From Ylistrum balloti (lineage: Eukaryota), in the NCBI RefSeq assembly GCF_031769215.1, contig NW_026781862.1, positions 434,001 to 498,000 of the forward strand: 64,000 nucleotides of DNA, written 5' to 3'. The notes under the pieces are model-generated. The model searched no databases. It had not been told where the DNA came from and saw only the letters and a program-made list of their open reading frames with translations. The position numbers and the translations under genes were made by a program. Numbering within the stretch: position 1 is the stretch's first letter; every line of letters starts with the position of its first letter. Below, one piece after another: positions 1 through 64,000 of the stretch.

Positions 1-739
1 TATTATTTCCCAGGTGCTTCAGAGAGAATTGTGACCTATCATGATTTGGTAAATTGGAACTTTCCCAAACATTTGATGGTTGCACAATTGTAATTTGTTG
101 AATGAACACGACCTATTATACAGACAAAATCATCTGTATCTAGTCTGGGCGATAACACCTTTCACTCGACAAAACAATCTACCGATCGGTTCTCTATGGT
201 ATTCGGCATAAATTGTTTGATTTAGACCGTTTTGATGAAGTTCACTTCTATTACAACATGTCCGTTTATTCTTTTGTTTTTCTTTTCTTTTTTGAATAAA
301 TCACACACACCTTTGTGACCTGTGTGTTGACCAAGACAATGTTATCTGTGTGACAGTGTTAAACTATGTACAAGTACGATGTGTTTAGTGTATCATAATG
401 GTGAGAAGAAAAGTGATAGTGGTATACATCCGATCACTAAACAATCAGCTGTTCTATGTTTATCCTACAGAGTAATAACATGTACTTGAGACCACATCCT
501 ATTTTCATTAGTATAATACTGCACAGTCATCTCGCGTCACCAACGAGTTGATAGGACAATGCAGTTCTTTGGATTATCGGCATACTTCTTGACATCCATC
601 AACCTATTCATTGTTATCAGTGCACACCCTGTAAAACAATATTTACAGAAAGGATAGTCCCCGATCATTGGCAAGTGATGAGATCACTACGTCAAATACA
701 AATCTATCGATGGTAAGATTTACACAGCTATAGATACTA

Positions 740-2045
740 TGTATAACAGTTGTCATGTGAAACATTGTATAACAGTTGTAATGTGACACATTGTATAACA
801 GTTGTCATGCGACACATTGTATAACAGTTGTCATGTGACACATTGTATAACAGTTGTCATGCGACACATTGTATAACAGTTGTCATGTGACACATTGTAT
901 AACAGTTGTCATGCGACACATTGTATAACGGTTGTCATGTGACACATTGTATGACATTTGTGATGTGACATATTGTACAACAGTTGTCATGCGACACATT
1001 GTATAACGGTTGTCATGTGACACATTGTATAACAGTTGTCATGTGACACATTGTATGACATTTGTGAAGTGACACATTGTATAACGGTTGTCATGTGACA
1101 CATTGTATAACGGTTGTCATGTGACACATTGTATAACAGTTGTCATGTGACACATTGTATAACAGTTGTCATGCGACACATTGTATAACGGTTGTCATGT
1201 GACACATTGTATAACGGTTGTCATGTGACACATTGTATAACAGTTGTCATGTGACACATTGTATAACAGTTGTCATGTGACACATTGTATAACAGTTGTC
1301 ATGTGACACATTGTATAACGGTTGTCATGTGACACATTGTATAACAGTTGTCATGTGACACATTGTATAACAGTTGTCATGTGACACATTGTATAACAGT
1401 TGTCATGCGACACATTGTATAACGGTTGTCATGTGACACATTGTATAACAGTTGTCATGTGACACATTGTATGACATTTGTGAAGTGACACATTGTATAA
1501 CGGTTGTCATGTGACACATTGTATAACGGTTGTCATGTGACACATTGTATAACAGTTGTCATGTGACACATTGTATAACAGTTGTCATGTGACACATTGT
1601 ATAACAGTTGTCATGCGACACATTGTATAACGGTTGTCATGTGACACATTGTATGACATTTGTGATGTGACATATTGTACAACAGTTGTCATGCGACACA
1701 TTGTATAACGGTTGTCATGTGACACATTGTATGACATTTGTGATGTGACACATTGTATAACAGTTGTCATGTGACACATTTATTACAGTTGTCATGTGAC
1801 ACATTGTATGACATTTGTGATGTGATATATTGTACAACAGTTGTCATGTGACACATTGTATAACAGTTGTGAATTGACACATTGTTATAACAGTTGTGAA
1901 TTGACATATCATAACAGTTGTGAATTGACACATTGTATAACAGTTGTGAATTGACATATCATAACAGTTGTGAATTGACACATTGTATAACAGTTGTGAA
2001 TTGACATATCATAACAGTTGTGAATTGACACATTGTTTAACAGAT
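740..2045. repeat. Minisatellite, 26-bp unit (CATTGTATAACAGTTGTCATGTGACA), ~50 copies; distal end switches to alternating 26/24-bp GTGAATTGACA variants
   Basis: Tandem periodicity read directly; unit contains the inverted pair TGTCA-TG-TGACA. Confidence 0.97.
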
Positions 2046-2764
2046 GTGATATGGCACAATGTATAGAGTTGTGATTGGAAGTGGAGACCAATCCATTTGA
2101 TAATGATGAAATTCATATATCATATAAAAGGAATACTCAACTATTAAATCGTATTTATTTTCGTTCAGAAAACAGTGTTGATGATCATATGATTACACCC
2201 ACTCCTCATGTTAGTGTGTCTCCAATTTTTGTATTCTGAATGAGGAATGTTGGGATCAATTTCCATCAGAAAATGTTTTGTCACTTCATGTAGCGTGTGA
2301 TAGTTATGTGTCTTCAAATGTTCGTCAGCGTGAGAAGTGAAACAGTGAATATAGTGTTATGAACAGGCTATGCTGAATACACAGCTTTCCGATGTGCAGA
2401 CAAACTAAATTGCTTCTATCGCGAGAGATGCTATTGATAACGCCACAGCAATCCTAACTCGCGGCTATCCATGATAGCGCTACTTCCTGTGATATGCTAA
2501 TGAATTACACTGCAGATCTTGATAGAAATATTGTTCAGCCCAAATGATGGGATAAAAACCGAACAGAACAAGTCTTTTAACTATATTTTAGCCTATACAG
2601 ATATAAGAAATTAATAAGAAACAAAAAAAAACTGACACGGTTTACAATATACACATGTACTTAACACTTTTCTAAAATTATCGGATTTATGAAAATCATG
2701 AAATTTATTTAACCATTGAGCTGTTGCACCTCTCCGTCGAAGTTTTGACTTTACTCTCGATCAC

Positions 2765-2935
2765 TTAGAATTTTCTTAGTTCTCCCAGGCTTTAAAACTT
2801 AATCCCTAAGCATCACTAGCGAATCCTAGAAGGACGAAACAGCTGTATGATGCAGTTTCATTCATCGTTTGACTCTACTGTGTCTAACTTGCAATTATTT
2901 AAAGGTGCTAGTCTTTTGTGCAATCTTTGTGCAAA
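2765..2935 (+). mobile_element. Copy A of a dispersed hammerhead-bearing repeat (probable Penelope pLTR / retrozyme-like fragment)
   Basis: Aligns by eye with 44890-45045, 47565-47700(-) and 63838-64000 on both sides of the ribozyme (CACTTAGRATTTTCTT...GGCTT...TAGCATC upstream; TT(G/T)G(A/G)CTCTACTGT downstream). Confidence 0.7.
2810..2853 (+). ncRNA. Minimal type I hammerhead ribozyme, degenerate core (copy A)
   Basis: GCATCA-CTAGCGA-ATCCT AGA AGGAC-GAAAC AGCT GTA-TGATGC: perfect 6-bp stem I (GCATCA/TGATGC), GAAA, stem III with palindromic AGCT loop, GUA cleavage triplet (cut after 2847). CUGANGA is mutated to CTAGCGA and G10.1 to A. Confidence 0.7.
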
Positions 2936-3014
2936 GCGCCATGATGTACAGTACATGGTAAATTAGTGCAGGTACAGGAAATCAATAGTATAAATGAGGA
3001 GAAGAATTTATTTT

Positions 3015-3705
3015 TATTTACAATAGTATAAATAAGGCTATATATTTACAATAGTATAAATAAGGCTATATATTTACAATAGTATAAATAAGGCTATATA
3101 TTTACAATAGTATGAATTAGGTTATATATTTACAATAGTATGATTAAGGTAATATATTTACAATAGTACGAATAAGGTTATATATTTACAATAGTATGAA
3201 TATATATATTTACAATAGTATGAATACGGTTATATATATATATGAATAAGGTTATATATTTACAGTAATATGAATAAGGTTAGTTATATATAAACAATAG
3301 TACGAATAAGGTTAGTTATATATTTAGAATACTATGAATAAGGTTATATATTTACAATAGTACGAATAAAGTTATATATTTACAATAGTACGAATAAGGT
3401 TATATATTTACAATAGTATGAATAAGGTTATATATGTACAATAGTATGAATAAGGTAATATATTTACAATAGTATGATTAAGGTAATATATTTACAATAG
3501 TATGATTAAGGTAATATATTTACAATAGTACGAATAAGGTTATATATTTACAATAGTATGGATACGGTTATATATTTACAATAGTATGAATACGGTTATA
3601 TATTTACAATAGTATGAATAAGGTTATATATTTACAGTGGTATGAATAAGGTTAGTTATATATTTACAATAGTATGAATAAGGTTAGTTATACATACATT
3701 TACAA
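3015..3705. repeat. Minisatellite, 28-bp unit (TATATTTACAATAGTATGAATAAGGTTA)
   Basis: Tandem periodicity read directly. Confidence 0.95.
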
Positions 3706-4084
3706 AGATATGATTGGAGTACCACAAACTAACGGGGAATTGGTTGAAATGACATTGAATCCCATTTCAGAAGATGAATAGTGACTTATTACAGAAGGTC
3801 TAATATATTGAGCACTTGCCAGAATTTCAACCCTAAAGGTTTTTTTCAGGTTGGAAAAAATATAAGCAATGTGATGTATATAATGAGTAATTAGTACTTA
3901 TTATGAAAGATAAATGTAACTTAGAAATAACACTCAATTTATACAGGGTACCTGTTACCTATAAATAGTTTTTTCATTGTTTGACTCTATTGCATCTTAT
4001 ATTAAATTTGCATGAAAAGGTGCGACACACTTGTGTGTTTCTGTAAAATCTTATATGTAAATGCCACCAACAAAGAGTACATAA

Positions 4085-5760
4085 TACATAGACACCTGCG
4101 ACCTACAAAAAGTACATCATTGATAGGTACCTGTGACCTACATATAGTACATTATGGATAGGTTCCTGTGACCTATAAAATGTACATTATTGATAGGTAC
4201 CTGTCACCTACAAAATGTACATTATTGATAGGCACCTGCGACCTACAAAAAGTACATTATTGATAGGTACCTGTGACCTACATATAGTACATTATGGATA
4301 GGTTCCTGTGACCTATAAAATGTACATTATTGATAGGTACCTGTGACCTACAAAATGTACATTATTGATAGGTACCTGTGACCTACAAAACGTACATTAT
4401 TGATAGGTACCTGTGACCTACAAAATGTACATTATTGATAGGTACCTGTGACCTACAAAATGTACATTATTGATTGGTACTTGTGACCTACAAAACGTAC
4501 ATTATTAATAGGCACCTGTGACCTACATATAGTACATTATGGATAGGTTCCTGTGACCTATAAAATGTACATTATTGATAGGTACCTGTGACCTACAAAA
4601 TGTACATTATTGATAGGTACCTGTGACCTACATATAGTACATTATGGATAGGTTCCTGTGACCTATAAAATGTACATTATTGATTGGTACTTGTGACCTA
4701 CAAAACGTACATTATTGATAGGCACCTGTGACCTACATATAGTACATTATGGATAGGTTCCTGTGACCTATAAAATGTACATTATTGATAGGTACCTGTG
4801 ACCTACAAAATGTACATTATTGATAGGTACCTGTGACCTACAAAATGTACATTATTGATTGGTACTTGTGACCTACAAAACGTACATTATTGATAGGTAC
4901 CTGTGACCTACATATAGTACATTATTGATAGGTTCCTGTGACCTATAAAATGTACATTATTGATAGGTACCTGTGACCTACAAAATGTACATTATTGATA
5001 GGTACCTGTGACCTACATATAGTACATTATGGATAGGTTCCTGTGACCTATAAAATGTACATTATTGATAGGTACCTGTGACTTATAAAATGTACATTAT
5101 TGATAGGCACCTGCGACCTACAAAATGTACATTATTGATAGGTACCTGTGACCTACAAAAGTACATTATTGATAGGTACCTGTGACCTACAAAACGTACA
5201 TTATTGATAGGTACCTGTGACCTACAAAACGTACATTATTGATAGGTACCTGTGACCTATAAAATGTACATTATTGATAGGTACCTGTGACCTACAAAAT
5301 GTACATTATTGATAGGTACCTGTGACCTACAAAATGTACATTATTGATAGGTACCTGTGACCTACAAAATGTACATTATTGATAGGTACCTGTGACCTAT
5401 AAAATGTACATTATTTATAGGTACCTGTGACCTACAAAATGTACATTATGGATAGGTACCTGTGACCTATAAAATGTACATTATTGATAGGTACCTGTGA
5501 CCTACAAAATGTACATTATGGATAGGTTCCTGTGACCTATAAAATGTACATTATTTATAGGTACCTGTGACCTACAAAAAGTACATTATTGATAGGTACC
5601 TGTGACCTACAAAATGTACATTATTGATAGGTACCTGTGACCTACAAAACGTACATTATTGATTGGTACTAGTGACCTACAAAACGTACATTATTGATAG
5701 GTACTTGTGACCTACATATATTACATTATTGATAGGTACCTGTGACCTACAAAGAGTACC
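4085..5760. repeat. Minisatellite, 35-bp unit (GTACATTATTGATAGGTACCTGTGACCTACAAAAT), ~47 copies with recurring variant blocks
   Basis: Tandem periodicity; the variant CATATAGTACATTATGGATAGGTTCC recurs every few units. Confidence 0.97.
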
Positions 5761-6439
5761 TAATTTTCCATACTGCCCGTATTTACAAAATGTTTCTCTT
5801 GAAGGATAGCACAAAACACATACAACTGAATAGGAAGGCTCGGACATGTATTTGAACCATGTTCATCATATGCTATAGCATATTTACTTCATATTTGACA
5901 GAAAACACATTTTAAAAGTAAAAGGAAAACTGGACAAAAATCAATATATCATGAAAATATATTACATAGAATTCTACTAGCACCAAAGAAAGTTTTCATA
6001 GATAACAAGTTCCGCCAACCTGCCTCCTGATTGACTTCATCCTAAACCAGATGTGGTTTTGTTCTGCATGTGTGTTTCGTTCTTTAACTAAAACCCAAGA
6101 CTAAGCAAAGCTAAGCGAAGTCGCCAGCGATGATATACATACAATCAGCTCAACCAATTACTGATGATTAGAGTAAATAAAGTATATTGATTAATACTGT
6201 CCGTAACAATATAAGTAAACCTCCCTGATAAACTATGATATGTACCCTCAATATATCAGTCATCGATATCCGCTTCACAACACTGTTAGATGTTATTTAT
6301 ACATCATTATCAAATAGGATCATTTATACCAAGTTGTCAGATATACAACAATTTTTTTTATCGATGGGGAAAAATCTGACACGTGAACATAATTTTAATT
6401 CAAACTCGAATTCGATGAAACTATAGCAAAAAAATGAAC

Positions 6440-6725
6440 AAAAGATAAAATTCCCCGTAAACTTCGGAAACAGTACAAGGAGAATAAGACTAGATGTTCC
6501 GGAAGGATAAACGTCTTCGGCTTCATCGACAACACCCGCCATGTAAAACTATAGCACCACCAGACATACAACGAATATCAAACACATACAGCTTCATATC
6601 GCACAAGAAAATAAAAAAAAACTATCCCAATGAGATCCCCATGATGACTGTAAAACTTCCCAATAATCTTCACCAACCTTCAACCCTCGAAACACAGATA
6701 CACTCACGTGTAAGGTCGCAATAAT
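6440..6725 (-). mobile_element. Penelope-like element 3' fragment (RT thumb end plus 3' tail)
   Basis: Minus strand translates RLVKIIGKFYSHHGDLIG (PLE 'RKFYGRHHDL'-type motif); carries GTTCCGGAAGGATAAACGTC..., homologous to 34255-34310. Confidence 0.7.
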
Positions 6726-9539
6726 TTACACCAGCATGATTATAGAGCTGACGTTGTTGTTTGATTATGGTTTGGTCCGTTCTGTATACCAAAGTCGTTT
6801 GTATCTAAATTTACAGGTTATGAAAAAGGTCCCATGTTGTGTGAAGATTACCCATCGTGTTTATGAATTTTTATTTGACACTCAGTAATGTGTCATGAAT
6901 ATAAATAGACATAATTAAATCCACGGAAAACTGTCCACACCCATCCGATAAACTGCTTGATACTTCCTATGTCATGTTTAAGTGTTAAATATGACCTAAG
7001 CTAACGTAAACCATAGTTCGGCATTGATTTTGTGAACGAAACATTTAAGTCCATGGGCCAATAAAAAGTTTTATCACTCAGACACAAATTCTACCTCTCT
7101 TAAAAAATATGTCTTCTCTTATCAGCCTGTGATCGTTTAACCTGACTCGCACTTTAACTTTTACATTAAGTCCAATATTAATATGTCGTTTTCGATTTTT
7201 TGCTGTAAAAAGAAACTTTCAGTCATTTAAAAAGATGTCGAGAATACTGTAAAGATTATCATATTCGTGGGTTTTTATCTTCCATTATTTTCATGGATAG
7301 ATTAAAACTAAGAGAAACACATACATAAATAAAATAATAATGATTTTAGATTTTGAATGAAAATAAATTCTTTCGGTTAAGAAAAATCATTTGGTATAAA
7401 TTGTTATTACATACTAAACGGTACACAATATTGCATCATTAACAGAATTACAGCTTATCCCGGTATGAGGTAATTTAAAAATGCATTTTTTGCGGTCATG
7501 AAATTATCTTATTATCATTATTTTATTTAAGACTAACCTACAAAATAGTGAAAATTAAAACCCCTGACAAATGGCAGCCTTGATGCTGTAATGATGATTT
7601 GATCACAGATAGAAATTCAATATTGATACAAAAAGTTATGAAGTTACATGTATATGTTGCTGAAGTAATCAGCCCTGATTCCAAAACAGTATATAGAGAT
7701 AAGTTAATAAAACAACGTGACTACACATAAGAGGCATTCTTGTGGTAATTGATTGTGTATATACCGAACATCTTTTTATAGACATGTTTTACAGGTGACC
7801 AAAAAAAATGCAATTATATTGATCATCAACTCACCACAAGAAAAAGAATGGATAACGAGTGCCAACTGGTCCCACCATGTGAAGATCTTCCGATAGAAGT
7901 TTTGTTGTCTAATTAAAGTAGGTAATCCGCAGAGCCTAACGATCTAAGAAACACGGGCAGAAAAACAGGGAAGTTGTCAGGCTCCGGTCATTACGTCAAA
8001 AGTTGTTCGTCATTGCTATATTATCGTTATGGAGTTGTGGTACACAAAGTAACATTTCGCCGAAAGACATATTCTCTTATTGCATGAAATCTACATGACA
8101 ATCATGTGCATTCACTAACGACTCGGGAAATGCCTCTTTATAAAACAACCGCAGGGAAAACATTCTCATAAGTTATACCTCTCAAATTATATACTGTCAA
8201 CGACGAAAGACAGGACTAGAGAACTTGGTGTATCAGCAACTTTGGTTGAGATCATGGCTGTACGACTATCAGTGATTGATCTGTTAAGTGTTAGAAACGT
8301 CACCTTAGGTCCTGTATCCATTCAATTTCATATAGCTAATTTCACTGCTTTTAAAGACGTTTGAAAAATACATTACTGATAATGTAATGGATTTTGGCAA
8401 TATACCAAAATCCATTTTACCTTGCAGCCATTGGTTATAGCTAAACATGTAACGAAGGTGTACAGCGTCAATATACACATGTTATCCTTATATCAATGTT
8501 ATCCTTATATAGTAAGCACGAGAACCAATACTATTTAAAATTAATTACTTTAGATTAATCAATGCATCCGGTAATGTTTTCTTTTATAAAGAAATAAAAA
8601 TAAAACATTAAAAAAACCACCTTACCTTTATTCACGGCAGTTTCAACACTATGACTGCAAATGTTTCTGTTTCACTGATTAAATAGCTACCCGTCAGGAA
8701 ATAAATTTAATCGCTAGAAGGACCATTAAGGCGGGTTTGAGACAGATCTGGTACCTTTGTCTGCTTGAGGAGGCTGACAATACAACACGAAGCCATTCCC
8801 TTCACTAAATCAAACTCTCATCTACCGGAAGTTAGTGGTAGTTATAAATCAAGTAAGAATAAACATTCCCATGTTATTTAGAAGACACCGATTTCTATTT
8901 GTTTAGTCTCCTTTTAACAATCATGTAAGTTTCTATTCCCACTGCTCAAATCGAACCAATTAAAGCCGAATATCAACTCTTCCTAAGACAAAATTTATCC
9001 ATAGCAATACCAACACAAAAGCTTAATACCAATTAAAGACAACCACTAAATTTAACCTTCTTCAAAAGTGAAATTTCAAATATCAATATTTAAGGTGTTC
9101 TAGAGATTTGGCGTGACTAAACAATGACATTAATGGTTATTGGGAGAATTAAAAGTCGTTTCAATAAGTATGTTTTTGTCTACAGCTTACGACAACGGAT
9201 GCGCATGCTGTTAAAGAGACATCACGAATGATGAATGGCAGGTTCGGGCTTGGAATACGGTGTTTCCTACACCTCCTGGAAGAACGGTAAGTCATGATAT
9301 TGATCAGTTTATCACTACCAAAAATTACGAGTGTGAAAACTGAGACCACACTATATAATAAAGTGTATACATTACAAGCTCCTTGCTTCAAATCAATTGT
9401 ATTGGCTGTCATTACTTGTTATCCAATACGAAACGCGAAATACAAATGTTTACTATTTATAAGAGTTTCATCCGTTTAAAAACGCAACAGCTTTAATCTG
9501 GACGACGAAATTTATGTAAAAGTATGTCATAGCAGTATA

Positions 9540-9885
9540 TATATGTCATGTATATCTTAATACCTCTGACAGTAGTTAAATGTCATGTGTTATATAAATA
9601 CCTCTGACAGTAGGAAGATGTCATGTTTTATGTTAATACCTCTGACAGTAGGAATTTGTCATGTTTTATGTTAATACCTGTCAGTAGACATATGTCATGC
9701 TTTATGTTAATACCTCTGACAGTAGGTAGATGTCATGCTTTATGTTAATACCTCTGACAGTAGTTATATGTCATGTTTTATGTTAATACCTATTACAGTA
9801 GATATATGTCATGTTTAAGGCTTATACCTCACATCTGACCGGAGGTGTATGTCATGTTTTACACGTTTGATGATACCTCTGATAG
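9540..9885. repeat. Degenerate minisatellite, ~38-bp unit (TAATACCTCTGACAGTAGGAAGATGTCATGTTTTATGT)
   Basis: Tandem periodicity read directly. Confidence 0.9.
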
Positions 9886-10629
9886 CACTGAATATATTTG
9901 TATTTTGTTTTGAATATCTTTGACAGTAATGATGTGTAATGGTTCTGAAACTGAAGGCGTGCTGAAAATGAATCATTCACGTCTCGTTTAAAACCCTTCA
10001 TGTGATACGACGTTTCGCAAGGTTGAGAAGTTGTGAGGCAGACAATGCGCTTATTCAGTAAAGGCTTCCGCGGAAATATGCTGTAGCTGTGGTGAAGTTG
10101 TCACTTTTAGTGTCATTTTAATTTTTTTTACAATATATCATGGTTTATCTTTCCAATGCTTCCTTAGCAAATACACATTTTTCTTTTAAACACTATAAGA
10201 TAAGAGTCTTCAGTATTTAGCAAAGTTATGTGAATCGAGAATGTCTTAATTACGAAATGGTTTAAAATATAATCAGTGTATCTACGTACTAACCATGTAT
10301 ATGTGTAGACAGTATACTGTATTCAGCACTCTATCAGACCAATGTATCTACACTTCCTCAATAAACTGACCATCAGCGTTTTCATGTGACCCCCGTCAAC
10401 AGAACAGTACACAACTGTATGTTAAATCAACAAGCAATCTGGTGGTGATGGGGCTCTCAGTTCTCGTTATGTTCATTAGGTGATGATACAGTAAATATAT
10501 CTTTCACTTCTCTTTGATATCACTGCAATAAAAAAACACAACGATATCATAGATCCAGTCAAGATCACAAAAAACGGTCTAAAGTTTAAAATAGAACTTG
10601 TATGTCAAAATCACCAGCAAAGAAGTTTG

Positions 10630-11215
10630 TCTCAAATCTAGTCTATGATTAAGCATGTATGTCTGAATCAAATTAAGTCAACAGTACAACAAAGATATCT
10701 TAATCAAATTTAGCCAACGACAAAAAGATGTCTGAATCAAATCTAGTCAACAACACAACAAAGACGTCTTATAAGTCAGAACAAACACACAACAAATATA
10801 TTTTAATTAAAGATAACAACACAACAAATTAATTTTTAATTTAGTAAAAAACATAATAAATATGCTTTTATCTTGTTAAAAATTACCAAAAGATTTATTA
10901 AATCTGGAAGATAAAGCAGCAAAAACCAACATAAAATTATTGAACCATACAACAAACATGTCTTACATCCGGTCAACAACATCATCAAAGTGTCTTCAAT
11001 TTAATTAACAAAACAAAAACATGTCTTACATCTAGTCAGTAACTGTGCAAAGATGTAATACCTCTAGTCAAAAGTACAAGAAAGTTTAGTCATCAACACA
11101 ACATAAGATAGTTGAATTTTAGTCAACAAGGAATGAAAATGTCTTAATATAACGACAAAGAAGTCTTAACTAACGTCAAGAATACAACAAAGATGTCTTA
11201 AATCATGATAACAAA
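10630..11215. repeat. Old degenerate ~37-bp A/C-rich tandem repeat (TTAGTCAACAACACAACAAAGATGTCTTAAT-like)
   Basis: Recurrent motifs TAGTCAAC / ACAACAAAGATGTCTTAA at roughly regular spacing. Confidence 0.7.
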
Positions 11216-12679
11216 AAACACAGACTTTTTAAAATAAAAACGCGAACAAAAGACAAGAGAGTTCCTGTTTATTGTAAGTAACGTGTTAATATACAAGCAC
11301 GTGCCTTCGGCACAAGTTCCTAAATGGAAAAAGGAAGACGTTTTCAACAGGAAACAGATACCATCTATCACATGACATTAAACAACATTCATCTGAGTAA
11401 AACAATTACATTGTTTAGCCTTAAAGTAAAAAACAGCTAACACTTTTTCACTAGACCATTGCATATTTCACAGAGTAACTATGCTGTAATTTCATTGTAA
11501 CATTTCAATATTTCGCCGCCAGACATGAAAAATGATGAAAATGTAGGACATAGCTTTATCGTATCGTTTACGGCTGTTTGTAGTCATCTGCAACACTTAG
11601 CGCTTGGGTACAGGGAAAGTAGCAAGCCAGAGTGCTGAATGGCTAACACACCGAAATATCATCCGTTATGATCAGGTGGTATTTGTTGTATCGTTAGGCT
11701 ATTTTTTTACTTTGTAGTTAATTTTATACCGCTTTATTGTCTCTTCGTTTGTCGATATGAATACATTTTTCATTTAATTAGCGTCTAACGACATTAGTAA
11801 CGGTATGTTTTCTTCTTACTATTGGATGTTAATTACTCTGGTAAACGATCGCTGTACGTTGTAGTATATTGTTCAATTAATCTATAAAATAATTAACTGG
11901 TCTGTGTCGAACGAGACCAGAGACCTACATGGACCATCTAGAAGTGACGGGTACCTGTCTGCTCATTTTCATTTCTCCTCATTTAAGCCATGTTTGTATT
12001 TTTTTTTAAATCTCTAACATTGATAATAGAGTATTCAGTATTCCTGCTTTCTTTGGGTTATCACTATACAACTATGTACTATCACTGAATGTCCACATTG
12101 AATGGACGTTCCATCGCTATGTATCTGCTCTTGTACAGATGAACGTGATACAGAATAGCCATTTTTCGACCATCACTATGTTGATTCGTACAGTTTCTTT
12201 GTCTTTTAATTAAGTTCAACTGTTACACATTGTATATTCGAGAACCTCTAGGAATTTCAATGCTCGCAACACATTAAGATCGAATATTTTTAGCATATTT
12301 CTATTATCTTAACGGGTTTTAAGTCCACTATTACGATCTTCCGGTCTTTCAGCGGACGATTTTTTTAGCAAAAAGGATACGATTTCAACATCAAGAACAG
12401 GAAATATAATGAATGGACTTGTTTGACATGAAGAGTGTTGAAGCATAAAGTGATACACATATGGGCACGCTTGAATTGGGAAAGGGTAAAATTGTGATAT
12501 AGTTTGACACAATACAGTATAAGAGCTGGTTAGTAGTCGAATTAGTATTAATAAATTGTTGATACTATAATTATCAGCAAGATATACAGGTAAACAAATG
12601 TTCATATACATGTATAGATTTAGCATGTTGTGCATAACAAAGAAATGGAAATATAATACTGCTTTGTAAATTGCACCAC

Positions 12680-13035
12680 GTGGATGGAAATTCCATAGTG
12701 TATCAATGGAAATCCCACAGAGTTCCAAGGGAAATCCCAGTGTACCAAGGGAAATCCCAGTGTACCAAGGGAAATCCCAAAGTGTACCAAGGGAAATCCC
12801 ATAGTGTACCAAGGGAAATCATGTAGTGTATCAAAGGAAATCCCAAAGAGTTACAAGGGAAATCCCATAGTGAACCAATGGAAATCCCATAGAGTTCCAA
12901 GGGAAATCCCATAGAGTTCCAAGGGAAATCCCAGAGTGTAACAAGGGAGATCCCTTAATGAACCAATGGAAATCCCTTAATGAACCAAGGGAAATCCCTT
13001 ACCAAAGGACATCCTAAAGCGTGCTTAGGGAAATC
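12680..13035. repeat. Minisatellite, 21-22-bp unit (AGGGAAATCCCATAGTGTACCA)
   Basis: Tandem periodicity read directly. Confidence 0.93.
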
Positions 13036-13364
13036 TTACAGTGTACCGAGGGGTACAGATAAACAGCAAACATGAGTATTACTAGGAATGGTTGTCGTTA
13101 CGTTTAGATACATAGATATACATTTACAAGCTATTTATATAACAATATCAACAATAATGCTTTAATCACTGATTTACCTACTCGTGTGGCAGGGGAGGTA
13201 TACTAACAATAGTGTACTCATTACAATGTAATAACATATATATTCAGAGTATATATATGTCATATATCATATCAAAAACAAATATACTGAATATCATATT
13301 TGGAAGACAACGCATCTGTTCTTTAATACAGGAATATAACACTCTTAATTCCCGTTGTTGTTAC

Positions 13365-13520
13365 AACAACTACCATTTTAATCAGTCTGTGTTGCAACAA
13401 CTACCGTTTAGATAAGTTTGTGTTACAATAACTGCTCTCTAGATTAGTCTGTGTTACAACAACCAACTTTTAAATTAGTCTGTGTTACAACAACTACCCT
13501 CTAAATTAGTCTGTGTTACA
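13365..13520. repeat. Short degenerate ~31-bp tandem repeat (TTAGTCTGTGTTACAACAACTAC...)
   Basis: Five degenerate copies visible. Confidence 0.8.
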
Positions 13521-14287
13521 ATAAATACGCTCTGTGATACAAATGCAGATGTACTGAATGCGTCACTGTAAAAATGTATGAAAATTGAAGACATTCGATC
13601 GATAGATCACACAAAAAAAAGAAAAAAAGAAAAAAAAACAGGTAATTCTGTGATCGTAAATTATACCTTTGAAAGACAATCGTCTGATTATGAGCTCTAT
13701 ATACATCTTTATTAAAGAGTTCCGCCGTTATAGGCATACAATATGTCCCTGTCAGATATCCACGTTAGGAGTGCTGCATTCTATTGATCCAAAGTTATAC
13801 TTCGGTGTATTATGCCAACCTTTTCACTCATTCAATATGTAGTAAGACATCCGCCATGTTTCCTAGAGTCACACCTTACGCTGTTTGTTACTTTCAGTCG
13901 AGAAAGACTTCCGTAATTGATTTCGGAATCACGACCAATTTGTCATAAGTCTAATAGATATGTTTAAAAAAGTGACAGAGAAAAAATCACACGACCATAA
14001 TTAGAATTTGCTGTGAACAGTTTTTAGTTATGTTAATAAGATTTCGGAATCTCCGGATGACAAAATATTCCCAAACTTCCAGGAAAGAGGTTTCATCATC
14101 TTTTCACTACTCTTAACTTATCGGAACGTTCTAAAATTGTTTTTGTATACAAATCTACTTTAGATTAAGACAACATAGACCAGAAATCTACTTAAGCCAA
14201 GTATTTACGAGTATTCTTCTGTGCGGTGCCTTTTCGTTTCTAGCTATTAGAATAGGTAAATAACTTTCCTCGTGCTGATTATCCAAT

Positions 14288-14467
14288 CTACAAAATACAA
14301 AGGGAATATAGAGCTACAGCTCCGAGGGTGACTAGGGTGTTAACGGAAACAGCTGGGGCAGACGACTCAGTCGATAGTCGGAAATTGCGTGTTACAGTTG
14401 GTGAACCATTGCTTCTGGTGCTGGTCTTCCTCTGAGAGGTCGGGAATCGTGATCTCAGCGTCTGAAT
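14288..14467 (-). CDS. Carbonic-anhydrase-related gene, terminal exon: IQTLRSRFPTSQRKTSTRSNGSPTVTRNFRLSTESSAPAVSVNTLVTLGAVALYSLCIL*
   Basis: Acceptor ...tatgtttcag, phase 0 matching the 18385 donor; 'RNFR' aligns with the alpha-CA 'DNFRP' motif; hydrophobic C-terminus with no cytoplasmic tail (GPI-signal-like). Confidence 0.8.
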   Translation of the reverse strand: MQTLRSRFPTSQRKTSTRSNGSPTVTRNFRLSTESSAPAVSVNTLVTLGAVALYSLCIL

Positions 14468-16014
14468 CTGAAACATATATACAACACATCGATATCACAA
14501 GTCCCAGCCGAATCAATAACAGGGTTCCCCTATCAGCAAATCTAGACACCATTGATCAAATGATGGTCCATGAACATATATGATAGTAATCGAAAAGAGA
14601 AGACAAGACGAAAGGTTATGAATAGGATATCGTATATAGAATTTAAGTCACTGAATGTCAATGATCAACTTTATATTTTTTTACATAATAAAAAATCCGG
14701 CCACATCGAAATGTTGAAGGCATAAATGCAAAATATCCCTAGTGAGAAGAAAATAACAATGAAAAGTGAGTGTAGACACAGATAACATCAGCACCATTAC
14801 AAAACTAGTGACTACGTAATGTTTTTAAAGTATGAATGACCTGTCTAGACAATTTCTTTGGAATATCTAGTGACATAAAGCACAGGTTACCTCTATATAA
14901 TAATGATAAATTCAAGGCGTGATTAATAAAAAGAAATTCTAGAAAATCACATTGAATGAATGTTTTGTCTCAGCGTTCAAATTGAAATAATACACAAAAA
15001 TAACAAAATCTTTCTGATCTTGAAATATGAAAAATAACATTAGATTTGGAAACTAGATGTTGGTAACTTTTACAATGTACCAAAGAAACCGGTTGTAGTC
15101 GGGGCAAATATTGGAAAGTGGGATTTCCAAGTGTTAGGGAGAACCACAGCACCCTTGATTGACCACGTGATCAGTGATACGTTTATGCTAATATTAGATA
15201 AGACACAATATATAATATAGATAAAATAAAAATTGATTTATCCATCTAATTGATAAAACCCTCACGTCGAGCAAATAATCCATAATTTTAAACAACAATG
15301 TTCATGTTTCTGATGATCGATCCGATTGCTTGCTTAATATTTTGGCAGGACAGAGACCTAGTAAGGTCCTTTCTGATTATGAGGAATCATGATAACTGTT
15401 GATATATAAATATAAATAAGAAAAATAAACGTATAACGTTACATTAATTTAAAAGTTAAAGTTTATCTAATAAAATCATCCATTAACCATAAGATGACTT
15501 TTTCAAGCCAAACAACCTGGAACGAGTGGAAACGTGGACTAAAATGAGTATTTTTGGTGTTTAATTAATTGATGTAAAGTACTCTTAAGCATATTAAAGT
15601 CCTTTTACAAATAACGCGGGACAAACGTCGTTGTTCAGTTTTGACAGAAATTAACACCAAGACGGCACAATTGGTAAAATTTCATCTTTTTTTTAACCTT
15701 AATTCATGTACTTACTGCTGTGTTTGTATAGGTACTATTCGTTATGCATGGAATTCAGATAAAATGGGTTGTTCTAAGGAGTTAAATGTAAAGTTATATT
15801 ACCTAATAATAATATTTCATACATTTAAAAATAAACTGATATTCAACATCGCCAATATCTTCAAGTAAGCCATAATGATAGTTTGATATTTTCTCATGTC
15901 AAGTGTTACAAATGAGACATTTACTACACTTCAAACGTTGCAGAATATTTGAGTTTCTTTATTTTCTTTATACCGCAGAAGAAAAAAAGGAAAAAATAAT
16001 TAATGAAAAGGTAA

Positions 16015-16280
16015 GGATTCATCAACCACCTCCATTTCTCATGAATAAGTCACGTCTTCATCAAACACCTCCATTTCTCACGAATAAGTCAAGTCTTTAT
16101 CAACCACCTCCATTTCTCATAAATAAGTCACGTCTTCATCAACCACTTCCATTTCTCATTCATAAGTCACGTCTTCATCAAACACCTCCATTTCTCATTC
16201 ATAAGCCACGTCTTCATCAACCACCTCCATTTCTCATAAATAAGTCACGTCTTCATCAACTATCTCCATTTCTCGTAAGT
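16015..16280. repeat. Minisatellite, 39-bp unit (CATCAACCACCTCCATTTCTCATAAATAAGTCACGTCTT), ~7 copies
   Basis: Tandem periodicity; explains ORF 15903..16298. Confidence 0.93.
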
Positions 16281-16554
16281 CGCGTCGACATCGCATGATC
16301 GTCTCGGTACTTTTAACCGTAGTTTGATAGGGAAAATACATGTATCCATGTCATATGGAATTCGTAAAGCTCATTTAATTTTGAGACGATAACGCGTGCG
16401 ACATATAGAATCATAGAACTCGATTGATTAATCCAATACTACATTGACACTCGTGTCGGATACCCTACAAATATTAATATCAACTGATATATGTAAATAG
16501 CATAGGCTTGGCTAGCATGGACGTCACTTTATAGAAATAGAACAAAACTCACAC

Positions 16555-16775
16555 AAAATAGGGAAATCATGCGTTTCATACAGCATGATGAAAGTTTTGT
16601 TGTAGGGAAAGATCGAGGTAAGCGGATAGTGGACAAAGTCTGCCGTGTCCTTGATTTCCTTTATGGCGGTTATATACGATGGAAATAATCGATAATTTCT
16701 TGTTATTTAAAGATATTATAAAAATATCCAAACGCGAAATTCAAGGACTTGGTAAGGTTTCTTTTCCTGTGTGAT
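16555..16775 (-). mobile_element. Penelope-like RT fragment (decayed)
   Basis: Minus-strand frames give NLTKSLNFAFGY / ISLNNKK / SAYLDLSL / LYETHDF, matching the PLE RT 'FNFTFRYIDDVLSLNN...SASYLDL...LYDKRDDF' region; homologous to 47100-47290. Confidence 0.75.
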
Positions 16776-16974
16776 AAATTGAGCTTTGAACTTGCAATAA
16801 AGCTCAGTGATAGTAATTGTCAGCCAGAGTTTCAGTTATTTACATGATTCAATGATCAGATAATATTTTGTCCATAAACATTTACATTATTCGCTGAATG
16901 AACAAGGCGTTCCTTTAGTTTGGAATGGGAAATAGTAGTTTAAATAGCAGAAAATCATATTATCTCTATTATCT

Positions 16975-17328
16975 AGAACCTAGCTCTGTACTTATAGTGT
17001 ACAACTAGCTCTGTCGTTATAGTGTACAACTAGGTCTGTCGTTATAGTGTACAACTAGTTCTGTCGTTATAGTGTACAACTAGATCTGTCGTTATAGTGT
17101 ACAACTAGGTCTGTCGTTATAGTGTACAACTAGCTCTGTCGTTATAGTGTACAACTAGTTCTGTCGTTATAGTGTACAACTAGCTCTGTCGTTATAGTGT
17201 ACAACTAGATCTGTCGTTATAGTGTACAACTAGGTCTGTCGTTATAGTGTACAACTAGCTCTGTCGTTATAGTGTACAACTAGCCCTGTCGTTATAGTGT
17301 ACAACTAGTTCTGTCGTTATAGTGTTCA
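16975..17328. repeat. Minisatellite, 25-bp unit (AGTGTACAACTAGNTCTGTCGTTAT), ~14 copies
   Basis: Near-perfect tandem; variation concentrated at one position. Confidence 0.97.
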
Positions 17329-17442
17329 AATACACGAAATATCGAATCCGTCAAAAAAAGCAACCTTTACAGAATATCTGTTTGTGATGCATGAGAGATC
17401 ACAGGAAGTGTCACTACCAAACCAATTTACTTACTACAAGGT

Positions 17443-18240
17443 GGAGATATCAGGTTACGTAAATACAAGGGGGAGATATCTGGTTACGTAAATACAAGGG
17501 GGAGATATCAGGTTACGTAACTACAAGGGGGAGATATCAGGTTACGTAAATACAAGGGGGAGAAATCAAGTTACGTAACTACAAGGGGGAAATATCAGGT
17601 TACGTAACTACAAGGGGAGATATCAGGTTACGTAACTACAAGGGGGAGATATCAGGTTACGTAAATACAAGGGGAAGTAATCAGGTAACGTAAATACAAG
17701 GGGGAGATATCAGGTTACGTAAATACAAGGGGGAAATATCAGGTTACGTAACTACAAGGGGAGATATCAGGTTACGTAACTACAAGGGGGAGATATCAGG
17801 TTACGTAAATACAAGGGGAAGTAATCAGGTAACGTAAATACAAGGGGGAGATATCAGGTTATGTAAATACAAGGGGGATATATCAAGTTACGTAACTACA
17901 AGGGGGAGATATCAGGTTACGTAAATACAAGGGGAGATATCAGGTTACGTAAATACAAGGGGAGATATCAGGTTACGTAACTACAAGGGGGAGATATCAG
18001 GTTACGTAACTACAAGGGGGAGAATCAGGTTACGTAACTACAAGGGGAGATATCAGGTTACGTAACTACAAGGGGGAGATATCAGGTTACGTAACTACAA
18101 GGGGGAGATATCAGGTTACGTAACTACAAGGGGGAGATATCAGGTTACGTAACTATAAGGGGGAGATGTCAGGTTACGTAACTACAAGGGGAGACACCAG
18201 GTTACGTAACTACAAGGGGAAGTAATCAGGTAACGTAACT
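17443..18240. repeat. Minisatellite, 28-29-bp unit (TACAAGGGGGAGATATCAGGTTACGTAAC/A), ~27 copies
   Basis: Tandem periodicity; most units contain TTACGTAA, many the 10-bp palindrome GTTACGTAAC. Confidence 0.97.
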
Positions 18241-18384
18241 TAGTGAAGTCACAGACTCAAGATCAGCTTATATTTAATTCATATTAGAGTCACGAACAAC
18301 AGCTACGCCCTTCTCTAACATGTAAGGACGATATGAATTCTCGTCGGGTAATGCATTATTGACGAGAAGTGACGGACGGCGTAC

Positions 18385-18524
18385 CTGGTCCTTATGTATA
18401 AGCAGTCTGTCGTTTGAAATACTCCAGCTGACGTCACAAGATGGATGCATTGGTCCCAGCTTGCCATGATATTGGTAAAACTTCAGGAGGTACTGGGGGA
18501 ATATATTCCTCAGTTTTACATTAT
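18385..18524 (-). CDS. Carbonic-anhydrase-related gene, internal exon: (D)NVKLRNIFPQYLLKFYQYHGKLGPMHPSCDVSWSISNDRLLIHKDQ
   Basis: Acceptor ttttatttccag, donor CAG|gtacgc, phase 1 to 0; aligns with alpha-CA 'LLP...YYRYxGSLTTPPCxExVxWxV...IS..Q'. Confidence 0.85.
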
Positions 18525-18994
18525 CTGGAAATAAAACAGAATTTATTTTAGTAATCGTAGACAAACATCAGAACTATTGCTGTTGTGATATGTTTACTGT
18601 ATTTTGTATTGTAAAATGAAAATAGCATACAGTGGTCCAAGGGAGACAACCGCTGAATAATATTACGCAAGAGACTAACCTACAAGCAGGTAGATATTCT
18701 TTCATAAAAGGCATAATATTAGTGACCCTAACATGGCTTGATATTCAAACAATACATTATATAATTCAAAACTTTAGCATGAGACATTGATGGCAAACTG
18801 AATATCCTTCTAATTTCTCACGAGACAATCACAATTTCAACCGATTTGGCGAAAAATGACACATTGGAGACCGGACTTATCAAAATAAACTAAACGTTCC
18901 TGAGACCTTCTATATGTTATTGATTGAAAAGATATATCGACCGCGACACAGGCAAAGTAGAAATAACGAGAGGTATTAGGGACCTTCCAGATAT

Positions 18995-20075
18995 AGAAAG
19001 ACAGTCAAAACCCTTCGAATTATTGAGAGATTGTCAGAACTTTCTATCGGATTATGGAGCGCTAATCAGAGACTTTCTGATTAAGGAGAGAAAATCAAAA
19101 AACCCTTCGAATTATGTAGATTTGTCAGAACCTTCTATCGGATTATGGAAAGATGGTCAGAGACTTCCGGATTATGGAGAGATTGCCAAAACCCTTCGAA
19201 TTATGTAGATTTGTCAGAACCTTCTATCGGATTATGGAGAGATGGTCAGAGACTTCCGGATTATGGAGAGCTGGTCAGAGACTTCCGGATTAAGGAGAGA
19301 AAAACAAAATCCTTCGAATTATGTAGATTTGTCAGAACCTTCTATCAGATTATGGAGAGATGGTCAGAGACTTTCGGGTTGTGGAGATATGGTCAGAGAC
19401 TTTCGGGTTGTGGAGAGATGGTCAGAGACTTTCGGGTTGTGGAGAGATGGTCAGAGACTTTCGGGTTGTGGAGAGATGGTCAGAGACTTTCGGGTTGTGG
19501 AGAGATGGTCAGAGACTTTCGGGTTGTGGAGAGATGGTCAGAGACTTCCGGATTATGGAGAGATGGTCAGAGACTTTCGGATTATGGAGAGATGGTCAGA
19601 GACTTCCGGATTATGGAGAGATGGTCAGAGACTTCCGGATTAAGGAAAGATGGTCAGAGACTTCCGGATTTTGGAGATATGGTCAGAGACTTCCGGATTA
19701 TGGAGAGATGGTCAGAGACTTTCGGGTTGTGGAGAGCTGGTCAGAGACTTCCGGATTATGGAGAGATGGTCAGAGACTTCCGGATTATGGAGATATGGTC
19801 AGAGACTTCCGGATTATGGAGAGATGGTCAGAGACTTTCGGGTTGTGGAGAGCTGGTCAGAGACTTCCGGATTATGGAGAGATGGTCAGAGACTTCCGGA
19901 TTATGGAGATATGGTCAGAGACTTCCGGATTATGGAGAGATGGTCAGAGACTTCCGGATTATGGAGATATGGTCAGAGACTTCCGGATTAAGGAAAGATG
20001 GTCAGAGACTTCCGGATTATGGAGAGATGGTCAGAGACTTTCGGGTTGTGGAGAGGTAGACAAACCCTTTGGATT
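18995..20075. repeat. Minisatellite, 29-bp unit (GGAGAGATGGTCAGAGACTTCCGGATTAT), preceded by longer degenerate higher-order units
   Basis: Tandem periodicity; source of ORFs 18924-20079. Confidence 0.96.
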
Positions 20076-23000
20076 ATAGAGAGATACAGATTCTCGTATT
20101 ACAGAGAGAACATTTCGGATTATATAGAGATAATGTGTTTCCTAATTTCACATATCTAGAAACAGTATTGTCATCACCTGGGAACTATTATCGCCCACAT
20201 ATTGCCTCCTTATCAGAAAACAAGGTACTTTGATGATGGTACATTGAGAGTCAGCTCAATGATGACATGTCAACTGTGTATACCTTTCGTTCTTTAATCG
20301 ATTTTCTGTCCAAATTACACCTTCTTATTCACTCGCAAACATGTCATCGAATGAGCGTCCGTCGAGAAGAAACGTGATAACGAAAGATTCTAACTTGCGG
20401 AAAGGCGATTTAAAACAAATTTATCACAATGTTAAACCTTGATTCCGTCCATATATAGAAATTTTGTCACTAGCGGTGTTGTTTTATTTCTTCACAAACG
20501 ACTTGAAATGGTCGTTAAAATTCACATCGAGACTTTAAAACCATGCTGATTTTGTGAAAGGTGCTATTTCGAGTCCCTTGTGATAATGTCAATGAACGTA
20601 CAGTATTGTCAAGTACTTAAACCATACTTACTCTATCCGTATCTTACCACAAGTAACAAATACTCAAGTAAGGCTAAACACGTTAGCCTTAATTTGACAC
20701 CATGATTTCCCAGTCATTCAGTATCATGAGTGACGTCATCTCATCCCCCACTTCCTAATTAGGATTTCAAGACTTCAAGTACTTTATATACTAGTAATAA
20801 TATCCGTTAATTTATTTCCATCAAGACACACCTAACATATCTAATGGTAATAAATAGAATATTGTGGACATGAGTTCAAACTCTTTATTTCAGAACCTGA
20901 CTTACGTAGGAATCCGGCGAGAAAAATAGAAACACAGATAGTACTGCTCAGGGCTTAGTACGGACACGCCTTTGTGATATAGGTAAGTTACCATGAAGAC
21001 AATAAGTACAGAATCAAGAGGACTTTTCAGAATGACTTTCGTCAGTTTCTTCATTTTTTGGTATACTGGTTAAGGAACCATTACTTTTTCTCCGGCACCA
21101 TCATGCACGTGCAATTTTTGCGGCATGTGTTTTATAAATACATCTCTGATCAAACCCAATTTTATCACTAAATGTTCGAGTAAATTAATTTTTAACAGCG
21201 GAGTAATTAAAATTTTATTTTTAAAAGTTACAGCAGTAGGGGATACGTACAGCACTTTAATTATCTACAAAAATAAACCCCACAAAATTTGTCTTAAAAT
21301 TATTACAATTATCTATAAAACTCACGGGAAGATATTTCTCTTGACAAAAAAAATATTATAATAATGGGTACTGTGCCCTATGTATGATAACATGTTTTTG
21401 TCACTGGTGACTTTCTACGAAATATGAAAAAAATGGATTGAATCCACGAACTAAAAAAGTTGGTCATAAAACACTGTATCTTTCTCGGTGAAGTAAGTTG
21501 TGTCGAATGGTGACCAACTGATATCATTTCATACCATAAATAGGAAACTCCTTAAAGTTCAATTTTCTTCAATATCATATGACTTTTGAAAGTATTCTAC
21601 GTGAAATGGAAATTTATATGAAATAATTTTCATTATGCGTGTTTCAACATAAGTATATTGCCGTTACACTGAGAGCTAAATATATTGTGTCGCGTTGTAC
21701 AGATAGAGTACTCACACAAGATTTTATACCTTGATAATTCTGCAACAGGTAGTACTTGATAAATTGTACTATCACTATTGTTTAAGGGAACGGTAATAAA
21801 AACTCAGGTCAGTGTTTAATGTCTATTGTTTTACACTCAGTAAGTAATGATTGAGTAGTCTCCCTTCCTCTGTTCCGGACCGTTACATTGATGTTACACC
21901 AGTAATACTGTTTCAGAATTTCCTTAGATGCTTGTAAAACATCAACCTACACTTTATAAGTCCACTTTTCACTGTTTTATGGAGTTCATAAAAATTAGTT
22001 GATTGATGTAAAAGCGAAGTTTTAAATAACAGTCATCGCGCGTTACCTATATGTTGTACCACGGGACCGATACAGATCGAAGTCCGTGGTTGTAAACTCA
22101 CGTGCATGTCAATTGAAATATATTTAACAACAAAAAATGTTAAAAATGAGAAAATTGTAACTAAGAAGTCTAAACACGTGTTTATAATTAAATGCATTAC
22201 AACACGAATACCCGGTTCTTTAGTTTTCTATATATTCTAAGCATTCTCTTAAAACTGTATATTCTTCCGGGTCGATTATAACAAACGTTGTTTATCGTCT
22301 TTACAGAAATGTTATCTGACTCGGGGCATAGATTTGTTGGTATACTTCAAAAAGACCTTACAAAGGACACAAATTATATATTTCCATTCCACTATCAACT
22401 TCCTATTTAGTTCTATGTAAACACGCCCATCTTTCTGTGAACGGGTGGTAAACCACCGGAATTCACTTCCTAATGCCGTTGTAACGTCACGAACAAGCAA
22501 AACTTTGGAACCCGATTGGATAATCATTGGAGGCAAACTGAATGTGTTTATAACCATGAACTAGACAATAACACACTGATCCATATTCCGGATACTAATT
22601 CTTTAAACTCTGATCTGGATATATAGGCTTAATAAGCCTGCGTCCAGTATATTATCAATATTATTATTATTATTTGTTAAGCGTATGAATTCACATTCCG
22701 CATTCAGGAGACGGCCATCAAAAAGTATTCCTAATAGATATAAATGTTATGTTTATATTCTGTGTTGTATTCACCTTTGTGTCATTACTACCCTAAATTA
22801 TAGTATATGAGACTGTGTGCTACAATATGCCTGATTATGTCGGTGTATGATTAAACAAAAATGGCCGCCCGTTATTTTCGGTATCAACATACATTGTACT
22901 GACATATCCGAAGTTGTTGGACTTAAATAAGAGGTCATCACAATAAAGTAACTTACAAAGCAATCAAATTATAACAGAACAAATTTATTTTCAAACATGT

Positions 23001-23769
23001 AAGTTTGCCACAAAATCGTTATTGTCACCATAACATACGTGATTACCGAGTTTGTCAACTTTGTCTGCAAGACGTCGATCTGACAGTCCACATATAGAAT
23101 CCGTTACAAACAAAATGTCGTCACTTACTGACTGTAGTGACTACCATTTATAATTTCCATAGTGATTCTATAAGGAACATTGCATCAATCCACTCCAGGC
23201 ACGACAACACAGTTAACACTGACACATCGTTCGTGAAATCTGACTTAAAGCCGCATCACTTTTTACTGGAATATCAATGCGCACCAAACTGCTTTTATTT
23301 CATACGAAAATTGTGACCATACGATTTTTATATAATTGTTATTTGTGATGACATGGGGATCTATATTACTACGGCTGTTTTCGGATTTGAACTTGTTGAC
23401 GTCAGAAACGGATTATACAGGAAATTTAAATGACGTTTTCCTCGTTTTTTTTTAAATCCTAGATACACCTATTTGAAAATGACAATATCCACAATAAACC
23501 ATTAACAGATGGTAAACAATTAATATGAAGATGATTCGAGATGAAGAAAAATTTCATGACGTCTTGTATCTATCTTCCAGCACGCTCACTGACTTCATAT
23601 CAACTGTATATTCCAGTCGTAAAAGTTAATTATTTAAATGTTACAAGAGAAACAAAAGTACAAGATGAAGAAGTGTGGCCTCGTTATTTATCAATACACT
23701 AATACTACAGTTGCTGTATGCTGGAAGATAACCCAATCCCAATACAGACTCTCATCCAATTACATAGAA

Positions 23770-25790
23770 AATCTCTCCATCAATAGTCTCCTAACTAATG
23801 ATATAGAAAATATCTTCATCAATACAGTCTCCTAACAAATTATATAGAATATCCTTCATCAATACAGTCTCCTAACAAATTATATAGAATATCCTTCATC
23901 AATACAGTCTCCTAAATTATATAATTATATAGTCTCCTAACAAATTATATAAAATCCTTCATCAATACAGTCTCCTAACTAATTATATAGAAAATCCTTC
24001 ATCAATACAGTCTCCTATTATATAGAATATCCTTCATCAATACAGTCTCCTGACTAATTATATAATTATATAGTCTCCTAACTAATTATATAAATATCTT
24101 CATCAATACAGTCTCCTAACAAATTATATAGAATATCCTTCATCAATACAGTCTCCTAACAAATTATATAGAATATCCTTCATCAATACAGTCTCCTAAC
24201 AAATTATATAGAAAATATCTTCATCAATACAGTCTCCTAACAAATTATATAGAATATCCTTCATCAATACAGTCTCCTCACAAATTATATAGAAAATCCT
24301 TCATCAATACAGTCTCCTAACAAATTATATGGAATATCCTTCATCAATACAGTCTCCTAACTAATTATATAGAATATCCTTCATCAATACAGTCTCCTGA
24401 CAAATTATATAGAAAATCTCTTCATCAATACAGTCTCCTGACAAATTATATAGAAAATCTCTTCATCAATACAGTTCAAATTATATAGAAAACCCTTCAT
24501 CAATACAGTCTCCTCACAAATTATATAGAATATCCTTCATCAATACAGTCTCCTGACTAATTATATAGAAAATATCTTCATCAATACAGTCTCCTAACTA
24601 ATTATATAGAAAATATCTTCATCAATACAGTCTCCTAACAAATTATATAGAATATCCTTCATCAATAGTCTCCTGACTAATTATATAGAAAATATCTTCA
24701 TCAATACAGTCTCCTAACAAATTATATAGAATATCCTTCATCAATACAGTCTCCTAACTAATGATATAGAAAATCCTTCATCAATACAGTCTCCTAACAA
24801 ATTATATAGAAAATCCTTCCTTCATCAATACAGTCTCCTAACTAATTATATAGAAAATCCTTCATCAATACAGTCTCCTAACTAATTATATAGAAAATAT
24901 CCTTCATCAATACAGTCTCCTAACAAATTATATAGAAAATATCTTCATCAATACAGTCTCCTAACAAATTATATAGAATATCCTTCATCAATACAGTCTC
25001 CTGACTAATTATATAGAATATCCTTCATCAATACAGTCTCCTAACAAATTATATAGAATATCCTTCATCAATAGTCTCCTAACTAATGATATATAAAATC
25101 CTTCATCAATACAGTCTCCTAACAAATTATATAGAATATCCTTCATCAATACAGTCTCCTAACAAATTATATAGAATATCCTTCATCAATACAGTCTCCT
25201 AACTAATTATATAGAAAATCCTTCATCAATACAGTCTCCTAACTAATTATATAGAAAATCCTTCATCAATACAGTCTCCTAACTAATTATATAGAAAATC
25301 CTTCATCAATACAGTCTCCTAACTAATCATATAGAAAACTCTTCATCAATACAGTCTCCTGACAAATTATATAGAAAATCCTTCATCAATACAGTCTCCT
25401 AACTAATTATATAGAATATCCTTCATCAATACAGTCTCCTCACAAATTATATAGAATATCCTTCATCAATACAATCTCCTAACTAATTATATAGAATATC
25501 CTTCATCAATACAGTCTCCTAACAAATTATATAGAAAACCCTTCATCAATACAGTCTCCTAACAAATTATGTAGAATATCCTTCATCAATACAGTCTCCT
25601 GACAAATTATATAGAAAATCTTCAAAATCTCTTCTAACTAATTATATAGAATAAAATCAGTCTTGACAAATTATATATAAAATCAATACAGTCTCCTAAC
25701 AAATTATATAGAAAATCTCTTCATCGATACAGTCTCCTGACAAATTATATAGAAAATCTCTTCATCAAAACATTCTCCTCGCAAATTATA
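23770..25790. repeat. Minisatellite, ~40-bp unit (TCCTTCATCAATACAGTCTCCTAACAAATTATATAGAATA), ~50 copies
   Basis: Tandem periodicity read directly. Confidence 0.97.
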
Positions 25791-26027
25791 CACATAACCA
25801 TATTTCTCAAAATCAAAAGACAGATAGATTATGACATGATGTTTATAAATTGTCATTACAATAATACGTATATGTAGAACTTTGCATAGCAATATAGACG
25901 TTACACGTGGATCCGATGATAAACTTTACATTATGGTTTCAGGCGGAAAATGTAATGTGTTGTGTTAGATAAATGTATTCCTGTCCACAAGATTGTTAAT
26001 ATGACAATCACTGTTTTAATGTACAGG

Positions 26028-27000
26028 TTGTATTTTGGCGAGGTTGAAGAAAGACAAAATTTGCGAGCTTTTGGCGAGCGATATTTGTCTTTCTATCCCG
26101 AACCAAAACGAAGCTTCTATTTTAAGACACTGACTATTTATTCTATTTATCCTGCCACATTGATTGACGATCATACCATCAAAACTTCAACAATGTTGAT
26201 GTTCAGTCTTTGTTTACCTGACGTGGACTTCATGCTGAATTTTGCCTGACAACGTACGTCAAAATAATTGTTCCGCGCGGAAATATAGTTCCAAACTTCA
26301 AACAATAAGGCAGCTATTTTAATAATTGTGATTTTTGTAAATGAATTTGTTCATTACAACATATGAAATAGCTATTTCAACAATTTTTTTATATTGTCAA
26401 ACATTATTTAAGTAAAGTCAGAAAGTAATTCTGTTGTACTAACGCACGTGCTAAAATGCAGCTGTTACCATCACTACGAATATAGCGACAATGGCAGTAC
26501 CAGTTGCAGGATAAGTAGAGAATATTGCCAAAGGTTTGGAACTTTTGTATTTCTTCATCCTCACCAAAATACGGCATATATTTGAAGACACTGACCATGC
26601 ATTCTATTTATCCTGCAACATTGACTGCAAATCAGATCATTAAAACTTCAACAGTTTCTTGTTCAATCTTTGTTTACACGACACTGATGTTACGCTGAAT
26701 TTTGCCTGATAACGTTCGCCAAATTAATTGTTCCGTGCAGAAATATAGTTCCCAACTTCAACGGATATGACAGCGATTTTATGAATTTTCGTAAATTAAC
26801 TTGTTCATTACAACAAATAAAATAATTTATTTTCAATAGTTATTTATCTTGTTCAAAAAATTTTTAAGTAAATTCATAAATTGATTCCGCAAATTCACGC
26901 ACGTGCTAAAAATACAGCTGTTTTCCATCACTCCCGAACACAGCAAAAATATACGTGGCAGACGTATTCTGACAATGGCGGTGCCAGTTGTAGGGTAAAT
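26028..27000. repeat. Diverged tandem duplication (~430-480-bp units, 26090-26520 and 26525-27000) with a ~48-bp inverted repeat (26028-26076 vs 26526-26573)
   Basis: GACACTGAC...ATTCTATTTATCCTGC...GCTGAATTTTGCCTGA...GAAATATAGTTCC...CACGTGCTAAAA...GACAATGGC occurs twice; GTATTTTGGCGAGGTTGAAGAAAGACAAAA is inverted at 26544-26573. Confidence 0.85.
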
Positions 27001-27160
27001 AAATACATGTAGTTTTCTTTTACAAAAATAGGATCCAGAATATACATTTATTAACTATATTGATTTCATGAAATGTATAAACACGATGTTTTACAGGGAG
27101 ACATTATTACATCTAAACTTATCGTTAAGTGTAATTATTAATTAATTCGATAGTATTTAC

Positions 27161-27224
27161 CTGTCCTTTCACCTGCCTTGAAGAGTTCTTCGAACGTTGG
27201 AACCAGCTCAGAATTTTGACTCGT
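27161..27224 (-). CDS. Carbonic-anhydrase-related gene, internal exon: TSQNSELVPTFEELFKAGERT(D)
   Basis: 64 nt, acceptor atatcttttag, donor G|gtaaat, phase 0 to 1, exactly bridging the neighbouring exons. Confidence 0.8.
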
Positions 27225-27601
27225 CTAAAAGATATAATGTAACGAGATGTGTTAAAATTCTGATATAAACACATACAGTTCAAATACCTCTGTTATTCAG
27301 TCTATAAAACTACAATTTAAAACAATTTTTCACAAATCTTCTGTAAAAGTTGTTAAGTATTGTTAATAACTAGTATGAATACCTCGGTAATTACAGACAC
27401 GGTACAACAGGGTAAACAAACAACGTTGTAACTTAAAGATCAGAACGTGATATTTCGCGCTATAATTTTAAAAGCAACAAAATCATAGCGTGATGAAATC
27501 ATGAATAACTGGACAGATACATGTCAGGAATCAGAACAAATAGAATTATTAAAGAAAAGGACGAATGATAAGATAAAGACAGATTATCTATTATACCTTA
27601 C

Positions 27602-27703
27602 CATAGTGTCCTGGACCCAGAATGACAAGGCAGACAGTCCGTCTTTCTGACCTGTAGCCTCCGTTCGGTTTGCATACTTTGTATTGTAGCTTAGGAAATA
27701 TAT
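27602..27703 (-). CDS. Carbonic-anhydrase-related gene, internal exon: [IYFLS]YNTKYANRTEATGQKDGLSALSFWVQDTM (5' boundary inferred)
   Basis: Donor ATG|gtaagg; matches alpha-CA 'LHIVHYNxKY...A...DGLAVLG'. The phase-0 start at 27703 is preceded by TAT, not AG; the nearest AG (27690-27691) is out of phase. Confidence 0.75.
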
Positions 27704-28180
27704 ATATAACAATGATAAATATATATATAACAATGTATATATACTATGATAAATATATACATATGATAAATATATATATAACAATGATAAATATATATAT
27801 AAATATATATATAACAATGATAAATATATATAATATATATATAACAATGATAATATATATACAATGATAAATATATAACAATGATAAATATATATATAAA
27901 TATATATACATAACAATGATATATATATATATATAACAATGATAAATATATATATACAATGATAAATATATATATAACAATGATAAATATATACATAACA
28001 ATGATAAATATATATATAACAATGATAAATATATGATAAATATATATATAACAATGATAAATATATACATAACAATGATAAATATATACATAACAATGAT
28101 AAATATATATATACATAACAATGATAAATATATATATAACAATGATAAATATATATACATAACAATGATAAATATATATA
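27704..28180. repeat. AT-rich minisatellite (AACAATGATAA(AT)n), abutting the CA-like exon
   Basis: Read directly; source of ORFs 27584-28165. Confidence 0.95.
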
Positions 28181-28549
28181 TATTACATATATAATTGATA
28201 ACTATGTCCTGATGTTATTGAAGGGGGAGGGGTGTTAGCGATTTCATAAAAAGTAAATGATTTTAAGCATACTAATTTTCTAATTCAATAGCAAGAACAA
28301 ATATACATGGATTTTAATGTAATCGCACTAAAGAATATACGATCGTTGTAAAAGTGCATTAATATTGAGATAATGGGACAGAGCACAGATATTAAATCTT
28401 AACGATAGTTTTTGGAATGTATAACCAATTATATGAAGCTCAAGTTTCGTAAGATATGATATATATATATCTTCGTTTAAAAAATTGGAAGTACAAATTC
28501 TACTTTGTCAGAAATCGTGTTTCCTCTTAATATTTCCTCCAAGATATAC

Positions 28550-28683
28550 CTGCATAACGAACTGTCTCTTATTGTACAGATGGATGGTCGAGTTGTCCAT
28601 TAGCATAGTGATTTGGACAGCTTTGTATCTATTAGTAAGGCCACCTCCAGTCACGTACAGCTCGCCCTCCAGATCCATGGCGT
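28550..28683 (-). CDS. Carbonic-anhydrase-related gene, internal exon: (Y)AMDLEGELYVTGGGLTNRYKAVQITMLMDNSTIHLYNKRQFVMQ
   Basis: Acceptor ctgctctag, donor CAG|gtatat, phase 1 to 0; aligns with 'V.GGGL...YKA.QFHFHWG...SEH...G.RYPME'; the QFHFHWG position reads QITMLMD. Confidence 0.85.
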
Positions 28684-29273
28684 CTAGAGCAGATTATCAT
28701 CAATACAATAACTATCATGGTATCTATCGGGATAAATTAATGGACGAATAAATATGTTGTATATTGAAACTGTTATGATGTGATTAAAGTAAACATCGAT
28801 CTTATCACTTGTATAATAGGATAACACGACCAATTGATGTGATGTTTTACCAGGAAACGAATTCAACAGAAATTGTTTTAAATTTACGATAACATTATCA
28901 CAACGTCGTCTGGAAACATAAATTAAATGTGTAGTTATAGGCGTTAAACAATTAGAAACACGAAAAGACTCACATGACAACACGATAAGTCTTTAATCAA
29001 ACAGGTGATGTATTGTTAACAAGCTAAATTCTTTCTCATATTAAGGTTGACACACCGCAGAGAGGCGAGACCTAATATGATTTATAACAATGATATCTGG
29101 AGGATACAGCGTGCACCCCTGACACCGAAATTAACAACGTTTATTCCGTAATTGTCTCAACTTACAACTTGTTTAGGAAACTTTATCTACGTACTGTTTA
29201 AATTATCCTTGTTATATAAGAAAAGTCATCAAAATGTAGATATCGTCCAAAAATACGATATTCTAGATCTTAC

Positions 29274-29408
29274 ATCCTTCTGATGTTTTTCGTAGAACAA
29301 CGGTGGCATCGTCGAATCCTTCCAGTTTGAAGGACGTTGCTGCCTTATACTTTAGTGACGACCCTTCCGGTATGTTGACAGGGTAGTCCGTACTGCACGT
29401 GCCCTCAA
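29274..29408 (-). CDS. Carbonic-anhydrase-related gene, internal exon: (x)EGTCSTDYPVNIPEGSSLKYKAATSFKLEGFDDATVVLRKTSEG
   Basis: Acceptor ttcattgtacag, donor T|gtaaga, phase 1 to 1; 'C..DYPVNI' corresponds to alpha-CA 'C.G..QSPINI', and SEGY to NNGH. Confidence 0.8.
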
Positions 29409-29747
29409 CTGTACAATGAACAAACACAAGTTGAAAATTGAAGAGATAAAATTTGAATTAAAAATATTCTAGCAATAGGATTGGGCACAAGTTTTACAAC
29501 TTATATAAATCCCTTTTCAAACATGTTATTACACACACATTATATTTACAAGGTGGCAGTAGTATATGATAACAAGGAGAGATTATTCTTTAAAAGGCAA
29601 ATATTACAGTAAAAATCTAATATATGTTCCTTGCGAGATGATTGATTTGATTCCATTTTGACAAACACTAGAACTGGTGTAACATGTACTACATACAGTA
29701 AAAGGGGAATAACATCGAAGAGACAATGAGACAGATAACAAAATAAT

Positions 29748-29800
29748 AAGGGGGGTGGGGGTGGGGGGGGGGGGGGGGGTGGGGAGAGGGGAGGGGGCAT
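29748..29800 (+). repeat. Poly-G / G-run tract (G-quadruplex-capable)
   Basis: More than four runs of at least 3 G separated by 1-3 nt. Confidence 0.8.
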
Positions 29801-29944
29801 TGGCAAATAGTTTAATGGCTTTCAGAATTCTTCTTGTAAGATGATGATCTTGCCCTTTTTTTAATAATGTTAACCAAGGTTAGTTCATTTTCAAAAAGTT
29901 TAAACTGATTTTGTTTGGTTGTAGCCGCCTGTATATTTTGTCTA

Positions 29945-30910
29945 TATATCTCCTCCTCTATAACCCAGTCGTTACGTGTGATACATCCTTGTTACCAGTT
30001 GTCTCCCCCTACTATCCTCTATATTGATATCTATATATCTACTCCTCTATAACCCAGTCGTTACGTGTGATACATCCTTGTTACCAGTTGTCTCCCCCTG
30101 TATATTTTGTCCGTCTACTATCGTCTATATTGATATCTATACATATCCTCTATAACCCAGTCGTTACGTGTGATACATCCTTGTTACCAGTTGTCTCCCC
30201 CTGTATATTTTGTCCGTCTACTATCGTCTATATTGATATCTATACATATCCTCTATAACCCAGTCGTTACGTGTGATACATCCTTGTTACCAGTTGTCTC
30301 CCCCTGTATATTTTGTCCGTCTACTATCCTCTATATTGATATCTATATATATATAACCCAGTCGTTACGTGTGATACATCCTTGTTACCAGTTGTCTCCC
30401 CCTGTATATTTTGTCCGTCTACTATCGTCTATATTGATATCTATACATATCCTCTATAACCCAGTCGTTACGTGTGATACATCCTTGTTACCAGTTGTCT
30501 CCCCCTGTATATTTTGTCCGTCTACTATCCTCTATATTGATATCTATATATCTACTCCTCTATAACCCAGTCGTTACGTGTGATACATCCTTGTTACCAG
30601 TTGTCTCCCCCTGTATATTTTGTCCGTCTACTATCCTCTATATTGATATCTATACATATCCTCTATAACCCAGTCGTTACGTGTGATACATCCTTGTTAC
30701 CAGTTGTCTCCCCCTGTATATTTTGTCCGTCTACTATCCTCTATATTGATATCTATATATATCCTCTATAACCCAGTCGTTACGTGTGATACATTCTTGT
30801 CATCAGTTGTCTCCCCCTGTATATTTTGTCCGTCTACTATCCTCTATATTGATATCTATATATATCCTCTATAACCCTGTCGTTACGTGTGATACATCCT
30901 TGTTACCAGT
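29945..30910. repeat. Minisatellite, 103-bp unit, ~9 copies
   Basis: Repeated ORF starts 30067/30170 and 30580/30683 are 103 bp apart; unit TATAACCCAGTCGTTACGTGTGATACATCCTTGTTACCAGTTGTCTCCCCC... Confidence 0.96.
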
Positions 30911-31061
30911 TGACTTCCCCTGTGTATTCTGAACTGTGCTGCTCTCTTTCCGTATATTGATCTTTTGTAGTTGCTGTCTGGTTTCAGTGGTGATGGAGCA
31001 CACATCTTTCGGTATATTGTAAGCTGTTGTGTACAGTTTTGCCAATAGTTGCCAGACATAT
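30907..31061 (-). CDS. Candidate upstream exon of the CA-related gene: YVWQLLAKLYTTAYNIPKDVCSITTETRQQLQKINIRKESSTVQNTQGKST
   Basis: AG/GT boundaries (tattacag; G|gtaaca), open frame ending in phase 1, compatible with exon 29408; no recognisable homology or signal peptide. Confidence 0.3.
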
Positions 31062-31439
31062 CTGTAATATTCCGGTATTGTTCGGAACATTTCGGCACAC
31101 AGTGTATTTTAATATCTAAACATTCTGTTTGCTGAAATATATTAGCATGTTTTACTGAAAGTCTAGGCGAGATAAGAAAAAAAAACATCGTTCCTATCTT
31201 AATTTTCATAGAACTTAACATCTTAGAACATCATATTGATTGTTTCATTCATTTAGCTATGGACGATACAGATAAGTTCTCCTGACAGCGGAAAACGAAA
31301 GTAGAATTGATATGTACAAGTCGTTTAAAAATTGTATTATCATTTTTCAAATGTTTCATATAGACAGACTATTTATATAATAAACAGTTGATTTATTTCA
31401 AAATTCTCAAATAATGCAGAAAGTTATTTACAATAGCCT

Positions 31440-32395
31440 TCTCAGTGTTGTTGGAATGACTGACACAATTGTATAATGGGTATACAATGTAACAGAGTGA
31501 GGTGTCATTATACTTGTCCGGGTTATGACATTATAGTCCGTAGTCAGTATAATGTAACAGAGTGAGGTGTCATTATACTTGTCCGGGTTATGGCATTTTA
31601 GTCCGTAGTCAGTATAACGTAACAGGGTGAGGTATAATGGTAAGTGTCTGGTTTTGACATTTTAGTCCGTAGTCGGTATGATGTTACAGGGTGAGGTGTC
31701 ATGCTACGTGTCTGAGATGACATTATAGTCCGTAGTCAGTATAATGTAATAGGGTGAGGTGTCATGCTACGTGTCTGGTTATGACATTTTAGTCGGTAGT
31801 CAGTATAATGTTACAGGGTGAGGTGTCATGCTACGTGTCTGGGATGACATTATAGTCCGTAGTCAGTATAATGTAACAGGGTGAGGTGTCATGCTACGTG
31901 TCCGGGTTATGACATTTTAGTCCGTAGTCAGTATAATGTAACAGGGTGAGGTGTCATGCTATGTGTCTGGTTATGACATTTTAGTCCGTAGTCAGTATAA
32001 TGTTACAGGGTGAGGTGTCATGCTACGTGTCTGGGATGACATTATAGTCCGTAGTCAGTATAATGTTACAGGGTGAGGTGTCTATGATGACATTATAGTC
32101 CGTAGTCAGTATGTTACAGGGTGAGGTGATGCTACATTATAGTCCGTAGTCAGTATAATGTTACAGGGTGAGGTGTCATGCTACGTGTCTGGTTATGACA
32201 TTTTAGTCCGTAGTCAGTATAATGTTACAGGGTGAGGTGTCATGCTACGTGTCTGGGATGACATTATAGTCCGTAGTCAGTATAATGTAACAGGGTGAGG
32301 TGTCATGCTACGTGTCTGGTTATGACATTTTAGTCCATAGTCAGTATAATGTAACATGGTGAGGTGTCATGGTACTTGTCCGGGTTATGACAATT
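31440..32395. repeat. Minisatellite, 63-65-bp unit (GTATAATGTAACAGGGTGAGGTGTCATGCTACGTGTCTGGTTATGACATTTTAGTCCGTAGTCA)
   Basis: Tandem periodicity read directly. Confidence 0.95.
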
Positions 32396-34239
32396 CAGTA
32401 TGATGACGCTATAAAAGGGCTAATCAGTGACTTGGCTCGACATTGTACCGACTCTGTATGACTAAAGCTGTTTCAAGTGTATAAACACATAACAACATTT
32501 TGTACACAGCTGTACCAGGAATAATTACATGTAAAGTTTGATTACTCCACTAATATCTGTAATGATATGCTATAGAGAAAGATATTCTGGATATAGAGCA
32601 AGGTGTTTGTGTATTTATATACAAACCAATAGTTCTGCTGCATTAATTGATTTTCTCAATTATCCCAAATACATGTCCACCTAAACTTGATAAACGTGCT
32701 CATGTGTTGATTTATCAATAGATACTCAAACGTGACATGTTAATCATGGGATTTTTTTAAGTAATCATACATTTCGTAAGTATCTGTTATATTAGCAGAA
32801 AAATTTCTTCAAACAGAATCAAAGATATCAATGTAAGGAACATATCAGATGATTAAAATATTACAACAGATTTTAAATAAATTTCAAAATTTGATATTTC
32901 GTTCCTGATATATTATAAATTAATTCCCTAAAATCCTGGACTGGGTTATGGGACCATGGCCGAGATCGGGTACGGCGTACAGCATATTCTACGAAGTACG
33001 AGGCACCATCCTATCGTAGATCATTCTGTGTGGACACGGTCATTGGTGCCGTATACCACCCACAAGCGGTTTCGGCATATCTATTGAGGTATCCATTAGA
33101 GGCGGGGGTGGAGGGTGGGGGATGGGGGACGTTTGATTAAAGCTGTTACAAGTGTACAGGACAGAGAAATCTCTACCTAGCCAATTCCGAATTTGTCGGA
33201 CCAAAGCTTGGGCAATATCCGGCCAATCTCCTTCATCGAACATTCATTAAAAAGATAATTAAATAGGTAACAATATATGTGTTACTAACATCTAGCTCCT
33301 TAGAATATAGAAAAACAAAATAAGGTAAAAAAAAAATGGGAATGCGTGCCAAGTCCCTGTACTCATAACGAAATAAGTACGTAACGTTTGCCACTACAAG
33401 GCAACTTTCCGACATTGGTATTTAAGCATTAATGATTGATTAAATTTTGTCGGCTATGAAAGGTTACACAATTCAAATATCGCGAGTGTAGTGTGCTACG
33501 ACCAAACCTTCAGGAAAACTAATTTGAGTACAGGATAGTAACACATAACGCCGAGCCCAAGTAGTGTTTCAGTTCCATCGATCGGAAGTCGAGACAGAGC
33601 GAAATGATTTACAGGGACAACGCTTCTTCTGAAGCACGGCTTATTTGGTCTCACTATGAAAAGCAACTTTTTGTGAAGAGTGACGCGCTGTACATTAACC
33701 TTTATTGAACAAGTTCCATCTGTATATGACTCCCATGGTTACAGCGATACCGGAGATTGTTACCATGGCATCGGGTGTAAAACACAGTCAATATGCAATG
33801 TTTTAGACCTCCCCTCATGTATATTTGATATTTTATTAACTATTACACAATTATTAACATCCACAGAGGTCGATATAGTGGCCATATTATCACGGAGAAG
33901 ATTATTATCCACGAGACAGAAGCAGTGGGAAATATTACTTTAATGCCTGACAAAAGACTCAAGATACCTAACAGTAATAATTTATGCGTCAACTGAAGAT
34001 GATGGGCTTGTTAATTGTTATCCAAAAATATTTCATTGGGAAGTGAATCTCGTTTTTAACGGAAAATAAAAAACTAAAATTTCAATGGAAAATGAAAATT
34101 TCAAATTTTCAAAAACATATTTAGAAAATGAATCCTTTCAAAAGAAAAAAGAAAAAAAAATAACAAATATGTCAACAAAATTATAATCCAAACTCAATTT
34201 CAATAAAAATAGGGCAAAATAGGAGCAAAAGAAAGATTC

Positions 34240-34990
34240 ACATGGATAAAATAAGACCAGGTGTTCCGGAAGAGTAAGCGTCTTCTACTTCATCGAGGAA
34301 ACTCACCATGTAAAAGTTGGTCAAGTAAGTATTGTCACATTCTTAAATGAGAACAAGGTATTCATCAACGGAACCACAAACAAACTAATGAGTATAAGTT
34401 TCATATCAAACAAAGAAATAGAATATTTCTCAATTATATCACTATGACGACTGTAAAACCTCCCTATAATTCTCATCAACCTGCATCTTTTATCTTTTGA
34501 AATCCTGTGTTACGAGCTTGTCGGTCAAATGACGACTTCTTGATCGGAAAATTGTGATAAATGGAACAGAACTTGAATATCGAAATAAGTGCGACATGTA
34601 AACACCATAGGTTTGGGACGCAGGAATGTTGCTAACCAGAAATGGAATAGAAATTTTGCGATAGTGGAATTGAAATTATCACGCTTATCATACAGCTTGG
34701 TGGAAAGCTGTCCATGTTAGTTTCGTCGGTGGTAGGAAAAGAATTCGAGATGAGCGACTGACGTATAAGAGTTTATCGTGTTTTGATTTCCAATTCCAGT
34801 GAGTGGGTATATATGATAGGCGTGGTCAATAAATTTCTTGTTATCGACAAGACATTATCGATATATCTGCAAGTGAATTTAATGAAACGTAACTTACACG
34901 GACCCTTATATTTCACAGATGAAAAATTTACTTCGATATACATTTTCACAGAGGCGGAGGTTCCCATTACGTAACTACATTTAATATTGA
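34240..34990 (-). mobile_element. Penelope-like element 3' fragment (RT core end, thumb, 3' tail), decayed
   Basis: ORF 34773..34967: KFTCRYIDNVLSI...IYTHSLELEIK (YIDD-type motif); further on RLMRIIGRFYSRHSDII; tail GACCAGGTGTTCCGGAAGAGTAAGCG shared with ~6490 and 51400-51437. Confidence 0.85.
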
Positions 34991-35204
34991 CCTAGCGGAT
35001 TGGAGTTTTTCTATCGCTGCAATCAACTTTGAAGGAGGTGCCTCAATGGCAGAAAAAGGTATTTGTTTGTTACGACTTTGCTTCACATACTAAAGTAATT
35101 TCAAATTTGCTGAATTCCAAAATTGTATTTTTGTATGTTCCATATAATGTAAGGAAAAAATAAATAACAAGTAAAAATATATCAATAAACCCTTTGCGTC
35201 TTAT

Positions 35205-37995
35205 GCCCTGTACTCGCCCCTAAAATCAAGGTCACTTCCTATCCCTATATTCACCCCTAATATTAAGGTCACTTCCTATCCCTGTATTCTCCCCTAAAAT
35301 TAAGGTCACTTCCTATCCCTGTATTCACCCCTAAAATCAAGGTCACTTCCTATCCCTGTTTTCTCCCCTAAAATTAAGGTCACTTCCTATCCCTGTATTA
35401 TCCCCTAAAATCAAGGTCACTTCCTATCCCTATATTCACCCCTAATATTAAGGTCACTTCCTATCCCTATATTCACCCCTAATATTAAGGTCACTTCCTA
35501 TCCCTGTTTTCTCCCCTAAAATAAAGGTCACTTCCTATCCCTGTTTTCTCCCCTAAAATCAAGGTCACTTCCTATCCCTGTATTCTCCCCTAGAATTAAG
35601 GTCACTTCCTATCCCTGTTTTCTCCCCTAAAATTAAGGTCACTACCTATCCCTGTTTTCTCCCCTGAAATAAAGGTCACTTCCTATCCCTGTATTCTCCC
35701 CTAAAATTAAGGTCACTTCCTATCCCTGTATTTTCCCCTAAAATCAAGGTCACTTCCTATCCCTATATTCTCCCCTAAAATTAAGGTCACTTCCTATCCC
35801 TGTTTTCTCCCCTAAAATTAAGGTCACTTCCTATCCCTATATTCTTCCCTAAAATCAAGGTCACTTCCTATCCCTGTATTTTCCCCTAAAATCAAGGTCA
35901 CTTCCTATCCCTATATTCTCCCCTAAAATTAAGGTCACTTCCTATCCCTGTTTTCTCCCCTAAAATTAAGGTCACTTCCTATCCCTGCTTTCTCCCTTAA
36001 AATTAAGGTCACTTCCTATCCCTATATTCTTCCCTAAAATTAAGGTCACTTCCTATCCCTGCCTTCTCCCTTAAAATTAAGGTCACTTCCTATCCCTGCT
36101 TTCTCCCTTAAAATTAAGGTCACTTCCTATCCCTGCTTTCTCCCTTAAAATTAAGGTCACTTCCTATCCCTATATTCTTTTCTAAAATTAAGGTCACTTC
36201 CTATCCCTGTCTTATCCCCTAAAATTAAGGTCACTTCCTATCCCTATATTCTTCCCTAAAATCAAGGTCACTTCCTATCCCTATATTCTCCCCAAAAAAT
36301 AAGGTCACTTCCTATTCCTGTATTATCCCCTAAAATCAATGCTACTTCCTATCCCTATATTCTCCCCTAAAATTAAGGTCACTTCCTATCCCTGTATTCT
36401 CCCCTAAAATTAAGGTCACTTCCTAAAATAAAGGTCACTTCCTATCCCTGTCGTATCCCCTAAAATCAAGGTCACTTCCTATCCCTGTATTCTCCCCTAA
36501 AATCAAGGTCACTTCCTATCCCTGTATTCTCCCCTAAAATTAAGGTCACTTCCTATCCCTGTTTTCTCCCCTAAAATTAAGGTCACTTCCTATCCCTGTT
36601 TTCTCCCCTAAAATAAAGGTCACTTCCTATCCCTGTATTCTCCCCTAAAATCAAGGTCACTTCCTATCCCTGTTTTCTCCCCTAAAATTAAGGTCACTTC
36701 CTATCCCTGTTTTCTCCCCTAAAATTAAGGTCACTTCCTATCCCTATATTCTTCCCTAAAATTAAGCTCACTTCCTAACCCTATATTCTTCCCTAAAATC
36801 AAGGTCACTTCCTATCCCTGTTTTCTCCCCTAAAATCAAGGTCACTTCCTAACCCTATATTCTTCCCTAAAATCAAGGTCACTTCCTATCCCTGTTTTCT
36901 CCCCTAAAATTAAGGTCACTTCCTATCCCTATATTCTCCCCTAAAATTAAGGTCACTTCCTATCCCTGTATTCTCCCCTAAAATTAAGGTCACTTCCTAT
37001 CCCTGTTTTCTCCCCTAAAATAAAGGTCACTTCCTATCCCTGTATTATCCCCTAAAATCAATGCTACTTCCTATCCCTGTATTCTCCCCTAAAATTAAGG
37101 TCACTTCCTATCCCTGTTATCTCCCCTAAAATTAAGGTCACTTCCTATCCCTGCTTTCTCCCCTAAAATTAAGGTCACTTCCTATCCCTATATTCTCCCC
37201 TAAAATTAAGGTCACTTCCTATCCCTGTTTTCTCCCCTAAAATTAAGGTCACTTCCTATCCCTGCTTTCTCCCTTAAAATTAAGGTCACTTCCTATCCCT
37301 ATATTCTTCCCTAAAATTAAGGTCACTTCCTATCCCTGCTTTCTCCCTTAAAATTAAGGTCACTTCCTATCCCTGTTTTCTCCCCTAAAATTAAGGTCAC
37401 TTCCTATCCCTGTTTTCTACCCTAAAATCAAGGTCACTTCCTAACCCTATATTCTTCCCTAAAATCAAGGTCACTTCCTATCCCTGTTTTCTCCCCTAAA
37501 ATCAAGGTCACTTCCTAACCCTATATTCTTCCCTAAAATCAAGGTCACTTCCTATCCCTGTTTTCTCCCCTAAAATTAAGGTCACTTCCTATCCCTATAT
37601 TCTCCCCTAAAATTAAGGTCACTTCCTATCCCTGTATTCTCCCCTAAAATAAAGGTCACTTCCTATCCCTGTATTATCCCCTAAAATCAATGCTACTTCC
37701 TATCCCTGTATTCTCCCCTAAAATTAAGGTCACTTCCTATCCCTGTTATCTCCCCTAAAATAAAGGTCACTTCCTATCCCTGTATTATCCCCTAAAATTA
37801 AGGTCACTTCCTATCCCTGTATTATCCCCTAAAATCAAGGTCACTTCCTATCCCTGTATTCTCCCCTAAAATCAAGGTCACTTCCTATCCCTGTTTTCTC
37901 CCCTAAAATTGAGGTCACTTCCTATCGCTGTTTTCTCCCCTAAAATTAATGCTACTTCCTATCCCTATATTCTCCCCTAAAATTAAGGTCACTCT
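35205..37995. repeat. Minisatellite, 37-bp unit (CCCCTAAAATTAAGGTCACTTCCTATCCCTGTATTCT), ~75 copies
   Basis: Tandem periodicity; strongly C-rich plus strand. Confidence 0.98.
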
Positions 37996-38419
37996 CTTTG
38001 CCGTGTATTCTCCCGTTAAATACAATTCCCGTGTTCTGCTTTTCAATCATATAATATTATAGGATATATAAAAACTTTCTATACAATTGACATTTTGTTT
38101 ATGTTTTCTTCTCCCTATCATTCATCTGACAGGTTCCAGTAAGTATTCTTTGCTCACACTTGACCTATAACCTATAACAGAACGTGTTTGGTTTTGCAAC
38201 ACACCAAACATCCCAACTTGCTACGTCACAGTACCGGAAGCTGGTGGTGTATACATACCGGAACATAGACATATGTAATATACTGAGCTCAGGAAATGAT
38301 CTGACGTTTAAGGGAGAGAGAGCAATGACCTTCTTATTTAAAATCATTTGTCAGAGTGGAAGGTAACGTAAAGATAACACGAGGCAATAGCATCATTTGT
38401 AGAAGAGATTTTAGTATTA

Positions 38420-39720
38420 GATACACGAGACAGGCAGTGATTAAGAAAGTATTAGAGACACGTGACAGACAGTGATCAATTTAGTAGAAGAGACACGAGA
38501 CAGACAGTGATCAATTTAGTAGGAGAGACACGAGACAGACAGTGATCAATTTAGTAGGAGAGACACGAGACAGACAATGATCAATTAAGTAGGAGAGACA
38601 CGAGACAGACAGTGATCAATTTAGTAGGAGAGACACGAGACAGGACAGACAGTGATCAATTTAGTAGGAGAGACACGAGACAGACAATGATCAATTAAGT
38701 AGGAGAGACACGAGACAGGACAGTGATCAATTTAGTAGGAGAGACACGAGACAGGACAGTGATCAATTTAGTAGGAGAGACACGAGACAGACATTAATCA
38801 ATTTAGTAGGAGAGACACGAGACAGACAGTGATCAATTTAGTAGGAGAGACACGAGACAGACAATGATCAATTAAGTAGGAGAGACACGAGACAGACAGT
38901 GATCAATTTAGTAGGAGAGACACGAGACAGGACAGACAGTGATCAATTTAGTAGGAGAGACACGAGACAGACAATGTTATCTATTTATTAGGTGTGACAC
39001 GAGACAGGACAGTGATCATTTTAGTAGGAGAGACACGAGACAGGACAGTGATCAATTTAGTAGGAGAGACACGAGACAGACATTAATCAATTTAGTAGGA
39101 GAGACACGAGACAGACAGTGATCAATTTAGTAGGAGAGACACGAGACAGACAATGATCAATTAAGTAGGAGAGACACGAGAAAGACAGTGATCAATTTAG
39201 TAGGAGAGACACGAGACAGGACAGACAGTGATCAATTTAGTAGGAGAGACGAGACTGACAGTGATCAATTTAGTAAGAGAGACACGAGACAGACATTGAT
39301 CAATTTAGTAGGAGAGACAAGAGACAGACAGTGATCAATTTAGTAGGAGAGACACAGACAGTGATCAATTTAGTAGGAGAGACACGAGACAGACATTGAT
39401 CAATTTAGTAGGAGAGACACGAGACAGACAGTGATCAATTTAGTGGAGAGACGCGAGACAGACAAAGATCAATTATGTGAAGAGACGCGAGACAGGAAGT
39501 GATCAATTTAGTAGAAGAGACACAAAACAATGATCAATTTAGTGGGGAGACACGAGACAGGCAGCGATCAATTTAGTAGAAAAGACACGAGACAGACAAT
39601 GATCAATTTAGTAGAAGAGACACGAGAAAGACAGTGATCAATTTAGTGGAGAGACATGAGACAAACAATGATCAATTTAGTGGGGAGACATGAGACAGGT
39701 AGCGATCAATTTAGTGGAGA
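38420..39720. repeat. Minisatellite, 35-bp unit A (GTGATCAATTTAGTAGGAGAGACACGAGACAGACA)
   Basis: Tandem periodicity read directly. Confidence 0.96.
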
Positions 39721-41240
39721 GACACGAGACGGGCGATGACTCTATTTGTAAGAGAGACATGAGACAGGCGATGACTATATTTGTAAGAGAGACATGAGAC
39801 AGGCGATGACTCTATTTGTAAGAGAGACATGAGACAGGCGATGACTATATTTGTAAGAGAGACATGAGACAGGCGATGACTCTATTTGTAAGAGAGACAT
39901 GAGACAGGCGATGACTCTATTTGTAAGAGAGACACGAGGCAGGCGATGGCTCTATTTGTAAGAGAGACATGAGACAGGCGATGACTCTATTTGTAAGAGA
40001 GACATGAGACAGGCGATGGCTCTATTTGTAAGAGAGACATGAGACAGGCGATGACTCTATTTGTAAGAGAGACATGAGACAGGCGATGACTCTATTTGTA
40101 AGAGAGACATGAGACAGGCGATGACTCTATTTGTAAGAGAGACATGAGACAGGCGATGACTCTATTTGTAAGAGAGACATGAGACAGGCGATGGCTCTAT
40201 TTGTAAGAGAGACATGAGACAGGCGATGACTCTATTTGTAAGAGAGACATGAGACAGGCGATGACTATATTTGTAAGAGAGACATGAGACAGGCGATGAC
40301 TCTATTTGTAAGAGAGACATGAGACAGGCGATGGCTCTATTTGTAAGAGAGACATGAGACAGGCGATGACTCTATTTGTAAGAGAGACATGAGACAGGCG
40401 ATGGCTCTATTTGTAAGAGAGACATGAGACAGGCGGTGGCTCTATTTGTAAGAGAGACATGAGACAGGCGATGACTATATTTGTAAGAGAGACATGAGAC
40501 AGGCGATGGCTCTATTTGTAAGAGAGACATGAGACAGGCGATAACTCTATTTGTAAGAGAGACATGAGACAGGCGATAACTCTATTTGTAAGAGAGACAT
40601 GAGACAGGCGATGACTACATTTGTAAGAGAGACATGAGACAGGCGATGGCTCTATTTGTAAGAGAGACATGAGACAGGCGATGACTCTATTTGTAAGAGA
40701 GACATGAGACAGGCGATGACTATATTTGTAAGAGAGACATGAGACAGGCGATGACTATATTTGTAAGAGAGACATGAGACAGGCGATGACTATATTTGTA
40801 AAAGAGACATGAGACAGGCGATGGCTCTATTTGTAAGAGAGACATGCGACAGGCGATGACTTTATTTGTAAGAGAGACATGAGACAGGCGATGACTCTAT
40901 TTGTAAGAGAGACGTGAGACAGGCGATGACTATATTTGTAAGAGAGACATGAGACAGGCGATGGCTCTATTTGTAAGAGAGACATGAGACAGGCGATGAC
41001 TATATTTGTAAGAGAGACATGAGACAGGCGATGACCTTATTTGTAAGAGAGACATGAGACAGGTGATGACTATATTTGTAAGAGAGACATGAGACAGGCG
41101 ATGACTATATTTGTAAGAGAGACATGAGACAGGCGATGGCTCTATTTGTAAGAGAGACATGAGACAGGCGATGACTATATTTGTAAGAGAGACATGAGAC
41201 AGGCGATGACCTTATTTGTAAAAGAGACATGAGACAGGAG
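39721..41240. repeat. Minisatellite, 35-bp unit B (GCGATGACTCTATTTGTAAGAGAGACATGAGACAG), ~43 copies, contiguous with unit A
   Basis: Tandem periodicity; same length and register as unit A, shares GAGACA(C/T)GAGACAG. Confidence 0.97.
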
Positions 41241-42124
41241 GTGGCCTCATTCATTGAGAATATATGATACTGGCAATTGTTTTGCGTAAAATTGATGGCA
41301 GGGACCATCAGAAAATAGACTAAATTAATTTAGTAGTTAGTGTGATTGTCTGCTAAGCGAGACAGACAAATTGCAAATTGAACAAGAGATCAGCTCGGGT
41401 TATAGTGACGCCTCGCGGGCGTGTATTGTATCACACAGATTTATAATCGATAAATTCACGTTTAAAAACATGGAAGGTGGTTGAAGTGAATGAAAATGGA
41501 AACCAACACATGTTACTTTTGAGAATAAGACTGCAAACCGTACCATTATCAAATATATCCATACTAACATTTAGCATTAATCTGATGAACACAAATGAAA
41601 CTGGATTTTTTCCAGTTAGGGTATTGTAATTATTTTGAAAGCTAATCTTGCCTAATTTCGGATTGGCATGGTAAGAAGTTCCCCATACGTTCTGTAAATT
41701 ACGTTACACATGGTATTCCATCAACGGTCCCGGCATACATTATCTACTATACTACAAACACTGCAGTGAAACTACATTGTAAAATAAAAATAAAATATGC
41801 TTACCATCCGATGTTTCTGAATCTATAACACAGAACTGAAACACAAGAAGGAGTAAAGAAAATAAGTTAGACATGTTCCAGTGCACGTGAGGCGTTGCAG
41901 TCCCTGTGTATACAGTAACTTCAGTGATGGTGTGGTGCGCTACAGATCAGTGATGTCACGTTCTAGTCGGGAGTTCCGCGATCTACACAGCAAACAAAAT
42001 GCTGTAGATTTCAGTCATTTTTCTAGGATAATAGTTTACAAGAAGGAACGGACCACTTCTGACAGAGACTGAAAGACGGATCAATTGACACAACGATTAA
42101 ACCATGGAAATGGTAAATTGCTGC

Positions 42125-42915
42125 AGGTCTCTACTCGGATATAGTAACAGATAGGTCTCTACTTAGATATAGTAACAGACAGGTCTCTACTTAGATATAG
42201 TAACAGGCAGGTCTCTACTTAGATATAGTAACAGACAGGTCCCTACTCAGATATAGTAACAGATAGGTCTCTACTTAGATATAGTATCAGACAGGTCTCT
42301 ACTTAGATATAGTATCAGACAGGTCTCTACTTAGATATAGTAACAGATAGGTCTCTACTTAGATATAGTAACAGATAGGTCTCTACTTAGACATAGTTAC
42401 AGACAGGTCTCTACTTAGATATAGTAACAGATAGGTCTCTACTTAGATATAGTATCAGACAGGTCTCTACTTACATATAGTATCAGACAGGTCTTTACTT
42501 AGATATAGTAACAGATAGGTCTCTACTTAGATATAGTAACAGACAGGTCTCTACTTAGATATAGTAACAGATAGGTCTCTACTTAGATATAGTAACAGAT
42601 AGGTCTCTACTTAGATATAGTAACAGATAGGTCTCTACTTAGATATAGTATCAGACAGGTCTCTACTTAGATATAGTAACAGATAGGTCTCTACTTAGAT
42701 ATAGTAACAGACAGGTCTCTACTTAGATATAGTATCAGACAGGTCTCTACTTAAAGTATCAGACAGGTCTCTACATAGACATAGTACAGATAGGTCTCTA
42801 CTTAGATATAGTAACAGACAGGTCTCTACTTAGATATAGTATCAGACAGGTCTCTACATAGACATAGTACAGATAGGTCTCTACTTAGATATAGTAACAG
42901 ACAGGTCTCTACTTA
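42125..42915. repeat. Minisatellite, 28-bp unit (CAGGTCTCTACTTAGATATAGTAACAGA)
   Basis: Tandem periodicity read directly. Confidence 0.97.
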
Positions 42916-42989
42916 GAGATAGTATCGTACAAGTCTATTATATAACATCAGATATGTTTCTACTACTTTAAATACTGGATTCGCGATAT

Positions 42990-43042
42990 ATACATACATA
43001 CATACATACATACATAGATACATACATACATACATACATACA

Positions 43043-43072
<30 letters not shown>
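42990..43072. repeat. (TACA)n microsatellite
   Basis: Read directly. Confidence 0.98.
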
Positions 43073-43074
<2 letters not shown>

Positions 43075-43349
43075 CTGTACAACTATGACAAAACAAGGCT
43101 CGGTAATGACACCAACTTTTGTCAATTGTTAACACTATAGCACTCGAAATTGATAAAAATATTAGAAGAACCTGTTTTGATGTAAAGGGCACGATCGACA
43201 CTTTAGATATAATCAAAATGTGGCCATGTAAACCGACCGTCGCCCTTCAAAATTGTTCACCTTTCATTTCACTTTGGATAAAACCAAAACAGGTGAGCGA
43301 TGCAGGCCCTTTTGGCTTCTTATTATACATACTTCATTGTGGCAAAGCG

Positions 43350-44790
43350 AAAACGTTTTGACTTCGGGAATTCTCTAGTTTTATTATTCATTATTTCCTG
43401 TGACAAAGCGAAAACGTTGAGGCTTCGGTATTCTCTAGTTTTATTATTCATTATTTCCTGTGACAAAGCGAAAACGCTGGGACTTCGGTATTCTCTAGTT
43501 TTATTATTCATTATTTCCTGTGACAAAGCCAAAACGTTGGGGCTTCGGTATTCTCTAGTTTTATTGTTCATTATTTCCTGTGACAAAGCGAAAACGTTGG
43601 GACTTCGGTATTCTCTAGTTTTATTGTTCATTATTTCCTGTGACAAAGCGGTTACGTTCAGACTGCAGTATTCTCCGGTTTTATTCTGATTTTTTTTCAT
43701 ATGACATGTGAGGTACGTTAACACTTCGATCTTCTCCAGTGTAATCATACAGTTTATACCTCTCTGGACATGAAGTACTTTAATACTGGTGTTCTCTGGT
43801 TTTATCATACAATTCATACTTCCCTGTGACTGAAATAAAGTTAACACTTCGGTGTTCCATAGTGTTATTATGCTCCCCGATGGGAGAGCACGTAGACGCC
43901 GCTTAGTCCGTCATAATTTTGTCCGGAGTATAATACAAAAATATATATATATATGTGGTATCAATATAAAACTTCATAGGTAGATAGATCTCAGCAAGGA
44001 GGAGTGCAGTGCACCATAACCATTACTTTCTTTTGTATAATTGAGGAGTTATTGCCCTTTCTAAATTTGCATACTTCAATTTTGTTTATAACCCATCTCT
44101 GACGGCCCTTGTCATATCAAATGTAATTCATGCTTCCCTGTGACATGTTGATAACTTTAACCTTCAGTGTTCTCTAGTTTTACCACACAATTTATACTTC
44201 CCTGTGATATGGTTATTATAATACTTCGGTATTCTCTATTTTTAACATATAACTAATTCTTCCCTGTGACGTGGTTTTACGTTAACACTTCGATTTTCAC
44301 TATATGTGTTAACATATAATTCATATTTCCCTACGACATGGGGGAAACATTGAACGGTAACACTTCGGTATTCTCTAGTGTAAACATATAACTAATACAT
44401 TCTTACGACATGGCGGATATATTGTACGGTAACATTTCGGTATTCTCTAGTGTTAACATATAACTCATACTTTCTTACGACATGGCGGATACATTGTACG
44501 GTAACATTTCGGTATTCTCTAGTGTTAACATATAACTAATACTTTCTTACGACATGGTGGATATATTGAACGGTAACACTTCGGTATTCTCTAATGTTAA
44601 CATATAACTCATACTTTCTTACGACATGGCGGATACATTGTACGGTAACATTTCGGTATTCTCTAGTGTTAACATATAACTACTACTTTTTTACGACATG
44701 GCGGATATATTGAACGGTAACACTTCGGTATTCTCTAGTGTTAACGTATAACTTATTGTACGGTAACACTTCGATATTCTCTAGTTTCAT
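43350..44790. repeat. Compound tandem family sharing CTTCGGTATTCTCTAGT: 60-bp units (43350-43680), degenerate middle, 72-bp units (44350-44790)
   Basis: Spacing measured: 43421 to 43481 = 60; 44359 to 44431 = 72. Confidence 0.92.
43862..44065 (+). mobile_element. Probable Helentron-associated non-autonomous element (HINE/CvA-like) fragment interrupting the 60/72-bp array
   Basis: 5' TTATTATGCTCCCC-GAT-GGGAGAGCA hairpin, GTCCGTC motif and 3' GGAGTTATTGCCCTT, an architecture recalled from bivalve HINE families; not database-verified. Confidence 0.4.
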
Positions 44791-44889
44791 CATGTGTTTT
44801 TATACTTGTCAATGTTCCGTTTAAACTTTGTTTAAGTTATAGGATTAATTCATCTTCATATTTAAAATGTAGATTTGCATTCTTTTTTT

Positions 44890-45045
44890 TTAATCATTTT
44901 GGGTTTTCTCGGGTTGCCTGCTGGGCTTCAAAGTTTAGGATCTTAGCATCACTGACGAGACCTAGAAACAGCTGTGTTAATTCATTGTTTAGCTCTGCTG
45001 ATCTACCTTTAAATCTGTATTAAAAATGCTATTCACTTGCCAGCC
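44890..45045 (+). mobile_element. Copy B of the hammerhead-bearing dispersed repeat
   Basis: Shares upstream GGTTGCC...GGCTTCAAA...TAGCATC with 63860-63900 and downstream TGTATTAAAA..GCTATTCACTTG with 47590-47615(-). Confidence 0.7.
44946..44976 (+). ncRNA. Hammerhead ribozyme remnant (copy B), intact CUGACGA core, stem II deleted
   Basis: GCATCA-CTGACGA-GACCTA-GAAAC AGCT GTG; stem II truncated, stem I 3' strand lost. Confidence 0.6.
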
Positions 45046-46869
45046 TTTTGTAAAATCTTGGATATTCTCCTGTCTTATTATGTGTTTGGTACTTTGGTAT
45101 TCTCTAGTTTTATCAAACAATTTAAACTTCCCTGTTGCTATGGCAGTTGTATATACAAGTGTATTAACCCTTCGGTATTTTGTAGATTTATCATATCATA
45201 CATCTCTCTCCAGGATGATGGAAGTTACATCAGAAGTATTTTTATAGAGATTATGGGGATAAAAAACAACATTAACACAGGGAACATAACACATGGAGCT
45301 AATTGTGCAATTTGAACAAAAGGGATACATGAAAAAAAAGTATCTCAACCTCCCATATGTAGTCACAACCACCGCGAAATAATTTGAATCACATAGAAAG
45401 GAATTTATTGACGGTGTTGCTCCTTTCGTTTAGTTATTGATTCAGTGTATTGGAAGTACTGTGGTGGTATAAATCTCCTGTCTAACGGGCTAGAATGCAC
45501 TGTGCTGTTACTCCGCATTGTGAATCAATGAACGCATTCTTCAATTCCTCCAAAAATAGCCGTAACAATTATCTATCGGCTTCAATGCAGCATACTAAAT
45601 ATAATGCCAAACAACAAATCCTGATACCATATAGTATGGCTATATCTGAGACTGTTTACAGGAGAAGGGCACTTCTAAGCTTCGGTTTTGTGTGATTCGC
45701 TATCTTTGACTACATTAAGGGTGAAAACGTTTATAATGGTTTACAATGCTGTAGTAATGCTATAGAAAACCTCCATTAGAAGGAGGTCTGTGTATCACAG
45801 GGCTACCAGCCTTTCCTCCTCTGGTAGTGTGGACTTATCATATGAATCAATGATAATGTTGGTCTGTAACGGACTTCTGTAGATATATACGTATACTGTA
45901 ACACACCTATGCCATTGTAGTATGATAGCGGAAAATCTAAGTGAAGGCTATCCGCGGTCCATTTTGTCATTTTTCATCAACAATGTCTGCTGTAAATTAA
46001 AGACTACTTTTGAGCGCAACATTTTTTTTAATTGTTTGCACCAAAATACCTTCATCAGTAGGCAAATTTTCAACCAGTTGTCATTTCAACAATATCTCTG
46101 GAGAAGGCAAATTGGGACGGAGTTAATATTCACTGTGAAATGAAAGAAGATTTAAACCATGGGTATCAGTAGAACAATGTCTTTTGGTAAAATAAACGCC
46201 TTTCGCTCCTCTTGCTTAATTCAAGTTGTGTCGCAGTTAATAGTAAAATTACCCAATGGGATCATGGTGGCTGCCACCTAACAACCCCAAAGTTAACATG
46301 TATCCCTCGAGTTGTACGTTATTCTGACAGCTGTCGACATTTTTCATGGAAATGATGATATTGGGACCAAGCCCTAGAATGACCAATCTAACGCAACATG
46401 TAAAGGCTGTGAGTTAAACCAGCTTGTTACTGTTTAGGAATAACAGATTATCGTAAGGTTTATCAAAATTATACCATATATTAAACATTCGGTGGAAAAC
46501 TGTTGGTGGCGTAGAATTATTCTGATGAACTAATATATAGAATTTCATTTAATATAACAATATATATTTCAAATTAAATTCTAATTGATTTTTTCGCTTA
46601 GTTCGTGGATCACTGTAAATTTCCAGTATTCCAGTATTTTATTGATATAAACAATCATTAGGATTAGACTGCAGGCTAGAGCCTATATCAGTCTTCTCCC
46701 AAAGACAACTTTTCCAATATCTATATAGATTCATGATTTATTTGTTTGCAAAATGTTGTGATTGTAGTTTGTTTTGGGAGAAAGCGTAAATAATGTTGTA
46801 ATTACTGGCGCCCAATCCTGTTGATGATAAATATGGCAATAAAATATATTTGAACACAGAGAATAGTGG

Positions 46870-46935
46870 CGTTGGCGGTAAAGATCGAGGTAAGCAGCTA
46901 TGAGGGATATGTCTTGTCTTTGATTCTGGTAGGTT
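46870..46935 (-). mobile_element. Tiny Penelope-like RT fragment (EIKDKT...AAYLDLY)
   Basis: AAAGATCGAGGTAAGC motif shared with ~16607 and ~47122. Confidence 0.55.
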
Positions 46936-47564
46936 TACATTAATATGTCTGAAAACGAAACTAAAAGACTGTGTAAGGACTTTTTCATCATGTAAACGCA
47001 ATATATGCAAGAAGGTTACTATGCATAAATGGAAAATTCACAATAAGGAAACTGGAACCATCACGTTTATCAAATATATAGCATAATGGAAACCTGTTCA
47101 GATTAGTTACATTGTAGTTAAAGTCGAGGTAAGCGGATGGTGTAGAAGAGTTTGTCGTATCCTAAATTTCCAATTCTTGTGGTATATACGATGGACCAGG
47201 ATAATAAATTTCTTGTTATTTAAAGACAAGATGTCATCAATATATCTGAGGGTGAAACTAAACGGGTTTGTAAGGTTTTTTTCCCTTGTTATATTAATTC
47301 TTCGATAAATTCAGCCTGGTATGTAAACAAAAACAAGTCAGCTAACAGAGGGGCGTAGTTAGTTCCCATATGTATGCCAATAATATGTTGTATGATCTTA
47401 CCATCAAACTTGATGAAGATAATGTCAACTAGAAAATCTATCATTTTATGCTTTCGTCCTCCGTATGTTGGTTCTTTGATTTTGACGTACTGTTCCACGA
47501 AATAACCTCAGAATTGTTCTTAATCATATATTTGTACGGCTGTTTACCTTTCTTGGAAAAGAAA

Positions 47565-47700
47565 GCTCCCGTAAAAAGTGCAAAAGATACAAGTGAATAG
47601 CGCCTTTTAATACAAATCTAGATAAGATACAGTAGAGCCAAAGAAAGAATTTAACTACATCATACAGCTGTTTAGTCCCTCTGGGACTCGTCATTGAGGA
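47565..47700 (-). mobile_element. Copy C of the hammerhead-bearing repeat, inserted within the Penelope-like RT ORF
   Basis: Splits PLE sequence ...HSDQKECL / LRELSF.RKGKQPYKY; aligns with copies A, B and D. Confidence 0.75.
47657..47699 (-). ncRNA. Minimal type I hammerhead ribozyme, degenerate (copy C)
   Basis: Minus strand: CCTCA-ATGACGA-GTCCC AGA GGGAC-TAAAC AGCT GTA-TGATGT; C3>A and G12>T lesions; perfect 5-bp stem II. Confidence 0.7.
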
Positions 47701-49866
47701 GGAAGGCATTCTTTCTGATCAGAATGGGATTTGTTGGCGCACTGAATGGAAAACTCAAATGCTCTTACAGAATTTGTCTTAGAATAGGGCGTTTAAGACT
47801 GGTCAAAAATTCCTTAAGAGTTCTTTAAAATCCACCTAGTATTAATTCCACTTGAGTTAACAGTGTCACAACAAGACTGTGACCCAGACTTAATAGTACT
47901 TAGAATAGTAGTAAGTAGTTTTGACAAAGGTTGGGTTGAACAGATTGACGAAACAGCAATAAAACGTTGTTTACATGGATTTTTGTGGAGTTTAGAAGTG
48001 TCCGTATCCTTATCATTCATAGGCAAAAAGGCATTCTAAATAATTGTGATACTGAAACATAATTAGCCAGTTTTTCTTCTTTGGAGACATTGCGTAATGT
48101 ATAGGTAGGGTTTCCATTGTTATCAAGCAAGCTCAGTTCTGTTTGTTTACAGGTAATGTAATAATGTCTCCAGACAAGGATCAAGTTATTGGACGCCTTA
48201 TCTGCAGGCAAAATGACAACCTGTTATGTAAATTTGAAAGTGTGTGTTAAACATCAGGATCGAGGAACGCTAGCTTGTGTTTTGTTTTAGATTTTAAGCT
48301 GCTAAATCTTGTTAAGAATAATGAAATGAATGGATATAACCCACTCTGAAAGAGACTCAAAGGTAAGATGTTCTCGTTTCACTCTCTTGCATAGTTTTCA
48401 ACGGAAATCATACATATTTTGAGACTTATATTCCAATCAACGAATGGGGTTTCACGATATGTAAGCTCTCGAATCTTAACATTTCGGATAATGCTTAAAT
48501 CACCAGTTACTGTTTACCATTTAACCATCTGACAAGCTGACGGAAGATTAGTTCTAAGGTCATCTACATACTATTGATGTAGTATTTGAAAGTATGATTG
48601 AATATTAACTTGAAGATACTTCTGCCGTTCAATATTGCTGATATTAATAAGCATCCACTCCCTTATTTGCAAACTTAATTTTCATCAATTATCGAGTTGT
48701 TCGAGGACCGCGGCCATCAAAATGTCAATAGAGGAAGAACTCTTGTTTCTTCAATTCATCTGCACACGAAAAATGAATCAGCCGCTTATGTGGACGATTG
48801 TACATAAGAAATCAAAGTGAATTACACCATTTAATACAAGTTCATAGTTAGATACAGTAGAACAAATCGATAAAATTAAGCGTATATTTATGATTTGAAG
48901 CGGTTATTTTTTAAGAGGCTTGCAATATAAGCGTTAGTTTAAACAATATTTTATTTAATAATCAGCAATTTGACAGGTACAGATAATTTTAAGGGACGGG
49001 AAAACAAGCTTAGAGCTTATATTAATTTCTTTACCAAAAGTTTGAACGTTTTCTTTGCTATATATAGTTGACAAGTGTAAGGTGTAGATATAACAAGGTC
49101 ATTCATGACCAGGATGCGTCGGACATTTCATATAATCAGGTGAAACAGAACGTCGACGTTTGCTCACACATATTGAGGTTGATATACTTGTTTTCGTTAA
49201 CTTTGTCACTAATAGATACAATACATACACCTGAGGATCAGGAATATGGCAGATGGCATTCTGATACCAAAGATCAAGCATTTGTAAAGTATTAATCGTG
49301 TATAAAGGTGAAGAGATGTGAGTGACGTTGTAAAGGAATGGGTGAAGTCAACTCCAGAAAAAAATGCAGAAAAAAATGTATTTCATCAAGTGTACTATAA
49401 AAACTTTATACCAAGTACAAGGAGGTACTTTTCTTGTCGTATTTCACTCGCGCCTTTATTTTGGGGAGCAAATAACATTTGCTGGTCTTAAGACTGTTTG
49501 ATATAATGTAGAAAGTGAACTACTTGACCCATAAGTAAACAGAAACATGGTTGTTGAAATTTAGGAGTTTGTTGGCTTTCATGTTTACCTGGTTTTACTT
49601 TGTCTAGAATGGAGTGTGAGTAACAGAATAACAGCACGTGACAACGAGTGATTGCCATTGGCTTTATAAGAGCTGTTACTGGAGATATAGTAAATGCCTG
49701 CTTCCTCTTTTGTGTAATGTGTTATCTAATCTGTACTACGCCATCGATTTTAAATCACAGAGTTACGTCATCTGTCAGCAAACAGGTAAAACCTCTATCA
49801 ACCCTAAAATATATCGTTTTTTTAACTTTAAGGTTTTGTCCATTGAAGTTGCAAACCCGAGACACA

Positions 49867-50076
49867 ATGGCGCATGTTGCGAGTATGAGTATCATTGTTA
49901 CGTATACAGTCGTTAACTTCTGGCTATGGAGTTATGGATATTGTTCGGTTCCACTTGATGATTTTTATGATGCCGGAAACTTAAATTGTCTCAAAGATGA
50001 TGGTTACTATTATTCAGAACTTGTAAACCTGGCTAGTGACTTTGACTTTTTTGGAGACAAATATAGAAGTATATGG
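49867..50076 (+). CDS. NIDO-VWA-VWA secreted protein, exon 1 (signal peptide + NIDO N-terminal flank)
   Basis: MAHVASMSIIVTYTVVNFWLWSYGYCSVPLDDFY...FDFFGDKYRSIW; donor TGG|gtaagt, phase 0. Confidence 0.85.
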
Positions 50077-50149
50077 GTAAGTTTACTATGAGAAATAATT
50101 AAATATATTCAACACTTCATGCATACATTCTGATGTATTAAAGATTAAT

Positions 50150-50500
50150 TCAGGACTTGGACTAGTATGTGAATATCTAAAATGTTGATTTAATTCAAGG
50201 CAAGGACTAGTTCGTGAATCTTCAAAATATAAGTCAACTCAGGCGTAGGACTAGTTCGTGAATCTTCAAAATATAAGAGCTAGGTAGTGTTAGTGAGTCT
50301 GTAAAATGATATTTTAATTCAGGACTAGGACGAGCTCGTAAATCTGTGAAACGTACGTCAACTCAGGACTAGGATGAATTCGTGAACCTTCTAGTTTGAG
50401 AATCAGTAAAATGTTAAGTTAATTAGAGCTAGGACGAGTTTATGAATCTTTAAAATGATAAATTAATTTAGGGCGTGTTTGTGAATCTGTAAAATGATAA
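50150..50500. repeat. Degenerate tandem repeat (AGGACTAGTTCGTGAATCTTCAAAAT...) in intron 1
   Basis: Recurrent GTGAATCT..AAAATG/TA motif. Confidence 0.7.
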
Positions 50501-50633
50501 GTGATGATGGTGGCGCTGTATGATATTTGCTACCAGTTACGTATATAGGCAATGAACATCAATTAAGCTTATTCTGTAGATATTGTTATTACTTATTTAT
50601 ACAAATTATAATATTTTGTTATCTTTATTATAG

Positions 50634-50897
50634 ATAACTGCTAATGGTGCCATGTTTTTTGTCGACAATGTTACCTTCCCAGTTGCACTCTTGACTCCAT
50701 TTTACGTTCTTAATTATTGGAAAAGTACAAAAAGAGTTTGTTGGAAGGAAACTACCTCAGAAAAAGAACTCGAGCGGGCTGGAGAGGAGATAAGATCTTA
50801 CTTCCCAGAACTTGTGAACTTCAATGTGTCCTGGGTACTCATAGTGTCGTGGATTGATGTAACCCCATGGTCTTGTGACTTCAGTGGCAAAAAATGT
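50634..50897 (+). CDS. NIDO-VWA-VWA protein, exon 2: ITANGAMFF...TPFYV...IRSYFPELVNFNVSWVLIVSWIDV...KKC
   Basis: Acceptor ctttattatag, donor TGT|gtaggt, 264 nt phase 0 to 0; NIDO-type 'F..W.LIVTW..V' motif. Confidence 0.9.
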
Positions 50898-51374
50898 GTA
50901 GGTTACATTGTCTGTTGGGATATCAGTATTAAGTATTGAGCTTTCTCTATTGCAGGTACAGCTTCCCACTGCTACGTGTTAGGCCTCCCGCTCTAATCAT
51001 GTCAGTAGATTTTATAAAATCCAAATTTTAAAAAAGAAACGTATCGAATTATTTGATTTAATGAGAACTTTATATTTAGATTGATAAATAGGCAGCAAAA
51101 TATGACCTGCTTTTCACATATTAATGTTAATTGGAATGCAAAGGAATATTTTGTGTCTATGTCAAGACTTTGAGATTTGATTCTTGAAATAGTTTGATTT
51201 TAAAAAGTATTTTATCTTTTTCATGCCTTGTTGTTATTCTTACACAGATGTATTAACTGAAATATTCATTGAACATATGTTAGAAAGATAAAACTGCATA
51301 TTTGGAAGCATTTCTTTTTCGGCTTATCTTGAACTTACATATTAACTTGTATTACTTACTTACCACAAATGTAG

Positions 51375-51437
51375 GTAAGTGGTAGGACAATCAACCCTAG
51401 CGGCAGAGGACGCTTTCTCTTCCGGAACACCCGGTCT
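51375..51437 (+). mobile_element. Short Penelope-like 3'-tail fragment in intron 2
   Basis: AGGACGCTTTCTCTTCCGGAACACCCGGTC is the near-exact reverse complement of 34255-34285. Confidence 0.6.
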
Positions 51438-52149
51438 TTTTGCTTCTTGTATTTTTTTTTTATATTTTGCTGTAGGTTTATTGAATTTGTGTTCAGATTG
51501 TGGTTATGCGCACATGTTGGTCAACATATTTTCTTGATTTTAATTTTTTCTTTTTAAGAGTTACAGATTAGTAGATACATATAGTATATTATCTTATATC
51601 TTAGTGTCAGAAGTAATTAACTGTTTATGCTCTCTTAATGCAGTTATTTACATAGCAACCTATATTCACTTGTTTGACTTCAGAAGTTCACTATTGTTCA
51701 ATTTTATCACTTAAAAACGGGAAAACCTGTTTTTTTTGTTTTTGTTTTTGTTTTTGTTTTTTTTTTTTTTTTTGTTGTTGTTTTCCTGTTATGCATGCCT
51801 CCTGCAATAATGAAGAAAATACCCATATATTCAACTTTCCCTTAAAAATTGAAGAGAAAAATTAATCTACATATACAGATATAAAATTAATTGATGCGGA
51901 AAATACTGAAGATGATTTGATTTATTGGTTTCCATGCTTCCATTTGGTTAACACACATGTATGTAGTTATGTTGGCTCAAATCACGGCTAGCCATTGTGG
52001 GTTCCATTTTGATGTATGAAGTAGTTCAAGGCATGTCTGCTCACGGTACAGTTTTAGAAAAAGCTATCTCTGCTCCTTTCGTTGTAGGGAAAAGTCGAAG
52101 TAATCAGGTAATTTCAATGTCACTTCAAATTATTTTATTTCATTTCTAG

Positions 52150-52281
52150 GCTATCGGTATTCCGAGCAATACCTTTCAGGCAGTGCTGATGACTGACGAC
52201 ATTCTGTCTTTCGTCGTTTACAACTACAACAAGATAGGATACAGCAGGCATTGCTGTGGAATCTACCCATTCTACGCACAG
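52150..52281 (+). CDS. NIDO-VWA-VWA protein, exon 3: AIGIPSNTFQAVLMTDDILSFVVYNY...YAQ
   Basis: Canonical NIDO 'NTFQAVL.TD...SF..FNY' motif; 132 nt, phase 0 to 0, donor CAG|gtaaat. Confidence 0.93.
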
Positions 52282-52466
52282 GTAAATTATCTTTGATATG
52301 TTTATATATGTACATTGCGCGCGTTTCATTGTATCGCTTTGCATACTGAATAACTAGTTCTATACCGAGAAGACGACATTTAAACAGCTCAACAAGTATT
52401 TATATCAATCATCTTAGTTATTGTGAGGAAGCTACATCAATAAATAAAAAGTATATAATTCGACAG

Positions 52467-52882
52467 GTTGGTTTCAATAAGGGGGATGGTACCCACTACC
52501 ACTTTTTGGAGGGATCAGGCACAGCCTACATTAATACGGTGGTATCACGTAGCAACGTGAACCGGTCAGGCACGTTCGTCTTCAGACTAAACGGGTACAT
52601 GGCACGCCCCGTAAAGGTCGCCGACATAGTGTTTCTGATAGATTCTTCCTACAGCGAGAAGGATCATTTTGACAGTGTCCTTCAGTACATAGTCAACGTT
52701 ACGGACAATCTCAACATAGCTGCTAATGAGACACAGGTAGCTGTTGTAAGTTTCTCCGCGACAGCCCAGGAGGAGCTCGATTTCCTATCCTGCACGAACA
52801 AGGACTGTGTTCACGACCGTGTTTTGAACATATCCCATCTCAATAGCACCTCACACATGGAAACCGGGCTAGATATGGCAAG
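52467..52882 (+). CDS. NIDO-VWA-VWA protein, exon 4: VGFNKGDG...SNVNRSGTFVFRLNG then VWA1 (DIVFLIDSSYS...TQVAVVSFS)
   Basis: NIDO C-terminal 'VGFNAGDG...SNV...G.WVFR' motif; VWA MIDAS DxSxS; phase 0 to 2. Confidence 0.93.
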
Positions 52883-53133
52883 GTTTGATCCTCTATCCAT
52901 CTACGTATGATTCCTACTTCGTGGAAATAGTATTTGTATTCATGTGTTATTTTTGAAGTGCAAGCAGATATTTTTATACTGTTAACGATAAAATGTTTGA
53001 GGATTTTAGTTTCAAGCTATTATCGAAGATGAACCAAAATCACTAAATGAATCTGACAAAATATAATTTAGGAAGAAAACCATAGTCTTTACAATATTAT
53101 CTGCTTAAATATGGTGTCCTACTATTCTTCCAG

Positions 53134-53414
53134 CGACATGTTCCAGTGGACGAAGGGAGGAAGACAAGCTGCGGTGAAGTACGTTGTTGTACTAAGTGAT
53201 GGACTGGTCAGTGAGAGGATGAAGGTCAAACGTAAAGCGAGATTAATGTCCGATAGACACGGTGGTATCACAGTAGTAAGTGTTGGACTTGGGCGATCTG
53301 TGTATCACACCATACTGGAGAGTGTAGCCTTCAATAGTTCATACTTACTGGCACCAGATCCTGGCAAATTGCTGGACCTTCTGCAGTTAGAGCTGCAAGA
53401 TCAAAACACTACAG
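53134..53414 (+). CDS. NIDO-VWA-VWA protein, exon 5: VWA1 second half (DMFQWTKGGRQAAVKYVVVLSDG...VVSVGLG...LESVA)
   Basis: Acceptor ttcttccag phase 2, donor G|gtaact phase 1; typical VWA 'K..VV.TDG' motif. Confidence 0.92.
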
Positions 53415-53544
53415 GTAACTCACATGTCGATACCCCATGAAATATTGTTACTCATCGTAGTTACTCTGTATACGATATTTCCCTGGAACACTAACTCGTT
53501 ATTGTCCATATTTACATTGTATTTGTTTGTATGTTTCTGAATAG

Positions 53545-54122
53545 ATTGTGTGAAAGAATACAATGCTGACATACTGGTCATGGTGGAAACATCAACAACG
53601 AGCGGCAAAATCTATAAGACGGTGATGGAATTTCTACAGACATTCCTCAGTAAAATCAACCCGAACAACTACGATAACAATATCACCTTTAGTTTAGCCC
53701 AGTATGATAATAAGACTAACTATATCATACGGGAATGTCGACTGTCAAACTTACAATACATCCAGGACGCCATCAAGGAGCTGAGGCAGTCACCTGGAGA
53801 GGAACCGGATTGGAACAGTTTGCTGAGGTTTGTCGATGTCCATACGTCCTACACTAGTGTGAAAATTCGTAAATATGTCATGTTTGTAACAGCAGGTCAC
53901 ATCCAAAAAGAATCTGTGGCACATATAAAAAGACAGCTCGTGAATCTGCGTGACAACAACGATGTGATCGTAGTGATGTTTGGGGTTGCTGACCACACAG
54001 ACTGGACGGTACTAGAAAAGGTATATGATCGTGGGTTTTACACGTTCTCTACAGAGGATGTCGATGTTGCGTCACGTGTTCTTTGGAATGACATTAAAAT
54101 GACTAACTGTACAATAATTTAA
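53545..54122 (+). CDS. NIDO-VWA-VWA protein, terminal exon 6: VWA2 with degenerate MIDAS
   Basis: Acceptor tttctgaatag phase 1; DILVMVETS...FSLAQY...RKYVMFVTAG...VVMFGV; stop TAA at 54120-54122. Total CDS 1881 nt = 626 aa. Confidence 0.9.
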
Positions 54123-54694
54123 GCAAATCAACAAAGATGTATTGTAAGTTGGTCACAATCGACATCGCTGTTTAAAGAGTCTAACAGGGACAAAATCATG
54201 TTTTTTTATCAACGTCAATAGTGATTGTACAGTGAAACTATTCTAGCAACTAATCACAGTATTTTATCGACTTTATTGCACTGAATTTATTTTAATGAAT
54301 AGTACTCAAACACATTGACTAATATGGCACAATATCCAGATGGTACAATTATTTGGAGCACAAATAAAATGATAGAAAATTACCGTTATACTATCCAGAC
54401 ACTTTAAACGTAATGCAAGATTAGGCTAACGGATGACGTTTTAAAATATAGCTTTGAAGACTTAAAGAAACAGATCTACAGGTATTACCTGAGACGGTAA
54501 GCATATTGAATATGTTAATCAAGTCAAATATCCAGGACTCATTTTAAGTCTTTAACTCTCTCCTAGAACCCACATACTCAATGTGTTGATGAAAGATGCA
54601 GAACTTCACTTAATACTTTCACTTTTGTTTCCGGCTTCGATCTTGGATCGAACAACATTAGTATATTAATATAAAACGATAGAGTATCTAAATG

Positions 54695-55240
54695 TCAACA
54701 TTCACGTTATATATTTGTCAACATTCACGTAACGTTTGTCAACGTTGACGTTATGTTTGTTAACATTAACGTTATGTTTGTCAAGATTCACGTAACGTTT
54801 GTCAACGTTGACGTTATGTTTGTTAACATTCACGTTATGTTTGCCAACGTTGACGTTATGTTTCTTTGTCAACATTCACGTTACGTTTGTTTGTCAACAT
54901 TCACGTTACGTTTGTCAACAATGGCGTTATGTTTGTTTGTCAACATTCACGTTGTTTGTTTGTCAACATTCACGTTATGTTTGTCAATTTTCGCGTTACG
55001 TTTGTCAACATTCACGTTACGTTTGTCAACAATGACGTTATGTTTGTTTGTCAACATTGACGTTATGTTTGTCTGTCAACATTAATGTTACGTTTGTTTG
55101 TCAACATTGACGTTATGTTTGTCAACTTTCGCGTTACGTTTGTCAACATTTACGTTATCTTTGTCAACATTCACGTTACGTTTGTCAACATTTACGTTAT
55201 GTTTGTTTGTCAACATTCACGTTATGTTTGTCGACATTTT
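54695..55240. repeat. Irregular minisatellite, 21/25-bp units (GTCAACATTCACGTTATGTTT[GTTT])
   Basis: Read directly; source of ORFs 54753-55316. Confidence 0.92.
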
Positions 55241-56032
55241 CGTCATGTTATTTACATGCCAGTTTAATTCCGTATTTTTTAATGCCTTTCGGTATTTTAC
55301 GAGGTGTCTTTTGTAATAATAATTTTAACGTGACCAGAAAAATGAACATGTGATTTTAGCATGACTAATCGATTACCCAGTAACATTTGCTGCAATACTT
55401 CAACTTTAACTGCTTGTGGAGCATCAGCATATCGACCAAAGTAATGTCAAAATATACAAGACATATATTGCATAGCGATGGTGGTTTTGTGATGTGTTTA
55501 TCAGTCGTTTCCTGAGAGGGTGTGCATACCAGCAGTTTTGTGATATCAACACAAATAGTTATCTCACTATAAGCACACAAGCAGTGTTTCTACTGATGGG
55601 CTGTCATATGGAGATGCAGGTCATTTATCAATTTTCTGATTTTCTCTTCTATTTGTTGATGTCTTTCACATTATTTGGTTTTCTCCTGTATTATTTGTGA
55701 GCTGGAGACCATCATAGATTGAAAATAGGAGATAGTCGCGTCGAGAGAGTCGCCTCACCTGTGTTTGCTAGTCTGCAGTGTTCATAAACACTGTGCCCAA
55801 CTCCTAGTGTTTTACATGTAGTTCCCGACAGTGTAAGATGAAGTGATTGCGAGTCTGCTTGTGTATTGCAGATTGCAAATTAAGGGGGAAATATAGCGCT
55901 GAATTATTTTTGTTCTGTTTGGTCGTCCTTGATTTTCGGCTACTTCTCTTGGGTGCCCCTATGCAGGATGTAGGTTCATCAGCGGGCGTGGAGCGATTTC
56001 TTCATGTACTTTTCCTGCTGGCAAGAGATTAC

Positions 56033-56682
56033 CTGTGGTGTCACGCAGCTTTCTTTGGTGGCTCGTTGAAAAGATCCATATGAAGGAAAAAGAGAGTATT
56101 TGTCAAGGACGTGTCGAATAGTGGTAATTTCCGTGTCATTCAATGTCAGTCCTACATCATACTCCAATGTCAACGGTTTCCTGATTACAGACCTAAATGT
56201 AGTTAGTTAGGCCTCTCGTCTCTAGGACCATGTCGACATGAGAGACTCTATCCAGGGTGTAGTTAGCAACATCTTTCGGTCGGACTGTAATTGTATTCGA
56301 CTGTTTTGATCGTAGATCGATCGATAGGAGCGATCTAGTAACTTCTAGTTTATGTTTCATTATGGAAACAATTTGACGGATACCTTTTTTCACAGGGCTT
56401 GCACGCCCCTTCTGAATTTCTGCTTCGAAATGATTTGTCTCACCGTACTAGGCAAGGATAAGTGGCAGTGGGTGTTTCTGTAAGAATATCGGTCCCAATC
56501 CTGCTAAGTCTGACCTCTCTCTTGGTTCTTTGTAAATGAGGATCTCACTTTTCTTTGTGGTGATATAGAATTTATCCATCCTGGAAGTCTGGTGTGTTTC
56601 GTTCAGACATGTTCGGGGTTCTTCTGGATTGTTGCCTGTGGGAGAGAGAGATTTAGAGATTTTATTTTCGCTCAAAGTCCCA
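56033..56682 (-). pseudogene. Unidentified disrupted reading frame (~215 codons) bounded by splice-like sites
   Basis: ORFs 56448..56675 and 56193..56393 are in one frame separated by a single TAG (56448-56450) plus 18 sense codons; removing the 4-bp duplication TTAGTTAG (56203-56210) joins them to ORF 55979..56173; acceptor ttgtttcacatttcag, donor CAG|gtaatc. Confidence 0.55.
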
Positions 56683-57264
56683 CTGAAATGTGAAACAAGA
56701 GGTCACAATTCGTTACATTGATATGTTACATGGCAGGAGTACAACGGTGCAGCTAATTATAAGCTTACAGACGGGATACTACAGTCTCAGCTGACAGGCC
56801 TATATCTTTAACTTCTCTATGAACGTGGTACGTTTTCCCGCCTGTTTCTCGCAGTTTTCATTAGTTCGTTATCGTATGGTTTCAGAGAGACTATCATATC
56901 TTTGGTCCTTCTTTCATGTCCTATTGATTAAGAAAATTGCCCGGAGGATTTTTATTTATACTTGTGGATCCATATGTCTGGAGATCCTTCAGTAACAACA
57001 ATAGGCTGCCGGTTATTCTAATTTAGTGTCATTTCTTCATCGACTGTCGTGTCATACTACAGATCAGCCATTGGTCTTCTCGCTTGGACCGATTGGGTTC
57101 TCATCATCAACTGACCTTACTAGACAATGGTGGTCTGGGAATACCTGGCAGAATACATACTTCTCAAAGTTACAGATACAGTTTGACTACTATCCGTTAT
57201 TTCTTATATTTTGGCTGTCCTTTTGGATATTACTTTTTCATTCTCTTGTTTGCTAATGTTCATA

Positions 57265-57706
57265 CGGCATGTTGGAAGTTAATGTTTATATGGCTTGTTG
57301 GAAGTTAACGTTTATACGGCTTGTTGGAAGGGCTTGTTGGAAGTTAATGTTTATATGGCTTGTTGGAAGTTAATGTTTATATGGCTTGTTGGAACGGCTT
57401 GTTGGAAGGGCTTGTTGGAAGTTAATGTTTATATGGCTTGTTGGAACGGCTTGTTGGAAGGGCTTGTTGGAAGTTAATGTTTATACGGCTTGTTGGAACG
57501 GCTTGTTGGAAGTTAATGTTTATACGGCTTGTTGGAACGGCTTGTTGGAAGTTAATGTTTATATGGCTTGTTGGAGGGGCTTGTTGGAAGTTAATGTTTA
57601 TACGGCTTGTTGGAAGTTAATGTTTATACGGCTTGTTGGAGGGCTTGTTGGAAGTTAATGTTTATATGGCTTGTTGGAAGTTAATGTTTATACGGCTTGT
57701 TGGAAG
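57265..57706. repeat. Minisatellite with interleaved 26-bp (GGCTTGTTGGAAGTTAATGTTTATAY) and 12-13-bp (GGCTTGTTGGAAN) units
   Basis: Read directly. Confidence 0.94.
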
Positions 57707-59714
57707 TTCGGGCCAAGAGGTGTTGTTCAACCTTGTTTTATGAGCATCGATAACTGTTAATAGTGATGTTTCACTGGTTGGTTTAACCGCTAGATGTGCT
57801 TCTCAAGTTAAATAGACAAAAACGTCCTTGATAAATATCTAGTAACTGCCGTTTTTGGGGTTTTTTTTCACAACAGCCTTAACCATGTAAGTATTTAAAT
57901 CTCCGACACAAACACGCTTGAACAACATCTTTTCTAATATATATGTCAACCTATGAGATGATACTATTCCCAACCGACTTTGACCATGTTGGCTGGACAT
58001 CTCACTCTATATATTTGTATGGGGAAAACATACTATAACAGTTCTTCCTGTAAAATATACCACTACATATTCTTTAATTCTCTGTTGTTACAAGAATACT
58101 TTCTGGTACTTAATAAAAATTTAACGCTGGAATTCAGATCCAAACCGATCGGTATTCTCTCGTTGCATTTGGAAGGCCAAGGTGGATTGGTGAATTTGAA
58201 AGGCTGTTTGCTAGTTACATCTCATGACCAATAGATATTAATTTATTATTCTACAGGTAGATACAACTTCTCCATTTTAAGATGTCTCTAGGATTGAAGT
58301 TCTAACACAACTAGCAGAAGATTTGAGTGTGATGTTTCTATAAAACACGGATCCCCTGACTAGTGTGAAACATATACCAGCACTGACGTGCATAGTGTAT
58401 ACTACCAGATGGTAAGAAATCGATCTACATTTCGGCTGTACTGTAATTAAAAGTACACTTCGGTCGAGCTTAATTTGACAAGATGGAAACAAGTACACAC
58501 GTTGGGAACAATGTGCTGTAATCAGTTCGTTTTTGTTTACGCTCTAATCATCTACTGGTTGTGTTATAAGAAATTCTATTCCGATGTCATTACCAACCAA
58601 GGCAAATCTTCCGGAATTAGAATGTCTTCATTTTAGATATTTGTCCTACTCAATGTTGGTTACATCTGCAGGAGGTAATATGTATTTCTTTACCTCTAGT
58701 TTACTATGTCTCTTGTGAATAATGATCCAATTTAATAATCAAAGTCTAGCGTGGTTCAGAGACTTGTGTGTTGTAGTTACAAAGCATACATTTATGTCGA
58801 TATCATCTTTGTTTTAATGAACAAATAAACAACAAAATAAATAAAAACACATTTGTACAAGTTTAATATGCGTAATACCAGTTTTAAAAACAGGTTTAAA
58901 TACCTACGTGGATGTATAAGTATGTTTTTAAACATTTTTTTATTAAATCCACTCTACCTTCTAATCTATGAAACATATCCATTATACAGTAGTGTCCATA
59001 ATAACAGCTGTAGTTAAAAGGCCTCGTTATTACAATTAATATCATTCAGTTTATACATGAGTATAACAAACAAAGCTGTCTGTAGTTCAAGACATCCTGC
59101 ACTTAAACTAAAAGCTGCATGGTTATGATGAGCCACGTTAACATGGCCTGGATAAGATTTACCTCCCTTTACTCATCATTCCTGGGAGTAGAATTTTAGC
59201 AACTTTATCACATACACACATACTACAAGACAAATCCTTGTAATGTATGTTGTTCACTTGTGAGAAACATCACTCCATTACCCTTTTTTAACACAAATTT
59301 CGTTTTCAATCATACAATTAAATTTATGTTATATAATCTTTTCCATTGATTGACTGCTTAATTATATTTAGTTGTATTGATACAGTAGACAGATATTATA
59401 AACATCAGAATATTAATCTTTGTCATCCATGGCTGAAAACAGTCTGCATCATGTAATATAAAGCCTATGTAAAACTTATGTGTCTATATTCTATTATTAT
59501 TACATATGATAATACACTTCAAGCAACAATTAATGTTTGGACAAACCAGGTTATACAAAGGGAGGTAACTCCTTGGGGGTTGGGGATGGGACACAGAGAA
59601 GTGCACAACAATGCATCAGTATTTCTTTGGAATGACAAACCAGTAATCTATTGTTTATAAAAAAAACTTGTCTTATCATTAACTACTAATTTTGTACTAT
59701 ACAGAGTAGCAACT

Positions 59715-60030
59715 ATTAGTCAACTACCTTCTCCTCCACTAAACTTCTTCCACTAAACTCCTTACACTACCTTCTCCTCCACTAAACTCCTTCCACTAAA
59801 CTTCTTCCACTACCATCTCCTCCACTAAACTTCTTCCACCAAACTCCTTCCACTACCCTCTCCTCCACTAACTCCTTCCACTACCCTCTCCTCCACTAAA
59901 CTCCTTCCACTACCCTCTCCTCCACTAAACTCCTTCCACTACCCTCTCCTCCACTAAACTCCTTCCACTACCCTCTCCTCCACTAATCTCCTTCCATTAC
60001 CCTGCCCTCCACTAAACTCCTTCCACTTTG
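59715..60030. repeat. Pyrimidine-rich minisatellite, ~29-bp unit (CTTCCACTACCCTCTCCTCCACTAAACTC)
   Basis: Read directly; plus strand nearly G-free. Confidence 0.92.
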
Positions 60031-60992
60031 GTCGTTTCTACTAAACTTTTCCCACCAGGTTTCCCTCTGCTAAATTTCTCCAGCTAGGCTCCTCCATTAA
60101 ACCTCAAATAAACATGACTAAACAGACTTCACATAACATCTTGTTTCATCACAATATCATACAGTTGCTATTATCACCAGGACAGCCCATATCATCATAA
60201 AAATCTTTAAATATTTCATTGATTTGCTGTCATTTATTTCAAAACATCAATATCAAAGATGACACCAAGCAAAACAATTTTGTATTCGTAACAATATCAA
60301 GCTTCATGGGTTAAATTAAGGAACAGGTTACAAAAAAATCATACATTTCTGGGATGCTGAAATTTCATGTTTTTCCAAAAATATGCATTTCATTGGCAAT
60401 TGATTTTGTGAGTAAATCTTCCTAACATTATCCCATGTTACTTCAATGTCAGCATTTATCTGCATATCTTTATCACGGATATATACATTCCTGGATTTAG
60501 AGTGCCCAGACAAACAAGAATAAATTCCCCATGAAAATTTACAGTTGATCTACAAAGAATAATTGAGAACAGAATTTGATCTTTCCCATGGACTTTAATA
60601 ATCGTTGGTCTAGATTATACTTCAGTGAATTGTCTATTTATCATCACAGCATCTAAACCATTATATAGATTAAATATGAGATTAAAGATGAAGCAGCAAA
60701 GATCACCAACCAAAAGACATCCTACAGTATATAGACAGCAAAGCAGTCACATCATGTGTTAGCATCATGTTTCAATCCACAGTCAGTAACATAGAGAAGT
60801 GGAACCGATGAAATATGATATTTCTGTCTATCCACAAACGCTGGTCACAAAAGTGTATCTAGCACTGGTCTGGTGCTGAGTTAAGTCCAGTCATGTTTAG
60901 TATGTGGAGAACACATTTATTTATGTATGTATATCAACTTCACTGGTCAGAATAAAGCACACTTGAAGGACACAGAAAGAACATGGTCGTCT

Positions 60993-61178
60993 TCAACTGA
61001 GAGAAGTGGCTTCCAAAGTTCCAGCAAAGTATCGGCTGACAAAGTCTGTTGCAACTTCCTTTGTGATCACCGTCTCAGGACTAAGATAAACTTTTTGGTC
61101 AGGAAGATCAAAGATGACCAGAAGTGGACACCGGTCCTCTAGGTTGGCAAAATCACGCACATTATCACAACATTCATT
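60993..61178 (-). CDS. NXN: Nucleoredoxin-like gene, terminal exon: NECCDNVRDFANLEDRCPLLVIFDLPDQKVYLSPETVITKEVATDFVSRYFAGTLEATSLS*
   Basis: Acceptor tttgtttgtttcag phase 0; matches the recalled NXN C-terminus 'DSLRDYTNLPEAAPLLTILDMSARAKY...IT...VEAFVNDFLA.KL'. Confidence 0.85.
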   Translation of the reverse strand, partial: NECCDNVRDFANLEDRCPLLVIFDLPDQKVYLSPETVITKEVATDFVSRYFAGTLEATSLS

Positions 61179-61914
61179 CTGAAACAAACAAAAAATTAAT
61201 AAATCTGAAATTAAAGGCCATGCAGAAAGGTAGGTATTCTAAATAATAATCTAATGTTGGGTCCACAATATTGGAAATCCTTGATAAAGAGTATTGCTAA
61301 TGAAGGGAATTCCAAATGTAGGGAACGCCCAAAATAAAATCTCCCGAATATTGTTTATCCACAATTTACCACATCTGCAAATTAGGGTATTCCCAAATCA
61401 AGATATATCAAATATATGTTTCCTAATGTTGCAAGAAATTCAAATTGTAAGGAATCCCCAATGTTGAAAATGCAGGGTACCCCATATCTCCAACAAAGGG
61501 TATCCCCAAAGCAAGTTATAAATCAACCCATGCACGGCACCCTAAGTTCTCTAAGCAGAGTATCCACAATGAACAGTATCCTAAATTTCCAAGCAGGGCA
61601 TCATTAATGCATAGTATGCTAAATGTAGGGTACTCCCAATGTAGAGAATTCCTGATGTAGGTTATTCACACTAACATAGTGTATCCAGATTGCAAAGTAT
61701 TAAAATATATACCAGGTACAGAGCACTTTCCCCAAGGGTACCACAAATGCAAAATATCTACAACAAAGGTTGTTTCCGAAGTAGTGTATATAGGGTATCT
61801 CTGTATCCCCACTGTAGGAAAAGTGTATTCCCCATATAAGAAGTGCCCTATGAATCACACTGACCTCTGAACCTTTCATATTGACCTATTTTACTCTCAA
61901 TTTGGCCTGCTTAC

Positions 61915-62024
61915 CTCTGTTCCATAAAAGAAGTAGAGTTCTTGATCTTCGCCTTTCTGGTGTTCCTCACGAGCGAGACTCTCCAGAACTTCCTTGCTCA
62001 TCTCTATATCTGCATCCTCCCCTT
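61915..62024 (-). CDS. NXN: Nucleoredoxin-like gene, penultimate exon: (E)GEDADIEMSKEVLESLAREEHQKGEDQELYFFYGTE
   Basis: Acceptor ttttatatttacag, donor GAG|gtaagc, phase 1 to 0 joining 61178; upstream exons lie beyond the window. Confidence 0.82.
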
Positions 62025-62154
62025 CTGTAAATATAAAATAAAATGTCATAAACAATATAATACAAACCTGGGGCTCAAAGGACAGCATCAATGGTTTGGT
62101 TTCTAAATCAGTATATAGAAACAAAAGATTGCAAGACCCAATTCATCACAGACA

Positions 62155-63560
62155 TCAAATACGCCCACTAAGTCTAGATCTATGTACTACACCCACTAAG
62201 TCTAGATCTATGTACTATGTCAGTTATGTCTAGAGTCACGTACTATGCCCACTAAGTCTAGATCTATGTACTATGTCAGTTATGTCTAGATCTATGTACT
62301 ATGCCTGTTAAGTCCAGATCTATGTACTATGCCAGTTATGTCTAGAGTCACGTACTATGCCCACTAAGTCTAGATCTATGTACTATGCCCACTAAGTCTA
62401 GATCTATGTACTATGCCAACTATGTCTAGAGTCACGTACTATGCCCACTAAGTCTAGATCTATGTACTATGCCCACTAAGTCTAGATCTATGTACTACAC
62501 CCACTAAGTCTAGATCTATGTACTATGTCAGTTATGTCTAGAGTCACGTACTACGCCCACTAAGTCTAGATCTATGTACTATGTCAGTTATGTCTAGATC
62601 TATGTACTATGCCAGCTATGTCTAGAGTCACGTACTATGCCCACTAAGTCTAGATCTATGTACTATGCCCACTAAGTCTAGATCTATGTACTATGCCAGC
62701 TATGTCTAGATCTATGTACTATGCCAGCTATGTCTAGAGTCACGTACTATGCCCACTAAGTCTAGATCTATGTACTATGCCCACTAAGTCTAGATCTATG
62801 TACTATGTCAGTTATGTCTAGATCTATGTACTATGCCTGTTATCCAGATCTATGTACTATGCCAGTTATGTCTAGAGTCACGTACTATGCCCACTAAGTC
62901 TAGATCTATGTACTATGCCCACTAAGTCTAGATCTATGTACTATGCCAGCTATGTCTAGAGTCACGTACTATGCCCACTAAGTATAGATCTATGTACTAT
63001 GCCCACTAATTCTTGATCTATGTACTACGCCCACTAAGTCTAGATCTATGTACTATGTCAGTTATGTCTAGAGTCACGTACTATGCCCACCCACTATGTC
63101 AGTTATGTCTAGATCTATGTACTATGCCAGCTATGTCTAGAGTCACGTACTATGCCCACTAAGTCTAGATCTATGTACTATGCCAGCTATGTCTAGATCT
63201 ATGTACTATGCCAGCTATGTCTAGAGTCACGTACTATGCCAATTAAGTCTAGATCTATGTACTATGCCAGTTATGTCTAAAGTCACGTACTATGCCCATT
63301 AAGTCTAGATCTATGTACTATGCCAGCTATGTCTAGAGTCACGTACTATGCCTGTTATGTCTAGATCCATGTACTATGCCTGTTATGTCTAGATCTACGT
63401 ACTATGCCTGATATGTCTAGATCTATGTACTATGCCTGTTATGTCTAGAGCCACGTACTATGCCTGTTATGTCTAGATCTATGTACTATGCATGCCTGTT
63501 ATGTCTAGATCCATGTACTATGCCCATTTATTCTAGATCCATGTACTATGTCTGTTATGT
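62155..63560. repeat. Minisatellite, 28-bp unit (TCTAGATCTATGTACTATGCCCACTAAG) with GAGTCAC and GTCAGTTATG variants, in an NXN intron
   Basis: Tandem periodicity read directly. Confidence 0.97.
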
Positions 63561-63837
63561 CTAGATTAGGTCTAGATCCTTAGTCTGTCCATACATATAT
63601 ATTCTATATAGAATGAGTGTATATTGACAGATAAGGCTTAAGAACTTGTGGCATTGACATGACACATCTTACACTTTCTTGTCACAAGAGTTAAATTAAT
63701 TGATGAAGGAAAATGTGAAGCTTCAAGAGCATCCTTAAATATGTTGTAAAAACAGAAAGATTTGATTTCAAAAAGTAAAAGTTGTATAAGGATTGTCTCC
63801 CTTTGTTCAAGTTTCATTTATTTGGCATAAGCACACT

Positions 63838-64000
63838 TCCAATCACTTAGGATTTTCTTCCGAGTTGCCTCAAAGGCTTCAAATTTATGCTATTAGCATC
63901 TCTGATGAGTCCTGGAAGGACAAAACATCTGTACGATGTAGTTTAATCCTTTGTTTGGCTCTACTGTAACTAACTCTAAATTTCTGATCTCGTTTTGTAT
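63838..64000 (+). mobile_element. Copy D of the hammerhead-bearing dispersed repeat (runs to window end)
   Basis: Aligns with copies A-C on both sides of the ribozyme. Confidence 0.72.
63896..63939 (+). ncRNA. Minimal type I hammerhead ribozyme, near-canonical (copy D)
   Basis: GCATCT-CTGATGA-GTCCT GGA AGGAC-AAAAC ATCT GTA-CGATGT: intact CUGAUGA and 5-bp stem II; G12>A, plus a mismatch at the stem I pair next to the core. Confidence 0.75.

What the first reader, a model, noticed from the sequence alone, without database searches (positions are those of the whole stretch)
14288..29408. Membrane-anchored carbonic-anhydrase-fold protein that has lost essentially the whole catalytic apparatus
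Seen: six phase-compatible minus-strand exons (one acceptor inferred) give ~250 aa: EGTCSTDYPVNI...SEGY...TGGGLTNRYKAVQITMLMDNSTIH...FVMQIYFLSYNTKY...DGLSAL...FYQYHGKLGPMHPSC...RNFRLSTESSAPAVSVNTLVTLGAVALYSLCIL*. Established: active alpha-CAs need His94/His96/His119 (QFHFHWG, ELH), Glu106, Thr199 (GSLTTPP) and usually His64. Secreted CAs keep a Cys23-Cys203 disulfide. By my manual alignment this protein has H64Y, H94T, H96L, E106I, H119Y and T199G, yet keeps both Cys, N-glycan sequons (NST, NRT, NGS) and a GPI-like tail. Inference: a non-enzymatic extracellular CA-fold binding or scaffold protein, far more eroded than vertebrate CARPs, which are cytosolic and lose 1-2 His. In a mollusc it could be a co-opted shell, mantle or adhesion surface protein. 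The ORF track misses it because every exon is short.
Basis: partly seen in the sequence, partly recalled or inferred. Interest (0 to 1): 0.72.

Follow-up and report, generated by a model that had tools for sequence, protein, structure and literature searches.

The report
Scallop catalytically dead carbonic anhydrase-like gene
This is a real seven-exon scallop gene for a surface-anchored carbonic-anhydrase look-alike that has lost every residue needed for catalysis yet is kept by selection; it is a new lineage-specific example of the known "carbonic-anhydrase-related protein" theme, not a new kind of protein.

Summary
A seventh exon encoding the signal peptide lies upstream at 41874-41805, outside the flagged interval. 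The gene is already in RefSeq as XP_060066976.1, "carbonic anhydrase 4-like" of Ylistrum balloti (274 aa). Orthologues exist in Pecten maximus, Argopecten irradians, Mizuhopecten yessoensis and one unnamed relative known only from intron-less mRNA contigs.

The protein matches Pfam Carb_anhydrase (83 bits), and its AlphaFold model hits only carbonic anhydrases plus vaccinia D8 in the PDB. In all five orthologues His64, His94, His96, Glu106, Glu117, His119 and Thr199 are replaced. The Cys pair, two N-glycan sequons, the signal peptide and a GPI-type tail are kept. dN/dS is 0.11-0.16 overall and 0.12 on the Y. balloti branch alone, so it is not a pseudogene.

The exon-3 acceptor reads AT in this assembly, next to a TA microsatellite. 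A short-read contig from another run has a canonical AG there.

CARP XI lacks all three His, CA10/CA11 are secreted, and a GPI-anchored CARP is known in Toxoplasma. Verdict: a new member of a known kind. Function (probably ligand binding) and tissue are untested.

The parts
41805..41874 (-). Exon 0: start codon and signal peptide (23 codons plus 1 base, donor GTAAGC, phase 1).
   Evidence: Found by scan. Matches the N-terminus of P0001 and is 100% identical to P0004 residues 1-23.
29274..29408 (-). Exon 1: first Cys of the conserved pair, the YPVNI motif (QSPI/V-type in catalytic CAs), ending in ...TSEG. Acceptor cag, donor GTAAGA, phase 1 at both ends.
28550..28683 (-). Exon 2: Tyr in place of His64; ITML in place of FHFH (His94 to Thr, His96 to Leu) with a 4-residue deletion after it; invariant NST sequon; Ile in place of Glu106; His107 kept; Gln in place of Glu117. 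Donor CAG|GTATAT, phase 0.
27602..27703 (-). Exon 3: Tyr in place of His119, the SYNTKY and DGLSAL motifs, conserved N-x-T sequon. Donor ATG|GTAAGG. In this assembly the acceptor dinucleotide (27705-27704) is AT, not AG.
   Evidence: A contig of run X1 has ...CTAG|ATT TAC GTC CTA AGC..., a canonical acceptor.
27705..28193 (.). TA-rich micro/minisatellite (period 2 and about 21) that abuts the exon-3 acceptor. It is the likely cause of the local assembly or allele problem.
27161..27224 (-). Exon 4: 64 nt covering the helix region (Pfam positions about 143-169). Acceptor tttag, donor GTAAAT; phase 0 in, phase 1 out.
18385..18524 (-). Exon 5: YHGKLGP in place of YPGSLTTPP (Thr199 to Gly), second Cys of the pair, the VSW motif. 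Acceptor ttccag, donor CAG|GTACGC.
14288..14467 (-). Exon 6: conserved Ser/Thr/Arg/Lys-rich linker with the NGS sequon, RNF(R/K)L (the N-W-R-P motif region of CAs), then ESSA, a short spacer and a 15-residue hydrophobic C-terminus (GPI-type signal). Stop TAG at 14290-14288.

Best explanation
The locus is the single-copy Ylistrum balloti gene for a Pectinidae-specific, catalytically dead alpha-carbonic-anhydrase-related protein. The product enters the secretory pathway through the signal peptide in exon 0. It folds into a trimmed CA beta-sandwich: it lacks about 20 N-terminal residues, has two small loop deletions, and keeps the Cys23-Cys203-type pair. It is N-glycosylated at two conserved sequons and is most likely attached to the outer face of the plasma membrane by a GPI anchor. 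It cannot bind the catalytic zinc or activate water, because His94, His96, His119, Glu106, Glu117, Thr199 and the shuttle His64 are all replaced. These replacements are the same, or of the same non-ligand kind, in every orthologue. It probably descends from a GPI-anchored or secreted catalytic CA of the CA IV/IX/XIV-like group, and two other CA genes lie 35-55 kb away on the same contig. By analogy with CA10/CA11, RPTP gamma/zeta and vaccinia D8, I infer that it now works as a binding or scaffold surface protein through its remodelled, highly conserved former active-site face. Shown here: gene structure, family, fold, residue losses, conservation, and expression in one relative. Inferred: GPI anchoring, binding function, tissue.
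For: The seven exons are colinear with P0001 and identical to P0004. PF00194 scores 83.4 bits for P0004 and 77-80 bits for the orthologues, against 279 bits for the nearest catalytic relative P0007. All 50 Foldseek PDB hits listed (376 at E <= 0.001) are carbonic anhydrases, CA variants or CA-fold proteins at E about 1e-12, with the acatalytic vaccinia D8 at rank 4. Catalytic positions are replaced in all five orthologues, while P0007, P0008 and P0009 in the same alignment keep NNGH, HxHWG, GSEH, E-x-H and GSLTTP. HMMER alignments to CA II place Y, T, L and Y at positions 64, 94, 96 and 119 with no gap between the flanking anchors. Summing per-exon Nei-Gojobori counts gives dN/dS of 0.14 versus P. 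maximus, 0.11 versus A. irradians and 0.16 versus the mRNA contig. The Y. balloti branch alone gives 0.12, or 0.07 in the CA-core exons. Two Logan runs hold intron-less contigs of 1264 and 1117 nt carrying the complete orthologous CDS, so it is transcribed and spliced in that relative. A canonical exon-3 acceptor is present in the run X1 contig. The neighbouring gene L002 is a canonical CA.
Against: No RNA data for Y. balloti itself could be reached, so expression and the e2-e3 junction are unverified in this species. In the reference assembly exon 3 has no AG acceptor, and the RefSeq model bridges it with a non-canonical GG..TC junction. The GPI anchor and signal peptide are judged by eye, without a predictor. 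The AlphaFold model is only moderately confident (mean pLDDT 64). No ligand is known. dS is near saturation (1.2-2.0), so the ratios are approximate.
Confidence: 0.8

Rival explanations
1. The Y. balloti copy is a recently inactivated pseudogene. Its exon-3 acceptor was destroyed by expansion of the adjoining TA microsatellite, and only the orthologues in other scallops are functional.
For: The assembly reads AT where P. maximus has AG. No in-frame AG lies upstream. The RefSeq model needs a non-canonical junction.
Against: The ORF is intact across all seven exons and the other eleven splice sites are canonical. dN/dS on the Y. balloti branch is 0.12. A short-read contig at depth about 10 from run X1 carries a canonical CTAG acceptor in phase and a more orthodox IYVLS sequence. 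The reference reading is therefore an assembly error or one allele.
Confidence: 0.05
2. It is still an enzyme: a CA or another hydrolase that uses a different metal site, for example the invariant His at alignment positions 103, 188 and 212 with Tyr119.
For: Three His are invariant in the clade and the former active-site strands are its most conserved part.
Against: All seven canonical catalytic residues are replaced, mostly by non-ligand side chains such as Thr, Leu, Ile and Gly, with Gln at 117 and Tyr at 64 and 119. The loop after position 96 is shortened by four residues. Loss of the zinc-binding His is the accepted reason why CARPs are inactive (PMC2873310). The geometry of the alternative His residues could not be examined here.
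Confidence: 0.05
3. It is a shell-matrix or mantle-secreted protein, a nacrein-like non-catalytic CA released from its anchor, that acts in biomineralisation rather than in cell-surface binding.
For: CA-domain proteins are part of the shell-matrix tool kit of four bivalves, including P. maximus (PMC5854119). Mytilus nacrein-like CA has mutated His (PMC6639325). A VWA-domain exon lies nearby at 53550-54119.
Against: There is no acidic or Gly/Asn repeat insert of the nacrein type. The C-terminus is a membrane-anchor signal. No proteomic or tissue data link this protein to shell, and no supplement was available to check.
Confidence: 0.1

Closest known systems
Vertebrate CARP X / CARP XI (CA10, CA11)
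   Same: A CA fold with a signal peptide. It is extracellular or secretory and catalytically dead through loss of two (X) or all three (XI) zinc His (PMC9032886). It acts by binding a partner, neurexin (PMC6487704, PMC8024894).
   Different: CA10 and CA11 are soluble, not GPI-anchored, and are described as highly conserved across species, with CARP X-like sequences in insects and nematodes (PMC2873310). The scallop protein is found only in Pectinidae. Its best sequence matches are CA II, IV, IX and XIV at 20-29% identity, which points to an independent origin. Orthology was not tested with a tree.
Toxoplasma gondii GPI-anchored CA-related protein TgCA_RP
   Same: A GPI-anchored CA-domain protein with substituted zinc His and no detectable activity (PMC5437132).
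   Different: It is an eta/alpha-like protist protein of 519 aa that loses two His and keeps Glu106 and Thr199. It is located in rhoptries. There is no close sequence relationship.
Vaccinia virus D8 ectodomain and the CA-like domains of RPTP gamma/zeta
   Same: Membrane-tethered extracellular CA folds that do not catalyse and serve as binding modules. D8 is rank 4 of the Foldseek hits. RPTP CA-like domains are mentioned in PMC2873310.
   Different: These are anchored by a transmembrane segment or are part of a large receptor. Their ligands (chondroitin sulfate for D8, contactins for RPTPs) are recalled from my own knowledge and were not checked here.
GPI-anchored or membrane catalytic CAs (CA IV, IX, XIV type; coral and mollusc homologues P0007, P0008)
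   Same: Signal peptide, Cys23-Cys203-type pair, C-terminal hydrophobic tail. They are the best PDB sequence matches and are the nearest relatives found beyond the orthologues.
   Different: These keep the complete catalytic set and score about 280 bits on PF00194, against about 80 bits here.

Membership tests
Alpha-carbonic anhydrase domain (Pfam PF00194) | Whole-protein score above the gathering threshold (27 bits) | tested here: met
   P0004 scores 83.4 bits, E 2.5e-23, profile positions 20-242. Single exons give only E 0.02-0.05.
Alpha-carbonic anhydrase domain (Pfam PF00194) | CA fold in three dimensions | tested here: met
   The AF2 model (pLDDT 64, core 70-90) matches CA II, IX and XII at Foldseek E about 1e-12, probability 1.00, TM 0.50-0.64.
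Catalytically active alpha-CA (EC 4.2.1.1) | Zinc ligands His94, His96 and His119 | tested here: not met
   Thr, Leu and Tyr (Ser in P0005) occupy these positions in all five orthologues.
Catalytically active alpha-CA (EC 4.2.1.1) | Gatekeepers Glu106 and Thr199, second-shell Glu117, shuttle His64 | tested here: not met
   These are Ile, Gly, Gln and Tyr/Phe respectively. His107 is kept.
CA-related proteins (acatalytic CA-fold proteins in the broad sense) | A CA domain lacking one or more zinc-binding His | tested here: met
   All three are lacking. The definition follows PMC2873310.
CARP VIII / X / XI orthology groups | Clustering with CA8, CA10 or CA11 in a tree, and the high cross-phylum identity (about 40-45%) typical of these groups | tested here: inconclusive
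   No CARP sequence was available by reference for a tree. The 60 best PDB matches shown (of 204) are CA II, IV, IX and XIV, with no CARP among them. Identity to any non-pectinid CA is 29% or less, which argues against orthology.
GPI-anchored surface protein | N-terminal signal peptide; small omega/omega+2 residues; a 5-10 residue spacer; a hydrophobic C-terminus of 15 or more residues with no cytoplasmic tail | tested here: inconclusive
   The pattern is present and conserved in all orthologues: ESSA or ESAA, then about 7 residues, then 15-16 hydrophobic residues to the end. No GPI or signal-peptide predictor and no biochemistry were available.
Secreted/membrane CA disulfide (Cys23-Cys203) | Both Cys present at the aligned positions | tested here: met
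   The second Cys (residue 198 of P0004) is invariant across the alignment, including the catalytic CAs. The first Cys (residue 28 of P0004) is kept in all four full-length clade members and lies in the same region as the N-terminal Cys of the catalytic CAs.
Nacrein-like shell matrix CA | A CA domain interrupted or followed by an acidic or Gly-X-Asn repeat domain | tested here: not met
   The 274-aa protein has no such insert.

The most novel reading that the evidence does not exclude
The clade is an independent, scallop-specific birth of a pseudo-enzyme receptor. The former CA cavity is more conserved than the rest of the protein (dN/dS about 0.06 in exon 2) and is capped by an invariant N-glycan sequon. 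It may have been re-used as a specific ligand pocket on the cell surface, for example for a matrix glycan, a transporter partner, or a non-catalytic CO2/bicarbonate-related signal.
Probability: 0.3. Interest if true: 0.5.

Novelty: new member of a known kind. Interest (0 to 1): 0.35.

Why it matters
Four scallop RefSeq annotations name this protein "carbonic anhydrase 4/9/14-like". That naming would count it as an enzyme in surveys of biomineralisation or acid-base genes, for example in ocean-acidification studies. It almost certainly cannot hydrate CO2. It adds a lineage-restricted, strongly constrained and probably GPI-anchored case to the short list of extracellular CA-fold pseudo-enzymes, and it gives a tractable family in which to ask what a dead CA cavity is re-used for. 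It also documents a local error or variant allele in the Y. balloti assembly that forces a non-canonical splice in the RefSeq model.

Tried and rejected
1. A 22-nt micro-exon at 28909, which I first considered between e1 and e2. It gives an in-frame stop if read further, and it is unnecessary because e1 joins e2 directly and matches the orthologues.
2. U12-type or AT-AC splicing of intron 2, and two alternative acceptors: 27690|27689, which is out of frame, and 27677|27676, which is in frame but skips nine residues. I dropped these once P. maximus showed a plain CAG acceptor and run X1 showed AG in this species.
3. An apparent second 'FYNTKY' pseudo-exon at 18679-18598, and a resemblance between the sequence upstream of e5 and e4. 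Neither is conserved in P. maximus or A. irradians, so I treat both as chance.
4. Paralogue search in the own genome with e2 and e5 gave only self-matches. The PF00194 genome scan did not pick up this gene even at E <= 10.
5. The RNA-run search found only one run, of unrecorded type, which I judged to be DNA.
6. The literature search by accession found nothing. No supplement was held for the P. maximus shell proteome paper. The SRA run ids were not found in any paper.
7. The third word search, with alignment A4, was swamped by bird CA9 and added no mollusc paralogues.
8. P0002, the second hit of the representative search, is a repeat protein matched by chance.
Full report
**What is in the sequence**

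Reading the DNA gives the following exons:

| Exon | Coordinates | Splice signals and phase |
|---|---|---|
| e1 | 29408-29274 | acceptor ...tacag, donor GTAAGA, phase 1 at both ends |
| e2 | 28683-28550 | acceptor ...ctctag, donor CAG\|GTATAT, phase 0 out |
| e3 | 27703-27602 | donor ATG\|GTAAGG |
| e4 | 27224-27161 | acceptor ...cttttag, donor GTAAAT; found by a phase-aware scan |
| e5 | 18524-18385 | acceptor ...tttccag, donor CAG\|GTACGC |
| e6 | 14467-14288 | acceptor ...gtttcag, stop TAG |

A scan upstream found a seventh exon, e0 at 41874-41805. It starts with ATG, encodes a classical hydrophobic signal peptide and ends in a phase-1 GTAAGC donor. The gene therefore spans 14288-41874, which is wider than the flagged interval. 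There are no N runs in the window.

**How the exons were searched**

Each exon was searched by reference. Singly they are barely recognisable. e3 hits PF00194 at E 0.047 (profile positions 111-139) and e5 at E 0.024 (positions 171-216). e1, e2 and e6 give nothing. e5 alone finds CA XIV in the PDB at E 0.036. The six-frame PF00194 scan of the whole genome lists 81 matches at E <= 10 from roughly 17 CA loci, but none from this gene. e2 and e5 have no paralogue in the genome.

Because the family scans left the exons open, I spent the exhaustive representative search on e5. It returned one true hit, P0001 (84% identity). This is XP_033748523.1, "carbonic anhydrase 9-like" of Pecten maximus, 274 aa.

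**Identity of the gene and organism**

The word search with P0001 returned the following:

- P0004 = XP_060066976.1, "carbonic anhydrase 4-like [Ylistrum balloti]". It lies on a contig of 1,188,910 bases, exactly the length of G000:C5, which holds the window.
- P0003, from Argopecten irradians.
- P0006/P0010, from Mizuhopecten yessoensis.
- P0005, from Logan assemblies.

P0004 is 100% identical to the window's seven exons. All whole-protein analyses below use P0004 or its orthologues, which have their own references.

P0001 maps to the window exon by exon in the same order. The same seven-exon layout is seen in the P. maximus locus L003 and the A. irradians locus L006.

**Family and fold**

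- P0004 scores 83.4 bits on PF00194 (cut-off 27). The orthologues score 77-80 bits. The nearest catalytic relative, P0007, scores 279 bits, which shows how far the clade has drifted.
- An AlphaFold2 model of P0004 on an eight-sequence alignment has mean pLDDT 64, with the core at 70-90.
- Foldseek against the PDB returns only carbonic anhydrases or CA-fold proteins among the 50 hits listed (E about 1e-12, probability 1.00, TM 0.50-0.64). The acatalytic vaccinia D8 ectodomain is at rank 4.

**Catalytic residues**

In the MAFFT alignment A4, the catalytic CAs P0007, P0008 and P0009 show NNGH, (L/F)H(F/L)HWG, GSEH, E-x-H and GSLTTP. The five scallop proteins show the following instead:

| CA II position | Role | Scallop clade |
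|---|---|---|
| His64 | proton shuttle | Tyr or Phe |
| His94 | zinc ligand | Thr |
| His96 | zinc ligand | Leu, followed by a 4-residue deletion |
| Glu106 | gatekeeper | Ile (Thr in P0005) |
| His107 | second shell | His (kept) |
| Glu117 | second shell | Gln |
| His119 | zinc ligand | Tyr (Ser in P0005) |
| Thr199 | gatekeeper | Gly |

HMMER alignments of P0001 and P0004 to CA II give the same assignments. They are anchored without gaps by Y88...Q92 on one side and by NTKY on the other.

Features that are kept:

- Both Cys of the secreted-CA disulfide.
- The NST and N-x-T sequons, invariant in all five orthologues.
- The NGS sequon, in four of five.
- The linker in e6, conserved across the clade.
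- The ESSA, spacer and 15-16-residue hydrophobic C-terminus.

The first about 20 residues of a normal CA domain are absent: the Pfam match starts at profile position 20.

**Is it a living gene?**

I computed Nei-Gojobori counts per exon and summed them, without concatenating sequences.

| Comparison | dN/dS | dN | dS |
|---|---|---|---|
| vs P. maximus | 0.14 | 0.16 | 1.16 |
| vs A. irradians | 0.11 | | |
| vs the mRNA contig L004 | 0.16 | | |

Exon 2, which carries the former zinc strands, is the most constrained at about 0.06.

A three-taxon decomposition gives the Y. balloti branch alone dN/dS 0.12, or 0.07 in the CA-core exons. This is no higher than the other branches. dS is close to saturation, so the numbers are rough, but the direction is unambiguous.

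P0005 is encoded without introns on contigs of 1264 and 1117 nt in two Logan runs. These can only be mRNA, because the gene has six introns in the three scallop genomes examined. The family is therefore transcribed and correctly spliced in at least one relative.

For Y. balloti itself no RNA run was found.

**The exon-3 acceptor**

In the window the two bases before e3 (27705-27704) are AT. A 490-bp TA-rich micro/minisatellite starts right there. P. maximus has ...ttccag|GTT TAC ATC at the homologous place.

The RefSeq model avoids the problem. It reads nine bases past the e2 donor (QVYL) and enters e3 at 27694, which implies a GG..TC intron.

I laid the contigs of run X1 on 26900-27790. X1's type is not on record; I take it for a whole-genome DNA run because its 556 Mb of contigs is close to the genome size, and it holds 61% of the stretch's words. 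One contig at depth about 10 differs from the assembly by three substitutions and three small insertions, all within 27697-27707. Applying these changes gives ...CATACTAG|ATT TAC GTC CTA AGC. That is a canonical phase-0 acceptor, and the resulting sequence IYVLS fits the orthologues (V/I-Y-I/V-L-S) better than the assembly's IYFLS.

The same contig has eight substitutions and one 10-bp insertion in the flanking introns and none in the rest of e3 or in e4.

I conclude that the AT is a consensus error at the microsatellite edge or a variant allele, not gene death.

**Context**

- Two other CA genes lie on the same contig, 35-55 kb from the window's start. L002 keeps the full catalytic set. L001 keeps HFHWG but has Gln at position 119.
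- The introns of the gene are largely tandem arrays: units of 29, 35, 37, 40, 103 and 127 bp, covering about 7 kb of the 12.4-kb first intron.
- A VWA-domain exon lies at 53550-54119 on the plus strand.

**Comparison with what is known**

Acatalytic CA-fold proteins are an established class (PMC2873310). The relevant precedents are:

- CARP X lacks two His and CARP XI lacks all three (PMC9032886).
- CA10 and CA11 are secreted neurexin ligands (PMC6487704, PMC8024894).
- RPTP beta/gamma have extracellular CA-like domains (PMC2873310).
- Toxoplasma has a GPI-anchored CARP (PMC5437132).
- In Mytilus several mantle CAs, including the nacrein-like one, have mutated His (PMC6639325).

What is particular here is the completeness of the loss, which covers ligands, gatekeepers, second shell and shuttle, combined with strong constraint, a probable GPI anchor and restriction to Pectinidae.

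Only five clusters were found, and the next relatives are at 29% identity or less. The word search can miss distant kin, so absence outside scallops is not proven.

No paper in the held library mentions these accessions.

**Mechanism**

Shown here:
- It is a secretory-type CA fold without a catalytic apparatus.
- It is conserved under purifying selection.

Inferred:
- It is tethered by GPI.
- It works by binding a partner through the conserved former cavity, as CA10/CA11, the RPTP CA-like domains and D8 do.

A shell-matrix role, a residual enzymatic role and pseudogene status are the rivals, and each is less supported.

**Verdict**

This is a new member of a known kind. Its main practical value is correcting enzyme-style annotations in scallop genomes.

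Noticed in passing
window 27690-27710 (minus-strand exon-3 acceptor): The assembly differs from a short-read contig of run X1 by three substitutions and three small insertions within 11 bp at the edge of a TA microsatellite. RefSeq XP_060066976.1 bridges the defect with a non-canonical GG..TC junction, giving VYL instead of IYV/IYF.
   Followed up: yes
L001 (G000:C5:377500-383500, plus strand): A neighbouring CA paralogue keeps HFHWG (His94 and His96) but has Gln in place of His119 (IQMIFF for LH(L/F)V..). It may be a second weakened or acatalytic CA in the same cluster. L002 (C5:396000-400000, minus strand) looks fully catalytic.
   Followed up: partly
window 16018-18240, 19004-20085, 23740-25790, 30009-32392, 35206-38021, 38659-41238: The introns of the gene are packed with long minisatellite arrays, with units of 25-127 bp and up to 76 copies. 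About 7 kb of the 12.4-kb first intron is tandem repeat. Some arrays create long spurious ORFs, for example 19145-20059.
   Followed up: no
window 53550-54119 (+): A 190-aa open frame matches the von Willebrand factor type A domain (PF00092, E 6e-10). It is probably an exon of a neighbouring extracellular-matrix-type gene.
   Followed up: no
L006 19770-23335 (A. irradians orthologous locus): A reverse-transcriptase (RVT_1) ORF of 732 aa and a 343-aa ORF sit inside an intron of the orthologous gene, which indicates a retroelement insertion.
   Followed up: no
window 43326-43847 (-): A 174-aa open frame just upstream of exon 0 gives a weak DUF7751 match (35 bits, with no single stretch passing). 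Its meaning is unclear.
   Followed up: no
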